A DNA stretch of 64,000 nt, taken from positions 143,014 through 207,013 of the forward strand of contig CAYZAV010000001.1 of assembly GCA_964475855.1 (NCBI GenBank), written 5' to 3'. Under the pieces are notes generated by a model. The model was not told where the DNA came from, did not search any database, and worked only from the letters and a program-made list of their open reading frames with translations. The DNA comes from an uncultured Candidatus Saccharibacteria bacterium (GTDB lineage Bacteria; Patescibacteriota; Minisyncoccia; Minisyncoccales; Staskawiczbacteraceae). Below, piece by piece: positions 1-64,000 of the stretch. How positions within the stretch are numbered: the first letter of the stretch is position 1; each line of letters starts with the position of its first letter. A program made the position numbers and the translations under genes.

Positions 1-3000
1 TTTCAGGCTCTTTTGCACTTCCCCCATCTTCGTCTTCAACCGCAGATCCAAGTTCATCGCCTTTTCCATCTACTAGCGCAACTTCTGGCTCTTCGGGCGA
101 ATTGTCAGTAGGAAGATTTTCATACTTTTGTTGGTTAACCAATAAACTTTCTATCTTATTAATCAGAACATCCTTTTTGAGAACATTATTAATGTCTTCA
201 AAATATTCTTCAACATCAGGTAATTCTCTACCTTTGGCCGTATCCCTAACAACCCCTCTCCAATATTCTATTTTCTTAACAATATTTTCTACCTTCAAAT
301 CGCCCCTCATCCCTTTTATAATCCTTGCCTTATCTTCATCTCTATTCCGCAAAATTTCGTAAAGTGCCGGAAAGCTACCTGCATTTCCAATGTCAGTTTC
401 CACCTCTGTGTTTAGTTTTTCCCATTTTCTTTGTTCTGCAGCTTCTTCCTGTTGTTGTTGTTCATACTTCTTAGTTCCTTCTGTTTTTCCAAGCAATGTC
501 CATCCTTCTGGGAAAGCCTCGTTCTTAAAATTTTCCCATACAAACCTCGACCAGCGCGCCACTTTTGATTTTAGCTCTTCGTCTTCTTGTTCATCATCTC
601 CCTCCTCTCCTTCGTTAGAATCATCACCATTTTTGCCAACATTTGCCGCGGCGGCCTTTTTGGCATCATTTGACGTTCGTTCAGACGCTAACGGCGATTT
701 TTCTAAAGCACCAGGCTTCGGCCTTCTCGCCTTTTGCCTATCGCTAGCCAACGCCCTCTCTTTTACTTCGTTTTTTAACGCATTCAACTCTTTAAATTCT
801 GCATTAATTTCATCCCACAATCTGCCTTCCACTAACTTATCTTTCTCTGCTTTAAATTGTGCAATTTTTCTTTCAATAGCACTATATTTCGTGCGCAGGT
901 CTGGCCACCCGAACATATCGGTAAACTTATTAATTTCAATCAACATTAACTCCAACTGATTATCAATATCATTTACTGCCTTCGCTTTCTTCTCTACATG
1001 TCGCTGATCTTCTCCGGCAAGATTTATTTTTGGGGAATCCGCACTAGATTCAGCGCTATCAAATGGTCCAGCTAAGTCAAAAGAGCCCGAAGTTAATTCG
1101 CTTGGTTTCGACCCACTCCCACTATCAGAATCAAGACTTAGGTCGAAGTAGCCAGATTCAACTGATGGGATAGGATTATTACTATCTAAACTTAATTCAG
1201 AAGATTGGTTCGGATTGTCTTGGTTTGCGCTAGGATTTTTATCTAAATCTTCTTGGACTGTAAATTCTTCTGGTGGCCCCGGCTCGAAAAACTTTATTAA
1301 CCTATTTAAATTACTATTAATATCCCTATAAATCCATTGATAGGTTGCTGTTTCTGTAAACCCCTCAATAAGCACTCCCTCCTCAAAATCATTAAGATTC
1401 TTAACAATCCCATCGTATATTGGGGTTAGGTATGTTTTATCTATTTCTATCGTATCGCCTTTTTTCTTTGGATTATGAATTCTTACACGTTTTTCCGCTG
1501 GAATGGCATCAATTCTACTATTCATAAGCAGAAGACTATCTCGCATAGCCTTAATAGCAGCTTCCCTTGTCTCCCCCTTTTTCTTAACCCCATCTTCTGT
1601 ATCCAACTCAACTTCACTACCATTTTTTGGATCTTTTGGCGCTATCGGTTTTGACCCATCAGGTTTTTGCAACTCTGGCCTAGGACCAGTACGTTTTGCG
1701 TAAGCGGTTTTACCATTTCCATCTACATATTTAACCACTTGACTATATGGTGCAATAATAGGCTTGACACCTTCTTTATTAAATTCAAGAGAAAGTTCGC
1801 CAGAAGTGCTCATTTGTTCTCTTGCTATTCTTTCATCAAAATTACCGACCTCATCTCTTACAATTACCGAGTCTGCGCTATCTTCAAATTTAGCACTGCC
1901 AACAGCAATCGTCGGAACGCTAATTTCATCTTCCGTTGGCTCGCCCTTTTTCCATTCCCTGAATTCTATTTTTCCAATTTTCTGCTTTATAATTTTTTGG
2001 TTGCCATCTTTATTAAGCACAGGATTTCCATCCATATCAAAAACCCCAAACTCTAGTTCCGTTTCATTCAGTTTGCTTGCTTTAATAGTAGAAGCAAAAT
2101 TTCTAAGTTGCACATATTGCTGTACCAGATTACCTTCGGCATCTTTAGAAAACCGGTACGTTCGCCTACCAGCTACTCTTTTTAATAGCTTATTGATCCT
2201 TGCCTCCCACTCTTCCTTATTTTCCTTTTTTTCTTTCTTTAGCACCTCTCCCAGATTCTTTTTTTCAGGGCCTAATTCTTCCGTTTCATCGCCCTCTTTT
2301 TTCTCCCCCTTTTCAGTAGTTTTTAGATCCCCTGCAATTGGCTTATCCATCTTAAAGGTATCTCCATTCTCACCGAAAACTGCAGGAACTTTCACTGTAG
2401 TTAAATCCTCGCCAGATTTAGGGATTTCAGGTTGTTCTAAATGTTGGTTATAAAAATCAAATTTTTTATCCCAATAGCTATATATTTTTTCCCAACGTTC
2501 TTCAAAATTTCCTATATCTCCAACTTCAAAGCCCGGATCAAAAGATTCCACATCGAAGGCCCGCAACACAGCAATATCATGGTTTAAACCTTCAACGTCT
2601 TGAGGTTTTAGATTTTTCTTTTCAACAAGCGCGGTACACAAAGCTTCTAATCTGATGACTGAAATTTCCACATAACGACGGAATCGTTCCAGCTCTTCCC
2701 TCTCCTTTTCTGCATTCACCTCTCGCGCCGCAGCAATTTCAGGTAACTTTTCCAGTTCTTCCTGTGTCCGCCTCAAAGCTGCTAATTCATTGTCAATATT
2801 TTCGTCGGTTGCTACTTGTTCACCACCTGCAGTAGCAATATTTGGCGCAACTTCAGAGCCCTTGACCACCCCTTCATCTGGAGGAATAATTTGGTCAAAC
2901 AATTTATCTACGAGCTCTTGCGTTTTTGGATCAACAATTTCCGCTTCATTTGTTTGATCAACTTCTACATATCCACCTTCCTCCGCGGAAATTTCCTTCA

Positions 3001-3658
3001 TTTTTTCTAGTTCAGATTCCTTTTTTTCACCAGATGAGTAATAATCCAGTGGCTTCGACGACTTGATTGACTCTTCAATTGAAGTCCTTTTTGCTGCTTT
3101 TCTACTCTCAATAATGGCATATAGCCTATCTTGAGCTTTTTGCAACCGGTCTACCTTTTCTTTAAAATGGGAATTATCTAAATTACCCTTTTTATACTGC
3201 CTTCTTAGTTCCGTAATCCTATCTCCATATGCATCTTTTACGATCTTCTTTTTTGCTATCTTGGCCGCTTCAGGTAAACCTAAAATACCCCTTGCCTCTT
3301 TTTCCGATATTAAAACATCTTCTACTGTTTCTTGCACCCCCTTTCCTGTTTCCGATTCAATATCTTCAGTCGCCGGTTTAGGATTTTTTTCTCGCGAAAG
3401 AGTATCGGGCGCCCCCATATTCTGAAGAGTATCCTTTAGTTCGGTAACAGTTCCGGCGTATATATTATCCGCCGGGAGTTCAGAATTTCCTTGTGGAACG
3501 GGCAGTGCCGACTCTAAAGGTGCAACCGTATCAGGTGCTATCATAGCCTTAATCGTATCCCCTAGCTCAGCAGCATTTTTTACAACCAAATTATCTGCTG
3601 GGACTAAAGAATCTTCAGGTTTTTCTGGAATGTTATTTTCTGCTCGTTTTTCAGCCAT
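1..3658 (-). CDS. Large acidic hypothetical protein, N-terminus complete, C-terminus cut by window edge (at least 1219 codons)
   Basis: ATG at 3658-3656. Hand translation of the minus strand reaches position 2 with no stop. It is absent from the ORF track because it has no stop in the window. The + strand ORFs listed at 102-3010 are S/F/L-rich shadows of it. The product is E/K/D-rich with no TM segment or signal peptide seen, and no family was recognised. Confidence 0.8.
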   Translation of the reverse strand, partial: MAEKRAENNIPEKPEDSLVPADNLVVKNAAELGDTIKAMIAPDTVAPLESALPVPQGNSELPADNIYAGTVTELKDTLQNMGAPDTLSREKNPKPATEDIESETGKGVQETVEDVLISEKEARGILGLPEAAKIAKKKIVKDAYGDRITELRRQYKKGNLDNSHFKEKVDRLQKAQDRLYAIIESRKAAKRTSIEESIKSSKPLDYYSSGEKKESELEKMKEISAEEGGYVEVDQTNEAEIVDPKTQELVDKLFDQIIPPDEGVVKGSEVAPNIATAGGEQVATDENIDNELAALRRTQEELEKLPEIAAAREVNAEKEREELERFRRYVEISVIRLEALCTALVEKKNLKPQDVEGLNHDIAVLRAFDVESFDPGFEVGDIGNFEERWEKIYSYWDKKFDFYNQHLEQPEIPKSGEDLTTVKVPAVFGENGDTFKMDKPIAGDLKTTEKGEKKEGDETEELGPEKKNLGEVLKKEKKENKEEWEARINKLLKRVAGRRTYRFSKDAEGNLVQQYVQLRNFASTIKASKLNETELEFGVFDMDGNPVLNKDGNQKIIKQKIGKIEFREWKKGEPTEDEISVPTIAVGSAKFEDSADSVIVRDEVGNFDERIAREQMSTSGELSLEFNKEGVKPIIAPYSQVVKYVDGNGKTAYAKRTGPRPELQKPDGSKPIAPKDPKNGSEVELDTEDGVKKKGETREAAIKAMRDSLLLMNSRIDAIPAEKRVRIHNPKKKGDTIEIDKTYLTPIYDGIVKNLNDFEEGVLIEGFTETATYQWIYRDINSNLNRLIKFFEPGPPEEFTVQEDLDKNPSANQDNPNQSSELSLDSNNPIPSVESGYFDLSLDSDSGSGSKPSELTSGSFDLAGPFDSAESSADSPKINLAGEDQRHVEKKAKAVNDIDNQLELMLIEINKFTDMFGWPDLRTKYSAIERKIAQFKAEKDKLVEGRLWDEINAEFKELNALKNEVKERALASDRQKARRPKPGALEKSPLASERTSNDAKKAAAANVGKNGDDSNEGEEGDDEQEDEELKSKVARWSRFVWENFKNEAFPEGWTLLGKTEGTKKYEQQQQEEAAEQRKWEKLNTEVETDIGNAGSFPALYEILRNRDEDKARIIKGMRGDLKVENIVKKIEYWRGVVRDTAKGRELPDVEEYFEDINNVLKKDVLINKIESLLVNQQKYENLPTDNSPEEPEVALVDGKGDELGSAVEDEDGGSAKEPE

Positions 3659-3737
3659 GCAATAAATACCTTTAAATTAAATAATTTTACCACGTATATA
3701 AAAACAATACCAAGTACCGTGCCAAACAAACTAACTA

Positions 3738-3766
3738 TTGACAATGCTATATATAAATGATATATA
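3738..3766 (+). promoter_or_regulatory. Sigma70-type promoter, TTGACA-17-TATATA
   Basis: TTGACA at 3738-3743, 17-nt spacer, TATATA at 3761-3766. It lies about 40 nt upstream of the GTG at 3808. Confidence 0.6.
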
Positions 3767-3807
3767 TAAAACATCGCCTCAGCACCTTACTTTTTGGAGG
3801 AATTCCC

Positions 3808-4296
3808 GTGGCCGACGATCAGGTTAAGAAAATTAAAGAGACTGAAGAGTTCAAGATTGGAGGAGCAGTAGACGACGAGCAAAACAAAGACATCAGCAAC
3901 CTCCAATTGCAAATGAAGGAGCAAATGGAAGCTACGCAGGCCTTGGCCAAACAAGTCCAAGATTTGTCTGAAGCCGTCGCCGAGATGGGAAATTTCCGGA
4001 ACGCAATCACCCAGCTCTCAGACCAGCGACAAGCAGACGCTGTCAACATCCAGCGACGCGAAGAGGCCTCACTCAAGGCAGCACATGCGCTTGCAGAACT
4101 GACCAGGGTGATCAAAGAAAGAACTCTGCACTTCAAACAAGTCTTTACCAACGGATTGACTCCTTTGGCGCTGACCAACGAGACCACGGTCAATGGATCT
4201 CAAACGGTACTACCCCCACCAGAATCAATTCTAGTGCTAGAAGACGCCGACGGGGAAGTTCCTGTCACTCAAAGTAACGAAGCAAACAACGCATAG
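3808..4296 (+). CDS. Hypothetical coiled-coil-like protein (162 aa)
   Basis: GTG at 3808 is preceded by GGAGG (3796-3800) with a 7-nt spacing, in frame with track ORF 3757..4296. The upstream ATG at 3757 falls inside the promoter, so it is rejected. Q/E/A-rich; no family recognised. Confidence 0.6.
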   Translation: MADDQVKKIKETEEFKIGGAVDDEQNKDISNLQLQMKEQMEATQALAKQVQDLSEAVAEMGNFRNAITQLSDQRQADAVNIQRREEASLKAAHALAELTRVIKERTLHFKQVFTNGLTPLALTNETTVNGSQTVLPPPESILVLEDADGEVPVTQSNEANNA

Positions 4297-4302
4297 TCCC
4301 AG

Positions 4303-4336
4303 GCCCGAAACCTTTTATGGTTCCGGGCATTTTTTT
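4303..4336 (+). terminator. Rho-independent terminator
   Basis: Stem GCCCGAAACC / GGTTCCGGGC (one mismatch), loop TTTTAT, followed by ATTTTTTT. Confidence 0.7.
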
Positions 4337-4343
4337 ACATCAA

Positions 4344-4368
4344 TTTTGTCCCGCGTAGCGGGACAAAA
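4344..4368. other. Perfect 11-bp stem / 3-nt loop hairpin
   Basis: TTTTGTCCCGC-GTA-GCGGGACAAAA, lying between the terminator and the rpsT promoter. Confidence 0.6.
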
Positions 4369-4381
4369 TAATAGCTAGCTC

Positions 4382-4410
4382 TTGCAGAAAACACATCATT
4401 CTGCTATACT
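4382..4410 (+). promoter_or_regulatory. Promoter TTGCAG-17-TATACT for rpsT
   Basis: TTGCAG at 4382-4387, 17-nt spacer, TATACT at 4405-4410. The ATG is only about 11 nt downstream of the -10, implying a very short leader. Confidence 0.5.
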
Positions 4411-4420
4411 ATTTTTATAT

Positions 4421-4681
4421 ATGGCAATCACCAAATCAGCGAAAAAAGCTATCCGCCAGAACAAGAGGCGCAGGGCCCACAATGTGGTTTATTTGAATGG
4501 AATAAAAAAGCTTCTCAAACAAGCTAAGGATTTTGTGGTGCAAAAGAAAAATAAAGAGGCAAAAGAACTGTTGCCAAAAGTGTACCAGATTTTAGACAAA
4601 GCAGCTAAAGTGGGAATTATCAAAAAAAATACCGCATCACGTAGGAAATCCAGATTAACCAAGTTAATAGAGCGATCCTAA
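4421..4681 (+). CDS. rpsT: 30S ribosomal protein S20
   Basis: MAITKSAKKAIRQNKRRRAHN... is the typical S20 N-terminus. The track start at 4382 (TTG) overlaps the promoter, so the ATG at 4421 is preferred. Confidence 0.9.
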   Translation: MAITKSAKKAIRQNKRRRAHNVVYLNGIKKLLKQAKDFVVQKKNKEAKELLPKVYQILDKAAKVGIIKKNTASRRKSRLTKLIERS

Positions 4682-4710
4682 TCTACGAATTACATCCGAA
4701 TGATCCGAAT

Positions 4711-4736
4711 AAAAAACCGCCTTCTGGCGGTTTTTT
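4711..4736. terminator. Bidirectional rho-independent terminator
   Basis: AAAAAACCGCC-TTCT-GGCGGTTTTTT, lying inside cassette A. Confidence 0.8.
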
Positions 4737-4744
4737 GATTATCC

Positions 4745-5122
4745 TTAATATGACTGCAGGGCGGGATTTAGCACTCTTTTCGGTTTTAAATACGTGCTCC
4801 TAAAATTGACTATTAATCCTAATTCTAAATTACTTCCCGAAAGATACCTTTGCATTTGGAAATAATCTTCTTTAGTAATAAATTTTTTTGCCTTCACATC
4901 AATGATAATCTTGTCATCAATAAGAAAATCAAACCTATTTCCCTTCACTGGTGCATCTGGAATTTCAAACTCTCTTTTATAGGTAATTTGTTTTTCTTTG
5001 AGCACCAATTCCAAAGCATCCGCATATTGCTTTTCACGCAAAAACCGGCCGTGCTTATTTTGGATATCGAAACAAATCCCTGTTAATTCATATGATAATT
5101 GTGCGTGCAATATTCGGGTCAT
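4745..5122 (-). CDS. GxxExxY-family protein (PD-(D/E)XK nuclease fold)
   Basis: 125 aa. GRFLREKQY, DFLIDD...IDVK and LGLIVNF match the family pattern as I recall it (TIGR04256-like). Confidence 0.7.
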   Translation of the reverse strand: MTRILHAQLSYELTGICFDIQNKHGRFLREKQYADALELVLKEKQITYKREFEIPDAPVKGNRFDFLIDDKIIIDVKAKKFITKEDYFQMQRYLSGSNLELGLIVNFRSTYLKPKRVLNPALQSY

Positions 5123-5149
5123 TCGGATGTAATTCGTAAATTAGGATCG

Positions 5150-6085
5150 CTAGATTTGCGACACCAGCAAATCTAAAGCTGTTTCTAATTCTATTTTGCC
5201 GGTTTTAATATCTGAATCAGTTTGGAATATTTTATGATATATTTTTTTTAATTCCTCAAAGCTGAACTGGTGGCACTGCTCATACGTTTTTTTGACCACA
5301 AACGGGTGTAGCCCGCTTTTTTTGACAATAGAGTCATACATCATCCGTTTCTCAGCCAGCTCTTTAACAATTAATAAATTTTTAAACTGGAAGGCAATCA
5401 TACTTAATAGGTACAACACGTTATCACCTTCGTCCAAATGTTTGCGCAGCAGCACCAGCGCCTGCTTTTTATTTTTGTGCGCCAGGGCGTCAATAGTTTT
5501 AAAAATGTCCAGCGCAATACTTGGCCGTACCATTAATTCCACATCTTCTTTTTTAATGGTTACGCCCTTTTTATAATCCGCCAGTTTTTTGATTTCCTGG
5601 TGCAAGCGCCAGCAATCTGGGCCAGTATAGGCCGTCAGCAAATCCAGTGCATCCAAGTTTATTTTTGCGTTCAAAACCTGCAATTCGCTCTGCGCCCAAA
5701 GTTTCAAGTTTTTAGGATCCAGAGACTTGAATTCCTGGCATTTGGCCATTTTAACAAGCTGTTTGAAAATTTTTAACCGCTGGTCAGGTTCTTCATCTTC
5801 ATAGACAACAGTAATATCTTGTAACTCCTGCAGTGTTTTCACCTCTTCTAAAAAATCTTCCTGGAACTGTTTATTGGCAAATAAATTTTTCAGCACCACC
5901 AGCTTTTTTTCAGCAAACATGCCCACCGCCCGGAAGTGTCCGAAAAACTCCGCAAAGTCCGCCTCAATCGCATCCACCCGCATCAAATTCAGCCCGCTTT
6001 TACGAACATTTTTATACTGCCCCACAATCTCATCCAGTTTTTGCTTCGATCTATAACTATCTTGTCCGAATAAAAAAATTATCAT
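5150..6085 (-). CDS. holA: DNA polymerase III delta subunit
   Basis: 311 aa. The MIIFLFGQDSYRSKQKLDEI... N-terminus and overall length are typical of HolA. Confidence 0.8.
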   Translation of the reverse strand: MIIFLFGQDSYRSKQKLDEIVGQYKNVRKSGLNLMRVDAIEADFAEFFGHFRAVGMFAEKKLVVLKNLFANKQFQEDFLEEVKTLQELQDITVVYEDEEPDQRLKIFKQLVKMAKCQEFKSLDPKNLKLWAQSELQVLNAKINLDALDLLTAYTGPDCWRLHQEIKKLADYKKGVTIKKEDVELMVRPSIALDIFKTIDALAHKNKKQALVLLRKHLDEGDNVLYLLSMIAFQFKNLLIVKELAEKRMMYDSIVKKSGLHPFVVKKTYEQCHQFSFEELKKIYHKIFQTDSDIKTGKIELETALDLLVSQI

Positions 6086-6093
6086 GGGTCGCA

Positions 6094-6530
6094 GTTATAA
6101 AGTTTGTAAAGTTATAAAGTTCATAAAGTCCTGTGCCATAATCTTATAAAGTTTTTATTAAGCCTGAAATCATCCGAGATATTTCCTTAGACAAAGAATT
6201 TATTTTTTCAAATTCTTCTCTTGAAACATAATTTAAGTCTACTGCAGTATATGACATTGATCTTACCTCTGAACAAGAACCTTTGGCAATATACAAAAAT
6301 CTAATAAACTCTTTATTTCCCATTCTTTCGAATCCTTCTGCGATATTATTACCAACACTAACTGTTGCCCTTTTGATTTGGTCACAAAAACTAAAATCTC
6401 TGTTATTTTTAAATAACGCATATATTAGTACTGCCAATTGCCTGCTTTTTTGCCAAGCAACAATATCTTCAAATTTTTCGAATTTCATTTTAGAACTTTA
6501 TAACTTTACAAACTTTATGAACTTTATAAC
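6094..6530. mobile_element. IR-bounded cassette B carrying a four-helix-bundle gene
   Basis: Flanks 6094-6130 and 6493-6530 are built from the same 8-11-nt units (GTTATAAAGTT, TGTAAAGTT, ATAAAGTT, CATAAAGT) in inverted orientation with permuted order. The cassette occupies the whole mutM-holA spacer. Confidence 0.6.
6144..6488 (-). CDS. Four-helix-bundle protein (23S rRNA intervening-sequence protein family)
   Basis: FEDIVAWQKS...NNIAEGFER...KGSCSEV matches the family pattern. Confidence 0.85.
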   Translation of the reverse strand: MKFEKFEDIVAWQKSRQLAVLIYALFKNNRDFSFCDQIKRATVSVGNNIAEGFERMGNKEFIRFLYIAKGSCSEVRSMSYTAVDLNYVSREEFEKINSLSKEISRMISGLIKTL

Positions 6531-7405
6531 TATAGCACCTGACATTTCGGGCAATAGAATGCGCTTCGGGCGGCGATTACTTTGCGCACAATAATCGCTT
6601 TACACCGGGAACAATTCTTGCCTTCCATTTGATATGCTTTTTTATGACCTTCGAAATTGCCCTTATTACCATCAACATCACGGTAATCAGAAAAGCTGTC
6701 TCCACCAAAATCTATGCCAGCGTTGAGTACTTTTTTAATATATTTATAGAGCAACTGTAATTCTTGCCTACTTAAATTTTCTGCCCGCTTTTCAGGGTGG
6801 AGACGCGCCCACCATAGCGCCTCGCTGGCATAAATATTACCAATGCCGGCAATCACAAATGGATCCATTATGACTTGCTTTATCTTTCCGCGTTTTTTGG
6901 AAACAATAGCCGCAAACTTTTCAAACGTGAAATTATTTTCCAGCGGTTCAGGCCCTATTTTCTTAAATTCCGGCGACACCAACAGTTCGTCCGTTTTCCA
7001 TAATTCAACCTTGGCAAATTTGCGCATATCAGAAAGCGCAATCATGTCGCCATTATCCAAAAAGAATATTATGTGCAAAAATCCATTTATCCGTTCGCGC
7101 AACGGGCCTTCGTCAGCCGACACCCATGTTCCATGCTTCATGTTCCATGTTCCATGAAGAAAGTGTCCCGTCATTTTCATATGCACTAACAAAGAATATC
7201 CGTCTGACAATTCAAATATGACATTTTTCGCCCGACGCCAAACGCGGATAATTTTCTTGCCCTTCAATTCTTTTTTAAACTGCGTAAACGGCCGCGGCCG
7301 TTTCACCATCTTTTCCCAATCGCACCACACATCAACAAAGGCCCGGTTAAGGACCTTTGCTTGTAACCCATTGACGGTGGTTTGTACTTCAGGTAGTTCC
7401 GGCAT
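6530..7405 (-). CDS. mutM: Formamidopyrimidine-DNA glycosylase
   Basis: MPELPEV N-terminus (catalytic Pro2) and a C-terminal zinc finger CSRC...CPKC. The track start at 7513 adds 36 spurious residues. Confidence 0.9.
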   Translation of the reverse strand: MPELPEVQTTVNGLQAKVLNRAFVDVWCDWEKMVKRPRPFTQFKKELKGKKIIRVWRRAKNVIFELSDGYSLLVHMKMTGHFLHGTWNMKHGTWVSADEGPLRERINGFLHIIFFLDNGDMIALSDMRKFAKVELWKTDELLVSPEFKKIGPEPLENNFTFEKFAAIVSKKRGKIKQVIMDPFVIAGIGNIYASEALWWARLHPEKRAENLSRQELQLLYKYIKKVLNAGIDFGGDSFSDYRDVDGNKGNFEGHKKAYQMEGKNCSRCKAIIVRKVIAARSAFYCPKCQVL

Positions 7406-8024
7406 CTTCCCTTGGCTCGCCCAAGTTTTCAGTAGGGGCGGTTTCCACGCTTTTCGGCTTTCGTTTGCGCTCCACCTTTTTCTCCAACTGTTCCCGAAGC
7501 TCCACAAGTTCACCCCTCAACCCCGCCGTTTCCGTGTCGCGGTTTTTTGCATCCTGTTGGAATTTCTCCACACTTAAGGCTAGGCGCTCAAGCTCCATGG
7601 TCCTGTTTTTGATTTTTTGCTCTAGAGCTTCGATAGTTTCCTCCAAGGCCCCGGTCCTTGCCTTTACTTTCATATCAACCGACCGCTCCAGGGTCTGGGT
7701 TTCGTTTTTGCTTTCTTCAAATTCTTCAGCAATTTTGTTGAACACCCTGGCCAATTCCCCAATCTCATCCTTGCTTTCAGAATAAAACCGGCTTTTTAAA
7801 TCCCCTTTACTTAAACCATCGGCACGCTGCAACAACTTCTTGATCGGCACGGCAAAGTTTTGGCCCGTGGCAAATCCGAATAAAAAAATGTACACAATTA
7901 ACAAGCCAAGAATAATATAAAAATTAATATTGAGCGTTTCATAATTTAAGGCGATAAACGCCACGATAATGAAAAGCCCCGCAATGATAATAGGATACGC
8001 AATTTTAAAAGATAGCTTAGGCAT
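7389..8024 (-). CDS. Membrane protein with two TM segments, a HAMP domain and a coiled coil, no output domain
   Basis: Two N-terminal hydrophobic segments, a HAMP-like PIKKLLQRADGLSKGDL...DEIGELARVFNKIAEE, then an E/K-rich coil. Its 3' end overlaps the mutM start by 17 nt. Confidence 0.6.
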   Translation of the reverse strand: MPKLSFKIAYPIIIAGLFIIVAFIALNYETLNINFYIILGLLIVYIFLFGFATGQNFAVPIKKLLQRADGLSKGDLKSRFYSESKDEIGELARVFNKIAEEFEESKNETQTLERSVDMKVKARTGALEETIEALEQKIKNRTMELERLALSVEKFQQDAKNRDTETAGLRGELVELREQLEKKVERKRKPKSVETAPTENLGEPREDAGTT

Positions 8025-8046
8025 GGCTTGATTATATCAAATTGGA

Positions 8047-8931
8047 TTAAAAAACTATAGTGGACAAACGGTCGATTAAGGTGAAAAATCCCAATTCTTT
8101 AAACATCGTTTCCATTTTGGCTTTGTCAAAATTACCGAATTTGCAGGCTTCCAGATTAAAATCCATGTCCACATTTTTATCAGTGGTTACCAATTGTAAT
8201 GAAAGTAGCGCCTTGTCTTTGTTGGCTTTTAGCGCCTCTTTTACCTTAGGCTTAAGTACAGCCGTATCCGTTGCAATTTCAGCATACAAATTTTCAATCG
8301 TTCCGTAATTATTAATAATCTCTGCAGCTGTTGTTTTCCCAATGCCCGGCACGCCGGGAATATTATCTGAATTATCACCCGTCAGTGCCTTGAATTCATT
8401 CATCTGGTCAGGTCGCACCCCAAACCTTTCTATTACGCGCGGGGCGTCGTATATGACGCTCTCTTTTATTCCCTTGCCCATGGTATAGACATTTATATTT
8501 TCTTCCACTAATTGCAGGTTGTCCAAATCCCCGCTTAAGATAAATACTTTTGCCCCACCTTTTGCTTTTTGGGAAATGGTGGCAATTAGGTCGTCAGCCT
8601 CAAATCCCTCTTTTTCAAACATGGGAATGCCAAATACTTCAAGCACCTGTTTCATCATGGGCATCTGGGAAGCGATGCCATCGGGCATTTTCGCGCGGCC
8701 GGCTTTGTATTCCGCAAATTGTTCATGCCGGAAAGTTGGTTTTTTGGTGTCAAAACAGGCAACGATATGAGTAGCCTCAACATCCTTGATGGCTTTAAAC
8801 AAAATAAGTAAAAATCCATACACCGCGTTGGTTAGTTGGCCGTTTTTATTGGACAACGGCGGCAAAGCATGGAACGCCCTATATAATAGAGAGTGGCCGT
8901 CAATGATAATAAGACGCTTAACTTGATTCAT
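8047..8931 (-). CDS. Stand-alone 5'-3' exonuclease (Pol I N-terminal / FEN-like)
   Basis: IIIDGHSLLYRAFHA, GDNSDNIPGVPGIGKTTA. Confidence 0.85.
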   Translation of the reverse strand: MNQVKRLIIIDGHSLLYRAFHALPPLSNKNGQLTNAVYGFLLILFKAIKDVEATHIVACFDTKKPTFRHEQFAEYKAGRAKMPDGIASQMPMMKQVLEVFGIPMFEKEGFEADDLIATISQKAKGGAKVFILSGDLDNLQLVEENINVYTMGKGIKESVIYDAPRVIERFGVRPDQMNEFKALTGDNSDNIPGVPGIGKTTAAEIINNYGTIENLYAEIATDTAVLKPKVKEALKANKDKALLSLQLVTTDKNVDMDFNLEACKFGNFDKAKMETMFKELGFFTLIDRLSTIVF

Positions 8932-8975
8932 GATTTAGGATATAAGATTTACGAATTATACCACTAAAAAAACGA

Positions 8976-9005
8976 AATAAAAAAGCCTCCCTGATGCGGG
9001 AAGGC
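8976..9005 (-). terminator. Rho-independent terminator after the HD-domain gene
   Basis: On the minus strand, GCCTTCCC-GCATCA-GGGAGGC is followed by a T-run. Confidence 0.6.
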
Positions 9006-9012
9006 CTATCTG

Positions 9013-9816
9013 TTACATTGTCTCAACTTGCGTAATTAGCCACCAAAGGCCTTCTTCGCCAAGATTATCCAACACAATCTTCCTCCAGAGATTATAAAAG
9101 GTAAATTCAGTATCCTTGTGGATTGACTCGATGGTGTGGGGTTTTCCCAAATGCAGATAATTGCGACGGTGAAAGCGCATCGAATCAAGTAGCGCGCCGG
9201 GATTGGCAAAGATAGAATCGGTCCTACTCAAGAGTGGCTTGAGCAAAGGATATTTCTTGCCAAATTCTTTCAGCCTCGGGCCGTAACTCATGGCTGGCCT
9301 AAGGGCGAGCAAATTTCCGGCAAACAACTCATGCAGGCTTTCGCAGTAGGCATCAAGCTTATCGGCATAGCTTACCACCTGCGCCTCAACACAATCCTTC
9401 TGTAGGGCATGGTAAAGCAAACTCCCATAAAAATAATGCTTCCGCCCCAAGCTAAGCGTAGTTGGGGCATCGTCATCACTGGCCAAAAACCCAATCGCCT
9501 TGGCTTCATTATTGTGGACTTCGTTGAGTTCCGCGTCACTCATGGCTTCCTTGTGCCCAAGCTGGACATCGCCGGTAATCATTTCTGCATCGTCATGGAC
9601 AAGCGCCAAAATCTCGGCCTTGTCCGCATCGTAGCCCGGGATACTTTCGCCCGCAATTTTGGAAAGTTCACGGGTGATAAAGTACACCCGCAAGCTGTGC
9701 TGCCAGAGCGAAGAACGGTACAAAAAAACTTCAGCAATCGAGAAACGCTTGATAGAACGGAGCTTTTGCTCGCGATCAGCGCCAAACCGGCCAGTAATCT
9801 TTTTGTAATCGCCCAT
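9013..9816 (-). CDS. HD-domain phosphohydrolase
   Basis: LWQHSLRV...LVHDDAEMITGD contains the H...HD...D motif series. Confidence 0.65.
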   Translation of the reverse strand: MGDYKKITGRFGADREQKLRSIKRFSIAEVFLYRSSLWQHSLRVYFITRELSKIAGESIPGYDADKAEILALVHDDAEMITGDVQLGHKEAMSDAELNEVHNNEAKAIGFLASDDDAPTTLSLGRKHYFYGSLLYHALQKDCVEAQVVSYADKLDAYCESLHELFAGNLLALRPAMSYGPRLKEFGKKYPLLKPLLSRTDSIFANPGALLDSMRFHRRNYLHLGKPHTIESIHKDTEFTFYNLWRKIVLDNLGEEGLWWLITQVETM

Positions 9817-9877
9817 ACTATCCCCCTTTTAAGAATGGTACTATTAAGGTTCTACGCGTAGGACATAGTATAGAGTA

Positions 9878-10303
9878 CTATGAACTAACTGTCAATTCCC
9901 GTTTGTTTTCCTCTAGGTGCGTAAACTGAATCGAAATAATTTCTTTGGGCAACAATCCGGCAATTTTCTCTGGCCATTCAATGGCAATAATATTATGCGG
10001 ATTTTTTAGTATTTCTTCAAAACCAAGCTGTAAAATATCTTTTGGTTCATCTAGCCGATAACAATCAATATGATAAAAATTCTTAAATCTTTTTAAAATA
10101 ACAAACGTTGGACTGTTAACTACTTCACTGATTCCAAGCCCACGCGCAAAACCCTGTAAAAATGTTGTTTTTCCTGCTCCCAGGTCCCCACTCAAGGCCA
10201 AAACAACCGCGGATTTCCCTGGTTTTTTTCGCAGGATTTTCTTGGCAAATTCTGCAGCGATTTCTTGCGTCTCTTGTGCGCCAGTTGTTATATATTTGTC
10301 CAC
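9878..10303 (-). CDS. tsaE: tRNA t6A biosynthesis ATPase TsaE
   Basis: LSGDLGAGKTTFLQGFARGLG...SPTF...YHIDCYRL; GTG start. Confidence 0.85.
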   Translation of the reverse strand: MDKYITTGAQETQEIAAEFAKKILRKKPGKSAVVLALSGDLGAGKTTFLQGFARGLGISEVVNSPTFVILKRFKNFYHIDCYRLDEPKDILQLGFEEILKNPHNIIAIEWPEKIAGLLPKEIISIQFTHLEENKRELTVSS

Positions 10304-10338
10304 TTGCTTTATTTAATGAAATACTATAGTTTGAAACC

Positions 10339-11106
10339 ATGTACGACGAAGCAAAAAAACTTATCAGTGAATCTAAAAATATCTGCATTGTGCCCGCCCA
10401 AACCCATGAGCCACAAAGCTTAGCTGCTACTTTGGCTCTTTTTTATACGTTACGCGAAATGGGCAAAAATGTAAACGTGATTTCTGATGAATTCCCCGAA
10501 ATACTGCGATTTTTGGTGCCACCACTGGATTTTATCTCCGCCCCGAAAAATCTTGTCATCTCCATCCCGCGCACCAGCGCCGATGTTTCTCAAATTTACT
10601 ATGAAAAGGGCGAGGAAAGCCTTAAAATCCATCTGACCGTTGACCGGGGCCGGGTCAAAAAAGAAGACTTGTTACTCTATTTTGAAAATGCCAAACCCGA
10701 TGCCGTTATCACTCTTGGCATTCAAAATTTCAGGACAGAGCTGGAACACAAACTGGATTCATATGGCTTTTTACTGGACGCGCCCATCATCAATATTGAT
10801 ACCAATACCGATAACGTAAAATTCGGACAGGTTAACCTGGTTTCAAAAACATCAATCTCTGAAACAGTGCTTGATATTATTAACGCCATGGGTGCCACCA
10901 TCACCAAAGAAGCGGCTGATTGCCTGCTAACCGGACTTACGTTGCAGTATGAAAATTTTCAAAATCCCTCAACAACCCCGGAAGTATTTGAGCGGTGCGC
11001 CTTATTAATGAAACATGGCGCCGATCGTAAAAATATTATCAACCATTTGTACCTATCGCCCCAAAAAGAGACTTCTATCATGAAAGAAACTGTGATTGAA
11101 GCATAA
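10339..11106 (+). CDS. DHH-family-like protein with degenerate catalytic motifs
   Basis: The layout resembles the NrnA DHH domain, but the expected DHH position reads DTN (INIDTNTDNVKFG) and the motif I aspartates are absent. Confidence 0.4.
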   Translation: MYDEAKKLISESKNICIVPAQTHEPQSLAATLALFYTLREMGKNVNVISDEFPEILRFLVPPLDFISAPKNLVISIPRTSADVSQIYYEKGEESLKIHLTVDRGRVKKEDLLLYFENAKPDAVITLGIQNFRTELEHKLDSYGFLLDAPIINIDTNTDNVKFGQVNLVSKTSISETVLDIINAMGATITKEAADCLLTGLTLQYENFQNPSTTPEVFERCALLMKHGADRKNIINHLYLSPQKETSIMKETVIEA

Positions 11107-11115
11107 TAATATATC

Positions 11116-12438
11116 ATGGAAGAAACAGCACCAAAAAAACTATTGGGCTCCGTCACTATCTCTCCGGAAATTGCCGACGATGTCCAAAAAAATATCAGCA
11201 ACATCGCCCAATTTTCCAAAAAAATAGAGGAGTACGCCGCCCAAAGCACTACCAACTTATTGGACATAATTTTATTTGGCGCCATCCATTTACAAGTTTC
11301 CGATATCCATATTGAGCCGCAAAATGACAGTATCCGGTTGCGCACGCGCATTGATGGCGTATTGCAGGATACCGCCCAATTTGACACCGCTATTTACCAT
11401 AATTTATTAAGCAGGATAAAACTGCTTAGCAAGATAAAACTTAATATTACCGATAAACCACAAGACGGCCGGTTTTCCATTGCTGTTGGCGATGCGCTGG
11501 TTGAAATAAGAACCTCGAACTTACCGGCCGAATACGGCGAAGCAGTGGTAATGCGGGTACTTAACCCAAAAAACTTCATGGAACTTGAGGCGCTTGGCTT
11601 GAGAAAAGATTTATACGAAGTATTTGAAAAAGAGGTTAAAAAACCCAATGGTATGATTGTGGTAACTGGGCCAACAGGATCGGGAAAAACCACCACCCTG
11701 TACGCGTTTTTAATGAAAATCCAAAACCCGGAAATGAAAATTGTGACTATTGAAGATCCGATTGAATACCACCTAAAAGGCGTTTCACAAACCCAGGTTT
11801 CCCCCGAAAAAGGCTATACATTTTCTGAAGGGTTGCGCTCCATTGTCCGCCAAGACCCGGATGTTATTTTAATCGGTGAAATCCGTGATTTAGAAACAGC
11901 CAAAATTGCCCTGCAAGCTTCACTGACCGGGCATTTGGTGTTGTCCACCCTGCATACCAATGATGCTGCCGGCACTATTCCCCGCCTAGTTGATTTGGGC
12001 GAACAGCCTTCAAGCATCGCCCCGGCCCTGAAAATGGCGGTTGGCCAGCGACTGGTCAGGAAAGTATGTAAAAAATGTTCCGTGTTGACCGCGCCAAGCA
12101 AAGAAGAATTAGCTGAAATAAAAAAAGGGCTTGCCAAGTTACCCAAGCACATTGAGCTTCCCGCTGATTTGGCAAAAGTAAAAATCGCCAAAGCTTCAGA
12201 AAAAGGTTGCGAAGATTGCAACTTCACCGGATATCGCGGCCGCAAAGGGTTGTATGAATTATTCTTAGTTGATGATGAGATGGAACGCTTTATTTTAACC
12301 AACCCGCCCGTTTCAAAAATAAAAGAATTGCTGGTAAAAAAAGGCATGGTCACCCTGTGGCAATCCGGTTTAATTGAAGTGGTGGAGGGAAACACGACTA
12401 TGGAAGAGGTGAAGAAGGTAGTAGAAGCGGACGAGTAA
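11116..12438 (+). CDS. GspE/PilB-family secretion ATPase
   Basis: Walker A GPTGSGKTTT, ILIGEIRD, LSTLHTNDA, and a tetracysteine CKKC...CEDC. Confidence 0.85.
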   Translation: MEETAPKKLLGSVTISPEIADDVQKNISNIAQFSKKIEEYAAQSTTNLLDIILFGAIHLQVSDIHIEPQNDSIRLRTRIDGVLQDTAQFDTAIYHNLLSRIKLLSKIKLNITDKPQDGRFSIAVGDALVEIRTSNLPAEYGEAVVMRVLNPKNFMELEALGLRKDLYEVFEKEVKKPNGMIVVTGPTGSGKTTTLYAFLMKIQNPEMKIVTIEDPIEYHLKGVSQTQVSPEKGYTFSEGLRSIVRQDPDVILIGEIRDLETAKIALQASLTGHLVLSTLHTNDAAGTIPRLVDLGEQPSSIAPALKMAVGQRLVRKVCKKCSVLTAPSKEELAEIKKGLAKLPKHIELPADLAKVKIAKASEKGCEDCNFTGYRGRKGLYELFLVDDEMERFILTNPPVSKIKELLVKKGMVTLWQSGLIEVVEGNTTMEEVKKVVEADE

Positions 12439-12449
12439 TTTTATAACAA

Positions 12450-12587
12450 AAAAACAGCTCGGGAGTTGGAGGAGCATGCTATCTGGGATAGCAGTAAAGG
12501 TTTTCCTGAGGAATAGTTGAGCCGGAGCAAAACTATCCATAAACTAAAGAAAACCCATATAAGACCTCCAACTCCTGAGCTGTTTTT
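12450..12587 (+). other. 138-nt structured element closed by a 23-bp inverted repeat
   Basis: 12450-12472 equals the reverse complement of 12565-12587 at 22/23 positions. Inner hairpins lie at 12477-12493 and 12510-12538. The element ends in TTTTT. Confidence 0.5.
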
Positions 12588-12633
12588 ATCCCTTATTTAC
12601 CCAATATCTTCATTATATCACCCCATACTTTAT

Positions 12634-13644
12634 ATGTCAAGCATATTAGGCAAAAATACGCTTCCCTCCGAAGAATTGCTAGATTCGGCCCTGCGGCCAA
12701 AAACCTGGTCAGACTACGTCGGTCAGGAAAATATCAAGGAAAATTTGAAGGTTATTTTAACCGCCGCCAAGCAACGCAACCAATCCCCGGACCATTTGTT
12801 GTTATATGGCAACTCCGGGCTTGGCAAAACCACCCTGGCCTATTTAGTTGCTTTAGAAATGGGCAAGAAAATCCGCATTACCACCGGCCCGGCTATTGAA
12901 CGGGCAGGAGACTTGGCCGCCATTTTAACTAATTTACAAGAAGGCGACGTGTTGTTTCTGGACGAAATTCACCGCCTCCACAAAACGGTGGAAGAATACA
13001 TTTACCCGGCCATGGAGGAGTATAAACTGAATTTGATTTTAGGCAAAGGGCCGATGGCGCGGACCATGGAATTAAAACTCCCGCACTTTACCCTGATTGG
13101 TGCCACTACGCGGCCGGGATTACTCTCCGCCCCACTGCGAAACCGTTTTGGCGCCACCTTCCAGTTGAATTTTTACAAACCCGAAGACATTGAAAAAATT
13201 GTCCTGCGTTCTGCCAGGATTTTGGGCGTGCAAATTAATTCCGATGCCGTCCAGATTATTGCCCGACGGTCTCGCTTCACACCTCGCGTTGCCAACCGGC
13301 TGATAAAACGGGTGCGGGATTTTGCTCAAGTGGAAGGGCTGGATGTGATTACTAAAGAAATTACCGAACACGCCTTAACTTCCCTGGAAGTTGACCACGC
13401 GGGCCTCGAGCCGGGCGACATAAAAATACTGCAGGCTATGATTGAAAAATTTGACGGCGGGCCAGTTGGACTGCAATCATTGGCGGCCGCCGCACTGGAA
13501 GAAGAAGACACTATTTTAGACATGTACGAACCTTATTTAATGCAATGCGGATTTATTGAACGCACCCCAAAAGGCCGCGTGGCTTCACGCTTGGCCTATG
13601 AACATTTAGGAGTACCATACAATAAACAGCATAATTTAATATAA
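12634..13644 (+). CDS. ruvB: Holliday junction helicase RuvB
   Basis: [39 protein letters not shown]. The track start at 12517 runs through the structured element. Confidence 0.9.
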
Positions 13645-13656
13645 AACACTTTGTAA

Positions 13657-13688
13657 TAAAAAACCGCCTAATTTAATGGCGGTTTTTC
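13657..13688. terminator. Bidirectional terminator between ruvB and pyk
   Basis: AAAAAACCGCC-loop-GGCGGTTTTT. Confidence 0.75.
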
Positions 13689-13702
13689 GTTACAGCGAAA
13701 GA

Positions 13703-14725
13703 CTAGCTCGCCCAGTAGTTCATTTTATTGTAGTATTCGTCAGCCCGGTCAATGATTTTTTTCATCGTCACTACACATTCAAGGGGAAATTTTCCCACTG
13801 ATGTTTCATCAGAAAGCATCAGAGTATCCGCTCCGTCAAACACGGCATTAGCCACATCGGTTACTTCGGCATAGGTTGGATGCGCTTTTTCCACCATAGA
13901 AAGCATCATCTGGGTAGCAACCATGGCAGATTTTTTGTGCCAGTGGGCGTGCCTGATCAGTTCTTTTTGTAAAATAGGTAATTCCTCTAAAGGCATTTCA
14001 ATTCCCAGATCCCCGCGGGCGATCATGATACCATCAGATTCCCGGATAATTTTATCAATAGAAGGCATGGCAGTTCCACGCTCAATTTTGGCAATAATCT
14101 TGATATTTGGCCCGATGATTTTGCGCAGCTTGATAATATCCTGTTCGCTCTGCACAAACGAAAGTCCCATGTAGTCAACACCGACAGAAGCTCCAAATGC
14201 CGCGTCCTTCTCATCTTTTGGCGTCAAACCCCCGCTAGACAAATTGGTCTTTGGAAGGTTGATTCCCTTTTTACTGCTCAATAATCCCCCGCGTTCAACG
14301 GTGGCATAAATTTTTCCATTTTCGATTTTGGTAATAGCTAATTCAATAGCACCGTTTACCAAATAAAACGGGTGGCCGATTTCTAAGTCGTCGATTAACT
14401 CCTTGCTGTCAATCGGAATACAGGTTTTATCGCCAGCTTCACACTTGTCAAAAGAAAAGGTATATTCTTCACCCTCTTTCATGTGGATCTCTTCAGGAAG
14501 AACGCCCACGCGGATCCTTGGCCCACATAAATCTTGGAACACTTTTACATCCAAACCTGTTTCTTCTTTGATTTTTTTGACGTTTTCTTTAAGTTCCAAT
14601 AATTGCTCATTGGAGGCGTGTGCAAAATTAAGCCGGGCAGTATCCATACCAGCCAACGCCATTTTTTTTAACAACTCATAATCTCCTGACCGCTGTCCCA
14701 CATTTGCTACAATTTTTGGATTCAT
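13703..14725 (-). CDS. pyk: Pyruvate kinase, short form (A+B domains only)
   Basis: ARLNFAHAS, IIAKIE, IMIARGDLGIEMP. It is 340 aa versus about 470 aa for canonical enzymes. Confidence 0.85.
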   Translation of the reverse strand: MNPKIVANVGQRSGDYELLKKMALAGMDTARLNFAHASNEQLLELKENVKKIKEETGLDVKVFQDLCGPRIRVGVLPEEIHMKEGEEYTFSFDKCEAGDKTCIPIDSKELIDDLEIGHPFYLVNGAIELAITKIENGKIYATVERGGLLSSKKGINLPKTNLSSGGLTPKDEKDAAFGASVGVDYMGLSFVQSEQDIIKLRKIIGPNIKIIAKIERGTAMPSIDKIIRESDGIMIARGDLGIEMPLEELPILQKELIRHAHWHKKSAMVATQMMLSMVEKAHPTYAEVTDVANAVFDGADTLMLSDETSVGKFPLECVVTMKKIIDRADEYYNKMNYWAS

Positions 14726-14898
14726 AAGATATTAACCTTTTAATATATAAGGGGATTATACGGTATAGTGAGTAAAATTACAATACACCACGTCTGTATA
14801 ATTTGACAAATAGCAAGATACCACTGCAACACACAACTACCACTTGTGGCGATTTTTTTCTGTATTGGATATAATTAAAGAAGTCATAGAAATTCTTT

Positions 14899-16092
14899 AT
14901 GAAAAAAGCATTTATTATTATTGTCGCCATTATTGCCACTGGGTGTTTTAGTCCGTTTGTCAGTGCCGCTAACCCTTCCGATGTGGTTATCAATGAAATC
15001 GCCTGGATGGGAACGGCCGACTCCGCCAATGACGAGTGGCTGGAGTTAAAAAATAGTACCAATGAAGTCATAAAATTGGACAGTTGGCTACTTAAAACTA
15101 CGGACGGGAAAATGAAATTATATTTAACCGGCCAAATTGCGCCCCATGGCTTTTATCTGCTTGAGCGTACGGATGACAGTTCTGTTCCCGAAGTTAAAGC
15201 TGATTTTATATACACCGGCGCATTAAGTAATACCGGGCAATCACTGGAACTATACCAAAATTCAAGCACCCTGATTGACAGCATCAGCTTTTCCTCAAAG
15301 TGGCCGGCCGGAGACAACGCCACCAAAAAAACTATGGAAAAAGTTGGGAATGATTGGCAAACAAGCAAGGAACCCGGAGGAACTCCTGGAATGGAAAATC
15401 AGAAATCACAAGCACCAAATCCAAAACAAACCCAAAATACAAATGACCAAAAATTTAAAACTGAACCGGAAATAATAATATCGTATCCAGTAGGGATTAT
15501 TATCAATGAAGTATTACCCTCTCCGGAGGGTGCGGATGAAACTAATGAGTGGATTGAATTTAAAAACACCACTGCCACATCTATTAATATTTCCGGCTGG
15601 AAGTTACAAGATGCCGACGGCACCAAAACGGCATATGTGTTTCCTGAAAATTCAATCGTGTCAGCTAATGGATATTTGGTGGCAAAACGGCCCCAAACTA
15701 ATATTACGCTCAACAACGACCAGGATTCATTGCAATTAGTATTTCCCAACGGCATCATGGCTGATAGCATGTCCTATGGCAAAGCCAGTGCTAACCGATC
15801 ATACAATAAAACTGCTTCACAATGGCAATGGAGTAGTACTCAAACTCCAGGAAAAGCCAATGTAATTACCTTGGCAGCCGCCAAAAAAACATTGCCAAGC
15901 GCTAAAAAATCTGATATCAACAGTACTGTAGTAGCAAATACGTCCGTCGCGCCCAATCCATTTTTGGCCGAATTACCAAAAGAAACGGTAACCACCTCAA
16001 ACCCCTGGATGATATTTTTTATTGCTTTGGGGTTGGCTATTGTTTCAGCCGCCGCCATACTTTATATAAAATTATTTAGAAAAGCGAATTAA
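14899..16092 (+). CDS. Secreted protein with two lamin-tail domains and a C-terminal TM anchor
   Basis: Signal peptide, two copies of the I(I/V)NE(I/V)...NEW(L/I)E(L/F)KN motif, and a C-terminal hydrophobic helix followed by FRKAN. Confidence 0.7.
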   Translation: MKKAFIIIVAIIATGCFSPFVSAANPSDVVINEIAWMGTADSANDEWLELKNSTNEVIKLDSWLLKTTDGKMKLYLTGQIAPHGFYLLERTDDSSVPEVKADFIYTGALSNTGQSLELYQNSSTLIDSISFSSKWPAGDNATKKTMEKVGNDWQTSKEPGGTPGMENQKSQAPNPKQTQNTNDQKFKTEPEIIISYPVGIIINEVLPSPEGADETNEWIEFKNTTATSINISGWKLQDADGTKTAYVFPENSIVSANGYLVAKRPQTNITLNNDQDSLQLVFPNGIMADSMSYGKASANRSYNKTASQWQWSSTQTPGKANVITLAAAKKTLPSAKKSDINSTVVANTSVAPNPFLAELPKETVTTSNPWMIFFIALGLAIVSAAAILYIKLFRKAN

Positions 16093-16199
16093 GGTATCCC
16101 GCGAAAAAATAAGGTATCCAGCGGAAATCAGGCCGCAAGGTATACGATATAATTAAGCCTGATTTCCGAGGTGATTTTATTCGCCTCGCTCATAAAATC

Positions 16200-16919
16200 A
16201 TGTCTGGCCATAGTCATGCAAAAACCGTCGCGGCTACCAAAAACGCCAACGACGCCAAAAAGGGGAAGATCTTTTCCAAAATGGGAAGGGTAATCACCAT
16301 TGCCGCCAAACAGGGTGGCGGGGATCCAACTAGTAATATCCAACTCAAAGCCGCCATTGAAAAAGCCAAGGAGTTTAATATGCCCAAGGAAAATATTGAA
16401 CGGGCTATAAAAAAAGGTACGGGCGAGCTGGTGGGCGAAAATTTGGAAGAAGTTTCTTTTGAGGCATTGGGATTGGGTGGTATTGCCATTATTATTGAAG
16501 GTATTACGGATAATAAAAACCGGACGCTCGGGGAAATAAAAAGCATTGTAGGCCAGCACTATGCAAAAATGGCGGGCGAAGGAGCAGTGCGTTGGATGTT
16601 TGAAAGAAAAGGGTTGATAATCCTACTCATAGGAAATAAACCGCAAGAAGAGCTGGAATCAGCCGCCATAGAAGCCGGCGCCGATGATGTAAAACTGATA
16701 GGTGACATACTACAGATATATACCAAGCCTGAAGATTTTGAAGCGGTTAAAAAATCCTTGCAAGAAAAACAACTGACCATTGATTCTGCTTCAATATTAT
16801 GGGCACCAAAAGAAGAAATTACCCTGGAAGAAAAAGATACATTAAAAATCCAAGCATTATTTGAAGCGCTAGATGAAAACGACGCCATCCAGGATATATA
16901 TTCGAATTTAAAAAATTAA
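16200..16919 (+). CDS. yebC: YebC/PmpR-family transcriptional regulator
   Basis: MSGHSHAKTVAATKNANDAKKGKIFSK... Confidence 0.9.
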   Translation: MSGHSHAKTVAATKNANDAKKGKIFSKMGRVITIAAKQGGGDPTSNIQLKAAIEKAKEFNMPKENIERAIKKGTGELVGENLEEVSFEALGLGGIAIIIEGITDNKNRTLGEIKSIVGQHYAKMAGEGAVRWMFERKGLIILLIGNKPQEELESAAIEAGADDVKLIGDILQIYTKPEDFEAVKKSLQEKQLTIDSASILWAPKEEITLEEKDTLKIQALFEALDENDAIQDIYSNLKN

Positions 16920-17443
16920 TGATCATCCTTGGAATTGACCCAGGAACGGCTATTACCGGCTATGGTGTTATCCAAACCAAGCAGCCAAAACACATAGCCC
17001 AAGACCGGAACGAAAAACCCACCGTGATTGATTTTGGCTGTATTACTACCCTATCAACCAGCCTGCCCGGAGACCGCCTGGTCAGCATCCACGAGGAAAT
17101 AAACAAATTGATAGACAAGCACAGCCCCGACATTATTTCCGTGGAAAGTTTGTTCTTTTTTAAAAACCTAAAAACCGCTATGCCCGTCAGTCAGGCTAAG
17201 GGAGTAATTTTATTCACCGCCGCCAAAAAAAACATCCCCATTGTGGAATTTACGCCACTGCAAGTAAAAATGACGGTAGTGGGATATGGCCGGGCTGAAA
17301 AAAAACAGGTACAGGCGATGACCAAGCAGTTACTGGATTTGAGTCGGTTTGATGAAAAACAAAAAAGCCGAAAAAAAGATGATGCGTCCGATGCTTTGGG
17401 CATTGCCCTTTGTGCCATGTTTTCACATACGCTTAAGTTATAA
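16919..17443 (+). CDS. ruvC: Crossover junction endodeoxyribonuclease RuvC
   Basis: MIILGIDPGTAITGYGVI...; the ATG overlaps the yebC stop. Confidence 0.85.
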   Translation: MIILGIDPGTAITGYGVIQTKQPKHIAQDRNEKPTVIDFGCITTLSTSLPGDRLVSIHEEINKLIDKHSPDIISVESLFFFKNLKTAMPVSQAKGVILFTAAKKNIPIVEFTPLQVKMTVVGYGRAEKKQVQAMTKQLLDLSRFDEKQKSRKKDDASDALGIALCAMFSHTLKL

Positions 17444-17455
17444 ACAATCAAAGGC

Positions 17456-17483
17456 TTGACAATAGCTTGTGAAAAAATATAAT
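17456..17483 (+). promoter_or_regulatory. Near-consensus promoter TTGACA-16-TATAAT
   Basis: TTGACA at 17456-17461 and TATAAT at 17478-17483. Confidence 0.65.
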
Positions 17484-17505
17484 AGGGAAATATATAAACT
17501 TTAAC

Positions 17506-17569
17506 AGCGTCTAGCGGATAGCGTCTAGGGTCTAGTAAAAACTAAACCCTAAACCCTGAACGCTAAACC
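17506..17569 (+). repeat. Oligo-repeat hairpin (GCGTCTAG / CTAAACC units)
   Basis: 17521-17535 pairs with the 17548-17569 region at about 12/15 positions. Confidence 0.45.
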
Positions 17570-17578
17570 TTAACTATA

Positions 17579-17740
17579 GTGGAAGAGGATTTTCTAACCA
17601 CATTAAACCAGGCTGATGACTTCGAGGACGACCCGAATTCCATTGACGATAATGAAGAGGAGGAAGAAGAAAAATTAGAAGAAGAGGAAGAGGCTGATGA
17701 CGCAGAAGAAGATAGCATAATGGCCGACGAAGAAGAATAA
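17579..17740 (+). CDS. Possible 53-aa hyper-acidic micro-protein
   Basis: GTG start with no clear RBS. The product VEEDFLTTLNQADDFEDDPNSIDDNEEEEEEKLEEEEEADDAEEDSIMADEEE sits between a strong promoter and a terminator. The minus-strand track ORF 17574..17756 is its shadow. Confidence 0.3.
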   Translation: MEEDFLTTLNQADDFEDDPNSIDDNEEEEEEKLEEEEEADDAEEDSIMADEEE

Positions 17741-17757
17741 TCGACACACCTATCAAT

Positions 17758-17782
17758 TAAAAACCCCTCAAAGGGGTTTTTA
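17758..17782 (+). terminator. Rho-independent terminator
   Basis: AAACCCCT-CAA-AGGGGTTTTT. Confidence 0.75.
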
Positions 17783-17825
17783 ATTTGGCCGTTTACATTT
17801 GCGTAAAATGAGTTACTATTAGTCC

Positions 17826-20090
17826 ATGAATAAAAAAATTAGCAACTGGTTCAAAAAATACTTAACAAGAGTCACAAAGCCCTTCCGGCAAAAAAACGGT
17901 TGGCAGATTGCCTGGATGTTTGCCAAAGGCCTGGCCTTCGTATTACTATTTTTTTGCATCATCTTATTGTGCCTCTTTTTCTATTATACCTATGACCTAC
18001 CCCGGCCCGAAAAATTCAGTGAAAACCCACTCATCCAATCAACTAAAATTTATGACCGGACGGGCAAAGTACTGTTATATGATATTTATGGCGAGGAAAA
18101 ACGCGAAGTGGTGCCATTTGAGCAAATTTCTGACAACCTAAAAAAATCGATCCTGGCCTCTGAAGATTCCCGATTCTACCAACATGGCGGCATTGATTTA
18201 CGGGGAATTTTACGGGCAATTTTAATTGATTTAAAGCTCCGATCAAAAAGCCAAGGAGGATCCACTATCACTCAACAGTTAATCCGTTCCGTGTACTTGA
18301 CTAACCAGCGCAGTATTTCCCGGAAAGTAAAAGAAGTGGTTTTGAGTATTGAAATGGAACGGCGCTATTCCAAAGACCAAATTTTTGACTGGTATTTAAA
18401 CCAGGTGCCGTTTGGTCAAAATGCATATGGAGCAGAAGCCGCGGCCCAAACCTATTTCAATAAACCAGCTTCAGATTTGTCAGTTGCACAAGCCGCTACA
18501 TTGACTGCGCTTTTGCCGGCGCCAAGCTACTACTCACCCTATGGTTCACATCGCGACCAGCTTTTACAGCGCAAAGATTATATTTTAACCAGAATGGAGC
18601 AGCTTGGGTTTATTGACCAAGCCCAAAGAGAAGCGGCGCAGCAAGAACAAATCAATTTTTCAGACAATATCACACCCATCAAAGCTCCGCATTTTGTAAT
18701 GTATATAAAGCAATACCTGGAAGAAAAATACGGCCAAGATGAGTTAAAAGAAAAGGGATTAAAAGTGTACACAACACTTGATTGGGATCTGCAAGAATAT
18801 GCCGAAGGAGTTATCCGTGAGGCTGACAAAACTAATGTGCAGTTTAATGCCAATAACACCGCCATGGTGGTTATTGACCCGAAAACGGGAGAAATATTAT
18901 CATTAATCGGATCTAAAGATTATTTTGAAAAGTCTTATCCTAAGGGTTGTGATACCAAGGCTTCGGGCAGTTGTTTATTTGATCCAAAATATGATGTTGC
19001 CACGATTGGAAAACGCCAACCAGGATCTTCATTTAAACCTTTTGTGTATGCTACAGCTTTTGAAAAAGGATATACCCCTTCAACGATATTATGGGACGTG
19101 AACACTGAATTTAATGCGAGCTGCAGTCCGGACGCCAACCAAGTGCGCAGTGAAAATGGTTCATTGTGTTATAACCCTCAAGATTACGACGGCCTATATC
19201 GGGGTAAAGTTTCTATCCGGTCGGCCTTGGCACAATCCTTAAACATCCCTGCTGTTGAAACATTATATTTAGTGGGACTAAAAGACAGCCTAAAAACCGC
19301 CCAAGATCTTGGCATTACCACCTTAAACGAACCTGACCGCTACGGGTTAAGCTTGGTATTAGGGGGAGGTGAAGTCACTCTACTTGAAATGACATCAGCT
19401 TATGGAGTATTTGCCGCTGAGGGCCAGCGCATACCACCTGTCAGTATCTTAAAAATTGAAGATAATAGTGGAGTTATTATTGAAGAAAATAAAAAAGAAT
19501 CCTCTAAGGTAATAGATACCCAGGTTGCCCGGCAAATTAACAGTGTATTGTCCGACAATAGCGCTCGCGCACCTATTTTTGGGGTAAACAACGCCCTACA
19601 TTTTAACAATTACGAAGTGGCCGCCAAGACTGGAACCACCCAGTACTATAACGACGCTTGGACTATGGGCTATAGCCCTTTTGCTGTAGTGGGAGTTTGG
19701 GTGGGAAACAATAATAACGCCTCAACTAATAAACGAACAGGTATCGGTTTAGCTGCTCCTATATGGCGCAAGGTAATGGAAAAACTACTCACTACCCACG
19801 AAAAAGAATATTTCACCGCGCCTAGCCCAATAACTAGTGGTAATCCGGTACTTTTGGGACAATTCCCGGAAAACGATCCACCCCATAGTATTTTGCACTA
19901 CATCAATAAAAGTAACCCAAATGGGCCTGCCCCGGAAAACCCCGGCAAAGACCCTATGTACGCTTTTTGGGAAAAGGCCATACAAAACTGGCTGGGAGTA
20001 CAACCACCGCCCCCAATTGACCCTAATGCCCCACCAAGCGACCTAAACAACCCCACCCCCATTATCCCTCTGCCTCCCATATTGCCATAA
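17826..20090 (+). CDS. Class A penicillin-binding protein (transglycosylase + transpeptidase)
   Basis: EDSRFYQHGGID, GGSTITQQL, SSFKP, KTGT, and a proline-rich C-terminal tail. Confidence 0.9.
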   Translation: MNKKISNWFKKYLTRVTKPFRQKNGWQIAWMFAKGLAFVLLFFCIILLCLFFYYTYDLPRPEKFSENPLIQSTKIYDRTGKVLLYDIYGEEKREVVPFEQISDNLKKSILASEDSRFYQHGGIDLRGILRAILIDLKLRSKSQGGSTITQQLIRSVYLTNQRSISRKVKEVVLSIEMERRYSKDQIFDWYLNQVPFGQNAYGAEAAAQTYFNKPASDLSVAQAATLTALLPAPSYYSPYGSHRDQLLQRKDYILTRMEQLGFIDQAQREAAQQEQINFSDNITPIKAPHFVMYIKQYLEEKYGQDELKEKGLKVYTTLDWDLQEYAEGVIREADKTNVQFNANNTAMVVIDPKTGEILSLIGSKDYFEKSYPKGCDTKASGSCLFDPKYDVATIGKRQPGSSFKPFVYATAFEKGYTPSTILWDVNTEFNASCSPDANQVRSENGSLCYNPQDYDGLYRGKVSIRSALAQSLNIPAVETLYLVGLKDSLKTAQDLGITTLNEPDRYGLSLVLGGGEVTLLEMTSAYGVFAAEGQRIPPVSILKIEDNSGVIIEENKKESSKVIDTQVARQINSVLSDNSARAPIFGVNNALHFNNYEVAAKTGTTQYYNDAWTMGYSPFAVVGVWVGNNNNASTNKRTGIGLAAPIWRKVMEKLLTTHEKEYFTAPSPITSGNPVLLGQFPENDPPHSILHYINKSNPNGPAPENPGKDPMYAFWEKAIQNWLGVQPPPPIDPNAPPSDLNNPTPIIPLPPILP

Positions 20091-20092
20091 TA

Positions 20093-20136
20093 AAAAACAA
20101 ACGCTTCAATCTATGTGTGAAGCGTTTGTTTTTTTG
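20093..20136. terminator. Bidirectional terminator between the PBP gene and dnaN
   Basis: 12-bp stem ACAAACGCTTCA / TGAAGCGTTTGT flanked by an A-run and a T-run. Confidence 0.8.
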
Positions 20137-20151
20137 TCTACAATTCCAATA

Positions 20152-21276
20152 CTACATTGACTTAATTGGCATGACCACATAAATATAGCTAGCATCTCCC
20201 ACTGGGCGTAAGATACACGGCCCCTCTTCCTTGCTGACATCGAACACGATCTCTGAACTATGAATATTCATCAAGCCATCCACTAAATACTTATAATTAA
20301 AAGAGATTTCTATCGCTTCTCCCTCAATACTTGCCTCGATTGCGCCCTGGTGTTCGCCTATTTCAGCTGATTTTGCAAAAATACCCACCTCGTTTTTTTC
20401 AGGGCTTATGGCAATTTTAACCTCATTTACCTTTCCCGAGAATAGTGAAGCTGTTTTTATTTGGTTTAAAAATTCATCGCGTTTGACCGTCGCATGTGTT
20501 TTAAATTTCGTAGGAATAATATCTTGATAATTAGGGTATTCACCATCAATTAAACGGGAAGTGATTTGTACTTGTGGATGGGCAACTTCTTTCATGGGCA
20601 ATTCAAATAAAACCTGGTTATTTGAAAAATATATTTTCACAGCGCCATCTTTGCCATCTAAAATATGCAATATCTCCCGGGCGGGACGTTGGGGTAAAAT
20701 AAAGGCATACTCCTTATTGACCGGCTTTTGAAGGGAAACACTTTTTTCAGCCAGACGAAAACTATCCGTGGCTGCCATAGTAATATTGTTTTTGGAGAAT
20801 GAAAAATATAAGCCAGAAATTTCCGGCCGACTAGTGGATGTCATTGGAATATCAATAATTTGGGATAATGCTTCACATAACTTCCTAGCATCAACTTCTA
20901 AATATTCCGCGTCGGCAAATTTGGGAATAATAGGGAATTCTTCAGGATTATTACCTTGGATATTGGTTTTCAGTTTTTTACATTCAATATGTAAATTCTG
21001 ACCTTCGGCCTCCAATAAAATCTTTTCATTAGGTAGTGAACCCACAAAACTGGAAAGGAATTTAGCAGGTACCAACACTTTTCCCTGTTTTACAATCTTG
21101 GTTAATACCCATAACTTAATAGCTGTTTCAAGATCAGTGGAAACTAGGACTAAAAAACTGTCTTCTGTTTCCATTAATACATTATTAAGCACAGGTAGGG
21201 AAAGATTTTTACCCACAATCCGCTCCACTACTCCTAAACTATTTTTTAAATTTTCCTTTAATATTTCTATTTTCAT
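20152..21276 (-). CDS. dnaN: DNA polymerase III beta sliding clamp
   Basis: MKIEILKENLKNSL... is the typical DnaN start. The track start at 21303 adds 9 residues. The start choice is uncertain because no RBS is evident. Confidence 0.85.
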   Translation of the reverse strand: MKIEILKENLKNSLGVVERIVGKNLSLPVLNNVLMETEDSFLVLVSTDLETAIKLWVLTKIVKQGKVLVPAKFLSSFVGSLPNEKILLEAEGQNLHIECKKLKTNIQGNNPEEFPIIPKFADAEYLEVDARKLCEALSQIIDIPMTSTSRPEISGLYFSFSKNNITMAATDSFRLAEKSVSLQKPVNKEYAFILPQRPAREILHILDGKDGAVKIYFSNNQVLFELPMKEVAHPQVQITSRLIDGEYPNYQDIIPTKFKTHATVKRDEFLNQIKTASLFSGKVNEVKIAISPEKNEVGIFAKSAEIGEHQGAIEASIEGEAIEISFNYKYLVDGLMNIHSSEIVFDVSKEEGPCILRPVGDASYIYVVMPIKSM

Positions 21277-21606
21277 AGTAGTGAATGAGGGTTTATAAAT
21301 CATAAAGTTTTTACTTATGATTTATAAATCTGAATGAACGTTGAAAATATGCTTTGCATATCTTCATAAAAAGTTATCCCCGATTTTTACCAGACTTAGT
21401 AATAATAGTTAGTTAAATTAATTTTATATTTATTGTTATTATTAAGCACCCTATTTTTACTCTTTTCAGTAATAATTCCCAAGCCAGCTATCCTTAATAT
21501 TATTACATATAACTTGTGGATAATGGCGTTTATAATACGGGAAATGAGCGGGGGTTTTTGAGGGATGAGTTTTTTACTAAATAATTTATCCACTCCTTTC
21601 ACTGGT
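21277..21606. other. Candidate oriC segment (dnaA-dnaN spacer): DnaA boxes plus an AT-rich unwinding region
   Basis: TGTGGATAA at 21515-21523, TTATCCACT at 21586-21594 and 21607-21615, a degenerate TTATCCCC at 21374-21381, and an AT-rich tract at 21396-21470. Confidence 0.7.
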
Positions 21607-22965
21607 TTATCCACTATATACTCGCTGTTTTATTAAGTTTACTTCTTCGGTTAATTTACTATTTTCTTCCACTTCTTTGAGGATTTTTTTATAGGCATAA
21701 ATAACCGTAGTGTGGTCTTTGCCTCCAAATTTCCGGGCGATAGCTGGGAAGGAATATTTCAGTTCTTTGCGCAGTAAAAACATGGCAATTTGACGTGGTC
21801 GGACAATTTCCTTGCGCCTTGTTTCATGAAATAAGTGCTTTTCATCCATATTATAGAATTTTGCCACACTTTCAATAATTTTTTTATAGTTAGCCACATC
21901 AAAGGGAGAAAAGATAAAGCTTTTGAGTAGCTTTTTAGCCATTTCAAGGTTTGGAATATTGTTATTGATTTTATGGTAAATAAGCAGGCTATTAAGCGCG
22001 CCTTCTAACTCCCGGACATTCTTTTTAACATTAGAGGCAATATACTCTAAAATATCTTCAGGTAGTTTTAGGTTTTTTTCTTGGAGTTTGCTTTTTAAGA
22101 TGACGAGCCGGGTTTCATAGTCGGGCAAACTGACATCAATAGTCATGCCACCAGAAAGGCGTGAGCGTAGGCGTTCTTCTAATTCTGGGATGGCGTTGGG
22201 TTGCCGATCGCTAGAAAGAATGATTTGCTTATTTTTTTCGTATAACGAATTAAAGACATGGAAAAATTCTTCCTGGGTCTTGGTTTTACCTGAAATAAAC
22301 TGCACATCGTCTATAATTAACACATCAATGGGTGCTAGGCTCGCCTTGAACTGGTCCATACTATTAGTGCGGATAGCCGTCACAATACCTGAAACTAATT
22401 TTTCAGAAGAAATGTATTTTACTTTACGCCTTTTTACATCATTGGCAATTTTATTACCAATGGATTGTATTAAGTGTGTTTTACCTAAACCTACTCCCCC
22501 GTAAATAAATAAGGGGTTATAGCTATGACCGGGGTTTTCTGAAACAGCAAGTCCCGCGGCGTAGGCAAGTTCATTAAATGAACCCACTACAAAATTTTCA
22601 AACGTGTATTTTGGGTTAAGGTTAGTGTCTTTATTTATCTTAAATTCCTCAAACTTAAGTTGTTCAGCATCCATTTTTTCCACTTCCACCATTTCAACGG
22701 AGGATGATTTTTTTGAGGCTTGAGGGTTGATGACAAATTCTAATTCCTTGATAGTGCTATCCATGTCGTGCATGGTTTTGAGCATCAATTTATAGTATTT
22801 ATTGGAAAGCCATTCCTTGGAAAAGGCATTAGGGACAGAGATGGTAATTTTTTCATTGTCCTTAGAGCTGATTTCGGTATTCTGAAACCAGGTGGAAAAA
22901 TTCGCCTTTGAGATGTGGAGCTGCATTTGGGCCAGCACCGATTGCCAAAGTTCACCGTTATTCAT
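21607..22965 (-). CDS. dnaA: Chromosomal replication initiator DnaA
   Basis: GGVGLGKTHL, IDDVQF, and a C-terminal DNA-binding domain (RQIAMFLLRKEL...DHTTVIYA). Confidence 0.95.
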   Translation of the reverse strand: MNNGELWQSVLAQMQLHISKANFSTWFQNTEISSKDNEKITISVPNAFSKEWLSNKYYKLMLKTMHDMDSTIKELEFVINPQASKKSSSVEMVEVEKMDAEQLKFEEFKINKDTNLNPKYTFENFVVGSFNELAYAAGLAVSENPGHSYNPLFIYGGVGLGKTHLIQSIGNKIANDVKRRKVKYISSEKLVSGIVTAIRTNSMDQFKASLAPIDVLIIDDVQFISGKTKTQEEFFHVFNSLYEKNKQIILSSDRQPNAIPELEERLRSRLSGGMTIDVSLPDYETRLVILKSKLQEKNLKLPEDILEYIASNVKKNVRELEGALNSLLIYHKINNNIPNLEMAKKLLKSFIFSPFDVANYKKIIESVAKFYNMDEKHLFHETRRKEIVRPRQIAMFLLRKELKYSFPAIARKFGGKDHTTVIYAYKKILKEVEENSKLTEEVNLIKQRVYSG

Positions 22966-23075
22966 AATAATTTGTAGATGTAATACTCTATTTTTTCTAT
23001 TTATCCACTTCTTGTCAACTAAGGGTAAAATATGGCAGGTTGGGGTTAAACTGTGGATAACTTGTGTGGAAGTTT
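22966..23075. promoter_or_regulatory. DnaA-box cluster and dnaA promoter (second oriC half)
   Basis: TTATCCACT at 23001-23009, TGTGGATAA at 23052-23060, TGTGGAAGT at 23065-23073. The minus-strand TTGACA (reverse complement of 23023-23028) has a box in its spacer. Confidence 0.6.
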
Positions 23076-23082
23076 TTTATGT

Positions 23083-23111
23083 TTGACGCAAACCCCTTTT
23101 TAGACTATAGT
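23083..23111 (+). promoter_or_regulatory. Promoter TTGACG-17-TATAGT for rpmH
   Basis: Hexamers at 23083-23088 and 23106-23111. Confidence 0.55.
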
Positions 23112-23148
23112 AACCATAATATAATAATTAAAAAAGTTATACAATAAG

Positions 23149-23292
23149 ATGAGTTTTACTTATAACCCTAAAAAGAAAAAGCGTGCAAAAACTCACGGCT
23201 TTTTAAAGCGTACACAAACTAAAAATGGCAAACAAGTGATTGCGCGCCGCCGAGCAAAGGGCCGCAAGAGACTGACGGTGAAAACGTCATAA
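23149..23292 (+). CDS. rpmH: 50S ribosomal protein L34
   Basis: [47 protein letters not shown]. Not in the ORF track because it is shorter than 60 aa. Confidence 0.9.
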
Positions 23293-23300
23293 TAATTATC

Positions 23301-23639
23301 ATGTTGCCAAAAGAAAACCGCCTTTCTAAGAAAAATGATTTCGATGCGGTTTTTAAGGATGGGAAAGGAGTACGGACTGCCATAATTTCAGTCAAATCAA
23401 TAAAAAACTCTTTAAGCCACAACCGTTTCGGCTTTGTGGTTAGTAAGAAAATTTCCACCAAGGCTACGGTCCGCAATAAAGTCAAACGCAGATTACGCGA
23501 CATAGTCTCAAAGGTTACCCTATTGGCCGGCGTCGGTCAGGATGTGGTCATAGTTGCCATGCCCGGCATTGAAAAGAAGGAATTTTCCGAGGTGAAGACT
23601 GCCACCGAGTCAGTGTTAGTAAAATTAAATATACTATAG
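23301..23639 (+). CDS. rnpA: RNase P protein component
   Basis: Position after rpmH, and LPKENRLSKKNDFDAVF... Confidence 0.85.
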   Translation: MLPKENRLSKKNDFDAVFKDGKGVRTAIISVKSIKNSLSHNRFGFVVSKKISTKATVRNKVKRRLRDIVSKVTLLAGVGQDVVIVAMPGIEKKEFSEVKTATESVLVKLNIL

Positions 23640-23642
23640 CTA

Positions 23643-24374
23643 ATGTTTGAATTTTTAGTGACGGCGTTTGATTTCGCCCTTTATCGCCCTCTTTTTAATG
23701 CCCTTATCTTGATTTACAACTACCTACCGGGGCATGATTTTGGTTTGGCGATTATTATCCTAACTATCCTTATTAAGCTTATTTTATACCCTTTATCAGT
23801 AAAGGCGCTGAATTCCCAAGTAGCCATGCAAAAACTGCAGCCGAAACTGCAGGAAATCCAGAAAAAATATAAAGACGATAAAGAACAACAAGCCAAGGAA
23901 ACATTAGAGTTATACCGCACCGAAAAGATTAACCCGTTTAGTGGGTTGTTTTTGGCAGTTTTACAGCTTCCTATTTTAATTGCCCTCTACCGTGTTTTTT
24001 GGCGTGGATTAAAACCTGAGGAGCTCGGTCTTTTATATGGTTTTGTGGGTAACCCTCAACACATCAATACTATGTTTTTCGGGATACTTGATTTAACGCA
24101 TCCTAATTTCATCCTCGCCCTTGCTGCTGGTATTTTACAGTTTTTCCAGACCAAAATGCTGATGCCAAAAATAAAAAAAGAAAAGGGTGAGGCTCGTGAT
24201 ATTGCCACGATGATGCAAACCCAGATGACATATATTTTTCCCGTTATCACCGTTATTATTTTAATGAAACTGCCTTCGGCCCTTGGCCTATACTGGATTG
24301 CCAGCGGGATATTTTCCATTGCCCAGCAATATATATTAATGAAACCCAAAAAAGAAGCTGTGGTAAAACTGTAA
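23643..24374 (+). CDS. yidC: Membrane protein insertase YidC (short form)
   Basis: LQPKLQEIQKKYKDDKEQQ...INPFSG, multiple TM segments. Confidence 0.85.
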   Translation: MFEFLVTAFDFALYRPLFNALILIYNYLPGHDFGLAIIILTILIKLILYPLSVKALNSQVAMQKLQPKLQEIQKKYKDDKEQQAKETLELYRTEKINPFSGLFLAVLQLPILIALYRVFWRGLKPEELGLLYGFVGNPQHINTMFFGILDLTHPNFILALAAGILQFFQTKMLMPKIKKEKGEARDIATMMQTQMTYIFPVITVIILMKLPSALGLYWIASGIFSIAQQYILMKPKKEAVVKL

Positions 24375-24375
24375 T

Positions 24376-24840
24376 ATGACCAATGAAACCGACATCGAAA
24401 AAATAACAGCCATAGTTAAGGAATTTTTAGAAAAAATGACTATCCCTGTCCTTACTGTACAGGTGAACACAACCACTGAAGATGCCGCGGACATTGAAAT
24501 TACCATGGATGAAGCCCATTTTTTGATCGGCCAAAACGGCCAGACACTAGTAGATTTACAGCGAATTTTCAGGATGCTGGCCAATAAAGCATTTGGACAC
24601 ACTATTCATTTAGCCCTCGACATTAACGATTATAGCCGTAAAAAAAAGGATTACTTGAAAAATCTGGCCAAAAATGTGGCCAACGAGGTGTTTTTAACCC
24701 GTCAGAAAAAAATCTTGCCACCCATGTCCGCCTATGAACGGCGTATTATTCACGCCGAACTGGCCGGCCGCCAGGATATTATCTCTGAAAGTCAGGGCGA
24801 GGGCCTTGACCGGCGCGTGGTGGTCAGTCCGGTTATTTAG
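24376..24840 (+). CDS. jag: Jag/KhpB-like RNA-binding protein (KH + R3H)
   Basis: C-terminal R3H motif YERRIIHAELAG, and position after yidC. Confidence 0.75.
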   Translation: MTNETDIEKITAIVKEFLEKMTIPVLTVQVNTTTEDAADIEITMDEAHFLIGQNGQTLVDLQRIFRMLANKAFGHTIHLALDINDYSRKKKDYLKNLAKNVANEVFLTRQKKILPPMSAYERRIIHAELAGRQDIISESQGEGLDRRVVVSPVI

Positions 24841-26396
24841 TTTCCCGCAAAGGGCACAATATAGAGCCGGTAGAAATTCCGGTTGCTTTGCAATAAATTA
24901 ATACTTTTTACATTGGTAATTGGTTTTGTAAAAACATCACATCGCTTATCGGTACCGGTATCCCAGTTCTTGGCGTACAGGATAACATAGTAAGCATCCC
25001 TGCTAAACGTAATCCTCTGCAAACAGTCTCCAATACTCCTGCAATCATTAGCTAAATTATTTTGATTATATATTTCATATGGATCTGTTTTCATTAAATC
25101 AAGATTAAGGTTTGATGATTGTGTCAGGTTGCTTGGCCAATGATACTCTCCATTGATGGTAAAATCACTAGAATCAATATTTTTTCTATAGTTTTTGCTT
25201 TGAAGCGTAATCCCACGCAAACTACTAAGGTTTTGCGTTTCCACGTTTAAGATATAGGCCGAAGCGGCTATGTATGGTGCAGCAATAGTAGATTGCACAT
25301 ATAGTGGATTGGCGTTGTCCTCGGCAATTTTAATGCAACTACTATAACCTGCCGTAGTTTGCATAACTGGCGCCGTACATTCGCCACCTTCCCCATAGAT
25401 GGCATTACTTCCTATACTTAATACCACCCCATATTTTTGTTGTAATCCCCTGCCGCTTAAAATTTTCATGGATCGGGCCTGCTGTGGATAGGCCGGTCCT
25501 TTTCGCGCGTCAAATGGTTTAATAGCCCCGTTTGACCGTTGTGCATATGAGCTGATGCCAGTGCAATTATCTGTTAAGTAAAAATATACTCCGGGATTTT
25601 CATAATCCCAGATAAATGAAGCAACATTGGTAACATCAATAGTGTTGGCATTGGCCGGAGTCAATATGCCGTTTCCAGCGATACTGGTGGCAATTATGGG
25701 TTCAGTACCACCTGGAGTTGGGGCGCTACATGGGATTTTAATGGTAGTTACGTCCGGTAACCCATTTCCATTGCCATCAGTAATATCTCGGTCTATTTCC
25801 CATTCCGTATAGTTATATATCCAAACCAACAGTGTTTTTCCGGGGTCAGTGGGAGTGGTAGTGCATTTATAGAATAATTTTGAATCGGTCTCCCATCCAG
25901 TGTAGGAAGTCAACTCTTCTTCAACATCCGGTACAGCATTCTTTGCCTCATAATAAATATAGTCGCCAGTATAGTCATCTACTTCATTATCGCTGATATA
26001 ATACACTCCCGGCTGCACTGTTTCGGGAGTGGTTCCTGGAGTTATTAGTTCTGTGTTGATGGTCCGTAAAATAATAAACGAAGTCATTAAAAGGGCAATT
26101 CCCAATATTGATCCTAGTATTTGTTCGCGGGCGGCGCTGATGGTGGATGGGTTTCCGGCCGCCAAAAGAATTTTCAGGCCTGAAATGACCATAGAAAACA
26201 CTGCTATTAATCCCGCTGCCACCACCATAAACATGAAGAAATAGTTGATGTAATCAATAAAAGAGCTACTGCCGTCAATGGTTGGCGCCCCGGGAATAGG
26301 AATATAATTCACCTCCAGTGCGAAAGCGGTGCTGGCTTGGAGTAGCAAGAAAAGTGCAGTAGTGACTATGAAGGTAATTCTCTGTTTTGTTGGCAT
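24837..26396 (-). CDS. T4SS pilin-like (VirB2/TrbC-type hairpin) domain fused to a 400-aa Cys-containing extracellular domain
   Basis: Signal peptide ending AFA-LE, then two hydrophobic helices joined by AAGNPSTISAAREQILGSILG. The C-terminal region has 8 cysteines and no recognised family. Last gene of the T4SS-like operon. Confidence 0.5.
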   Translation of the reverse strand: MPTKQRITFIVTTALFLLLQASTAFALEVNYIPIPGAPTIDGSSSFIDYINYFFMFMVVAAGLIAVFSMVISGLKILLAAGNPSTISAAREQILGSILGIALLMTSFIILRTINTELITPGTTPETVQPGVYYISDNEVDDYTGDYIYYEAKNAVPDVEEELTSYTGWETDSKLFYKCTTTPTDPGKTLLVWIYNYTEWEIDRDITDGNGNGLPDVTTIKIPCSAPTPGGTEPIIATSIAGNGILTPANANTIDVTNVASFIWDYENPGVYFYLTDNCTGISSYAQRSNGAIKPFDARKGPAYPQQARSMKILSGRGLQQKYGVVLSIGSNAIYGEGGECTAPVMQTTAGYSSCIKIAEDNANPLYVQSTIAAPYIAASAYILNVETQNLSSLRGITLQSKNYRKNIDSSDFTINGEYHWPSNLTQSSNLNLDLMKTDPYEIYNQNNLANDCRSIGDCLQRITFSRDAYYVILYAKNWDTGTDKRCDVFTKPITNVKSINLLQSNRNFYRLYIVPFAGN

Positions 26397-26561
26397 ATAT
26401 TTATTACTTTGAAGTTTGGAGCTGGAAGTTAGGAGCTAGAATAGAATTTGGAATATTGAATTTAGGGTTCGTATTTTCTTTTTCCTGTGCTCCACATCAG
26501 CTTATCAGGGTTAATCTGGAAACTGGTGCGGCGTTGCGGATGAAGTACTTCCCTAGTTGAC

Positions 26562-26705
26562 TCAAGGAAGTATTCGCAATACATAATCCTCCGTTAACTC
26601 CCCTGGGAGGATTATGTATTGCGAATACTTCCGACCTATCTTATGCCGTTCTTGCCAAACATGAAGATCAGTAAATTTTGTAATTTTTCCAGTTGCAATA
26701 TTCAT
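26562..26705 (-). pseudogene. Four-helix-bundle protein remnant (47 codons)
   Basis: MNIATGKITKFTDLHVWQERHK... matches the family N-terminus (compare FEDIVAWQKS at 6144..6488), then loses similarity and stops. Confidence 0.5.
26566..26632. repeat. Perfect 27-bp inverted repeat with a 13-nt loop
   Basis: GGAAGTATTCGCAATACATAATCCTCC at 26566-26592 is the reverse complement of 26606-26632. Confidence 0.85.
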
Positions 26706-26735
26706 AATTCTATATTCTATTCCAGCTCCCAACTC

Positions 26736-28550
26736 CTAACTTCCATCTTCCGTAGCATTGCTTTGTTTTAACTTTTTCCGAGCTTCGCGGATTTTTTCCA
26801 CTTCGCCGGGGGCGGTGGTGATGATCTGGTCTTCTGTGTAACTGGCTTTAACACTCATAAATACATGTTTTTTACCGGCGAAAAATAACCCTTCGCCTAC
26901 CGAAGCTTCCAGGAGTAAATTCTTTTCTTGTTCAGTCAGATTAAACGTTTTTTCTAGGATTTCTACGGCCGCCGGTGATTGTTTAAGTAATAACTGCAGC
27001 GAAGAGTTGGTAATAATAGCCTTGCCATAGGAAGACTTCATAAAATCTTCAATGTCTTGGGTGATAGTGGTAACTCCCAACCAATACTTGCGTCCGCGTT
27101 TTACTAGGCCGAATAGGAATGAGGCGCCGTCTTCGGTTTGCATCAGCCACCAGGCTTCGTCCACTACTAGAATACGTTTTTTGGCCTTACTACGTACAAT
27201 ATTCCAAATATATCGCATAACAATAAAGAGGGCAATCGGTTTTAGTGTCTCTTCCATATCGCGGATGCCAAACACAATAAGCTGTTTATCAATGACGATG
27301 TTAGACTTTTGGTTGAAAAATCCGGAAAAACTGCCTTCGGTGAATTTTTTCAAGCGGCGGGCCAAGGATTCGGCTCCGGTCATATTTTCCAACACCTGTC
27401 CGAAATCAGCCATAATAGGCACGTTTTCCTGCCAGGTAGCCGGGTCGGATGTCGGGGTGATGTCGCGGATGGCATACGTTTCACTGATGGCTTGGTCTAA
27501 AATACTATCTTCTTCCGCTGTCAGTCCGCCCATCATAATGCGTAGCAATCCAACTAGGTTGATAACGTTGGAACGTAACACGTCTTCGGGATTATCATCG
27601 GGTCCGGGCACCGGCAAATCAAACGGGTTGACGTGGTGCTCGGATGTCAAAGAAATTTTAAAGAAATTACCCCCTACCCCATCAGCCAAAAATTCATATT
27701 CATTTTCCGGGTCAATAATAATGACATCAATGCCCCACATCAGGTAACGCAGGATTTCAAGCTTGATGGCGTAGGATTTCCCGGAGCCGGACTTTGCAAA
27801 CACTACCATGTTGGCGTTTTCCAAAGTAAAGCGGTCAAAGAGCACTAGGGAATTATTGTGGCCGTTAACGCCGTATAAAATGCCTTCGTTACTGCTTAAA
27901 TCAAAAGAAATAAAAGGAAAGGTGGTGCTTAATGGTTCGGTATTCATGGGCACATGAATATCCACCAAGTCCATGCCATAGGGGTTTGAAGAAATAAACC
28001 CTTCACGCTGTTTAAAGAGCGCCGGTTTTATGTAAATCAAGCGGGATTCAAAAATAGACCGCAGCGAACTTTCCACTTCCCGCATTTTTTCGGCGTTATT
28101 TTCATAAATGGTGATATATAACCCGAACCGGAACATTTTTTCCTGTGCCGTCACAATTTTGTCGCGCAGCGTTTCAATATCCTGGTAACCCGTTTCCAGG
28201 GCCGGGTCACGGATTAAGCCTTTTTCTTGGCGTTCCAATAATTCCGAAGCCACCTGCGTCACTTTGGACCGCAGTTTTTTCAAAATGACTTCATTGTTGA
28301 CCGGGTGGATGAAAAAACAGATATCCATGGGGACATTCAAATTAATGGCAGGGGAAAGCCAGCCGGTATTTAAATAGCGCGGATAAGAAAAAATAAAAAA
28401 TGATTTGACGAATTTTTCGCCAAGGTTAATGTGGTCCTGGGCAATGCCAATATATGGCGGCGCAATAATATCCTTAATATCAAGCGCTTCGCTGCCATGT
28501 TCGGTCAAATTATCCAAGTCTTCTTTTTTCTTAAAAAAAGGAATTTTCAT
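26736..28550 (-). CDS. virB4: VirB4/TrbE-family type IV secretion ATPase
   Basis: Walker A AKSGSGKS, Walker B ILVVDEAW, and overall Gram-positive-type VirB4 layout. Confidence 0.8.
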   Translation of the reverse strand: MKIPFFKKKEDLDNLTEHGSEALDIKDIIAPPYIGIAQDHINLGEKFVKSFFIFSYPRYLNTGWLSPAINLNVPMDICFFIHPVNNEVILKKLRSKVTQVASELLERQEKGLIRDPALETGYQDIETLRDKIVTAQEKMFRFGLYITIYENNAEKMREVESSLRSIFESRLIYIKPALFKQREGFISSNPYGMDLVDIHVPMNTEPLSTTFPFISFDLSSNEGILYGVNGHNNSLVLFDRFTLENANMVVFAKSGSGKSYAIKLEILRYLMWGIDVIIIDPENEYEFLADGVGGNFFKISLTSEHHVNPFDLPVPGPDDNPEDVLRSNVINLVGLLRIMMGGLTAEEDSILDQAISETYAIRDITPTSDPATWQENVPIMADFGQVLENMTGAESLARRLKKFTEGSFSGFFNQKSNIVIDKQLIVFGIRDMEETLKPIALFIVMRYIWNIVRSKAKKRILVVDEAWWLMQTEDGASFLFGLVKRGRKYWLGVTTITQDIEDFMKSSYGKAIITNSSLQLLLKQSPAAVEILEKTFNLTEQEKNLLLEASVGEGLFFAGKKHVFMSVKASYTEDQIITTAPGEVEKIREARKKLKQSNATEDGS

Positions 28551-28559
28551 GAGTAAAAT

Positions 28560-29231
28560 TTATTTAAGCAGTTCCGGCAATATTTCCGGATAGTATCCCA
28601 CTTCGGCTTCATCGGGATGGTGGATGGCCCAGTATAATTCTATCAGTTCCGGGGTAGTGAGCGGTATGACTTCCAACCCGCAGCGTTTTAAACCCATGGC
28701 TACGAATTCCATTCGCTGCCAGAGCTGGTTTTTCACTTTTTCAAAATTAGCATCAGAAAGGTTGTTGTCTTTGTCATTCGGGTCTTTTTTCTTAAATAGC
28801 CTTCCCAAACCCTTGCTTTTCAATCCCGCGCCCACCCCTAATATTTGGGAGATGGTATAAGGGATGACCACATAAAAACTTTTGGTCATAATGGAATTTC
28901 CCTTGACCAGTTCCCGGATAAACTGCTGATAAGAAGATGTTTGGGTTTTAAGTAGTTCGTTTTCCTGTTGTTCTTCCAAGGCTTTAATATTATCTAAATA
29001 TGGAGTGATATTGATTTTGCGTGACTGGATGACAATCTGGCAGGTAAAATCCAGGGAATTCAAAAAACTCTGGAAGGCGAAAATAATGGCATTTTGTTCT
29101 TCGGAAGATTTAAGGGCAAAATTCATAGAAGAAACCATCAAAATTCCCCGGATCCCATCGTTCTTCAAAACCACCACGCCTTCGCGTATTTCTTTTATCT
29201 CCAAAAATTCTTGTGTAGCAGGTTCTGGCAT
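28560..29231 (-). CDS. VirB4 N-terminal-domain-like protein (no ATPase domain)
   Basis: The FLEIKEIREGVVVLKNDGIRGILMVSSMNFALKSSEEQ pattern resembles the N-domain of conjugative VirB4 ATPases. It ends 9 nt before virB4. Confidence 0.45.
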   Translation of the reverse strand: MPEPATQEFLEIKEIREGVVVLKNDGIRGILMVSSMNFALKSSEEQNAIIFAFQSFLNSLDFTCQIVIQSRKINITPYLDNIKALEEQQENELLKTQTSSYQQFIRELVKGNSIMTKSFYVVIPYTISQILGVGAGLKSKGLGRLFKKKDPNDKDNNLSDANFEKVKNQLWQRMEFVAMGLKRCGLEVIPLTTPELIELYWAIHHPDEAEVGYYPEILPELLK

Positions 29232-29236
29232 ATGTT

Positions 29237-29714
29237 AATTTGAAATTTACAATTTGAAATTTGAATTCAATTTGAAATGGTTAAATATTAAATTTAAAAA
29301 TTAGTTTTTTGTTGAGTAAGCAATTTTACCGAATATTAGTATGAATTCTTTTGACTCTTGCCAGAGATTTCTGCAGTCTTCCTTTATTTTACCATTATCT
29401 ATAGATTCTCCTAGTAACTCCAACCAATACAGAGTTTCCTTGGATTCTTTCTTGCAGATAAATATTTTATTCTGAAAGTCTTTTCTGCTTGATGCGCCAT
29501 TTGCTTCCCGGTAATTCGCCCCGATACTGGTGCCTGAACGTATTAACTGATTGATTAAAGGTATGGTAGTGATGCTTTTTGGACATAGGTTGCAAAAAGT
29601 AATTAACTTGCGGGAAAAATCCAAGGTTCTTTTTTCTAAGTCGTAAGCTTTTTCAAATTCAGCCATTTGCTTTTTTCAAATTGAATTCAAATTTCAAATT
29701 GTAAATTTCAAATT
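29237..29714. mobile_element. IR-bounded cassette C: perfect 41-bp arms around a four-helix-bundle gene
   Basis: 29237-29277 is the exact reverse complement of 29674-29714. It sits between the start of 28560..29231 and the stop of 29714..30121. Confidence 0.85.
29301..29666 (-). CDS. Four-helix-bundle protein (23S rRNA intervening-sequence protein family)
   Basis: LIRSGTSIGANYREA...KESKETLYWLELL. Confidence 0.8.
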   Translation of the reverse strand: MAEFEKAYDLEKRTLDFSRKLITFCNLCPKSITTIPLINQLIRSGTSIGANYREANGASSRKDFQNKIFICKKESKETLYWLELLGESIDNGKIKEDCRNLWQESKEFILIFGKIAYSTKN

Positions 29715-30121
29715 TACTTGCGTGTCTCTACCTTAGTTTTAACATCTTTTAGCGCACTGTGCTGCATTTTCATGGACGTTTTGGCTGTTTCTAGTACGGC
29801 AATCGGTTCGGGTTTTTTATGGACTTTAAACGGATAGGGCACTTCTTTCTTTTTCCAGGTATAGGTTTTTGACTTGGTGGCAAACCCGATAAAATTCATC
29901 AAGACGGTAGTAACCGACATGTTGTTGAGTTTTATAAACGCCACTACAAACGTTATTAGCGCGGTAAACCCGGCAAGGACAATGGCAAACAGCAGGCGCA
30001 GGAGCAGGAAATATCCAAGGCACAAAAATCCGCCAATAACCACCATCCAAAATTGCTTGAATGTCAAAAAAGCAATAATTTTCCCCTCTTCTTCTATAAA
30101 TTGTGGTGTTGGATACTGCAT
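29714..30121 (-). CDS. PrgI-family (VirB3-like) membrane protein
   Basis: MQYPTPQFIEEEGKIIAFLTFKQF followed by two TM helices, the typical PrgI layout. Confidence 0.6.
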   Translation of the reverse strand: MQYPTPQFIEEEGKIIAFLTFKQFWMVVIGGFLCLGYFLLLRLLFAIVLAGFTALITFVVAFIKLNNMSVTTVLMNFIGFATKSKTYTWKKKEVPYPFKVHKKPEPIAVLETAKTSMKMQHSALKDVKTKVETRK

Positions 30122-30142
30122 AAAATTTATTCAATAAATTTT

Positions 30143-30224
30143 CGCGGAATAATGCGGAATTTTACGCGGAACTAAGCGGAATTTTTCGTTTTATTCCGTG
30201 TGAATTTCCGTGTCATTCTGCGCG
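30143..30224. repeat. Cargo-less oligo-repeat hairpin (GCGGAAT units)
   Basis: Four direct GCGGAA(T/C) units followed by the inverted units ATTCCGTG, TTTCCGTG and ATTCTGCGCG. Confidence 0.55.
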
Positions 30225-30233
30225 ATGATAATG

Positions 30234-30818
30234 TTAATTATCATCAATAGGTTCTCTATAACTATCCGGCCCTCTGGTCTCTGTTTCGGGCTGGATTACG
30301 GTGCGGGCTTTAGTTAATTTTTCAGCATTTTCTTCTACATTCTGGGTTTCCCTTAATTGTTCTTTGGTTTGGCGAAGTTTTTCAGCGTTTTCTTCAACAT
30401 TTTTAAACTCTACTTTTTTATCAAATGGAAAAACCGGTTTTTTGTTTGTACTTTCCATCAAGGCTCTTAAGGACTCTTTTTTAGCATTATACTTTATCAA
30501 TTCTTCTTCTTTGACAATATCCAATAATGGAACCAGGTTATGCATAATATCTAGTGATATGTTCTTAATAGTCGTTCGGGGTAGGCGCAGTTTTTCTTCT
30601 AGGGTATTAAAAAATACTTCGTTGGATATTTTCCCCTTAAGCAGATCTTTTATTAAATGGTCTACTATTACTACATTCGGCATCCTTTTTTCCCGGTAGT
30701 CTTTTGAAACTTGGTCGTCGGTTTCCTGTAAATTATTTTTCCGTAAAATTCCTTCAAGTGCCAAATCGGCCTTTTGGGGGAAAATAATAACTAAATTATC
30801 TTTTTTTGGAAGATTCAT
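30234..30818 (-). CDS. Hypothetical protein of the T4SS-like operon
   Basis: 194 aa with a C-terminal tandem NVEENAEKL repeat; no family recognised. Confidence 0.6.
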   Translation of the reverse strand: MNLPKKDNLVIIFPQKADLALEGILRKNNLQETDDQVSKDYREKRMPNVVIVDHLIKDLLKGKISNEVFFNTLEEKLRLPRTTIKNISLDIMHNLVPLLDIVKEEELIKYNAKKESLRALMESTNKKPVFPFDKKVEFKNVEENAEKLRQTKEQLRETQNVEENAEKLTKARTVIQPETETRGPDSYREPIDDN

Positions 30819-30824
30819 GATAGG

Positions 30825-33290
30825 TTAAGGCAGTCTAGTGATTGCCGTTTTAAGGTTATTTAACCTGCGTTCTTCAGTTGTATCTCCTGCGGTTACTGCA
30901 TCTGTAATTTGGTTGTCTATTCCACCTGCAATAGTAATCAAAGTTTTTAAATGTGCTCTTGTGCCTGCTGGTGCTGATTGGAAGTCCCTAATAATATTCG
31001 GTGTAAAAGCTCCGCTAGTTACTACAACATTTATAGTAAGGTCGCTAATAGGAATTTGCTGTTTGACATTTTCTTTCATGCTAGAAATTCTCCTTTCTAA
31101 TTGCTCTAGTCTTACCTCCTGTCGTGCAGTAGCAATGTTAGCAGGGTTCTTCACACCACCTAAATTATTATTAATATATTCATCAATTTTCTTTTGATTA
31201 AATTCTGAGGCCCGATAATCGGATTCTTCAATATTTCTTGGCTTGACTCCATTGCGGTTTGCTTCACCGACAAATTGTTCAAGCTCGGCGGCAGTAAGTC
31301 TTCCAAGCTGCCCATCTTTTGCCATCTGTTGAATAATTTGAGAACGGTCAAATGCAGCATCTTTCCCGGATCGCCCCACTCTGAGTTCGTCAACTCTTTG
31401 GTCTGCACTCATAGCTTCTACGCGCTTCAATCGATCATCTTCATTGACTTTTTTTAATTTATCTTCATCTCTTAGTTTTTGGTTGAGAGCTGTTCTCCCT
31501 GGGGGAAGGCCTCCAAGATATTCGCGTGTCTGAGTAAATTTATCTTTTGTCCAATTAAATGCATCTTTGCTCTTGTCTTTTAAATAAGTTCCCCCCATTT
31601 TTCCTATTCCACTAGCAGTCAACGAAGCCCCGCCAGTCACAATAGCACTGGCCACTTGGGTGGCGATGCCAATGGCGGCTTTGGCGATGGGGCCGGAATT
31701 TTTGGAGGCCATGCGAAGGCCGATGGCTAAAAAGCCAATGACTACGGCGAAGTTGGCTAAAATACGCATTAAGTGTTCGGGGCGGTCGGCGGTCCAGATC
31801 AGGGCGGGGTTGTTTAAAATATCAACCGAAAGCCGTAAAAAGAAAGCGGCGGGGATTAAGATAAAACAATATTTGATAAAATTATGCCACCACTCGCCCC
31901 ATATTTTATTGGCTTCGCCTGAAGGTAGGACCCGGAAGACAAAGACAATAGGGGAAACAATGAATAAAAAGGCCAGGGCAAGGTAGCGCTGCACCACCAT
32001 GAAGGAAAAATAGATAAACGCGGCGGCAATCATTAGGTATAGAATATTGAAAACAGAGCTGATGGTAAAGTATTGGATAGCCTGGTTAAAATCAATGGGG
32101 TGGCGAAGCGGTCTAACAATGTTGTTCCAGGCGTTATTGACTTTTAACACCAGTCCAATTTCTTTTTCACCCCCCACCGTCAGGGTGCGTATCACCAGAT
32201 TACTGGCATCAATGGTAATGCCCACAAACACCACTGAAAAATTAATCAGCAATGCGGTAATGATGATTTTAGGCAGCAGCGCTTTTGCCTTATCCGCCCA
32301 TTCGCGGATTTGCAAGATAAGCATGGTGGCGGCGGCAACCAGGGCAAGGACGATCAAAATATTAGCGTAACTTTTTACCGTATCCCAGGCGCTTAACAAT
32401 ACAGCTGAAATGCCAATACCCTTAGTGATAGACCAGCGGTTATCTGGGTCCTGAATCAGTTCGCTTAAAATATATCGGAATATTTCTGATGCATAATAGG
32501 CAATGTAGTAGCAAGCCCCCGAAAAGAAATTGGTGATTTCCACCAACAGAAAGGTGAAAAATTCATCCCAGGAAAGGGACCAGTGGGCGGAGAATTCGGT
32601 GAAGAAGTCGGTGACGCGGTCCATGGCGTTGGATATTCCATAGAAAATACCAGTAAAACTGCTAGGGTCTTCCACATTAATAACTAATGTATTAGAGCAG
32701 CCAGCTATTGGAAACCAAGTTCCTCCGGCATCATCTTTTGAGTTAGGCAATACCTCGTTGAAGCTCCCAGGGTTTTTTCTTCCAGCTGGCGGTAAAACTC
32801 CAAAGGGGCAGGCTATAATTTGGATGCGTCGAGGGAATGAGACATTCCAGTTTGTAGCATACATTGCAAACGTTGGCTCTAGATTAACCGTTACTTGAAG
32901 ATTGTTAATATAGGTTGTTTGACTTATCTTGACTGTATATTCTTTTATGGGCAGACCAAAGTCGTATACTTTAGATCCAATGCGTTGGGGATTATGCCAC
33001 TCACTCCAGTCGTAAATAGGCAAAACATCGTCAAATTGATATCGTGCCCAAATGCTGGTTTGTGGGGTAAAAAATAGTCCATTTATGGTGAATGTTTGTA
33101 GATTTCCTGAATAGCCTATGGGAAACGTAGATGTTGGCCGGTTTACAAAAACCCTTTTTGGTATCACAGATTCCAAAGATTCAACCGCAGAGGCACTTTT
33201 TGGTACAAAAAACCCACCTAACACAAACACTAAAACAGCCAAAAAGACTGTTTTTTTGTGGTTACGTATTGCGCTAAAAAAACTTGCCAT
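30825..33290 (-). CDS. VirB6/TrbL-like polytopic membrane protein with N-terminal extracellular and C-terminal cytoplasmic domains
   Basis: Signal peptide, a roughly 190-aa N-domain, a block of several TM helices, and a roughly 270-aa charged C-terminal region. First gene of the operon. Confidence 0.5.
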   Translation of the reverse strand: MASFFSAIRNHKKTVFLAVLVFVLGGFFVPKSASAVESLESVIPKRVFVNRPTSTFPIGYSGNLQTFTINGLFFTPQTSIWARYQFDDVLPIYDWSEWHNPQRIGSKVYDFGLPIKEYTVKISQTTYINNLQVTVNLEPTFAMYATNWNVSFPRRIQIIACPFGVLPPAGRKNPGSFNEVLPNSKDDAGGTWFPIAGCSNTLVINVEDPSSFTGIFYGISNAMDRVTDFFTEFSAHWSLSWDEFFTFLLVEITNFFSGACYYIAYYASEIFRYILSELIQDPDNRWSITKGIGISAVLLSAWDTVKSYANILIVLALVAAATMLILQIREWADKAKALLPKIIITALLINFSVVFVGITIDASNLVIRTLTVGGEKEIGLVLKVNNAWNNIVRPLRHPIDFNQAIQYFTISSVFNILYLMIAAAFIYFSFMVVQRYLALAFLFIVSPIVFVFRVLPSGEANKIWGEWWHNFIKYCFILIPAAFFLRLSVDILNNPALIWTADRPEHLMRILANFAVVIGFLAIGLRMASKNSGPIAKAAIGIATQVASAIVTGGASLTASGIGKMGGTYLKDKSKDAFNWTKDKFTQTREYLGGLPPGRTALNQKLRDEDKLKKVNEDDRLKRVEAMSADQRVDELRVGRSGKDAAFDRSQIIQQMAKDGQLGRLTAAELEQFVGEANRNGVKPRNIEESDYRASEFNQKKIDEYINNNLGGVKNPANIATARQEVRLEQLERRISSMKENVKQQIPISDLTINVVVTSGAFTPNIIRDFQSAPAGTRAHLKTLITIAGGIDNQITDAVTAGDTTEERRLNNLKTAITRLP

Positions 33291-33313
33291 TCCTATGTGG
33301 TATAAATTCAGTT

Positions 33314-33357
33314 ATTATACCACTAATTAGCCTGTCAATAAATTGTGGATATCCACA
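33314..33357 (-). promoter_or_regulatory. Operon promoter (extended -10 TGgTATAAT) with an upstream 14-bp palindrome TGTGGATATCCACA
   Basis: The reverse complement of 33314-33322 is TGGTATAAT. The palindrome lies at 33344-33357. Confidence 0.5.
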
Positions 33358-33370
33358 GCGTTTTCTGTGG

Positions 33371-33404
33371 AAAAAAAGCGCCCCGACCGTGGTCGGGGCG
33401 CTTT
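33371..33404 (-). terminator. Rho-independent terminator after rsmA and the small ORF
   Basis: GC-rich stem GCGCCCCGACC / GGTCGGGGCGC followed by T7 on the minus strand. Confidence 0.8.
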
Positions 33405-33416
33405 ACCAGCCTAATA

Positions 33417-33542
33417 TTAGTATTCTAATGCTTTAAGTAGCTCATTAAAATCAGCTTTAGTAGCTTTGGTGTCTAATTTTCCTTCTATATTACGGAATTT
33501 CTCATCCAAATATTGGATAAGCTCAGAAAAATCTTCTTTCAT
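33417..33542 (-). CDS. 41-aa ORF translationally coupled to rsmA
   Basis: ATGA overlap with the rsmA TGA stop. Product MKEDFSELIQYLDEKFRNIEGKLDTKATKADFNELLKALEY, with a terminator directly downstream. Too short for the ORF track. Confidence 0.45.
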   Translation of the reverse strand: MKEDFSELIQYLDEKFRNIEGKLDTKATKADFNELLKALEY

Positions 33543-34378
33543 AGATTTACTATAATCTCGCCGTAACTGCTTGTCAAATTTTTCCAATCCTGCAGGCTAA
33601 GCGTTTCTGCACGGCGTTTGGCATCAATATTATTTTTCAAAAGCCAAGCACTAATAGCTTCTTTATCTTTTTTAAGGGCTTTAGAGAGGTTTCCTGCTAA
33701 TTGCTTGCGCGGTGCTGAAAAACCGGCTTTAACTAGAGTGAAGAATATTTCAGGGTCAATTGTCGATTTTTCCTTGTGCGGGGTGATGGAAATAATAGCC
33801 GAGTCCACGTTGGGTGCCGGCCAGAAGCAATTTTTGGAAACGTAGGAAATAACTTTGGGAGTGGCGTAAAACTGTACCGAAAGGGCCAGAATACTCATGT
33901 CTGGCGGCTTGGCGCAAATACGCTTTGCCACTTCTTTTTGAACCATCAACACCATAATAGTTGGTTGGTGTTTTTCCTCCAGAAATTTTCTGATGATGGG
34001 CGAGGTGATATAGTACGGGATGTTGGCGACTAACTTATAATTTGAAATTTGAAATTTGAAATTTGAAATTTCGAGCGCGTTGCCCTGGACGACTTCTACA
34101 TTGTTAAAGCCTGCTAGTGTTTCTTGTAAAATTTCTACCATGGCGCGGTCTTTTTCTATGGCAATGACATTGCCCGCCTTTTCTGCCAATGCCCTGGTAA
34201 GAGTGCCAATGCCCGGACCAATTTCTAAAACTGTATCCTGGCTGGAAAGCTCTGCCGCCGCAATAATTTTTTCTAAAATCCGTCCGTCAATCAAAAAATT
34301 CTGGCCAAGCCGTTTGGATGGCGCGGCAGCATGTTTTGCTAATAATTCCTTGATTACCGAGGGGGAGATAATGTCCAT
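33539..34378 (-). CDS. rsmA: 16S rRNA (adenine1518/1519-N6)-dimethyltransferase
   Basis: LGQNFLID, EIGPGIGTLT, ANIPYYITSPI. Confidence 0.9.
   Translation of the reverse strand: MDIISPSVIKELLAKHAAAPSKRLGQNFLIDGRILEKIIAAAELSSQDTVLEIGPGIGTLTRALAEKAGNVIAIEKDRAMVEILQETLAGFNNVEVVQGNALEISNFKFQISNYKLVANIPYYITSPIIRKFLEEKHQPTIMVLMVQKEVAKRICAKPPDMSILALSVQFYATPKVISYVSKNCFWPAPNVDSAIISITPHKEKSTIDPEIFFTLVKAGFSAPRKQLAGNLSKALKKDKEAISAWLLKNNIDAKRRAETLSLQDWKNLTSSYGEIIVNL
34039..34074. repeat. Tandem AATTTGAA octamers (4.5 units) inside the rsmA coding sequence
   Basis: Encodes the in-frame NFKFQISN of ...EISNFKFQISNYKLVANIPY. It uses the same 12-mer AATTTGAAATTT that occurs twice in the cassette C arm. Confidence 0.8.
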
Positions 34379-34408
34379 ATATGCCGATTATATCACAAGA
34401 GAGCGTCT

Positions 34409-35599
34409 GTGGATAAGTGCTTGACTGGCAGGCTGGTTAGTGATACCATTAACGTAATATTAAAGTGGCTAATATTAGATACTAAATTGTCTACATTGTC
34501 TACTTTATCGGGGGGAAAATTTAACGGGGATTTGAAGCATAAACAGGGCCGGAATCCATTGGGAGGCGGCTTTTATTTTGGCCTGGCATCATTTGTGTTG
34601 TTTGGCCTTTTATTTTTCAGTTCCAATGGTTTGGCTAAGCTAACAAACCTGCAAGCCAACGATCCTGTATTTTTAACCTCGCTTGCCGGCAATGGTTCAG
34701 AGGCTGATAATGGGGATTTGTTTTTTGCCCAAACCAGGACGTATTCCCCGGAAACCCCTGATTTAAAAATTATTGAAGGCGCGTTTGTCTATGGAGTTTC
34801 AACCCCTCAAGTTTTCAATACCCAGTCATTCGGAGTAATAATCGGCGGCAGCGACCAGCCACAAGACCGCAAAGAGGTTACTGATTATGTGGTCCAGCAG
34901 GGCGATACCGTAGCCTTGGTAGCACAGGCATTTGGGATTTCAACCAATACTGTGCTTTGGGCAAACGATTTATCTAAAAATTCAACCTTAAAAGAAGGCC
35001 AGACACTGGTAATCTTGCCCACAACCGGAGTATTACACGTGGTAAAATCCGGAGATACCATCGGCCAGGTGGGAAAAACCTATACATCAGATGTCAGTGA
35101 AATTATTGCCTTTAACAATCTTACCGGAGAGGGTGATATCTTTATCGGAGATGTGTTGATTGTGCCAGGGGGAGTTGTCCCGGTAAAATTACCTTCGGTA
35201 AGCGCTACGGCGTTGGCCGACAGCTTCTTTATTTATCCAGCCGAAGGGCACATCAGCCAGGGTCTGCATTATTACAATGGCGTGGATGTTGCCAATAAAT
35301 GCGGCACACCAGTGTACGCTGCGGCAGCGGGAACGGTAAGCAGGGCGCTTGGCAAGGGAGGTTATAACGGCGGGAAGGGAAATTATATCACCATTTTACA
35401 TACCGGCGAAGTTTCCACCTATTATGGTCATTTGATGAGCCTGTTTGTAAAACCTGGTGACACGGTAAATGTGGGAGACCGGATCGGGTTAATGGGTCAA
35501 ACCGGCCAAGCCACCGGCTGTCACGTGCATTTCCAGGTTATGGGAGCAAAAAATCCATTGGCAAAGTTTTCCGTAGGGACGGCATTGCAGTATAAATAA
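34409..35599 (+). CDS. LysM (two copies) + M23 peptidase, membrane-anchored
   Basis: Two LysM repeats (VVQQGDTVALVAQAFGIS..., VVKSGDTIGQVGKTYTS...) and an M23 motif (GVDVA...GNYITILH...GCHVHFQV). The start is uncertain: there is no in-frame ATG before the TM segment, and GTG 34409 or TTG 34532 are both possible. Confidence 0.75.
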   Translation: MDKCLTGRLVSDTINVILKWLILDTKLSTLSTLSGGKFNGDLKHKQGRNPLGGGFYFGLASFVLFGLLFFSSNGLAKLTNLQANDPVFLTSLAGNGSEADNGDLFFAQTRTYSPETPDLKIIEGAFVYGVSTPQVFNTQSFGVIIGGSDQPQDRKEVTDYVVQQGDTVALVAQAFGISTNTVLWANDLSKNSTLKEGQTLVILPTTGVLHVVKSGDTIGQVGKTYTSDVSEIIAFNNLTGEGDIFIGDVLIVPGGVVPVKLPSVSATALADSFFIYPAEGHISQGLHYYNGVDVANKCGTPVYAAAAGTVSRALGKGGYNGGKGNYITILHTGEVSTYYGHLMSLFVKPGDTVNVGDRIGLMGQTGQATGCHVHFQVMGAKNPLAKFSVGTALQYK

Positions 35600-35612
35600 T
35601 TGTGTAGGGCGC

Positions 35613-35645
35613 AAAAAAAACTCCGGAAGCACCGGAGTTTTTTTG
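35613..35645. terminator. Bidirectional terminator
   Basis: A8-CTCCGG-AAGCA-CCGGAG-T7. Confidence 0.8.
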
Positions 35646-35663
35646 CCTTACTGGGAGAACGGG

Positions 35664-35978
35664 TTACTCTGTAGCTTTATTGGCTTTTGCCATCAGATAA
35701 GTTGCTATTACATCGGCGGTACTAACTGGTAAGGTTGAAAAGATGCCTTCAAGAAAAACATCTAAGCCGCTTATTAAAAATATGTTGCTACGCTTAAACC
35801 CTTTGAACCATTTATATGCAAAAAATGCTCCTGCAAATGGCCAGCTGAAAATCAGCCCTATATGCGGTATTATAGAAAAAATATCGCAGAGAATAGCAAT
35901 GATAAGCCATATAAAAAAGGCTAAAAGTCCAAATGTTTCCGGGGCGGGCTGGGCTATTTCTTCTTGTTCGGTTTGCAT
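35664..35978 (-). CDS. Small hypothetical membrane protein
   Basis: 104 aa, three predicted hydrophobic helices. Confidence 0.5.
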   Translation of the reverse strand: MQTEQEEIAQPAPETFGLLAFFIWLIIAILCDIFSIIPHIGLIFSWPFAGAFFAYKWFKGFKRSNIFLISGLDVFLEGIFSTLPVSTADVIATYLMAKANKATE

Positions 35979-35983
35979 ATTTT

Positions 35984-37507
35984 TTAGTTTTTTATGCGAT
36001 ACATCAATGCCTCGGCAATATGATCGTGTTGGATATTGTTAGAAAGTGCCAAATCGGCAATGGTCCGGGCAACTTTCAAGATGCGGTGGTATCCCCTGGC
36101 GGACAGTTTGCCCGAATCAATATATTTTTTAAGCAGCGCCCCTGATGTTTCATTATACCCGCAGTATTTTTTTATCTGTGGGATGCCCATTTCCGCGTTC
36201 ACTAATATGTGATCATTGGCAAAACGGTGGGTTTGCATGTTCCGCGCGGCGGCAATGCGTTCTTTTACTTGGTTGCTTTGGTTTTCTCCGGCGTCCGTAG
36301 TTAGTTTTTCATATTTTACCGCTGGTACTTCAATGAAAATATCAATTCGGTCCATTAGGGGGCCTGACAGCTTGCGCTTATACATGGTAATGGCGCCTTG
36401 AGCGCAGGTGCAAGGTTTTTCCGGACTGTTTAAAAAGCCACAGGGGCAGGGGTTGGAAGCCCCTACTAGCATAAACCGGCAGGGAAAGGTAAAGGTGTGC
36501 CGGGCCCGCGAAACAGTTATTTTTCCCTCTTCAATAGGTTGACGCAGTGATTCCAAGACATCACGGTGGAATTCCGGAAATTCATCTAAAAATAGCACTC
36601 CCCGGTGGGCTAGCGTAATTTCTCCCGGCCGCGGCGGACTACCTCCGCCAATCAGTGCCACATCGCTGGAAACATGATGGGGAGCCCGAAACGGCCGTGC
36701 CTGCATTAACGGTTTGTTCTCGGGTAATAATCCGGCAACACTATAAATTTTAGTAACCTCCAGAGATTCTTCAAAGGTCAGTGCGGGCAAGATGGAAGGC
36801 AAGGATTTTGCCAGCAAACTTTTACCTCCTCCTGGCGGCCCGGAGAAAAATAAATTATGCCCGCCGGCAGCTGTGATTTCCAGGGCTCGCTTGGCATATT
36901 CTTGGCCTTTGACCCAACTAATATCAATCAGAGTCTCATTAGCTTGTGATGTTTGGTCTGTGGGCTGTAATAAAAAGGGGGCAATGCGTTTTTTGTTTTC
37001 CAGATGGGCCAGGGTTTCGGCCAGTGTTTGCACGCCAATCACGTCCACATCTTTGATGAGCGCCGCCTCGGCCGCATTTTGCAGGGGCAAGATAATTTCT
37101 TTGATGCCGTGGCTGCGTGCCAGCAAAGCAAATGAAAGCGCCCCTTTGATGGGCCGTAGCTTGCCATCCAGCGCAAGTTCTCCCAGACAAATCTTCCCAT
37201 CAGAAACAAAATTAGTCTGTTTTGAGGCAATTAAAAAAGCCAAGGCGATTGGCAAATCATACAGCGAACCCTCTTTTTTCAAATCAGCCGGGGCAAGGTT
37301 GACTAAAATCCGGAACGTCCGAGTGTGGGGTGATAATAATTTGGCGGATTTGATGGCTGATTCTATCCGTTCTTTTGATTCTTCTACCGCTTTGTCGGGC
37401 AAACCCACAATGGAAAACGACCGCAATCCATGCGAAACATCAACTTCCACTTCAACTAGCTTGGCGTCCAAGCCCGTGATGGCCGCCGAAAAAACTTTGC
37501 TTGGCAT
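35984..37507 (-). CDS. YifB/ComM-family Mg-chelatase-like AAA ATPase
   Basis: N-terminal Lon-protease-like domain, GPPGGGKS, VLFLDEFPEF. Confidence 0.85.
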   Translation of the reverse strand: MPSKVFSAAITGLDAKLVEVEVDVSHGLRSFSIVGLPDKAVEESKERIESAIKSAKLLSPHTRTFRILVNLAPADLKKEGSLYDLPIALAFLIASKQTNFVSDGKICLGELALDGKLRPIKGALSFALLARSHGIKEIILPLQNAAEAALIKDVDVIGVQTLAETLAHLENKKRIAPFLLQPTDQTSQANETLIDISWVKGQEYAKRALEITAAGGHNLFFSGPPGGGKSLLAKSLPSILPALTFEESLEVTKIYSVAGLLPENKPLMQARPFRAPHHVSSDVALIGGGSPPRPGEITLAHRGVLFLDEFPEFHRDVLESLRQPIEEGKITVSRARHTFTFPCRFMLVGASNPCPCGFLNSPEKPCTCAQGAITMYKRKLSGPLMDRIDIFIEVPAVKYEKLTTDAGENQSNQVKERIAAARNMQTHRFANDHILVNAEMGIPQIKKYCGYNETSGALLKKYIDSGKLSARGYHRILKVARTIADLALSNNIQHDHIAEALMYRIKN

Positions 37508-37522
37508 ATACCCATATTCCTA

Positions 37523-37879
37523 TTACTTATTGCAGTCCATGCACAGCCTTGCTTCTGGGCAGACCATTAGTCGGTCTTCGTTGATTCCCTTGTCACACTT
37601 TTCGCACGTTCCGTAATTTCCCGCTGTCATTTTTTCCAGGGCATGGTTTACGTCTTTAAGTTTTAATTCAAGACTGTGTTCCAGGCTCAGTAAATTATCG
37701 TATTCCTGCATCTCGCCGGCTTTTTCCTCCATATCGGTGTCATCAGCTTTGACCGGTTTTACATCCCAATTGTCTTTGACGTTTTTATCGCGTTCGGCAA
37801 AACTTTCCAATTCTTTTTCCAGGGAAGATTTTTCTTCCTGTAATTTTGCAGTTATTGTTTTGATAAATTCTTTATTCAC
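37523..37879 (-). CDS. TraR/DksA-family C4 zinc-finger protein
   Basis: CEKCDKGI...LCMDCNK after a coiled coil. Confidence 0.7.
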   Translation of the reverse strand: MNKEFIKTITAKLQEEKSSLEKELESFAERDKNVKDNWDVKPVKADDTDMEEKAGEMQEYDNLLSLEHSLELKLKDVNHALEKMTAGNYGTCEKCDKGINEDRLMVCPEARLCMDCNK

Positions 37880-37900
37880 GGTAATTCAATAGTTAAATAG

Positions 37901-38521
37901 TTAATTTGCATTTGCCCATTTTTCAATGTCCTCCATAAATTTACGGCGTTGTTCGTTTTCCGCCGTGGCCGTTTCCATGAGTTTTTCCCTTGGCGGCGTA
38001 GTAGGTTGGGCGGGCTTTGGCGGCGCCTCTGCCTCTATTTTTTTTACTCCTTCACTAAGGGAAGCAACACTGGCGGTAATTTCCTCTTTTTTCTGCGAAA
38101 GTTCGGTACGCTTCGCCTCAACATTGACGATGTTTTTTTGGACATCAGCCAATTTTTTCTCAACCATCCAACGCTGTTTTTCCAGTGTTTCTTTTTTGAT
38201 TTCGTCAGGTTCTTTTTCCTGGCGGTCAATTACGCTTGATAGTGATTGCTCTAATTGTTTTTGTTTAGCCGGATTGTTGCTTGGCATGACAACCTTATCA
38301 ACCTCTTTTTCCACTGCCTTAAGTTCGTTTTCCAAGGTTGATTTTTGTTTTTCCATCAGGAAAATCTGTTGCTTTTGGGCTTCGGGGTCTTTTTTCACCG
38401 TTCCCAAATCCAATATTTTCCGGCTCTCCTTGGTCGCATCAGCTTCCCGGAGCCTGGCCAGGTCCTTTTTCATCGTCCGAATAGCCGTTTTTTGGATGGT
38501 TTCCTGTTGGTCAATAGCCAT
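37901..38521 (-). CDS. Hypothetical K/E-rich coiled-coil protein
   Basis: 206 aa; no family recognised. Confidence 0.5.
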   Translation of the reverse strand: MAIDQQETIQKTAIRTMKKDLARLREADATKESRKILDLGTVKKDPEAQKQQIFLMEKQKSTLENELKAVEKEVDKVVMPSNNPAKQKQLEQSLSSVIDRQEKEPDEIKKETLEKQRWMVEKKLADVQKNIVNVEAKRTELSQKKEEITASVASLSEGVKKIEAEAPPKPAQPTTPPREKLMETATAENEQRRKFMEDIEKWANAN

Positions 38522-38526
38522 ACTAC

Positions 38527-38595
38527 TAGTAATCAGTAACAGGTAATCAGTAATTAGTAAATTCTTTTTACCAGTTACTCGCTACCAGTTACTTT
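38527..38595. repeat. Oligo-repeat hairpin (CAGTAAC / GGTAA units) filling the pnp to downstream-gene spacer
   Basis: AGTAACAGGTAATCAGTAA pairs imperfectly with TTACCAGTTACTCGCTACCAGTTACT. Confidence 0.4.
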
Positions 38596-40712
38596 TTTGT
38601 TTTTGGCGTAAATCCCGCGTCTTTGGCAGATAAATTAATCCTACCTAAGTCATCAATACCCATAACGATAACCGGGATGGTTTCACCTTCCTTGACCACT
38701 TCCTGCACATTTTTTATTTGGTACGATACAAATTTGGAGATGTGCACCAATCCTGATTGCCCGGGCAAAATATCCACAAATGCCCCAAAGTCCATGATTT
38801 TGCGTACCACGCCTTCAAATTTTTCCCCTACAGCCACCTCGCGCACCATACTGCTGATTCTGGCTGCGCAGGCATCCACACCCGCCTGGCTTTGGCCGGT
38901 AATAAATACGAGGCCCGAATCCTCGATGGAAATGCTTACGTCAAATTCGTCAATCATCTTATTGATGACGCTGCCCTTTGGCCCAACCACCTCTCCGATC
39001 CTGGCCGGGTTGATCATCATAGAATGTATCTTTGGCGCATACGGCGAAAGCTGTTTGCGCGGCTCAGCAATTCCCTCCTTTATTATATCAAGAATTTTCA
39101 ATCTTGCATCTTTTGCGCGGCGCAAAGCTTCCTGCATGATTTCGGCGCTAATGCCATCAATTTTAATGTCCATCTGGATGGCAGTAATGCCATTTTTGGT
39201 ACCGGCCACTTTAAAGTCCATGTCACCAAAATGGTCTTCTGGACCCTGAATATCGGTCAAAACCACATGCTTTCCTGAAACCTCGTCTTTGGCGAGACCA
39301 ATGGAAATTCCAGCCACGGGTTCTAAAATAGGCACGCCGGCGTCCATTAAGGCAATGGTTGCCGCGCATACCGAAGCCATGGAAGTGGATCCATTACTAC
39401 TTAAAGCTTCAGACACAATTCTGATAGTATATGGGAAAACGGCCGGATCAGGAATAACTGGTAGTAATGCCTTTTCAGCCAAATGTCCGTGCCCGATTTC
39501 ACGCCGTTTTGGTCCGCGCATTGGTGCAGTTTCCCCGGTGGAATATGGCGGAAAATTATAGTGGTGCATAAAGCGTTTTTTGCCAACCACTTCCATGCCT
39601 TCCAAAATTTGCTGGTCATCCGGGCCGCCGAGGGTCAGGATAGACAAAATTTTGGTCATGCCTCGGTGGAAAACACCAGATCCATGCGTGCGTGGCAACA
39701 CGGCCACTTCAGCCCACAATGCCCTGATTTCATGGTCTTTTCTGCCATCGGGCCGTTGGTTTTTTTCAATGATGTTATGGATGATAATCCGTTCCATTTC
39801 TTTTTCAAAAAATGGCAGTACCTGCTTTTCCTTGCCGGTATCGGGATATTTTTCTTTGATATAGGTAGTTAATTCGGTGCGCAATTCTTCGGCCGGGCCT
39901 AAGTTCTTTTCCCCTGGCGCAGCGTTGGTGATGGCTTTTTCCAACCGGTCACCCAAAAACGCCTTGATGTCAGTTTCAATATCAGAATGCACTGCTGGTT
40001 GAAATGTTTCTTTTTCGCGGCCCACCTTGGCAATGATGTTTTTCTGGAAATCAATGATTTGTTGCAATGTTTCCTGTGCAAATTCCACCGCAGCCATGAC
40101 ATCGTCTTCGGCTACCTGCTTGGCTCCCATTTCAATCATGTTGATCAATACTTTGCTGTCTTTCAAAATGGCGGTAAACGTCAAATCCATGTCGCCTTCA
40201 GCACGTTCTTTGTATGTTGGATTGATAATAAAATTTCCGCCCACGCGCCCGATGCGTACCGCCCCCAATGGCCCATTCCAGGGGATTTGCGACATTCCGA
40301 GGGCTATGGAAGCGCCAACCATGGCGGCAATGTCTGGGTCGTTTTCCTGGTCCCAAGTCAAACAGGTAATAATCACCTGCACTTCTTTTTTGAAATCTTT
40401 TGGGAATAATGGCCGTACTGCCCGGTCAATCATTCGGCTGGTTAAAACCGCCTCGTCCGTTGGCCGGCTTTCGCGCTTTAAAAAGCGACTGCCATAAATT
40501 TTCCCGGCAGCATAAAACTTTTCCTCGTACTCCACCATTAGCGGGAAAAAATCTTTCCCCTCAACACTATTTTGCGAAAGTGTGGCGTTGGCGATAACCT
40601 CGGTTTCGCCATACTGCACTACGCATGATCCACTTGCCTGTACCGCCCATTCGGGAAACTTCACCTTCAGTTTTTTCCCGCCCACCATAAGCTCAAATGC
40701 TTCTTTTTTCAT
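38589..40712 (-). CDS. pnp: Polyribonucleotide nucleotidyltransferase
   Basis: 707 aa: two RNase PH domains, KH and S1 (GVVRKIMDFGAFVDI). Confidence 0.95.
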   Translation of the reverse strand: MKKEAFELMVGGKKLKVKFPEWAVQASGSCVVQYGETEVIANATLSQNSVEGKDFFPLMVEYEEKFYAAGKIYGSRFLKRESRPTDEAVLTSRMIDRAVRPLFPKDFKKEVQVIITCLTWDQENDPDIAAMVGASIALGMSQIPWNGPLGAVRIGRVGGNFIINPTYKERAEGDMDLTFTAILKDSKVLINMIEMGAKQVAEDDVMAAVEFAQETLQQIIDFQKNIIAKVGREKETFQPAVHSDIETDIKAFLGDRLEKAITNAAPGEKNLGPAEELRTELTTYIKEKYPDTGKEKQVLPFFEKEMERIIIHNIIEKNQRPDGRKDHEIRALWAEVAVLPRTHGSGVFHRGMTKILSILTLGGPDDQQILEGMEVVGKKRFMHHYNFPPYSTGETAPMRGPKRREIGHGHLAEKALLPVIPDPAVFPYTIRIVSEALSSNGSTSMASVCAATIALMDAGVPILEPVAGISIGLAKDEVSGKHVVLTDIQGPEDHFGDMDFKVAGTKNGITAIQMDIKIDGISAEIMQEALRRAKDARLKILDIIKEGIAEPRKQLSPYAPKIHSMMINPARIGEVVGPKGSVINKMIDEFDVSISIEDSGLVFITGQSQAGVDACAARISSMVREVAVGEKFEGVVRKIMDFGAFVDILPGQSGLVHISKFVSYQIKNVQEVVKEGETIPVIVMGIDDLGRINLSAKDAGFTPKTKK

Positions 40713-40722
40713 TATTTTTTGC

Positions 40723-40822
40723 AGCGATCCGAATAACCCGAATCTTCATCCGAATAACCCGAATAATCCTGCCGCCCAGCGGATTCGGAACATTCGGATG
40801 CTATCCGTAAATTAGGATCGCT
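40723..40822. repeat. Cargo-less hairpin with the same termini as cassette A
   Basis: Starts AGCGATCC and ends GGATCGCT. The reverse complement of the right arm is AGCGATCCTAATTTACGgatagCATCCGAATG, against cassette A AGCGATCCTAATTTACGaattaCATCCGAATG. Confidence 0.7.
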
Positions 40823-40827
40823 ATTAA

Positions 40828-41328
40828 TTATTTTTTTAACAAAAACTTTTCATTCCCGTCCAGATCAATAAACTCGTCTGCCACTTCAATTAATTTTCCT
40901 GAAGTGGTTTTGCCAAACGCCAATATTTCCACGCGCTTGCCCTGGTTTTTTAAGTATTCTACTAGTGGAATAAAGTCGCCATCGCCAGAACAAAGTACAA
41001 TAACATCTAAACCGGGCGATGTACGGATAGCATCAATAACAATACCCACGTCCCAATCAGCTTTTTTGGCGCCGCCATAAAATTCCTGCAAATCGCGTAC
41101 CCGGGTTTCAATGCCTAGCTTGCTTAATGCATCAAAAAACGGCTTTTCTTCGCCGGTTTTTGTGCGCACCACGTATCCAAACGCCCGGATGAATTTACGT
41201 CCCGCCACCGCGGCCTTGAGTACTTCAGCAAAATTAACCTTTGACTGGTACAAATTCCGCGCCGAATAATACAAATTCTGCACATCAATCAGGACTTCGA
41301 CCCTTTGTTCTTTTGATTTAGTTAGCAT
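40828..41328 (-). CDS. NYN-domain (LabA-like) protein
   Basis: LIDVQNLYYSARN...VLCSGDGDFIPLVEYLKNQGKRVEILAF. Confidence 0.7.
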   Translation of the reverse strand: MLTKSKEQRVEVLIDVQNLYYSARNLYQSKVNFAEVLKAAVAGRKFIRAFGYVVRTKTGEEKPFFDALSKLGIETRVRDLQEFYGGAKKADWDVGIVIDAIRTSPGLDVIVLCSGDGDFIPLVEYLKNQGKRVEILAFGKTTSGKLIEVADEFIDLDGNEKFLLKK

Positions 41329-41331
41329 ACA

Positions 41332-41429
41332 ATAGTTTTTAGTTGATAGTTATTAGTTTTGGTTTTGCAGTTTCTAGTTTTAACTGTTAACAAAGTAACT
41401 AAAACTAATTACCAATAACTATTAACTAT
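41332..41429. repeat. Oligo-repeat hairpin, TAGTT family
   Basis: The left half TAGTTTTTAGTTGATAGTTATTAGTTTTGGTTTTG is inverted in the right half. The same sequence family occurs at 53139-53240. Confidence 0.55.
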
Positions 41430-41692
41430 TTTTTCAGGCCGATCTTTTTAATGACATCCTTGTAGCGTGCTTCGTCTTCCTTCATTAAATAGGCCAATAA
41501 TTTCTTCCTTTTTACTACCATGCGCAATAGTCCGCGCTTAGAGTGCAAATCTTTTGGGTGGTCTTTTAAATGCAAAATCAGGGCATCCATTTCTTCTGAA
41601 AGCAGCCCAATTTGCACATCGGCAGAACCGGTGTCTTTTTCGTTAATGGCGTGCGCTTTGACAATCTTTACCTTCTTCTCTTTTTTTAACAT
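41426..41692 (-). CDS. rpsO: 30S ribosomal protein S15
   Basis: TGSADVQIGLLSEEMDALILHLKDHPKDLHSKRGLL. Confidence 0.9.
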   Translation of the reverse strand: MLKKEKKVKIVKAHAINEKDTGSADVQIGLLSEEMDALILHLKDHPKDLHSKRGLLRMVVKRKKLLAYLMKEDEARYKDVIKKIGLKK

Positions 41693-41842
41693 TGTTGATA
41701 TAAAACCAGCTTCCGGCTGGCCTGTTAGATAATGGGCTAAGTATAGTATGTTTTTTTATATTTGTAAAGTGTCGCGTAATAATTTATAAAATAAATTAAA
41801 CGCGACTACAACGTAAAATTTGCTTTGCAAATTTGTTCGTTG

Positions 41843-41915
41843 TGCTCCCAGTTGGATTCGAACCAACGACCTTATCCTTAAGAGGGATTTGCTCTACCAG
41901 CTGAGCTATGGGAGC
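41843..41915 (-). tRNA. tRNA-Lys (anticodon CUU), no encoded CCA
   Basis: Hand-folded cloverleaf: acceptor GCTCCCA/TGGGAGC, D arm GCTC-AGCTGGTA-GAGC, anticodon loop CT-CTT-AA, T arm GTTGG-TTCGAAT-CCAAC. Confidence 0.9.
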
Positions 41916-41928
41916 GCGGGGTTTGCGT

Positions 41929-42387
41929 TTAAAACGAACTCCAGGCGCCAGTGTACCCTATCAACATTAACACAATGCTGATGAACAGCCAAGAGCCGAA
42001 GATGAACATCAGGGCAATAACAGATCCCCAGAGCATGGTTTTACCCATGTCGTAATATTTGGGTGCGGCGCCCGAAACCATAATTAAAATGCCTCCGGTC
42101 ACAATCAACAAACCCGCCAATGGCACAGAAATGGTCCAAACGATAAAGTTGTATATGCGTAGCGCCATCACAAAAATATCAGCCATTTCACATCGGCAAT
42201 CAGGGTATTGGCCACAGGGTACCAGCGAGCCGGCGGTGTCGGGGTGGACATAGTTTATACCGGTCGGGTCAGGCGGAGGGGGAAACACATGCGGCACATC
42301 GCACTCAACGGCACGGACCGGTAGTGAAAAAGAAAGCAAAGACAAAGCCAGGAATGAAAGAAGGGTTATGGAAAAAAGTTTCTTCAT
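41929..42387 (-). CDS. Orphan T4SS pilin-like (VirB2/TrbC-type) protein
   Basis: Signal peptide (VRA-VE), a four-Cys segment with LVPCG, and two TM helices joined by SGAAPKYYDMGKTMLWGS. The architecture parallels the N-terminus of 24837..26396. Confidence 0.5.
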   Translation of the reverse strand: MKKLFSITLLSFLALSLLSFSLPVRAVECDVPHVFPPPPDPTGINYVHPDTAGSLVPCGQYPDCRCEMADIFVMALRIYNFIVWTISVPLAGLLIVTGGILIMVSGAAPKYYDMGKTMLWGSVIALMFIFGSWLFISIVLMLIGYTGAWSSF

Positions 42388-42391
42388 AAAA

Positions 42392-42470
42392 GTTTACCCT
42401 GAGCGAAGTCGAAGAGTTTACACTGAGCGAGCGTAGCGAAGTCGAAGCGTTTACACTGAGCCTGTCGAAG
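42392..42470. repeat. Three tandem units GTTTAC(A/C)CTGAGC...GTCGAAG
   Basis: Units at 42392-42414, 42416-42446 (with an 8-nt internal duplication) and 42448-42470. The array abuts the tRNA-Arg 3' end. Confidence 0.8.
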
Positions 42471-42472
42471 TG

Positions 42473-42544
42473 TGCTCCCGGAGGGATTCGAACCCCCAAT
42501 AACAGGTTCGAAGCCTGTCGTGATATCCGTTTCACCACGGGAGC
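42473..42544 (-). tRNA. tRNA-Arg (anticodon UCG), no encoded CCA
   Basis: Hand-folded: acceptor GCTCCCG/CGGGAGC, D arm GTGA-AACGGATA-TCAC, anticodon stem ACAGG/CCTGT with loop CT-TCG-AA, T arm GGGGG-TTCGAAT-CCCTC. Confidence 0.9.
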
Positions 42545-42604
42545 AGTTTTGCTAATCATACATAAAAAATTGAAATTAATCAATTTTGGGGATAAGATGG
42601 TGGT

Positions 42605-44059
42605 ATGGTCATTCCCAAAGAAGTTAAAATTATACTGGAAAAACTGAAAAGCGCAGGCTTTGAGGCCTACATCGTCGGCGGATGCGTGCGCGATTTTTTA
42701 TTGGGGCACGAACCAAAAGACTGGGATGTGACCACTAATGCCAAGCCTGAAGAAATTCAAAAGGTGTTTCCCGACAGTTTTTACGAGAATACGTTTTTAA
42801 CGGTGACGGTCAAGATGCCTGGAATGGAGGTAGAAGTAACTACTTATCGATCTGAAGCCAAATATTCTGACAAGCGCCATCCGGATGCGGTGGAATACGC
42901 GAAGACGTTGGAGGAGGATTTAAGCCGGCGGGATTTTACCGTCAATGCAATGGCGATAGATCATGAAGCATGGAACATGAAACATGGAACAGGGGTGATC
43001 GACCCGTTTGGTGGCCAAGAGGATTTAAAGAAAAAAATTATCAGGACGGTGGGAAATGCCAATGATCGTTTTGGGGAAGATGCGTTGCGTATGTTGCGGG
43101 CGGTGCGGTTTGCGGCAGTGCTTGATTTTACGATAGAAGAAAAAACGGCTGAAGCGATAAAAAAGAACAGCCTGTGGATTGATGCCGTTTCAAAGGAGCG
43201 CATCAGGGATGAGTTTGTGAAAATGGTTATGTCGCTCAGGGCAGCTGACGGTGTTGAGTTGCTGCGGGAATTTGGTTTGCTGAAAATTATTATCCCGGAA
43301 TTACAAGAAAATGTAGGGGTAGGACAAAATAAGCATCATATTTATGATTGCTATGAGCATGCCTTAAAGGCGCTGGAGTATACGGCTAAGAAAAAATTTA
43401 GCTTGCACGTGCGTCTGGCCGCCTTGTTACACGACGTTGGAAAGCCGCGGGTGAAAATGGGAGAAGGCAAAGAATCAACGTTTTATAACCACGAAATGAT
43501 TGGGGCTCGCCTGGCCTTCCAAATTTTGCAGCGCCTGAAATTTTCCAATAATGATGTTAATGCGGTGGTCAATTTGGTGCGCCACCATATGTTTTACTAT
43601 AATGTGGATGAAGTGACGGAATCTTCCGTGCGCCGGCTGGTTAAAAAAGTGGGCCCTGAAAATATGGAGGCGCTTTTACAGGTGCGTGAAGCGGATCGGA
43701 TTGGCAGTGGTGTGCCAAAGGCAGAGCCCTATAAGCTGCGCCACTTAAAATATATCATTGAAAAAGTTTCCAAGGACCCGATTTCGGTCAAAATGTTAGC
43801 GATAGATGGCAAAGACGTGATGGATGTGCTGGGTATTGCGCCAGGGCCAAAGATAGGACAAATTTTGGACGCGCTATTAGGACATGTGCTTGATGATCCA
43901 TCTAAAAACACCGCCGAATTTTTGAAGAGTGAAATTAAGGTTCTGGGCGCGCTTAGTGAAAAAGAATTACAAAGCCTGGCCGAAAAAAGCAAGGAAGATA
44001 CATTTGGCGCACAGTCAGTTGAAGACGAAAAAGTGAAAAGCAAGTATTGGGTGAAGTAA
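42605..44059 (+). CDS. cca: CCA-adding enzyme (tRNA nucleotidyltransferase with HD domain)
   Basis: VGGCVRDFLLG...DWDVTT, RRDFTVNA, and an HD region LLHDVGKP. Confidence 0.85.
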   Translation: MVIPKEVKIILEKLKSAGFEAYIVGGCVRDFLLGHEPKDWDVTTNAKPEEIQKVFPDSFYENTFLTVTVKMPGMEVEVTTYRSEAKYSDKRHPDAVEYAKTLEEDLSRRDFTVNAMAIDHEAWNMKHGTGVIDPFGGQEDLKKKIIRTVGNANDRFGEDALRMLRAVRFAAVLDFTIEEKTAEAIKKNSLWIDAVSKERIRDEFVKMVMSLRAADGVELLREFGLLKIIIPELQENVGVGQNKHHIYDCYEHALKALEYTAKKKFSLHVRLAALLHDVGKPRVKMGEGKESTFYNHEMIGARLAFQILQRLKFSNNDVNAVVNLVRHHMFYYNVDEVTESSVRRLVKKVGPENMEALLQVREADRIGSGVPKAEPYKLRHLKYIIEKVSKDPISVKMLAIDGKDVMDVLGIAPGPKIGQILDALLGHVLDDPSKNTAEFLKSEIKVLGALSEKELQSLAEKSKEDTFGAQSVEDEKVKSKYWVK

Positions 44060-44092
44060 AAACCCGCGTGCCCTATCGGCACGCGGGTTTTT
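44059..44092. terminator. Bidirectional terminator
   Basis: 11-bp stem ACCCGCGTGCC / GGCACGCGGGT followed by T5. Confidence 0.8.
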
Positions 44093-44094
44093 AG

Positions 44095-44283
44095 CTATTT
44101 ATTCCTGTCAGCCCGCATGTTTTCTGGGCGCAGAGTGTCCTTAGTATTTTCTGTACCCCGCTTGGCCGATTCTTCATTTTTCCTTGCAGTATCTCCTTGC
44201 ATATTGTGCGGCCTTAAGGCGTCACGCGTTTTTTCAGATGCGCGATCCTCTGATTTTTCGGTGTCTGTTTTTGGGTCATCCAT
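44095..44283 (-). CDS. Possible 62-aa hydrophilic protein with an internal repeat
   Basis: TRDALRPHNMQGD and TKDTLRPENMRAD repeat; no RBS evident. Confidence 0.3.
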   Translation of the reverse strand: MDDPKTDTEKSEDRASEKTRDALRPHNMQGDTARKNEESAKRGTENTKDTLRPENMRADRNK

Positions 44284-44438
44284 AATATTATTTTTTTAAC
44301 GTTAATATTGCTATTATATCCGACCTTTGCGTACCACTTAAGACGCTGCCAGAAGTCGTTGCTTACAAGCTTTTTTGCTTTACATTTTGGCTATAAGGTC
44401 TATGATGAGTATAGTCTTACTATTAACTATTATTACCT

Positions 44439-45419
44439 ATGGAAAATACGGTTATTAATCCACATAACGAATTAGCATTGCCAAAGCGTAATTTGCCGCG
44501 CGATGTGTTTTTGCATTTGTTAGCCATGGTCACTTTATACTGGTCTGCCATCACGTTTATCATGCTGCTTTGGCAACATGTGAACTATTTTTTTCCTGAC
44601 GCGCTCAACATATACTATAGTGGCCTTGCTAGCCCCATCCGCTTTGCCATTGCTTCGTTGGTAATCGTCTTCCCTATTTTTATCCTGGTTTCATGGTTTT
44701 TAAACAAAATTTATGCTAAAGAAGCCGGGGTGCGTGAAAGTAAAATCCGCAAATGGCTGATTTACCTGACTCTGTTTGTCGCTTCACTTGTAATTATTGG
44801 CGACTTAATTAGCATTATTAATACTTTTTTGGGTGGTGAGCTGACCATGCGTTTTATTCTGAAAGCGCTTTCGGTTATTGTAGTGGCCGTGGTGGTATTC
44901 TGGTATTACTTAGATGATGTAAAAAGGCCAACCTCTTCCCCATTGGCGAAATATTTTGCCTGGGTGGCCGGGGTTGCCGTGGCCATTGCAGTTATTGGAG
45001 CCTTTTTTATCATTGGCTCTCCCATGAAGGCGAGGTCAGAGCAGTTTGACCAGCAACGCCTAAGTGATCTGCAAAGCATCCAGTGGCAAGTGGTAAATTA
45101 CTGGCAGAGCAAAGAGAAAATGCCAGCCAGTCTAGCTGATTTAACGGACTCCATTTCTGGTTATATGGCTCCGGTTGACCCTGAAACGGGCAATGCGTAT
45201 GAATATCGGGTAAAAAATGCAGCGGGATTGAATTTTGAATTGTGTGCCACATTTAACCTTGAATATGCCGAAGGACTTGATGGCAGAACACCAAAAGCTA
45301 TGCCCGTGTATCCATATGATGATATGAACTCCCAAGCTTGGAGCCATGCCGCCGGCCGTATCTGTTTTGACCGGACGATTGATCAGCAATTATATCCACC
45401 ACTCACTAAGGGAAAATAA
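44439..45419 (+). CDS. Polytopic membrane protein with a C-terminal pilin-like globular domain
   Basis: Several N-terminal TM helices (DUF5671-like from memory). The C-terminus RLSDLQSIQWQVVNYW...PVDPETGNAYEY...LCATF resembles pseudopilin cores. Confidence 0.4.
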   Translation: MENTVINPHNELALPKRNLPRDVFLHLLAMVTLYWSAITFIMLLWQHVNYFFPDALNIYYSGLASPIRFAIASLVIVFPIFILVSWFLNKIYAKEAGVRESKIRKWLIYLTLFVASLVIIGDLISIINTFLGGELTMRFILKALSVIVVAVVVFWYYLDDVKRPTSSPLAKYFAWVAGVAVAIAVIGAFFIIGSPMKARSEQFDQQRLSDLQSIQWQVVNYWQSKEKMPASLADLTDSISGYMAPVDPETGNAYEYRVKNAAGLNFELCATFNLEYAEGLDGRTPKAMPVYPYDDMNSQAWSHAAGRICFDRTIDQQLYPPLTKGK

Positions 45420-45420
45420 G

Positions 45421-45651
45421 ATGGAACTAGAACAGTCAAAAAATCCCGAACAGGAAAAGGCCACTAATATGGAGATCACCTTATTTCTAAGTCAACACAT
45501 TGATAATCCTTGTGAAGTTGAGGTGTATGCTGGACAAAAGGAAAATATTCGGGGTTTTTATCTTAAGGAGGCTGAAAAAATTCTCTTAACTATGACAGAT
45601 GAAAATGCCAGAAAAATGATGGAAGAAAAAATTGCCGAGTATAAAGAATAG
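45421..45651 (+). CDS. Hypothetical protein (76 aa)
   Basis: The ATG at 45421 follows the upstream stop directly. The track start at 45346 overlaps the previous gene. Confidence 0.45.
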   Translation: MELEQSKNPEQEKATNMEITLFLSQHIDNPCEVEVYAGQKENIRGFYLKEAEKILLTMTDENARKMMEEKIAEYKE

Positions 45652-45654
45652 AAT

Positions 45655-46038
45655 ATGGACACCAGGCAACTAGGCGAATTAGGTGAAAAAATAGCCTGTG
45701 GATATCTTGTTGAAAAGGGGTTTACTATCCTGGGGAAAAACTATAGGATAACGTTCGGAGAAATAGACATTATTGCGCGTCATAAAGATATTATTCATTT
45801 TGTGGAAGTAAAAGCCCTTCGACAGGCTCAGGGCGAGCCATTAATCGAGGGCTTTTTTCCTGAAGAGCATGTCAATTACAAAAAGCAGCGAAAATTGCTG
45901 CAGATGGCCCAGATCTGGCTTGAGCAAAACCGTTATCCACAAGATTTCCCCTATCAAATAGATATCGTGGGTATTTTGGTAAATGAAACCGTCCGCAGCG
46001 CCAAACTCCATTATTTTCCTAATGCCGTCGGGGGATAG
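45655..46038 (+). CDS. yraN: YraN-family endonuclease (UPF0102)
   Basis: GELGEKIACGYLVEKGFTILGKNYR...GEIDIIA...FVEVK. Confidence 0.8.
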   Translation: MDTRQLGELGEKIACGYLVEKGFTILGKNYRITFGEIDIIARHKDIIHFVEVKALRQAQGEPLIEGFFPEEHVNYKKQRKLLQMAQIWLEQNRYPQDFPYQIDIVGILVNETVRSAKLHYFPNAVGG

Positions 46039-46063
46039 TCATCTTCCTACGCGCGCCATTTGT

Positions 46064-46114
46064 TGACAAGAGATTTTGTTACTGTATACTTAATTTATAC
46101 CTGGGGGGTAGGTA
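46064..46114 (+). promoter_or_regulatory. Promoter-like hexamers plus a CsoR-type operator candidate TACCtGGGGGGtaGGTA
   Basis: TTGACA at 46064-46069 and TATACT at 46085-46090 (short 15-nt spacer). The G-tract pseudo-palindrome at 46098-46114 lies 18 nt upstream of the csoR ATG. Confidence 0.5.
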
Positions 46115-46132
46115 CTAGTAACCTATAAAACT

Positions 46133-46408
46133 ATGATTTCACATAATAAACAAAAAGCCTTGATTAGTTTCAAAAAAGCTCAAAGCCATATCTCAAAAAT
46201 TATAGAGATGGTTGAGCAAGATAAATATTGCATTGATGTTATGCAGCAGAATTTGGCTGTGCTTGGTTTACTTAAATCAGCCCACAAAATGCTAATGGAA
46301 AATCATTTGAATATGTGTTTTAAGGACGCAATGGCAAGTAAGAATGAAAAAAAGAAACAAGAAATGACACAGGAAATCCTTAAAGTTACTAACCTATTCA
46401 ATAAATAA
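46133..46408 (+). CDS. csoR: CsoR/RcnR-family metal-sensing repressor
   Basis: YCIDVMQQ...HL..C pattern (the C-H-C ligand set). Confidence 0.75.
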   Translation: MISHNKQKALISFKKAQSHISKIIEMVEQDKYCIDVMQQNLAVLGLLKSAHKMLMENHLNMCFKDAMASKNEKKKQEMTQEILKVTNLFNK

Positions 46409-46409
46409 C

Positions 46410-47429
46410 ATGGCACAAGAACAAACATACTATATTAAGGGAATGCATTGTGCCGCTTGCGAAATCCTGATTGAAAAGAAGCTCTTGGAAATTCCAGGTG
46501 TTAAAGCTGTTGATGCCTCAATTGTGGATGGAAAGGCTGTTGTCGAATACGAAGGTGAAAAACCTGCTTTAGGTTTCTTGAATAACATTTTCAGGAAAGA
46601 TAATTATTCCTTTTCAGAAAGCCAAAGTTTTGTTGCTGAAAATACTAATACTTCGGGAAACTCAATGTTGCTTGGTTTGGCTATAGCAGTAATCATTATT
46701 GCGGTATTTTTAGGATTAGAAAGAATGGGAATATCTGGATTTTTTAACATAAGCTCTAGTTCCTCGTTATTCTCATTCTTTGGTTTTGGGATATTGGCTG
46801 GTTTTTCCAGTTGTGCTGCATTAGTGGGTGGTATTGTATTATCTATGGCAAAGCAATGGAGTGAACTGTATTCAGCAGAAGACTCTTCTGTTAAAAAGCT
46901 ACAACCACATATTTTATTTAATACAGGACGCATTTTATCTTATGCAATACTTGGTGGAGTTTTAGGGTTAATTGGTAGTAGGTTGTCGTTATCTTTCACG
47001 GTAACAGCCTGGCTCATTATTGTTATTTCCCTGTTAATGATTACGCTTGCCCTTCAAATGTTAGACATGAAAGCATTCAGAAAATTCCAAATTAGGTTGC
47101 CCAAAAGCATTACCCAAGGAATTGCCAATGAAAAGAAATTTAAAGGCAGATATATGCCATTTATGATGGGAGCGGCCACTTTCTTTTTACCTTGTGGCTT
47201 TACCATTACCGCCCAAACCATTGCCTTGCTATCGGCTAATACAATCCAGGGAGCTTTGATTATGGGACTTTTTGCCTTGGGGACAGCTCCCGTACTCTTG
47301 CTTATTGGCATATCCAGCGTAAAATTTCTTTCAAAGCCGCACTTAGCATTAACTTTTTCAAAAGTAGCAGGGTTTTTGGTATTATTTTTCGCTATATATA
47401 ATATTTATAATCAAATACAATTATTATGA
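46410..47429 (+). CDS. HMA-domain protein fused to a polytopic membrane domain (DsbD_2/TauE-like)
   Basis: N-terminal GMHCAACE metal-binding motif, with membrane Cys motifs SSCAALVGG and FFLPCGFT. Confidence 0.55.
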   Translation: MAQEQTYYIKGMHCAACEILIEKKLLEIPGVKAVDASIVDGKAVVEYEGEKPALGFLNNIFRKDNYSFSESQSFVAENTNTSGNSMLLGLAIAVIIIAVFLGLERMGISGFFNISSSSSLFSFFGFGILAGFSSCAALVGGIVLSMAKQWSELYSAEDSSVKKLQPHILFNTGRILSYAILGGVLGLIGSRLSLSFTVTAWLIIVISLLMITLALQMLDMKAFRKFQIRLPKSITQGIANEKKFKGRYMPFMMGAATFFLPCGFTITAQTIALLSANTIQGALIMGLFALGTAPVLLLIGISSVKFLSKPHLALTFSKVAGFLVLFFAIYNIYNQIQLL

Positions 47430-47842
47430 ACCAGAAAATTATTCAATATGGGTCAGTCGCAGTTATTATCGTTGCTGTTTTGATTTCAGGATATATCATG
47501 TTAAATCCGAAATCCGAAGCACGAAATCCGAATACGAGTGGTTTGGCTCCAATAGTTGATGGAAAACAAGAAGTTAAAATGACTGTGCTCGCCGTAGACT
47601 ACTCCCCTCGCACTTTTAAGGTAAAAGCAGGCGTGCCAGTAAAATGGGAAATCACTTCCTCGGGTCAAGCTGGATGTGCCAGCGGAGCCGTATATATCAA
47701 TGGCTTAGTAGAAAGTCCCATTTACTTAAATCCAGAGCAGGGACAAGTTAAAGTGGTAGAATTTACGCCGCAAACACCAGGAACATATAAATTTAATTGC
47801 AGTATGAATATGGCGCGCGGAACTATAGAAGTTATTAACTAA
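47426..47842 (+). CDS. Membrane-anchored cupredoxin-like protein
   Basis: N-terminal TM segment, GCASG, and C-terminal FNCSMNMARG ligand-like motifs. Confidence 0.55.
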   Translation: MNQKIIQYGSVAVIIVAVLISGYIMLNPKSEARNPNTSGLAPIVDGKQEVKMTVLAVDYSPRTFKVKAGVPVKWEITSSGQAGCASGAVYINGLVESPIYLNPEQGQVKVVEFTPQTPGTYKFNCSMNMARGTIEVIN

Positions 47843-47851
47843 TTTAAGTCA

Positions 47852-50068
47852 ATGATTTCAAAAACTTTCATCATAAAAGGGATGCACTGTGCTTCTTGCT
47901 CAAGCCTTATAGAAATGACCCTCAAGAAAATTGAAGGAGTATTTTCTGTGGAAGCTAATTATGCAACTGAAACCGCTAAAATCTCTTTTGATGAAACAAA
48001 AATTACTCCAGAAAATCTTTCAAAAAAGATAGAGCCTTTGGGTTATTCATTTATTATGCCAGCTGAACACGCCGCCCACACTGGTATTGGCCAATCCAAA
48101 AAAGAAAAACTGGCTGAAATCAAAGAGCAGAAAAATAAAGTGTTATCGGCTATCCCACTTGCCGTAATTAGTATTTTTATTATGGGCTGGGACATATTGG
48201 CACAATTTAATTGGGTTCCTGCCATGAATTATACAACCAGTGAATTTTTCCATCACCTATTACCGATTATAGCCACCTATATGCTTTTTGTAGTTGGCAA
48301 GCCGTATCTTTTAGGGATGTATCGGTTTTTTCGTTATGGGAAAGCAAATATGGACAGCTTAATTGGTATTGGGACTTCTGTCGCCTTTTTGTATAGCTTC
48401 ATTGTAACGGCCTTTGAAGAACCACTGGCTCAATTCATTAATGTCCAGCACACCTACTATGATATTACCATTGTAGTTATTGCTTTCATTACTCTTGGAA
48501 AATATTTAGAAGCCAAGTCAAAGTTAAAAACAGGGGACGCCATAGAAAAGTTACTCAACCTTCAAGCCAAAACAGCATTGGTGATAAAAAACGGCAAGGA
48601 AGTGGAAATTCCGGTAAATGAAGTAAAACACGGGGACCTGATTATTATCAAACCCGGGGCTAAAATTCCTGTTGACGGCATTATTACCGAAGGCAGTTCG
48701 TTTATTGATGAATCAATGGTTACTGGCGAACCTATGCCAACAGAAAAGAAAGTTGGAGATTCAGTTGTTAGTGGAACTCTAAATACTAACAGCACATTTA
48801 CGTTTAAGGCCACTAAAGTTGGCTCTGAAACTTTACTCGCTCATATTGTTAAAATGGTGCAGGATGCCCAAGGAAGCCGAGCACCCATTCAGGCTTTGGC
48901 TGATAAAATTTCCAGTGTCTTTGTGCCAATAGTTTTAGTGATCTCTGTAGTTACTTTAATTATTTGGCTTACCGTGGGAACATATTATCTAGGTTTTTCC
49001 CAGGCTCTTTCCTTGGGATTAACTTCTTTCGTAGGTATTCTTATTATTGCTTGTCCCTGTGCATTGGGTCTGGCTACGCCTACGGCAATCATTGTAGGTG
49101 TCGGCAAAGGAGCGAGAGAGGGTATTCTTATTAAGGATGCCGCAACGCTGGAAAAACTTCACAAGGTAGACACGGTTATTATGGATAAAACAGGAACGCT
49201 AACCCGCGGCAAGCCGGAAGTAACCCATGTTTCAGACGAAAGCATTATGCAAATTTTTGCTTCTCTGGAAAGTAAATCAGAGCATCCAATTGCTTCTGCT
49301 ATTGTGGCTTACGCAGCTGCGCGAAACATTTCTTTGCTGCCGGTTTCTGATTTTTCTGCGATTCACGGAAAAGGGGTGAAAGGCGTCATTAATGGTAAGA
49401 AATATTTTGCCGGCAACGCAAAAATGATGATTGATATTGGGCTAGAGGTTGATGGCGGGCCACAGCTTGCACTGGCCACGAAAGAAAAAGTATTGGGAAC
49501 CGTTATGGTTGCCGATGCGGTAAAACCAGAAGCGATTGAGGCTATTAACAATCTTCACAAACTTGGTATTAAAACGGTTATGCTTACGGGAGATAGTAAA
49601 AATACCGCCAACGCTATTGCCAAAGAGGTTGGCATTGACGAAGTGATTGCGGAAGTGCTTCCTGAAGATAAATTGAATACCGTAAAAGAGTTTCAAAAGA
49701 AGGGAAGAATAGTTGCTATGGCTGGAGACGGGGTAAACGATGCTCCTGCACTTGCCCAAGCTGATGTGGGCATTGCTATGGGAACGGGAACTGATGTGGC
49801 TATAGAGACTGCTGGAATCACTCTTTTGCACGGAGATGTCTCCAAGATAGTTAAAGTCATTAAATTATCGAAAATTACGATGAGAGGCATTAAGCAGAAT
49901 CTTTTTTGGGCCTTTATCTATAACTTGGCGGGTATACCGCTTGCTGCAGGTTTATTTTTCCCAATATTCGGCTGGACATTGAATCCCATTTTTGCTGGAC
50001 TTGCCATGGCTTTTTCAAGTTTGAGTGTAGTAAGTAATAGTTTAAGGATTAAGGCAAAGAAACTATAA
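47852..50068 (+). CDS. copA: Copper-translocating P-type ATPase
   Basis: GMHCASC HMA domain, CPC in [28 protein letters not shown]. Confidence 0.9.
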
Positions 50069-50157
50069 AAACTAAGCCTTTTTGGGGGGGGGCGAGCTGA
50101 CAGCGCGGTTTATTTTAAAGGCGCTATCGGTGATTGCCGTTTCCTTCCCCATTAGCC

Positions 50158-50382
50158 GGTGAATATCTTGTTGAAAAAGGGTTTACCATCCTGGGTAAAA
50201 ACCATAGGGTAAAGTTTGGAGAAATAGATATTATCGCGCGGCATAAAGATAGTATTCATTTCGTGGAAGAAAACCGTTATCTACAGGATTTTTCCTATCA
50301 AATAGATATTATTGGTATTTTGGTTGACGAAGTCGTTCGCCGCGCCAAGTTGCATTATTTTCCGAATGCGGTTAGTGGGTAA
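50158..50382 (+). pseudogene. Decayed second copy of yraN
   Basis: 60 of 73 alignable residues are identical to 45655..46038 (counted from the track translations). It lacks the N-terminus and the internal 39 aa that include the EVK catalytic motif. Confidence 0.7.
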
Positions 50383-50420
50383 TAGTGAAATCAACGAGAC
50401 CCGGCCTCGTTGCGAAATCA

Positions 50421-50449
50421 TTGACGTAATTAAAATAGTGTGCTAAATT
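50421..50449 (+). promoter_or_regulatory. Promoter TTGACG-17-TAAATT
   Basis: Hexamers at 50421-50426 and 50444-50449. Confidence 0.45.
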
Positions 50450-50498
50450 AAAGAGATGTCTGAACCTTGAAAACTGAACTCTGTCTTTGGAGATTTTG

Positions 50499-52304
50499 AT
50501 GAAGACTTTGATGACGGTCACTGGTTATTTTCTGGAACTGAAAGCCGTTTTGATTTCGGTCAACCGGCAGGTGTGGGGTATTGATCCCTGGTATGTGGCC
50601 TACAGCTGGATTGCGGAAGCTTTTTCGTATCTGACCAATGTGGCGCCATTCCTGTTTGTCGTCATTGGTGTCGGCTATGTCATTGAAACGCCAGAGCTAA
50701 GCTCGGCCGTGGTATTGGTGGGGGTTGGTGTATTCACCGCCTATTTGGCCGTGAAAAGCATCTTGGAATCCTGGTCGGATGAACGGCGCAGCCTGTTTGA
50801 CAATCTGTTGTCAACTCGGCTGGAGCTATCCTATATTGAGCATCTTGCCACATTGGATTTGGGTCGCTTGACTGACCCTGCCTTTATCAAACTTGCGCGT
50901 CTGGCCGAAAGCCGGGGCAAGCAATCGGTCAAAAATCTGTGGGAGTCCCAGAAAAACCTGGTTGGCGCTACGGTTGCGGTCCTGGCATTCGCATCCCTGT
51001 TGCTGACACTTGATTGGGTGATCGGGATTCTTGCCATTTTCATGGCGGCTCCCGCGATTGCCAAGCGCTGGTTTTCCGAACAGAAACTCCGGGAGCTTGA
51101 TGAAATGGAAACGCTGATATACCGCCAACGCAGTACGTTTCGCGATGCTATTTCCGATCCCGAAATGGCCATTTTGACCCGTCTGCTTAAATTAACCAAG
51201 CCATTTTTCAGCAGGTATTTTGATCTTACCGACATCCTGAAAACCAACGTCTACCTGCTTGCCCGCTTCCAAAAATGGTGGGACTTGTTTGTCGGGTTTA
51301 CGATGTTGGTATGCATTGTCGTGTTCGGCCTGTATTTCTCATCTGGGTTGGTGGCAGGCCGCTATACCCTGGTAGAAATCGGAGGAATTCTTACCAGCTT
51401 GCGGTTAATCACATTTAGCATCCAGCAATTTGGCTGGTCGCTTGGCCAAATTGGCAAGGAGCGCAAAGACTACGGGTATTTGGAAGAATTTTTCCAAACC
51501 CGGCCGCTGGTTGACGAGTGCGGATGCCGTCCCATTATTTTGGCCGCTACTCCGGAGTTGAAATTTAATGACCTTACGTTTGCCTATCCCAGACAAACGA
51601 AAAATGTCATTAATGGTATTTCTTTTACCATTGCCCCCGGCGAAAAATCCGCCTTGGTCGGGCCAAATGGCTGTTGTAAGACAACCCTGTTGCGCCTGAC
51701 TAGCAAGGTGTACGTTTCCAAAGGCAGTATTTGGGCTGGCCAACACCGGTTGGATGAAATGCTGCAAGATTCCTGGCTGCGTCACGTGGTCATGATTACC
51801 CAATCTGCCTCGTTGTCCGGCATGGAAATTGCCAGGGCTATCACTGGTCAGGAACGGGCAAAAGCTGATCTGCAGCGCCTCAACAAAGCATTGGCATTTG
51901 CCGGTGCTGATAGTATTGTCAGTGAACTCCCACTCGGGCTGGATACCTGGATTGGCGAAGAGTGGCCAAACGGCAAGGGGTTTTCCCCGGGCGAGCGCAA
52001 ACGGTTTATCTTGGCCGCCGCCTTTTATCAGCTGCTTTGTCCACAGGTCTTCATCGCCCTGTTTGATGAACCAACGGAAAGTTGCGATGCCGAAACCAAA
52101 GCCAAGTTTTACCAGGCAATTACCCAAGCTCCCGAATTTGTCGAAAAGACCATTTTGGTAAGCCTGCACGATCCACTGTACCTGCATTTTTTTGACCGCG
52201 TGCTCCAATTTGAATCGGGCAGGCTGGTCAACGATTTGCGTGGCCCATCGGAAATCGAAGCCTATCAAGGCACCATTAGCCTGGCATTGGCCCAGGATTT
52301 GTAA
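50499..52304 (+). CDS. Fused ABC transporter (permease + ATPase) with a non-canonical P-loop
   Basis: The ATG at 50499 is preceded by GGAG (50489-50492). The motifs are Walker A GPNGCCKT (C where the invariant G precedes K), signature FSPGE, Walker B LFDEPT, and an H-loop SLHD. Confidence 0.7.
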   Translation: MKTLMTVTGYFLELKAVLISVNRQVWGIDPWYVAYSWIAEAFSYLTNVAPFLFVVIGVGYVIETPELSSAVVLVGVGVFTAYLAVKSILESWSDERRSLFDNLLSTRLELSYIEHLATLDLGRLTDPAFIKLARLAESRGKQSVKNLWESQKNLVGATVAVLAFASLLLTLDWVIGILAIFMAAPAIAKRWFSEQKLRELDEMETLIYRQRSTFRDAISDPEMAILTRLLKLTKPFFSRYFDLTDILKTNVYLLARFQKWWDLFVGFTMLVCIVVFGLYFSSGLVAGRYTLVEIGGILTSLRLITFSIQQFGWSLGQIGKERKDYGYLEEFFQTRPLVDECGCRPIILAATPELKFNDLTFAYPRQTKNVINGISFTIAPGEKSALVGPNGCCKTTLLRLTSKVYVSKGSIWAGQHRLDEMLQDSWLRHVVMITQSASLSGMEIARAITGQERAKADLQRLNKALAFAGADSIVSELPLGLDTWIGEEWPNGKGFSPGERKRFILAAAFYQLLCPQVFIALFDEPTESCDAETKAKFYQAITQAPEFVEKTILVSLHDPLYLHFFDRVLQFESGRLVNDLRGPSEIEAYQGTISLALAQDL

Positions 52305-52314
52305 ATTACCCATA

Positions 52315-52347
52315 CTCCGCTATTATCATGGCGGAGCTTTTATTTTG
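52315..52347 (+). terminator. Rho-independent terminator
   Basis: CTCCGC-loop-GCGGAG followed by CTTTTATTTT. Confidence 0.55.
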
Positions 52348-52359
52348 AGGGACTATATA

Positions 52360-52387
52360 TTGACGGAATGCTAATATGTAGTAGTAT
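52360..52387 (+). promoter_or_regulatory. Promoter TTGACG-16-TAGTAT
   Basis: Hexamers at 52360-52365 and 52382-52387. Confidence 0.45.
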
Positions 52388-52437
52388 TAAATTAATAAGG
52401 GAATGTTTCCCTTTGCACCTACACAAGGAGATCGAAT

Positions 52438-52980
52438 ATGTTCTGGTTCATCGTCTTTGCGCTGATGGTATTGCAACAGGTTGTCAATATGTGGCGGAAA
52501 GGAATCTTTTACCGCGCGGAGGTTGTTTTGCTGGGTATCTCCGCCTTGCTATGCGCATTGATATTGGCTAGTGTCACGGCTTTCTCAGTGGGTGCTCTGG
52601 TTGGTGCCCAAGAAAAGCAATGGGTTTTGGAAGAAACCGAAGAAATCATCAAGTTGGTCAGCTTGCGCGACCAACAAGGAGGGGCCGCCGGACGCTTTAT
52701 GCTTGGCACCGGTACTATCGGCAACGCTGATTATTATTACTTCTACAAAGAAGTTGGTGACGGCTATCAAGCCGACAAGGTGCGCGTGGGCAACAACGCG
52801 ACCATCTTCGAACGAAAGTCAGAGGCCGAAAAACAGCCGGGCAGCGAGTTGAAAATCCGTAGGATTACGTTTAAGTTGAAGTATTCTTCTTGGTTTTACT
52901 TCTCCTTCCCGCCCAATTCCACCGTAGAATACCAGTTCTTCATTCCTCAAGGAAGCTTAAAGAAAAGCTTCAGCCTGTAG
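52438..52980 (+). CDS. Hypothetical membrane protein (180 aa)
   Basis: Strong RBS AAGGAG 7 nt upstream, two N-terminal TM helices; no family recognised. Confidence 0.6.
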   Translation: MFWFIVFALMVLQQVVNMWRKGIFYRAEVVLLGISALLCALILASVTAFSVGALVGAQEKQWVLEETEEIIKLVSLRDQQGGAAGRFMLGTGTIGNADYYYFYKEVGDGYQADKVRVGNNATIFERKSEAEKQPGSELKIRRITFKLKYSSWFYFSFPPNSTVEYQFFIPQGSLKKSFSL

Positions 52981-52998
52981 TAAGGCAAATAGTGTTAA

Positions 52999-53030
52999 GG
53001 GCCTGGCTTTACGCCACGCCCCCTTTTTTT
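52999..53030 (+). terminator. Rho-independent terminator
   Basis: GGGCCTGGC-TTTAC-GCCACGCCC (8/9 paired) followed by CCTTTTTTT. Confidence 0.65.
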
Positions 53031-53098
53031 ACCCAAAATTTGACAGTGGGACTGTTGTTTGTTAAGCTGTAAGTAACTTATCTTGATGACTAAACGAT

Positions 53099-53126
53099 GT
53101 CCGTCTGAAAACGGGCTTTCTTTTTT
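53099..53126 (+). terminator. Weak terminator-like hairpin in the nusA leader (attenuator candidate)
   Basis: 6-bp stem GTCCGT/ACGGGC with one G-U pair, followed by an interrupted T-run TTTCTTTTTT. Confidence 0.4.
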
Positions 53127-53138
53127 ATAAATTTAAAA

Positions 53139-53240
53139 ATAGTTTATAGTTATTAGTTCATAGTTTTAGTTAACTAGTTACTAGTTAGCAAAACTAATGA
53201 CTAAAAAACCAAAACTAATAACTAAAAACTAAAGACTAAT
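53139..53240. repeat. Oligo-repeat hairpin, TAGTT family, abutting the nusA ATG
   Basis: The reverse complement of the right half contains TAGTTTTTAGTTATTAGTTTTGGTTTT, near-identical to 41335-41367. Confidence 0.55.
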
Positions 53241-54446
53241 ATGGACATAAAAAACTTCCAGCGTGCGCTGGCGCAAATTGCTGAAACTCGGGGCATTTCG
53301 CCTGAAGCCATCATTGAAACTATTGAGGCGGCTTTGGCAACGGCTTACAAAAAGGACTATGGGCAGAAGGGGCAGAAAATAAAAGCCAAATTTAACCAGG
53401 TATCGGGTGATGCCCAGTTTTGGCAACTGAAATTGGTGGTGGATGAAAGTATGCTGTATACGGAAGAGGAAATTGAAGAAATGAAGGCCCAGAAATTGGT
53501 ACCGGCTGAAGATTTTGGTGTGGCGCGCGAAGGAGAAGAGCCGATTAAAAAAGTGGTCTTTAATGCTGAAAAGCATATCATGCTGGCCGATGCCAAGAAA
53601 GAAAATAAGGGTATTGCTGTGGGCGAAGAGCTGGAAATCCCCTTGGTATCAAAGCAAGATTACGGCCGGATTGCCGCCCAAACTGCTAAACAGGTTATTT
53701 TACAGAAAATCCGTGAAGCGGAAAAAGATGTCATTGCCTCCGAATATCGAAGCAAGGAAGGGGAAATCATCTCCGGCGTGGTACAGCGCATGGAGGGAAG
53801 CGTGGTACTGGTGGATATTGGCAAGACGCTAGGTATTTTAAACCGCGAAGAACAAATTCCCGGCGAATATTACAAGCAAGCCCAACGCCTAAAATTTTAT
53901 ATTCTAAAAGTGGAAGAAACGCCAAGGGGAAGCGTGGTGGTTTTGAGTCGCGCCTATCCAAAACTGGTTTCGCGGTTGTTTGAATTAGAGGTTCCTGAAA
54001 TTGCTTCGGGGGTGGTGGAAATTAAATCCATTGCGCGTGAAGCAGGGTATCGCACCAAAATAGCTGTGGCTTCAACAGAAGATCGGATTGACCCGATTGG
54101 CAGTTGTGTGGGCCAGCGGGGCAGTCGCATTATGGCGGTGATTAATGAATTGGGCGGAGAAAAAATTGATGTTATCGGCTGGAGCGATGACCCGCAAAAA
54201 TTTATTGCCAATGCATTGAGCCCGGCTAAAGTGTCCAGGGTGCATATTGGTGAAAAAAATTCAGCCGCGGTTGATGTGGGCGAAGACCAGTTGAGTCTCG
54301 CTATTGGCAAGGAGGGCAGGAATGTGAGGCTGGCAAGTAATTTGACAGGCTGGAAGATTGATATCAAGCCGGTTGCGGCACCAAAGGAAACAAAAGCGGC
54401 AGAAGATGCAGAAGTTACAAAGGACGCACCAAAAGAAGAAAAATAG
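53241..54446 (+). CDS. nusA: Transcription termination/antitermination factor NusA
   Basis: N-terminal domain, S1 and two KH domains (GSCVGQRGSRI, AIGKEGRNVRLA). Confidence 0.9.
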   Translation: MDIKNFQRALAQIAETRGISPEAIIETIEAALATAYKKDYGQKGQKIKAKFNQVSGDAQFWQLKLVVDESMLYTEEEIEEMKAQKLVPAEDFGVAREGEEPIKKVVFNAEKHIMLADAKKENKGIAVGEELEIPLVSKQDYGRIAAQTAKQVILQKIREAEKDVIASEYRSKEGEIISGVVQRMEGSVVLVDIGKTLGILNREEQIPGEYYKQAQRLKFYILKVEETPRGSVVVLSRAYPKLVSRLFELEVPEIASGVVEIKSIAREAGYRTKIAVASTEDRIDPIGSCVGQRGSRIMAVINELGGEKIDVIGWSDDPQKFIANALSPAKVSRVHIGEKNSAAVDVGEDQLSLAIGKEGRNVRLASNLTGWKIDIKPVAAPKETKAAEDAEVTKDAPKEEK

Positions 54447-54458
54447 GAAGATAAACCT

Positions 54459-55307
54459 ATGCAAAGGGAGTTAATTGTTAGATTGCACAAAAACTTTGAA
54501 GATTGTGCTCATGAGAAAAATGGGGTTGAGTTTTGGTATGCCCGGGAGTTGCAAGGACTTTTAGGGTATGATAAATGGAGTAACTTTGAAAATGTAATTG
54601 CTAAAGCAAAGATTGCTTGTGAAAATGCTAAACAGGCAGTTGCTGATCATTTTGCCGACGTCGGTAAAACGATCCAAATGCCCAAGGGGGCTAGCAAAGA
54701 AATACCTGATGTCATGTTAACCAGATATGCCTGCTATCTGATCGCTCAGAATGGTGACCCTAGAAAAGATGAAATAGCTTTTGCTATGACGTACTTTGCC
54801 GTGCAGACAAGGAGGCAGGAAGTGGTGGAGCAAAGATTGGCACAATGGGAACGGCTAAAAGCCAGGGGAAAACTTTCCATTTCAGAAAAAACGTTATCGG
54901 GCATTTTATTTGAGAGAGGTGTTGATGGGCAAGGGTTTGCTAGAATTAGAAGCAAGGGCGATGCAGCGCTCTTTGGAGGAAATACAACTCAAGATATGAA
55001 AAGCAAACTTGGTGTGCCAGAGAATAGGGCATTGGCAGATTTTTTGCCAAGTGTAACTATTAAGGCTAAAGACTTTGCTAATGAAATTACGAGTTTTAAT
55101 GTAAAAAAAGATAAAAATGTAAAGGGTGAGGTACCTATTACGGGTGAGCATATAAAAAATAATAACAATGTTCGTGAAGTTCTTGCAAAGAGTGGAATTC
55201 GCCCCGAATTATTGCCGCCAGAAGAAGATATTAAAAAGCTTGAGCGAAAACTGAAGTCTGAAGATAAGAAATTACCAAAGTCAGTCAAGAAGCTAGAAAG
55301 AAAATAA
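54459..55307 (+). CDS. dinD: DNA damage-inducible protein D (DinD-like, BRO-N type)
   Basis: EFWYARELQGLLGY, LTRYACYLIAQNGDP and YFAVQTRRQE parallel E. coli DinD as I recall it. Confidence 0.7.
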   Translation: MQRELIVRLHKNFEDCAHEKNGVEFWYARELQGLLGYDKWSNFENVIAKAKIACENAKQAVADHFADVGKTIQMPKGASKEIPDVMLTRYACYLIAQNGDPRKDEIAFAMTYFAVQTRRQEVVEQRLAQWERLKARGKLSISEKTLSGILFERGVDGQGFARIRSKGDAALFGGNTTQDMKSKLGVPENRALADFLPSVTIKAKDFANEITSFNVKKDKNVKGEVPITGEHIKNNNNVREVLAKSGIRPELLPPEEDIKKLERKLKSEDKKLPKSVKKLERK

Positions 55308-55323
55308 TTAACTTCTTTAAACT

Positions 55324-55938
55324 ATGCCAAAACAAGAGGGCGATCCGTTACCAGAAGAAAAACCGATAAAAAATTCTCCACCAGAATTATTAGAAACAAC
55401 CCCCGCGAATCAAAATCTGGAAGAACGTGAAGAAGAGTTAAAAGAAAGGCTTCTTGGGGAACTTAATCAGAAGATTGAATATGCCATGGCTTCGGACATA
55501 GAAGATCCCGAATTCGGCCATAAGCACGACATTGTAAGGTTGCAACATGATAAAACATTTATTGAAAGTATGCTTCCGAGAGATACTAAGACATTCCTTG
55601 GAACAAAATTTGGGAGTCGGGAATGGCATCAACGACTTCTTGAAGACGCGTTAAGAGAGGAGGAAATTCTTCAACAAGAAGATGCAAAACTAAGTGAAGA
55701 GTATAAGAGTGTTAGCGGAGAAATGATAAAAGCTGCGGGATTGGTTAAGTCACAGGAATTATGGTCAAAAGCTAGGAATATTTTGACTTTTGGTATTTAC
55801 AAAGGAAGGGATTACCAAAAAGAATACGAAGATCTTAAAAAACATAGGGATGAGGTGCAAGAAAAAATTCTGGAAAATGAGAGAAAATTAAGGCTCGCTA
55901 AATCTCAGGAAGATTCAGCTATAAAAGCGTTAAAATAA
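55324..55938 (+). CDS. Hypothetical charged protein (204 aa)
   Basis: No family recognised. Confidence 0.5.
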   Translation: MPKQEGDPLPEEKPIKNSPPELLETTPANQNLEEREEELKERLLGELNQKIEYAMASDIEDPEFGHKHDIVRLQHDKTFIESMLPRDTKTFLGTKFGSREWHQRLLEDALREEEILQQEDAKLSEEYKSVSGEMIKAAGLVKSQELWSKARNILTFGIYKGRDYQKEYEDLKKHRDEVQEKILENERKLRLAKSQEDSAIKALK

Positions 55939-55981
55939 GAAAAATAAATATTAAAAAACAAATTATTAATATATTAAAAGT

Positions 55982-57976
55982 ATGTTAATCACCTATTTCC
56001 CTATTATCGTCTCGTTGTTCGCCATTGCGTTTGTATGGTTTCTGATTGCTAAAATCAGGAAGGCGCCTGCTGCTAAAGACAGGGCGGTGGCCATTACGGC
56101 GGCTATCCAAGAAGGGGCATACTCGTATTTAAAACGCCAATACAAAACGGTGGGAGTGGTGGCTGCGGTAATGTTCGTAGTGTTATTTTTCTTCATGGGC
56201 TGGAAAATTGCCATTGGATTTTTAATCGGGGCCGTGCTTTCCGGAGTTTCCGGGTTCATTGGTATGATCATTTCCACCCAGGCAAATACTCGGGTGGCAA
56301 AAGCGGCTGAACGCGGACTTGACCACGCTTTGGATATTTCATTTAAGGGTGGCTTGGTTACCGGATTGATGGTGGTAAGCTTGGGCTTGCTGGCTGTTTC
56401 CGGATATTACTTTGCTACGGGAATTGAAGGGTTGGTTGCTTTGGGATTTGGAGCCAGCTTGATTTCCATGTTTGCCAGAGTTGGCGGTGGAATTTATACC
56501 AAGGCCGCTGATGTGGGAGCTGACTTGGTGGGAAAGGTGGAAAAAGGCATTCCTGAAGACGACCCAAGAAACCCAGCCGTTATTGCCGACCAAGTGGGTG
56601 ACAACGTGGGAGATTGCGCAGGTATGGCCGCTGACATTTTTGAAACGTACTCTGTTTCTATGGTTGCAACCATGGTGCTTGGGGCATTATTGTTCCCCCG
56701 CGCCCCGCAATTTGTTTTGTTGCCACTATTCTTGGGCAGCATTTCTATTTTAACGTCTATTATCGGTAGTTTTTTTGTGAAGCTTGGAAAATCGCAAAGC
56801 ATTATGGGCAGCATGTACAAAGGCTTGGCCGTTTCTATGGTGCTTTCGGCTATTGGTTTTTATCCGGTTATTAACAACATGATGGCGGGACAAACTATTA
56901 GCGTAAATAATTTGTATGGCTCAACACTGGTTGGGCTCTTGGTGGCTGCCGGAATGTTTGTGATTACGGAATATTACACTTCTAAAAAATTCAGCCCGGT
57001 GCGTAGTATCGCCAAGGCTTCTGAAACTGGTCACGGCACGAATATTATCCGTGGTTTGGGACTTGGCATGCAGTCAACAGCGTTGCCGGTGTTATTGATT
57101 GCGTTTGGAACTATTGTCAGTTTTTGGCTAGCAGGAACCTATGGCGTGGCATTGGCAGTTGTTTCTATGCTTTCGCTTTCAGGAATTGTGGTGGGTATTG
57201 ATGCTTTTGGCCCGATTACCGATAACGCCGGAGGAATTGCCGAAATGTCCGGAATGCCCGAAAACATCAGGAAAATTACCGATGCTTTGGATGCTGTTGG
57301 AAATACTACTAAAGCGGTTACCAAGGGATATGCTATTGCTTCAGCCGGATTGGCGGCACTAGTTTTGTTTGCGGCATATGGCGAAGAAGTGGTGGCAAGG
57401 TCCGGATCTGCCGAAGCCGGGGTATTCGTGCTTTCAAATCCAAATGTCATTGCCGGATTATTGATCGGAGGTTTGCTACCTTATTTATTCGCTTCATTCT
57501 TGATGGGCGCGGTGGGAAAAACGGCCGGCAAAGTGGTTGAAGAAGTGCGCCGCCAGTTCCGCGATATCAAAGGATTGATGGAAGGCACGGCAAAACCCGA
57601 ATATGGAAAGTGTGTGGATATTGTAACCGCCGCCGCCATTAAAGAAATGATGATCCCGGCTTTGATTCCCGTGCTGGCACCTGTTTTGGTGGGCGTGATT
57701 TTAGGCCCGCAAGCGCTAGGAGGCTTATTAATTGGTGCTACAGTTACCGGATTGTTTGTGGGTATTTCCATGACCACCGGAGGAGCCGCCTGGGACAACG
57801 CCAAAAAATACATTGAAGAAGGAAACCATGGTGGAAAGGGCAGTTTTGCGCATCAAGCAGCCGTTACTGGCGACACTGTTGGAGACCCGTACAAAGATAC
57901 TGCTGGACCTGCTATTAACCCTATGATTAAGGTGCTGAATATTGTGGCACTGTTGATTGTGGCGTTTCTGGTTTAA
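55982..57976 (+). CDS. hppA: Membrane-bound ion-translocating pyrophosphatase
   Basis: [50 protein letters not shown]. Confidence 0.95.
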
Positions 57977-58016
57977 TTTGAAGTAGTAAATTTTTTTAAG
58001 TAGTATCTAAGTTAAG

Positions 58017-58364
58017 ATGGATATAAAGAAAATTACGCTACCAGTAGCAATTGTGGTTGTGGCAATTATTTTGGCAGCCGGATTTTATATGGCTCAGAAT
58101 AATAAACAACAATCTATTGAAAGACAACAAGCGCTTGAGATGGAAGAAGATAGGGCACAGCAAAAATTGGAAAATGAAATAGCAGAGCTAAAATTAAAAC
58201 AAGACGAGTGTAAGTCATTGTCATCTGGGGTGGCAAAGAGATGGAATAATATTATAGGAGTCACCTACGACAAATTCTGGGGAGAATGTGTCGTAACGTA
58301 TACGGATACTAAAACCGGAGAAGTGAAGACTTCCCCGCTGAGTTTTATGCAAGATGTTAAATAG
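58017..58364 (+). CDS. Hypothetical membrane-anchored protein
   Basis: 115 aa, N-terminal TM segment. Confidence 0.5.
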   Translation: MDIKKITLPVAIVVVAIILAAGFYMAQNNKQQSIERQQALEMEEDRAQQKLENEIAELKLKQDECKSLSSGVAKRWNNIIGVTYDKFWGECVVTYTDTKTGEVKTSPLSFMQDVK

Positions 58365-58389
58365 ATCGCCTATCTCCAAAGAATAAATT

Positions 58390-58785
58390 ATGAACTATAA
58401 AGGCGTAATTATAGAAGAAAGCCTAGATAGTAAAGACGTTTTAAGAGACGTCACTATTATAAGTACAAAAATTGAGCCAATTACCGAAGAACATAAAACT
58501 CCGTGGCTCAAGCAATGGACGCTGTACACAGTTGAAATCCCAGAAGAAAAAGCTGATGAAATTGTTGGAAAATTGGCAAAAGATTTAGAAACAAAACACA
58601 ATGCTTGGTACGCAGATTTTAAGAATGATAAATTTCATTATATTGTGTTCAGTGGTGGCAAGGTATTCAAGGTTGATTTACAAAATCCTATTTTATATAA
58701 AGAAGCCAAGGCACACGGGATTTCATTGGGAATTCCGGAATATCAAGTAGATTTTGCGCCAGAAGATAAAATTTGGGAAAGGTAG
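58390..58785 (+). CDS. Hypothetical protein
   Basis: 131 aa; no family recognised. Confidence 0.5.
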   Translation: MNYKGVIIEESLDSKDVLRDVTIISTKIEPITEEHKTPWLKQWTLYTVEIPEEKADEIVGKLAKDLETKHNAWYADFKNDKFHYIVFSGGKVFKVDLQNPILYKEAKAHGISLGIPEYQVDFAPEDKIWER

Positions 58786-58790
58786 AAAAC

Positions 58791-59129
58791 ATGAAGAAGA
58801 TAGAAAAGGATTTTCTTAAAAAATTTCTATTGCGTCACGAAGGGTTACTATCGCCTGTAGATTTATTTAATAGCGTGGGAGAGCATAAAAGCGAAAAACT
58901 GATTCATAAACTGATAGCAACTGGATTTATAGAAGAAGTCCCACATAGGGTTTATGAAAGAGACTATACTTTTTACCGATTGACAGAAAAGGCTCATAGT
59001 ATATTTTATCCCTTCCATCAAAAAATCTATTTTTTAATCAAAGGTGATATTAGAACAGTAATTGTTTCATCTATTGTCGCAATAGCAACCACATTAATAG
59101 CTTTAGTCCTGAATAATTTATTTACATAA
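58791..59129 (+). CDS. Hypothetical protein with a C-terminal TM segment
   Basis: ATG at 58791 (MKKIEKDF...). The track start at 58773 overlaps the previous gene. Confidence 0.45.
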   Translation: MKKIEKDFLKKFLLRHEGLLSPVDLFNSVGEHKSEKLIHKLIATGFIEEVPHRVYERDYTFYRLTEKAHSIFYPFHQKIYFLIKGDIRTVIVSSIVAIATTLIALVLNNLFT

Positions 59130-59140
59130 TATAAGCAATA

Positions 59141-60403
59141 ATGAAAACCGAACTTAAAAAATTACCAAAATCTGAAGTGGAAATTTCCTTTGAAATGCCA
59201 GCGGAAGATTTTGCCAAATATGTAGACAGGGCGTTGGAGCATTTGAAGGGACACGTGAAAATGGACGGGTTTCGCCAAGGACAGGTGCCAAAAGAAATGG
59301 TGGAAAAGAAAGTTGGGCAGGAAAATTTGCTGATGGAAGCGGGAGATTTGGCAGTGAAAGAGGCGTACACCAAATTTGTGAACGAGAATAATTTAGAACC
59401 CATTGGCGACCCAGATGTGCAGATAAAAAAAATAGCCAAAGGCAGTGAAATGGTGTTTACGGTGAAAGTGGCAGTGCTGCCGGAAGTTGAGTTGCCCGAT
59501 TATAAAAAAATCGCAGCTGAAGCCAAGGGGTTGGAAATTTCAGTTGAGGCGCAAGAAATTGACGAGGCTTTGAACTATTTGCAACGCTCACGGGCAAAAT
59601 TTACTGACAAGACTGGCGCGGCAGAAAAAAAGGACTACATTAAAATTGAATATACTAGCGAGCATATTGCCAGCGGTAAACCGGTAAAAGATATTTTTAT
59701 TCTGGGAGAAGGCGGATTTTTGAAGGATTTTGAAGATAATTTACTGGGTATGAAAACAGGGGAAGAGAAAGAATTTATGGCAAAATTCCCCGAAAATGCA
59801 CCTAAGGAGCTGGTTGGAAAAGAGGGGAAATTCCAGGTGAAAATGCTGGCGGTGCAAACCATGGAATTGCCGGAAATGAATGACGAATTTGCTAAGGGGC
59901 TTGGGGTATTCGAAAATGTTGCGGCACTGAAAGAAAATGTGCGTGAAGGCATTACCCTGGAAAAACAGGACGCCGAAAAACAACGCAAGCGCAGCGAAAT
60001 ACTAAGTATCATTACCAAAGAAATTACCTTTAATTTACCTGAAAAAATGGTGGAGAGCGAACAAATCCGCCTATTTGAAGACTTAAAAAACCAGGTGAGT
60101 TCGCAGTTTAGCATCCCATTTGAACAATATCTTGCCAGTGTTAAAAAAACGGAGGAAGAAATCAAGGCAAGTTACAAATTGGAAGCCGAAAAACGGATTA
60201 AAAACTTTCTGACCCTGCGCCAGATTGGCTTGGTTGAAAAGATTGATGTTTCTAATGAAGAGCTAGAAAAAGAGATGAATAAAGAAGTGGCACGATACAG
60301 TAAAGACCAAGTTTCCAAAATTGACATAAGCCGGTTAAAGGAGTACACTAAAGGAGCGATATTTAACGAGAAAGTATTTGAAAAACTGGAGAGTTTTTCT
60401 TAG
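59141..60403 (+). CDS. tig: Trigger factor
   Basis: N-terminal ribosome-binding region with GFRQGQVP, and position upstream of clpP. Confidence 0.85.
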   Translation: MKTELKKLPKSEVEISFEMPAEDFAKYVDRALEHLKGHVKMDGFRQGQVPKEMVEKKVGQENLLMEAGDLAVKEAYTKFVNENNLEPIGDPDVQIKKIAKGSEMVFTVKVAVLPEVELPDYKKIAAEAKGLEISVEAQEIDEALNYLQRSRAKFTDKTGAAEKKDYIKIEYTSEHIASGKPVKDIFILGEGGFLKDFEDNLLGMKTGEEKEFMAKFPENAPKELVGKEGKFQVKMLAVQTMELPEMNDEFAKGLGVFENVAALKENVREGITLEKQDAEKQRKRSEILSIITKEITFNLPEKMVESEQIRLFEDLKNQVSSQFSIPFEQYLASVKKTEEEIKASYKLEAEKRIKNFLTLRQIGLVEKIDVSNEELEKEMNKEVARYSKDQVSKIDISRLKEYTKGAIFNEKVFEKLESFS

Positions 60404-60418
60404 AATAATTCAAAAATA

Positions 60419-61006
60419 ATGCCAATAGTACCAACTATTGTAGAGAGAACACAGCGCGGTGAGCGCGTATACGACATATTTTCTAGGCTTTTGGAAGAGC
60501 GTATTGTTTTTTTGGCCGGCCCGGTTACGGATATGAACGCAAATGTGGTTATCGCACAAATGCTGTATCTGGTAAGTAAGGACCCTAAAAAAGACATTAA
60601 GCTTTACATTAACAGTCCCGGCGGTTCAGTTACCGCTGGTTTGGCAATTTACGACACCATGCAGTTCATCCAGTGCCCGGTTTCCACCATTTGCGTGGGG
60701 CTTGCGGCTTCCATGGGGGCGGTGCTTTTGGCGGCGGGAACTAAAGGCAAGCGGTTTGCCCTGCCTAATGCCGAAATCATGCTCCACCAGGTGGCCAGCG
60801 GAGTTGAAGGACAGGCAACGGAAATAGAAATAGCTGCAAAGCAGATTATAAAAATCAAAGGCAAGATCAATGAGATCCTGGCCGGCCAAACAGGCCAGCC
60901 CAAAGAGGTAATTGAAAAAGATACCGACCGTGATTTTTATATGACTGCTATTGAAGCCCAAAAGTACGGGCTGATTGATGAGGTGATCGTGGGAACCAAA
61001 AAATAA
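60419..61006 (+). CDS. clpP: ATP-dependent Clp protease proteolytic subunit
   Basis: [27 protein letters not shown], and MLHQ (Ser-His-Asp triad context). Confidence 0.95.
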
Positions 61007-61093
61007 CGGTTAACCCTGTAGCCATAGGAATTCGTATACAAGCAACTCACCATGTTGGATGAGTTTTTTTGCTATCATTAACACAAAAAATAT

Positions 61094-62629
61094 ATGGACA
61101 ATAGTATATTAATTTTGGTGCTCTCAGTGAGCGCATCATTGCTTGGAGGTTCGTTTTTTGGCTATTACATCAGGCAGGTGCTTGCCCGTCAGCGGGCCGG
61201 ATCATTGGAGGCCAAGATGCTAAAAAGGGTGCAGCAGGTGAAAGAGGAGACTGCGGCATTGGTAAAAACAGCTGAAGCCAAAGCGTCTGAAGTCACAGAA
61301 AGAGTCCAAAAAGACATTGACCAGCGCAGGCGGGAGTTTTTGAAGGCCGAACAAGTGTTGCTGGACCGCGAAAAGTTGATGGATAATAAAATAGAAGTTT
61401 TCGACAAGAAGGAAAAGGAACTTGAGGATAAAGTTGTCAAAGTAAAAGGCGTCAAGGACGATCTTGAAAAATTACGCGAAGAAGCCGAAGTTAAGCTAGA
61501 AAAAGTGGCAAGCTTGACGCGCGAAGATGCCAAAAAAGAATTGCTGACTTCGGTTGAAGTGAGCAGTCAGAAAGAAATTTTAGAACGTATGCGCAAACTG
61601 GAAGAATCGGGTAAAGAAGCTTTGCAGATAAAAGCCCGGGAAATTGTAACCCTGGCTATTCAAAAGTGCGCTGTGGCACATACCCAGGAATTAAGCACCA
61701 CCAGCGTTATTTTACCGAGCGAAGACATTAAAGGCCGGATTATCGGCAAAGAAGGGCGCAATATTAAGACGTTTGAAAAAATGACAGGCGTTGAGCTGAT
61801 TTTGGATGAAACACCTGACTCTGTGGTTATCTCTTGCTTTAACCCTATCCGTCGCCAGATTGCCAAAATGGCACTTGATAAACTGATTGCCGACGGTCGC
61901 ATCCAGCCGGCAAAAATTGAAGAAAAAGTAGCCGAAGCAACCGCGGAAATTGGCGACATTGTTAAAAAGGCCGGTGAAAAAGCCATTTTTGACATGGCAT
62001 TGTTGGGCATTAATGATAAATTGATACAAATTTTGGGCCGGTTGCATTACCGCACCAGTTATGGCCAGAATGTGCTGCAGCATTCTATGGAAGTGGCGTT
62101 GATTGCCGAAACTATTGCTGACGAACTGGGCGCTAACAGCCAGGTGGCCAAGCGTGGAGGATTGTTCCACGACATTGGAAAGGCACTGGACCAGCAAATC
62201 CAGGGTAGCCACATTGAAATCGGGATCAAGATTTTGGAAAAGTATGGCGAAAGCGAAGCAGTGGTGCATTCCATGCGATCCCATCATGGCGACTATCCAC
62301 ATGACAGCATTGAAGCCGTTATTGTTACCGTGGCTGATAGCATTTCAGCTTCACGGCCAGGTGCACGTAAAGACAGTATTGAAAATTATTTACAACGCTT
62401 GAAGGCATTGGAAGATATTGCCAACCGTTTTGACGGCGTTGAAAAAACCTACGCTATTCAGGCAGGGCGTGAAATCCGCGTGTTTGTTAAATCTGATAAG
62501 GTAGACGACTTAGCCTCACAGAAAATGGCCAAACAAATCGCCCAAAATATTGAAGAAGAATTAAAGTATCCGGGTGAAATCAAGGTTACGGTTATCCGGG
62601 AAAATCGGGTAGTGGAGTACGCTAGATAG
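61094..62629 (+). CDS. rny: Ribonuclease Y
   Basis: N-terminal TM segment, coiled coil, KH (GRIIGKEGRNI) and HD (LFHDIGKA). Confidence 0.9.
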   Translation: MDNSILILVLSVSASLLGGSFFGYYIRQVLARQRAGSLEAKMLKRVQQVKEETAALVKTAEAKASEVTERVQKDIDQRRREFLKAEQVLLDREKLMDNKIEVFDKKEKELEDKVVKVKGVKDDLEKLREEAEVKLEKVASLTREDAKKELLTSVEVSSQKEILERMRKLEESGKEALQIKAREIVTLAIQKCAVAHTQELSTTSVILPSEDIKGRIIGKEGRNIKTFEKMTGVELILDETPDSVVISCFNPIRRQIAKMALDKLIADGRIQPAKIEEKVAEATAEIGDIVKKAGEKAIFDMALLGINDKLIQILGRLHYRTSYGQNVLQHSMEVALIAETIADELGANSQVAKRGGLFHDIGKALDQQIQGSHIEIGIKILEKYGESEAVVHSMRSHHGDYPHDSIEAVIVTVADSISASRPGARKDSIENYLQRLKALEDIANRFDGVEKTYAIQAGREIRVFVKSDKVDDLASQKMAKQIAQNIEEELKYPGEIKVTVIRENRVVEYAR

Positions 62630-62650
62630 TTATCTTTATTCTAAAAGCAT

Positions 62651-62679
62651 AAGCCGGTAGATGTTTCTACTGGCTTTTT
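62651..62679 (+). terminator. Rho-independent terminator after rny
   Basis: AGCCGGTAG-ATGTTT-CTACTGGCT followed by TTTT. Confidence 0.7.
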
Positions 62680-62693
62680 GTTAATAGTCCTTA

Positions 62694-63209
62694 TTAATTC
62701 ACCAACGAGTCAACAATTTTTTTGATCGTGGCGGCATCTCGGTTGCTAATGTTTGCCGGCACTTCCAGTATGGCTATTTGCCCGTCCCCTAGTGCTATGT
62801 GTAGCTTATGCACACCCCTGTGAGTTGGAAAAGATATGTTGTGGATAGATGTATCTTTTTTATCATCTTTAATATTTTTAACCGTATATTTGCGTTCTTT
62901 TGCTTCCCAATTGACAATGGCATCGGGTTTTGCCCCATATCTTTTATAATCCCGGATAACACTTAACAGACGTCCTTTGTAGGTGTTAAGTGACTGGATA
63001 CTGTAACTTTCTTTATATTTACTGATGAGGCCGAGGTAAATTTCCCCCATCCGCTGCTGGATCAGGTCCAATGATTCCCGTTCGTCTTCAGTTAGTATGC
63101 TGTCAAATAATTTCAACGCCGCCCGCCTGCCGTGCGCCGTATTAGCTGGATATTTCCGGTTTTTTTCGGCCAGATCTATGAAATCATATAAGGTATTGAA
63201 TTCGTTCAT
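62694..63209 (-). CDS. Hypothetical protein (171 aa)
   Basis: No family recognised. Its own TATAAT (reverse complement of 63231-63236) lies upstream. Confidence 0.5.
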   Translation of the reverse strand: MNEFNTLYDFIDLAEKNRKYPANTAHGRRAALKLFDSILTEDERESLDLIQQRMGEIYLGLISKYKESYSIQSLNTYKGRLLSVIRDYKRYGAKPDAIVNWEAKERKYTVKNIKDDKKDTSIHNISFPTHRGVHKLHIALGDGQIAILEVPANISNRDAATIKKIVDSLVN

Positions 63210-63239
63210 GATGGTTATCTTTATACTATCTATTATACC

Positions 63240-63270
63240 AAAAACCAGCTATCTTTTCAAAGATAGCTGG
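63240..63270 (-). terminator. Rho-independent terminator after the PAS gene
   Basis: Perfect 11-bp stem CCAGCTATCTT / AAGATAGCTGG followed by T5 on the minus strand. Confidence 0.75.
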
Positions 63271-63289
63271 CAGAACATAATTCAATAAA

Positions 63290-63844
63290 TTACTTCTTTT
63301 TCAATTCCTCAAGTTCTTTTGTCAGCGCCAGCATACTGTCTTCTAGTATGTCGGTGCGTTCGGTTATCCGTATCTCAAATTGGTTGGTATGGTCAGCCAA
63401 CCTTTTGGCAATATCCATCATTTCTGTGACATCTTCTATGGCAAGCAGGATAATGGGTGGAAATACTTCAGAGGTGGTATTTTCTTTATAAATCCGACGG
63501 GCATTTAAGATCATTACTTTCCGCCCGATTAACGGGAACTCATGGATAACTTCAAACCCTTTAAAAAACGTATTTTTTGGCAGGATATCTTCAAGTAGCC
63601 TACGCAACGCCGGAATATCCCACTGGCCATTACCCAGTTCATAGACAATCTTTTTTTCGGTGTCTTTTTCCTCAACTTGGAATGTTTGGTAAAAAGACTC
63701 GTTGGCTGCCATAATGCGAAGGTCTTTATCAAGAATTAAAAAAGGCTCTCGCATGACATCAACCACTGTTTTTATATACGTCCAGCTTTCTTGCCAGATT
63801 TGTTCTGTAAATTCACTGCCCCGAATATGTGTTTTGTTGTTCAT
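63290..63844 (-). CDS. Stand-alone PAS-domain protein with a C-terminal coiled coil
   Basis: FLILDKDLRIMAANESFYQTF...YELGNGQWDIPALRRLLE...MILNARRI resembles the PAS domains of CheR-associated sensors. Confidence 0.6.
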   Translation of the reverse strand: MNNKTHIRGSEFTEQIWQESWTYIKTVVDVMREPFLILDKDLRIMAANESFYQTFQVEEKDTEKKIVYELGNGQWDIPALRRLLEDILPKNTFFKGFEVIHEFPLIGRKVMILNARRIYKENTTSEVFPPIILLAIEDVTEMMDIAKRLADHTNQFEIRITERTDILEDSMLALTKELEELKKK

Positions 63845-63850
63845 ATAAAA

Positions 63851-63943
63851 TTAAGCCGTAAAATGGTAAATATTATTACAGGTGTCATGTAGAGGACTTC
63901 TATCATATAACATTGTAATATCCTATGACTATTTACGGCTTAA
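63851..63943. promoter_or_regulatory. Inverted repeat ATTAAGCCGTAAA / TTTACGGCTTAAT in a divergent promoter region
   Basis: The core 63851-63862 is the reverse complement of 63932-63943. Confidence 0.4.
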
Positions 63944-63947
63944 TATT

Positions 63948-64000
63948 ATGACGAGTCTAAAACGCCTGGAAAAGCTTCAGGCGCTATTGACCGGTGCACA
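63948..64000 (+). CDS. Start of an ORF running off the right edge
   Basis: ATG at 63948, MTSLKRLEKLQALLTGA...; only 17 codons are visible. Confidence 0.3.
   Translation, partial: MTSLKRLEKLQALLTGA

Follow-up and report, generated by a model that had tools for sequence, protein, structure and literature searches.

Foreign DNA can be integrated without a mobility gene by homology-facilitated illegitimate recombination, described in Acinetobacter baylyi, Streptococcus pneumoniae, Pseudomonas stutzeri and E. coli, in which one end of the incoming DNA falls within a homologous anchor and a non-homologous junction forms at its opposite end, typically at 3-10 nt of donor/recipient microhomology. 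In the icd/e14/icdC arrangement of E. coli K-12, the element is bordered on one side by an intact target gene and on the other by a displaced copy of it that has diverged and lost its N-terminus; the element supplies a substitute part and gene function is kept, with e14 being a 15-kb prophage that has its own integrase and duplicates only a C-terminal icd fragment (PMC13626634). The CsoR-CopA (CopZ) operons of Gram-positives and Patescibacteria combine a CsoR-family repressor bearing a C-H-C triad, a GC-rich putative operator overlapping a sigma-70-type promoter, and a P1B-1 ATPase that carries CPC and has a CxxC domain at its N-terminus.

The locus described here lies in a 64,000-nt stretch of DNA (the window) from a metagenome-assembled genome of an uncultivated Parcubacterium, and resembles each of these systems in part. 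As in homology-facilitated illegitimate recombination, apparently foreign DNA is present without a mobility gene, with one end that may lie in a homologous anchor and a putative non-homologous junction at the other, in an organism that has transformation-recombination genes (comM, yraN). However, laboratory events usually delete recipient DNA by the anchor, whereas here most of the anchor gene, yraN, stays as a second copy, and the event would be a natural and old one. The gene arrangement at the two ends is that of icd/e14/icdC, including a substitute part that would leave the target gene functional, but the inserted segment is a bare 4-kb operon with no recombinase, and 115 of the 127 yraN codons are duplicated. 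The operon has the repressor, operator and ATPase features of CsoR-CopA operons but runs in the order csoR, HMA-DsbD, cupredoxin, copA, with HMA fused to a DsbD_2 membrane domain and no free CopZ. Its components, numbered by position in the window, are as follows.

35984..37507, minus strand: comM/yifB helicase gene, context
45421..45651, plus strand: orf76, a low-GC accessory ORF (GC3 0.33) just upstream of yraN
45655..46038, plus strand: left yraN copy, intact, 127 aa, predicted UPF0102 PD-(D/E)xK nuclease with D38, E51 and K53
46039..46062, plus strand: left junction spacer, 24 nt, from the yraN stop to the cassette promoter
46063..46114, plus strand: cassette promoter and putative CsoR-type operator
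46133..46408, plus strand: csoR, 91 aa, predicted Cu(I)-sensing repressor
46410..47429, plus strand: membrane protein, 339 aa, in which an HMA domain (GMHCAAC) at the N-terminus is joined to a DsbD_2/CcdA-like transmembrane domain
47426..47842, plus strand: small cupredoxin-domain protein, 138 aa, with a hydrophobic stretch at its N-terminus
47852..50068, plus strand: copA, 738 aa, predicted P1B-type Cu(I)-exporting ATPase
50069..50151, plus strand: right junction spacer, with a G9 run
50152..50382, plus strand: right yraN copy, a remnant with codons 13-51 and 92-127 only
50499..52980, plus strand: second accessory block (ABC exporter of 601 aa and orf180), between the remnant and nusA
53241..54446, plus strand: nusA, context

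The first-pass annotation had proposed a copper-homeostasis island (csoR, HMA-membrane protein, cupredoxin, copA) flanked by direct repeats of yraN; alignment confirms the repeat, and the four gene calls hold. The left yraN, described there as intact, matches Pfam PF02021 over the full profile (1-80 of 80) with 79.4 bits against a gathering score of 23.6, and matches all NCBIfam YraN models, each below its own equivalog cut-off. Its translation contains the catalytic D...E-x-K residues (GEID38IIA, FVE51VK53), from which nuclease activity is predicted, and these columns are kept in its 30 closest homologues; in YraN of Legionella pneumophila, D37 and E50 have been mutated (bioRxiv 10.1101/2024.02.06.579203). 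The 241 homologues found include a top non-self match 76% identical to the left copy, which is itself identical in contigs from several samples and, being intact, would keep its function.

The cassette opens with a promoter (TTGACA at 46063-46068, a 16-nt spacer, TATACT at 46085-46090) that agrees with the consensus at 11 of 12 positions, the best match in the region, and is followed by the putative CsoR-type operator ATACCTGGGGGGTAGGTA at 46097-46114. The same 18-nt box is found letter for letter upstream of csoR in locus L176, whose cassette is only about 76% identical, and by analogy with known GC-rich CsoR boxes it may serve as the CsoR operator. CsoR (PF02583, 62.1 bits vs 22.8) has the Cys-His-Cys triad C33, H58 and C62, which suggests Cu(I) specificity; its top NCBIfam match, RicR/CsoR, is below the cut-off. 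The HMA-DsbD_2 protein (PF13386, 110 bits; PF00403, 46 bits) is 83-85% identical in the cassettes of three other loci (L173, L176, L179), where the cupredoxin gene (PF13473, 42 bits) keeps the same place. CopA scores 604.8 bits against TIGR01511 (cut-off 397), which places it with the P1B-1 ATPases, and contains Pfam E1-E2_ATPase, Hydrolase and HMA domains as well as the motifs GMHCASC (N-terminal CxxC), CPC, DKTGT and MxxSS. Upon a rise in Cu(I), CsoR would release the operator, and the operon would export and handle copper.

The right yraN copy is, judging by its sequence, a pseudogene remnant. It can be read through without interruption as part of an 82-aa TTG ORF (50134-50382), but it has no start codon, lacks codons 1-12 and 52-91, and matches PF02021 at profile positions 4-38 only (38.5 bits), which leaves it short of a complete domain. 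The internal loss is an in-frame deletion of 117 nt, equivalent to 45809-45925 of the left copy. Absence of the N-terminus and of a 39-aa segment was thus correctly recognised in the initial reading, but the EVK is not missing as a whole: E51 of E-x-K is kept (FVEE/NRY), while V52, K53 and the next 37 residues are deleted. The remnant carries derived replacements at conserved sites (C15G, Y30H, I32V, I46S, P95L and P99S), the first of which affects an invariant cysteine.

Homology between the two copies begins at codon 13 (45691 and 50152) and stops at the stop codon of each, with 88% nucleotide identity between 45692-45812 and 50153-50273 and 79% between 45926-46037 and 50270-50381; it is far beyond chance, since all other direct-repeat families reported for 44-52 kb are at most 31 nt long. 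Our recount gives 61 identical residues out of 74 alignable ones, near the 60 of 73 given previously. Over 72 shared codons the copies are 84.3% identical in nucleotides, with a dS of 0.62, and the left copy compares with its orthologue from the nearest species (L006) at 84.7% and a dS of 0.52; nusA and PPase of that species are 84% identical to those in the window. The copies are therefore as diverged as orthologues of different species, and must be old, in agreement with the earlier argument against a recent tandem duplication. Their dN/dS is 0.15 (bootstrap interval 0.06-0.32), while a right copy born as a pseudogene should give at least 0.5, a value exceeded in only 0.05% of bootstraps. 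Polarised third-position changes number 9 on the right and 8 on the left, and first- plus second-position changes 12 and 2, respectively; the right copy's excess of replacements is of only marginal significance (Fisher P = 0.07) and full neutrality along its branch is disfavoured (binomial P = 0.03), all rate estimates being based on about 74 codons. Equal silent change with an excess of replacements on the remnant indicates equal elapsed time and a late relaxation of constraint, and in combination with the low dN/dS it implies that for most of the divergence the remnant functioned as a gene, and that it did not start out as a dead duplicate. For the right copy, no sequence among 119 homologues is a nearer match than the left copy, contrary to the idea of an independent paralogue with intact relatives elsewhere. 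The GC3 of the shared codons (0.38 vs 0.36) does not separate a native from a foreign copy, and RecA-type recombination would be inefficient between copies that are about 84-88% identical and share no identical run longer than 16 nt, which weighs against integration by yraN homology.

In five related Parcubacteria lineages (L005, L006/L183-185, L007, L093 and L096), in which the arrangement is DUF5671-...-yraN-nusA, the synteny comparison suggested earlier yields a single yraN and no cop genes in every case, so that the island is absent from the locus in all five. In four of them (L005, L006/L183, L093 and L096) yraN lies directly upstream of nusA, which would be the ancestral arrangement. The cassette differs in composition from the flanking core genes, with GC3 of 0.32-0.36 vs 0.45-0.50, pointing to a foreign source, and the second accessory block differs from both (0.58-0.61); the latter block is absent in L005 and L183, and L007 has an unrelated ABC gene there (27% amino acid identity). 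The small orf76 has only four distant homologues, all in unrelated contexts, and its position in the relatives is occupied by other genes or by none; it may have been co-acquired with the island.

The same four-gene cassette occurs in three different contexts (the L173, L176 and L179 loci), with CopA 79-85% identical and 76-81% nucleotide identity to the window's cassette from the -35 box to the copA stop, and must therefore be mobile. None of the three has yraN beside it, or a yraN fragment or flanking direct repeats at its ends; the L176 cassette has tRNA genes as neighbours, accompanied by duplicated tRNA 3' fragments. In reference genomes the order around most Patescibacteria CopA relatives is csoR-copA-HMA/DsbD, and no yraN was seen in the DNA fetched, up to 10 kb on each side, at any of 80 reference-genome loci with a CopA relative. 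Of the earlier suggestion that the block was acquired from a donor carrying its own yraN flank, the acquisition is upheld by the absence of the cassette from the relatives; the arrangement of yraN directly followed by the cassette was found neither in the 80 loci nor in the three closest cassettes. Being absent from relatives, deviant in GC3 and endowed with a predicted accessory copper-resistance function, the cassette can be regarded as a genomic island in the broad sense.

The cop cassettes found elsewhere are homologous to this one from 46063 to about 50080. No match to the left spacer was found elsewhere, and 50081-50151 matches no fetched locus; the right spacer shows no significant RNA structure (z = -1.2) and no Rfam match. 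The truncation point of the remnant coincides with the cassette junction, 83 nt past the copA stop. Independent contigs from several samples reproduce both junctions with 100% identity (left, L001-L004; right, L008-L009), and the G9 run noticed at 50084-50092 is the same in two independent assemblies (L008, L009). The reported lack of integrase and transposase genes also holds, with no integrase, transposase or recombinase domain among the ORFs tested from 40.8 to 63.8 kb. There is no tRNA at the island, the nearest ones being at 41842-42544, and the flanking repeat, a diverged gene copy of 231 nt, is unlike a short identical att site. The locus does not qualify as an integrase-type genomic island, for want of a tyrosine/serine recombinase, a tRNA/tmRNA insertion and short att repeats.

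We infer, with a probability of roughly 0.55, that the promoter-to-stop cassette (46063 to about 50080) came from a related donor, in which it was located directly downstream of the donor yraN, and that it was integrated by yraN homology with no integrase. Two routes may be envisaged. Homologous recombination within yraN or upstream of it would have anchored a linear fragment, with an illegitimate joint at codon 13 of the resident yraN; a published account describes homology-facilitated illegitimate recombination as an integration route (PMC3240628). Alternatively, a circularised fragment comprising yraN codons 13-127, the cassette and 70 nt would have entered by a single Campbell-type crossover. 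After either route the chromosome would hold one yraN of full length, the cassette and another yraN truncated at its 5' end, which would later have lost 117 nt in frame and gathered replacement changes. The DNA was probably taken up by natural transformation, which is plausible because comM (TIGR00368, 581 bits vs a cut-off of 362; Pfam ChlI, Mg_chelatase and Mg_chelatase_C) and an intact yraN are both present, because YraN and ComM are reported partners in natural transformation that resolve the transformation D-loop (bioRxiv 10.1101/2024.02.06.579203), and because natural competence has been shown experimentally in Saccharibacteria, of the same radiation as Parcubacteria, although not in Parcubacteria themselves (PMC10633639).

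The two yraN copies are each other's nearest relatives with 92% quartet bootstrap (relative to L183, L005 and L007), a grouping that is equally predicted by an old tandem duplication in situ, after which both paralogues would have long been functional until the cop cassette was inserted between them by illegitimate recombination, with loss of the first 12 codons from the downstream paralogue, whose decay would have followed. The low dN/dS would also be expected if both paralogues were maintained, no donor with the yraN-cassette arrangement was found, and the sampled relatives split before the left/right divergence, so that their single yraN is compatible with a later duplication. Nevertheless, this scenario is less parsimonious, as in place of a single event it takes a duplication, the long upkeep of two copies of a small nuclease gene in a streamlined genome, and an insertion exactly between them with clipping of the second copy, three events in all; moreover, two yraN copies occur in none of the related loci examined, and the truncation falls precisely at the cassette junction. 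We consider it unlikely.

A decidedly poor prospect, in our estimate, is site-specific integration of a small element with an att site in yraN, carrying a replacement 3' part of the gene as e14 does in icd, with the integrase acting in trans or since lost. It would account for the sharp start of homology at codon 13 and for an architecture in which the intact gene leads into the element and the displaced, diverged fragment lies at its far end (PMC13626634), and the duplicated tRNA 3' fragments next to the L176 cassette are a hallmark of site-specific integration nearby; but there is no integrase gene or remnant, nor room for one in non-coding flanks of 24 and 83 nt, the other cassettes are devoid of yraN fragments and flanking repeats, and the duplicated segment is nearly the whole gene. 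Finally, in a metagenome-assembled genome a false second yraN could result from a chimeric contig of two strains, with and without the island, and in short-read assemblies of the same runs contigs do end within the cassette (L001 stops in the cupredoxin gene, and L008 begins in copA). Such an artefact is highly improbable: each junction, G9 included, is reproduced base for base across independent runs and samples (L001-L004, L008-L009), no contig has an alternative join, and a right copy that is 16% diverged, 5'-truncated and internally deleted is unlike a product of strain chimerism.

Patescibacteria have few classical mobile elements. If integration from a donor yraN flank is taken further, the locus might, as a tentative and rather doubtful suggestion, be a natural fossil of one-sided-homology, integrase-free integration after transformation, in which the conserved housekeeping gene yraN gave a bare operon its portable homology arm. 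The choice of arm would be notable, as yraN is the gene of the transformation D-loop nuclease itself. If true, this could be a general way for promoter-to-stop cassettes to hop between unrelated sites in Patescibacteria.

Within the window, a copper-homeostasis cassette lies between an intact yraN gene, coding for a UPF0102 nuclease (the left copy), and a truncated yraN (the right copy, or remnant).

Features of the island and its surroundings (window coordinates)
44439-45419: DUF5671 gene, upstream of orf76
45421-45651: orf76, between the DUF5671 gene and yraN
45655-46038: intact yraN, followed by a 24-nt spacer
46063-46090: strong sigma-70-type promoter (TTGACA at 46063, 16-nt spacer, TATACT ending at 46090)
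46097-46114: 18-nt GC-rich operator-like box ATACCTGGGGGGTAGGTA, 3′ of the promoter
46133-46408: csoR
46410-47429: gene for an HMA-DsbD_2 membrane protein
47426-47842: gene for a cupredoxin-domain protein
47852-50068: copA
83-nt spacer 3′ of copA, with a G9 run at 50084-50092
50152-50382: yraN remnant
50499-52980: ABC exporter gene and orf180
53241-54446: nusA

The gene calls made in the first-pass annotation were right: CopA scores 605 bits on the copper P1B ATPase model (cut-off 397) and carries the CPC, DKTGT and N-terminal CxxC motifs, and CsoR has the Cys-His-Cys triad. The cassette promoter, which matches 11 of the 12 consensus positions, is the best-scoring one in the region. Third-codon-position GC (GC3) is 0.32-0.36 in the cassette vs 0.45-0.50 in core neighbours. 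No integrase, transposase or tRNA gene was found at the island, and its non-coding flanks are too short to hide a decayed integrase or transposase; the junction spacers matched neither any of the loci nor an Rfam family, and showed no significant fold.

A repeat search across 44-52 kb returned two direct matches between the yraN copies, 45692-45812 with 50153-50273 (88%) and 45926-46037 with 50270-50381 (79%), while all remaining direct-repeat families reported there were no longer than 31 nt, so that the yraN repeat described around the island is real. In a codon-by-codon alignment, homology runs from codon 13 to the stop codon in both copies; the right copy is devoid of codons 1-12 and has suffered a 117-nt in-frame deletion corresponding to 45809-45925 of the left one. 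This deletion had been said to remove the EVK of the nuclease motif; it does take V52, K53 and the following residues, but E51 is kept. The proteins are identical at 61 of 74 positions. The frame of the remnant is still open as an 82-aa ORF with a TTG start (50134-50382), annotated as a UPF0102 gene in one metagenome (contig L009). It is nevertheless a pseudogene, the catalytic lysine being missing, and annotators should treat it as such.

Could the structure have been produced by misassembly? Independent assemblies from several samples (contigs L001-L004 on the left, L008-L009 on the right) agree exactly at both junctions and in the G9 run, with no variation in G9 length seen between them, which makes an artefact unlikely. 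Nor does the right copy behave as an independent paralogue with intact relatives elsewhere, the outcome that would have spoken against the original proposal: the best of 119 homologues compared shares at most 54 of 74 residues with it, vs 61 of 74 for the left copy.

The match lists of DUF5671, yraN and copA place the window in Parcubacteria, with the best named matches being Staskawiczbacteria-like. Synteny was compared, as the first-pass annotation had proposed, in five related lineages (L005; L006, the lineage of L183-185; L007; L093; L096), which share the order PNPase-NYN-S15-...-CCA-DUF5671-...-yraN-nusA-PPase-tig-clpP-rny. The nearest is L006/L183, with a NusA 94% identical to that of the window at the amino acid level; a metagenome scan with nusA found only more distant relatives (≤79% identity), and confirmed a single-copy yraN adjoining nusA in L093 and L096. 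All five lineages have one yraN. In four, nusA follows it directly; in L007, an unrelated ABC gene and three small ORFs lie between the two. None has cop genes at the yraN-nusA locus. The island is thus absent from the relatives, and what lies between yraN and nusA varies within the lineage.

Other accessory genes are found nearby. The ABC exporter (601 aa) and orf180 have an unusually high GC3 (0.58-0.61) in comparison with core genes and the cop cassette, and are absent at the corresponding place in L005 and L183; the L007 ABC gene at this spot is only 27% identical in amino acid sequence. Insertions seem to have hit the yraN-nusA gap repeatedly, as expected of a hotspot. Between nusA and the H+-pyrophosphatase (PPase) gene, a segment at 54459-55938 codes for a DinD-like protein (DNA-damage-inducible protein D, Bro-N domain, 282 aa) and an unknown 204-aa protein, both with low GC3 (0.30-0.34); since nusA adjoins the pyrophosphatase gene in L005, L007 and L183, these genes count as a second insertion of accessory DNA, a few kb away from the cop island. 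On the other side, orf76 is low in GC (35%) and is overlapped by a 101-aa ORF (45346-45651); its position is taken in relatives by other genes (135 aa and 300 aa in L183) or by nothing. Its arrival may have coincided with that of the left yraN and the cassette, but it was of no use as a donor marker, having only four distant homologues in a collection of 5.8 billion proteins, all in unrelated contexts.

To place the yraN copies in time, we compared them with each other and with their L006 orthologue over 72 shared codons.

Distances between yraN copies and the L006 orthologue
Left vs right copy: nucleotide identity 84.3%, dS 0.62, dN 0.09
Left copy vs L006: nucleotide identity 84.7%, dS 0.52, dN 0.10
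Right copy vs L006: nucleotide identity 79.6%, dS 0.77, dN 0.14

As nusA and PPase differ by 16% at the nucleotide level between the window and L006, the two copies are as diverged as orthologues from separate species. In quartet analysis they nevertheless group together against L183 plus L005 or L007, with 92% bootstrap support. The Nei-Gojobori dN/dS between them is 0.15 (bootstrap 95% interval 0.06-0.32), and exceeds 0.5 in only 0.05% of replicates; a right copy neutral since duplication should give at least 0.5. The earlier claim that this is not a recent duplication is therefore well supported. Polarisation with three outgroups assigns nine third-position changes to the right copy and eight to the left, making silent divergence symmetric, vs 12 and two, respectively, at first and second positions. 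The replacement excess on the right copy (Fisher P = 0.07) is still below the full-neutrality prediction (binomial P = 0.03). At the protein level, the right copy is derived at positions that the 30 closest homologues conserve (C15G, Y30H, I32V, I46S, P95L and P99S). On a rough reading of these small counts, constraint kept the right copy working over about two-thirds of its branch, and it has been a pseudogene over the last third. Neither composition nor distance tells the native copy from the incoming one: GC3 of the shared codons is indistinguishable between the copies (0.38 vs 0.36), and the distance between the left copy and L006 fits vertical descent but is also compatible with a close donor.

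The cassette itself recurs elsewhere. The closest CopA proteins (85%, 82% and 79% identical) are all encoded in copies of this four-gene cassette, each with different neighbours. In L173 it is flanked by a GH3 gene on one side and GAF/pyruvate-kinase genes on the other; in L176 it follows rny plus two small genes and adjoins a tRNA cluster; in L179 it comes after an acyltransferase gene. At the nucleotide level, homology between these loci and the window extends from the -35 box (46063) through the copA stop codon, or 12 nt past it, and L176 has an identical 18-nt operator-like box in spite of a cassette identity of only about 76%; the cop cassette is mobile as a bare operon. No yraN was found near the three cassettes from the large protein collection (flanks of up to 10 kb on each side), or around copA in 80 reference-genome loci with CopA relatives (up to 10 kb fetched on each side). 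Flanking repeats are likewise absent around the three cassettes, except for tRNA-fragment duplications in L176: there, at 5879-6650, the cassette begins directly after a tRNA cluster (His, Arg, Pro, Gly) with duplicated 3′ fragments of tRNA-Pro (6308-6335) and tRNA-Gly (6605-6630) and a 58-nt repeat, which look like scars of site-specific integration.

The right copy is truncated at the junction, yet was under constraint for most of its history, which is most simply explained if the copies evolved apart in two related lineages, each as a functional gene, until the event that delivered the cassette united them. In that case, the incoming DNA must have carried a yraN segment beside the cassette. 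Of the original interpretation, acquisition is well supported, and a donor yraN flank is the best inference from the sequences compared, although no donor was found. Integration would have been driven by yraN homology, either through one-sided homologous anchoring with an illegitimate second joint, a route described in PMC3240628, or through a Campbell-type single crossover of a circularised fragment. When we looked for such a crossover, the left copy was the nearer to the homologues in both yraN halves, with no switch visible, a pattern that speaks neither for nor against it. The longest identical runs between the copies are 15-16 nt, and their identity is low for RecA-type exchange, though the remnant has decayed since the event. 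The same architecture is known from icd-e14-icdC of E. coli (PMC13626634), which, unlike the yraN island, has an integrase. Alternatively, yraN could have been duplicated in situ, with two functional paralogues maintained for a long time before the cassette was inserted between them. This retains some probability because the copies group as sisters and the left/right split is more recent than the branching of the sampled relatives; it would require more events than homology-assisted delivery, and a streamlined genome would, unusually, have had to keep a duplicate, so that we consider it the less probable course.

For homology-assisted delivery, natural transformation is a plausible entry route, since the window encodes ComM as well as intact YraN, reported to process the transformation D-loop as a helicase/nuclease pair that resolves it (bioRxiv 10.1101/2024.02.06.579203), and natural competence has been demonstrated in Saccharibacteria (PMC10633639). 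The ComM/YifB Mg-chelatase-like AAA+ helicase (35984-37507, minus strand; TIGR00368, 581 bits) is encoded 8 kb from yraN. A TraG/VirB4-like P-loop ATPase (26736-28550, minus strand) and a type IV secretion pilin-like ORF (41929-42387, minus strand; a weak match, E = 0.004, below the Pfam cut-off) may be parts of a Patescibacteria type IV secretion/conjugation-like system; a PilB/T2SSE ATPase is found at 11116-12438. The adjacency of dnaN and dnaA (20152-22965, minus strand) indicates that the replication origin region is probably inside the window, about 23 kb from the cop island.

In the tiny genomes of Patescibacteria, few mobile elements can be recognised, and accessory cassettes like the cop operon nevertheless occur at differing sites among relatives. 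A junction that retains the target gene in a second, diverged version is a rare readable footprint of DNA entry, which here points to homology-assisted rather than integrase-mediated integration, probably following natural transformation. It also dates the event in relative terms, to donor and recipient lineages separated at the species level, with a remnant non-functional for roughly a third of its branch, and it marks the intervals flanking yraN, on the DUF5671 side as well as the nusA side, as a hotspot for insertions within the lineage. The event is ordinary in kind, the gain of an accessory metal-resistance cassette at a hotspot, and has left, in a bacterial radiation that is poorly understood, a junction that is unusually easy to read.
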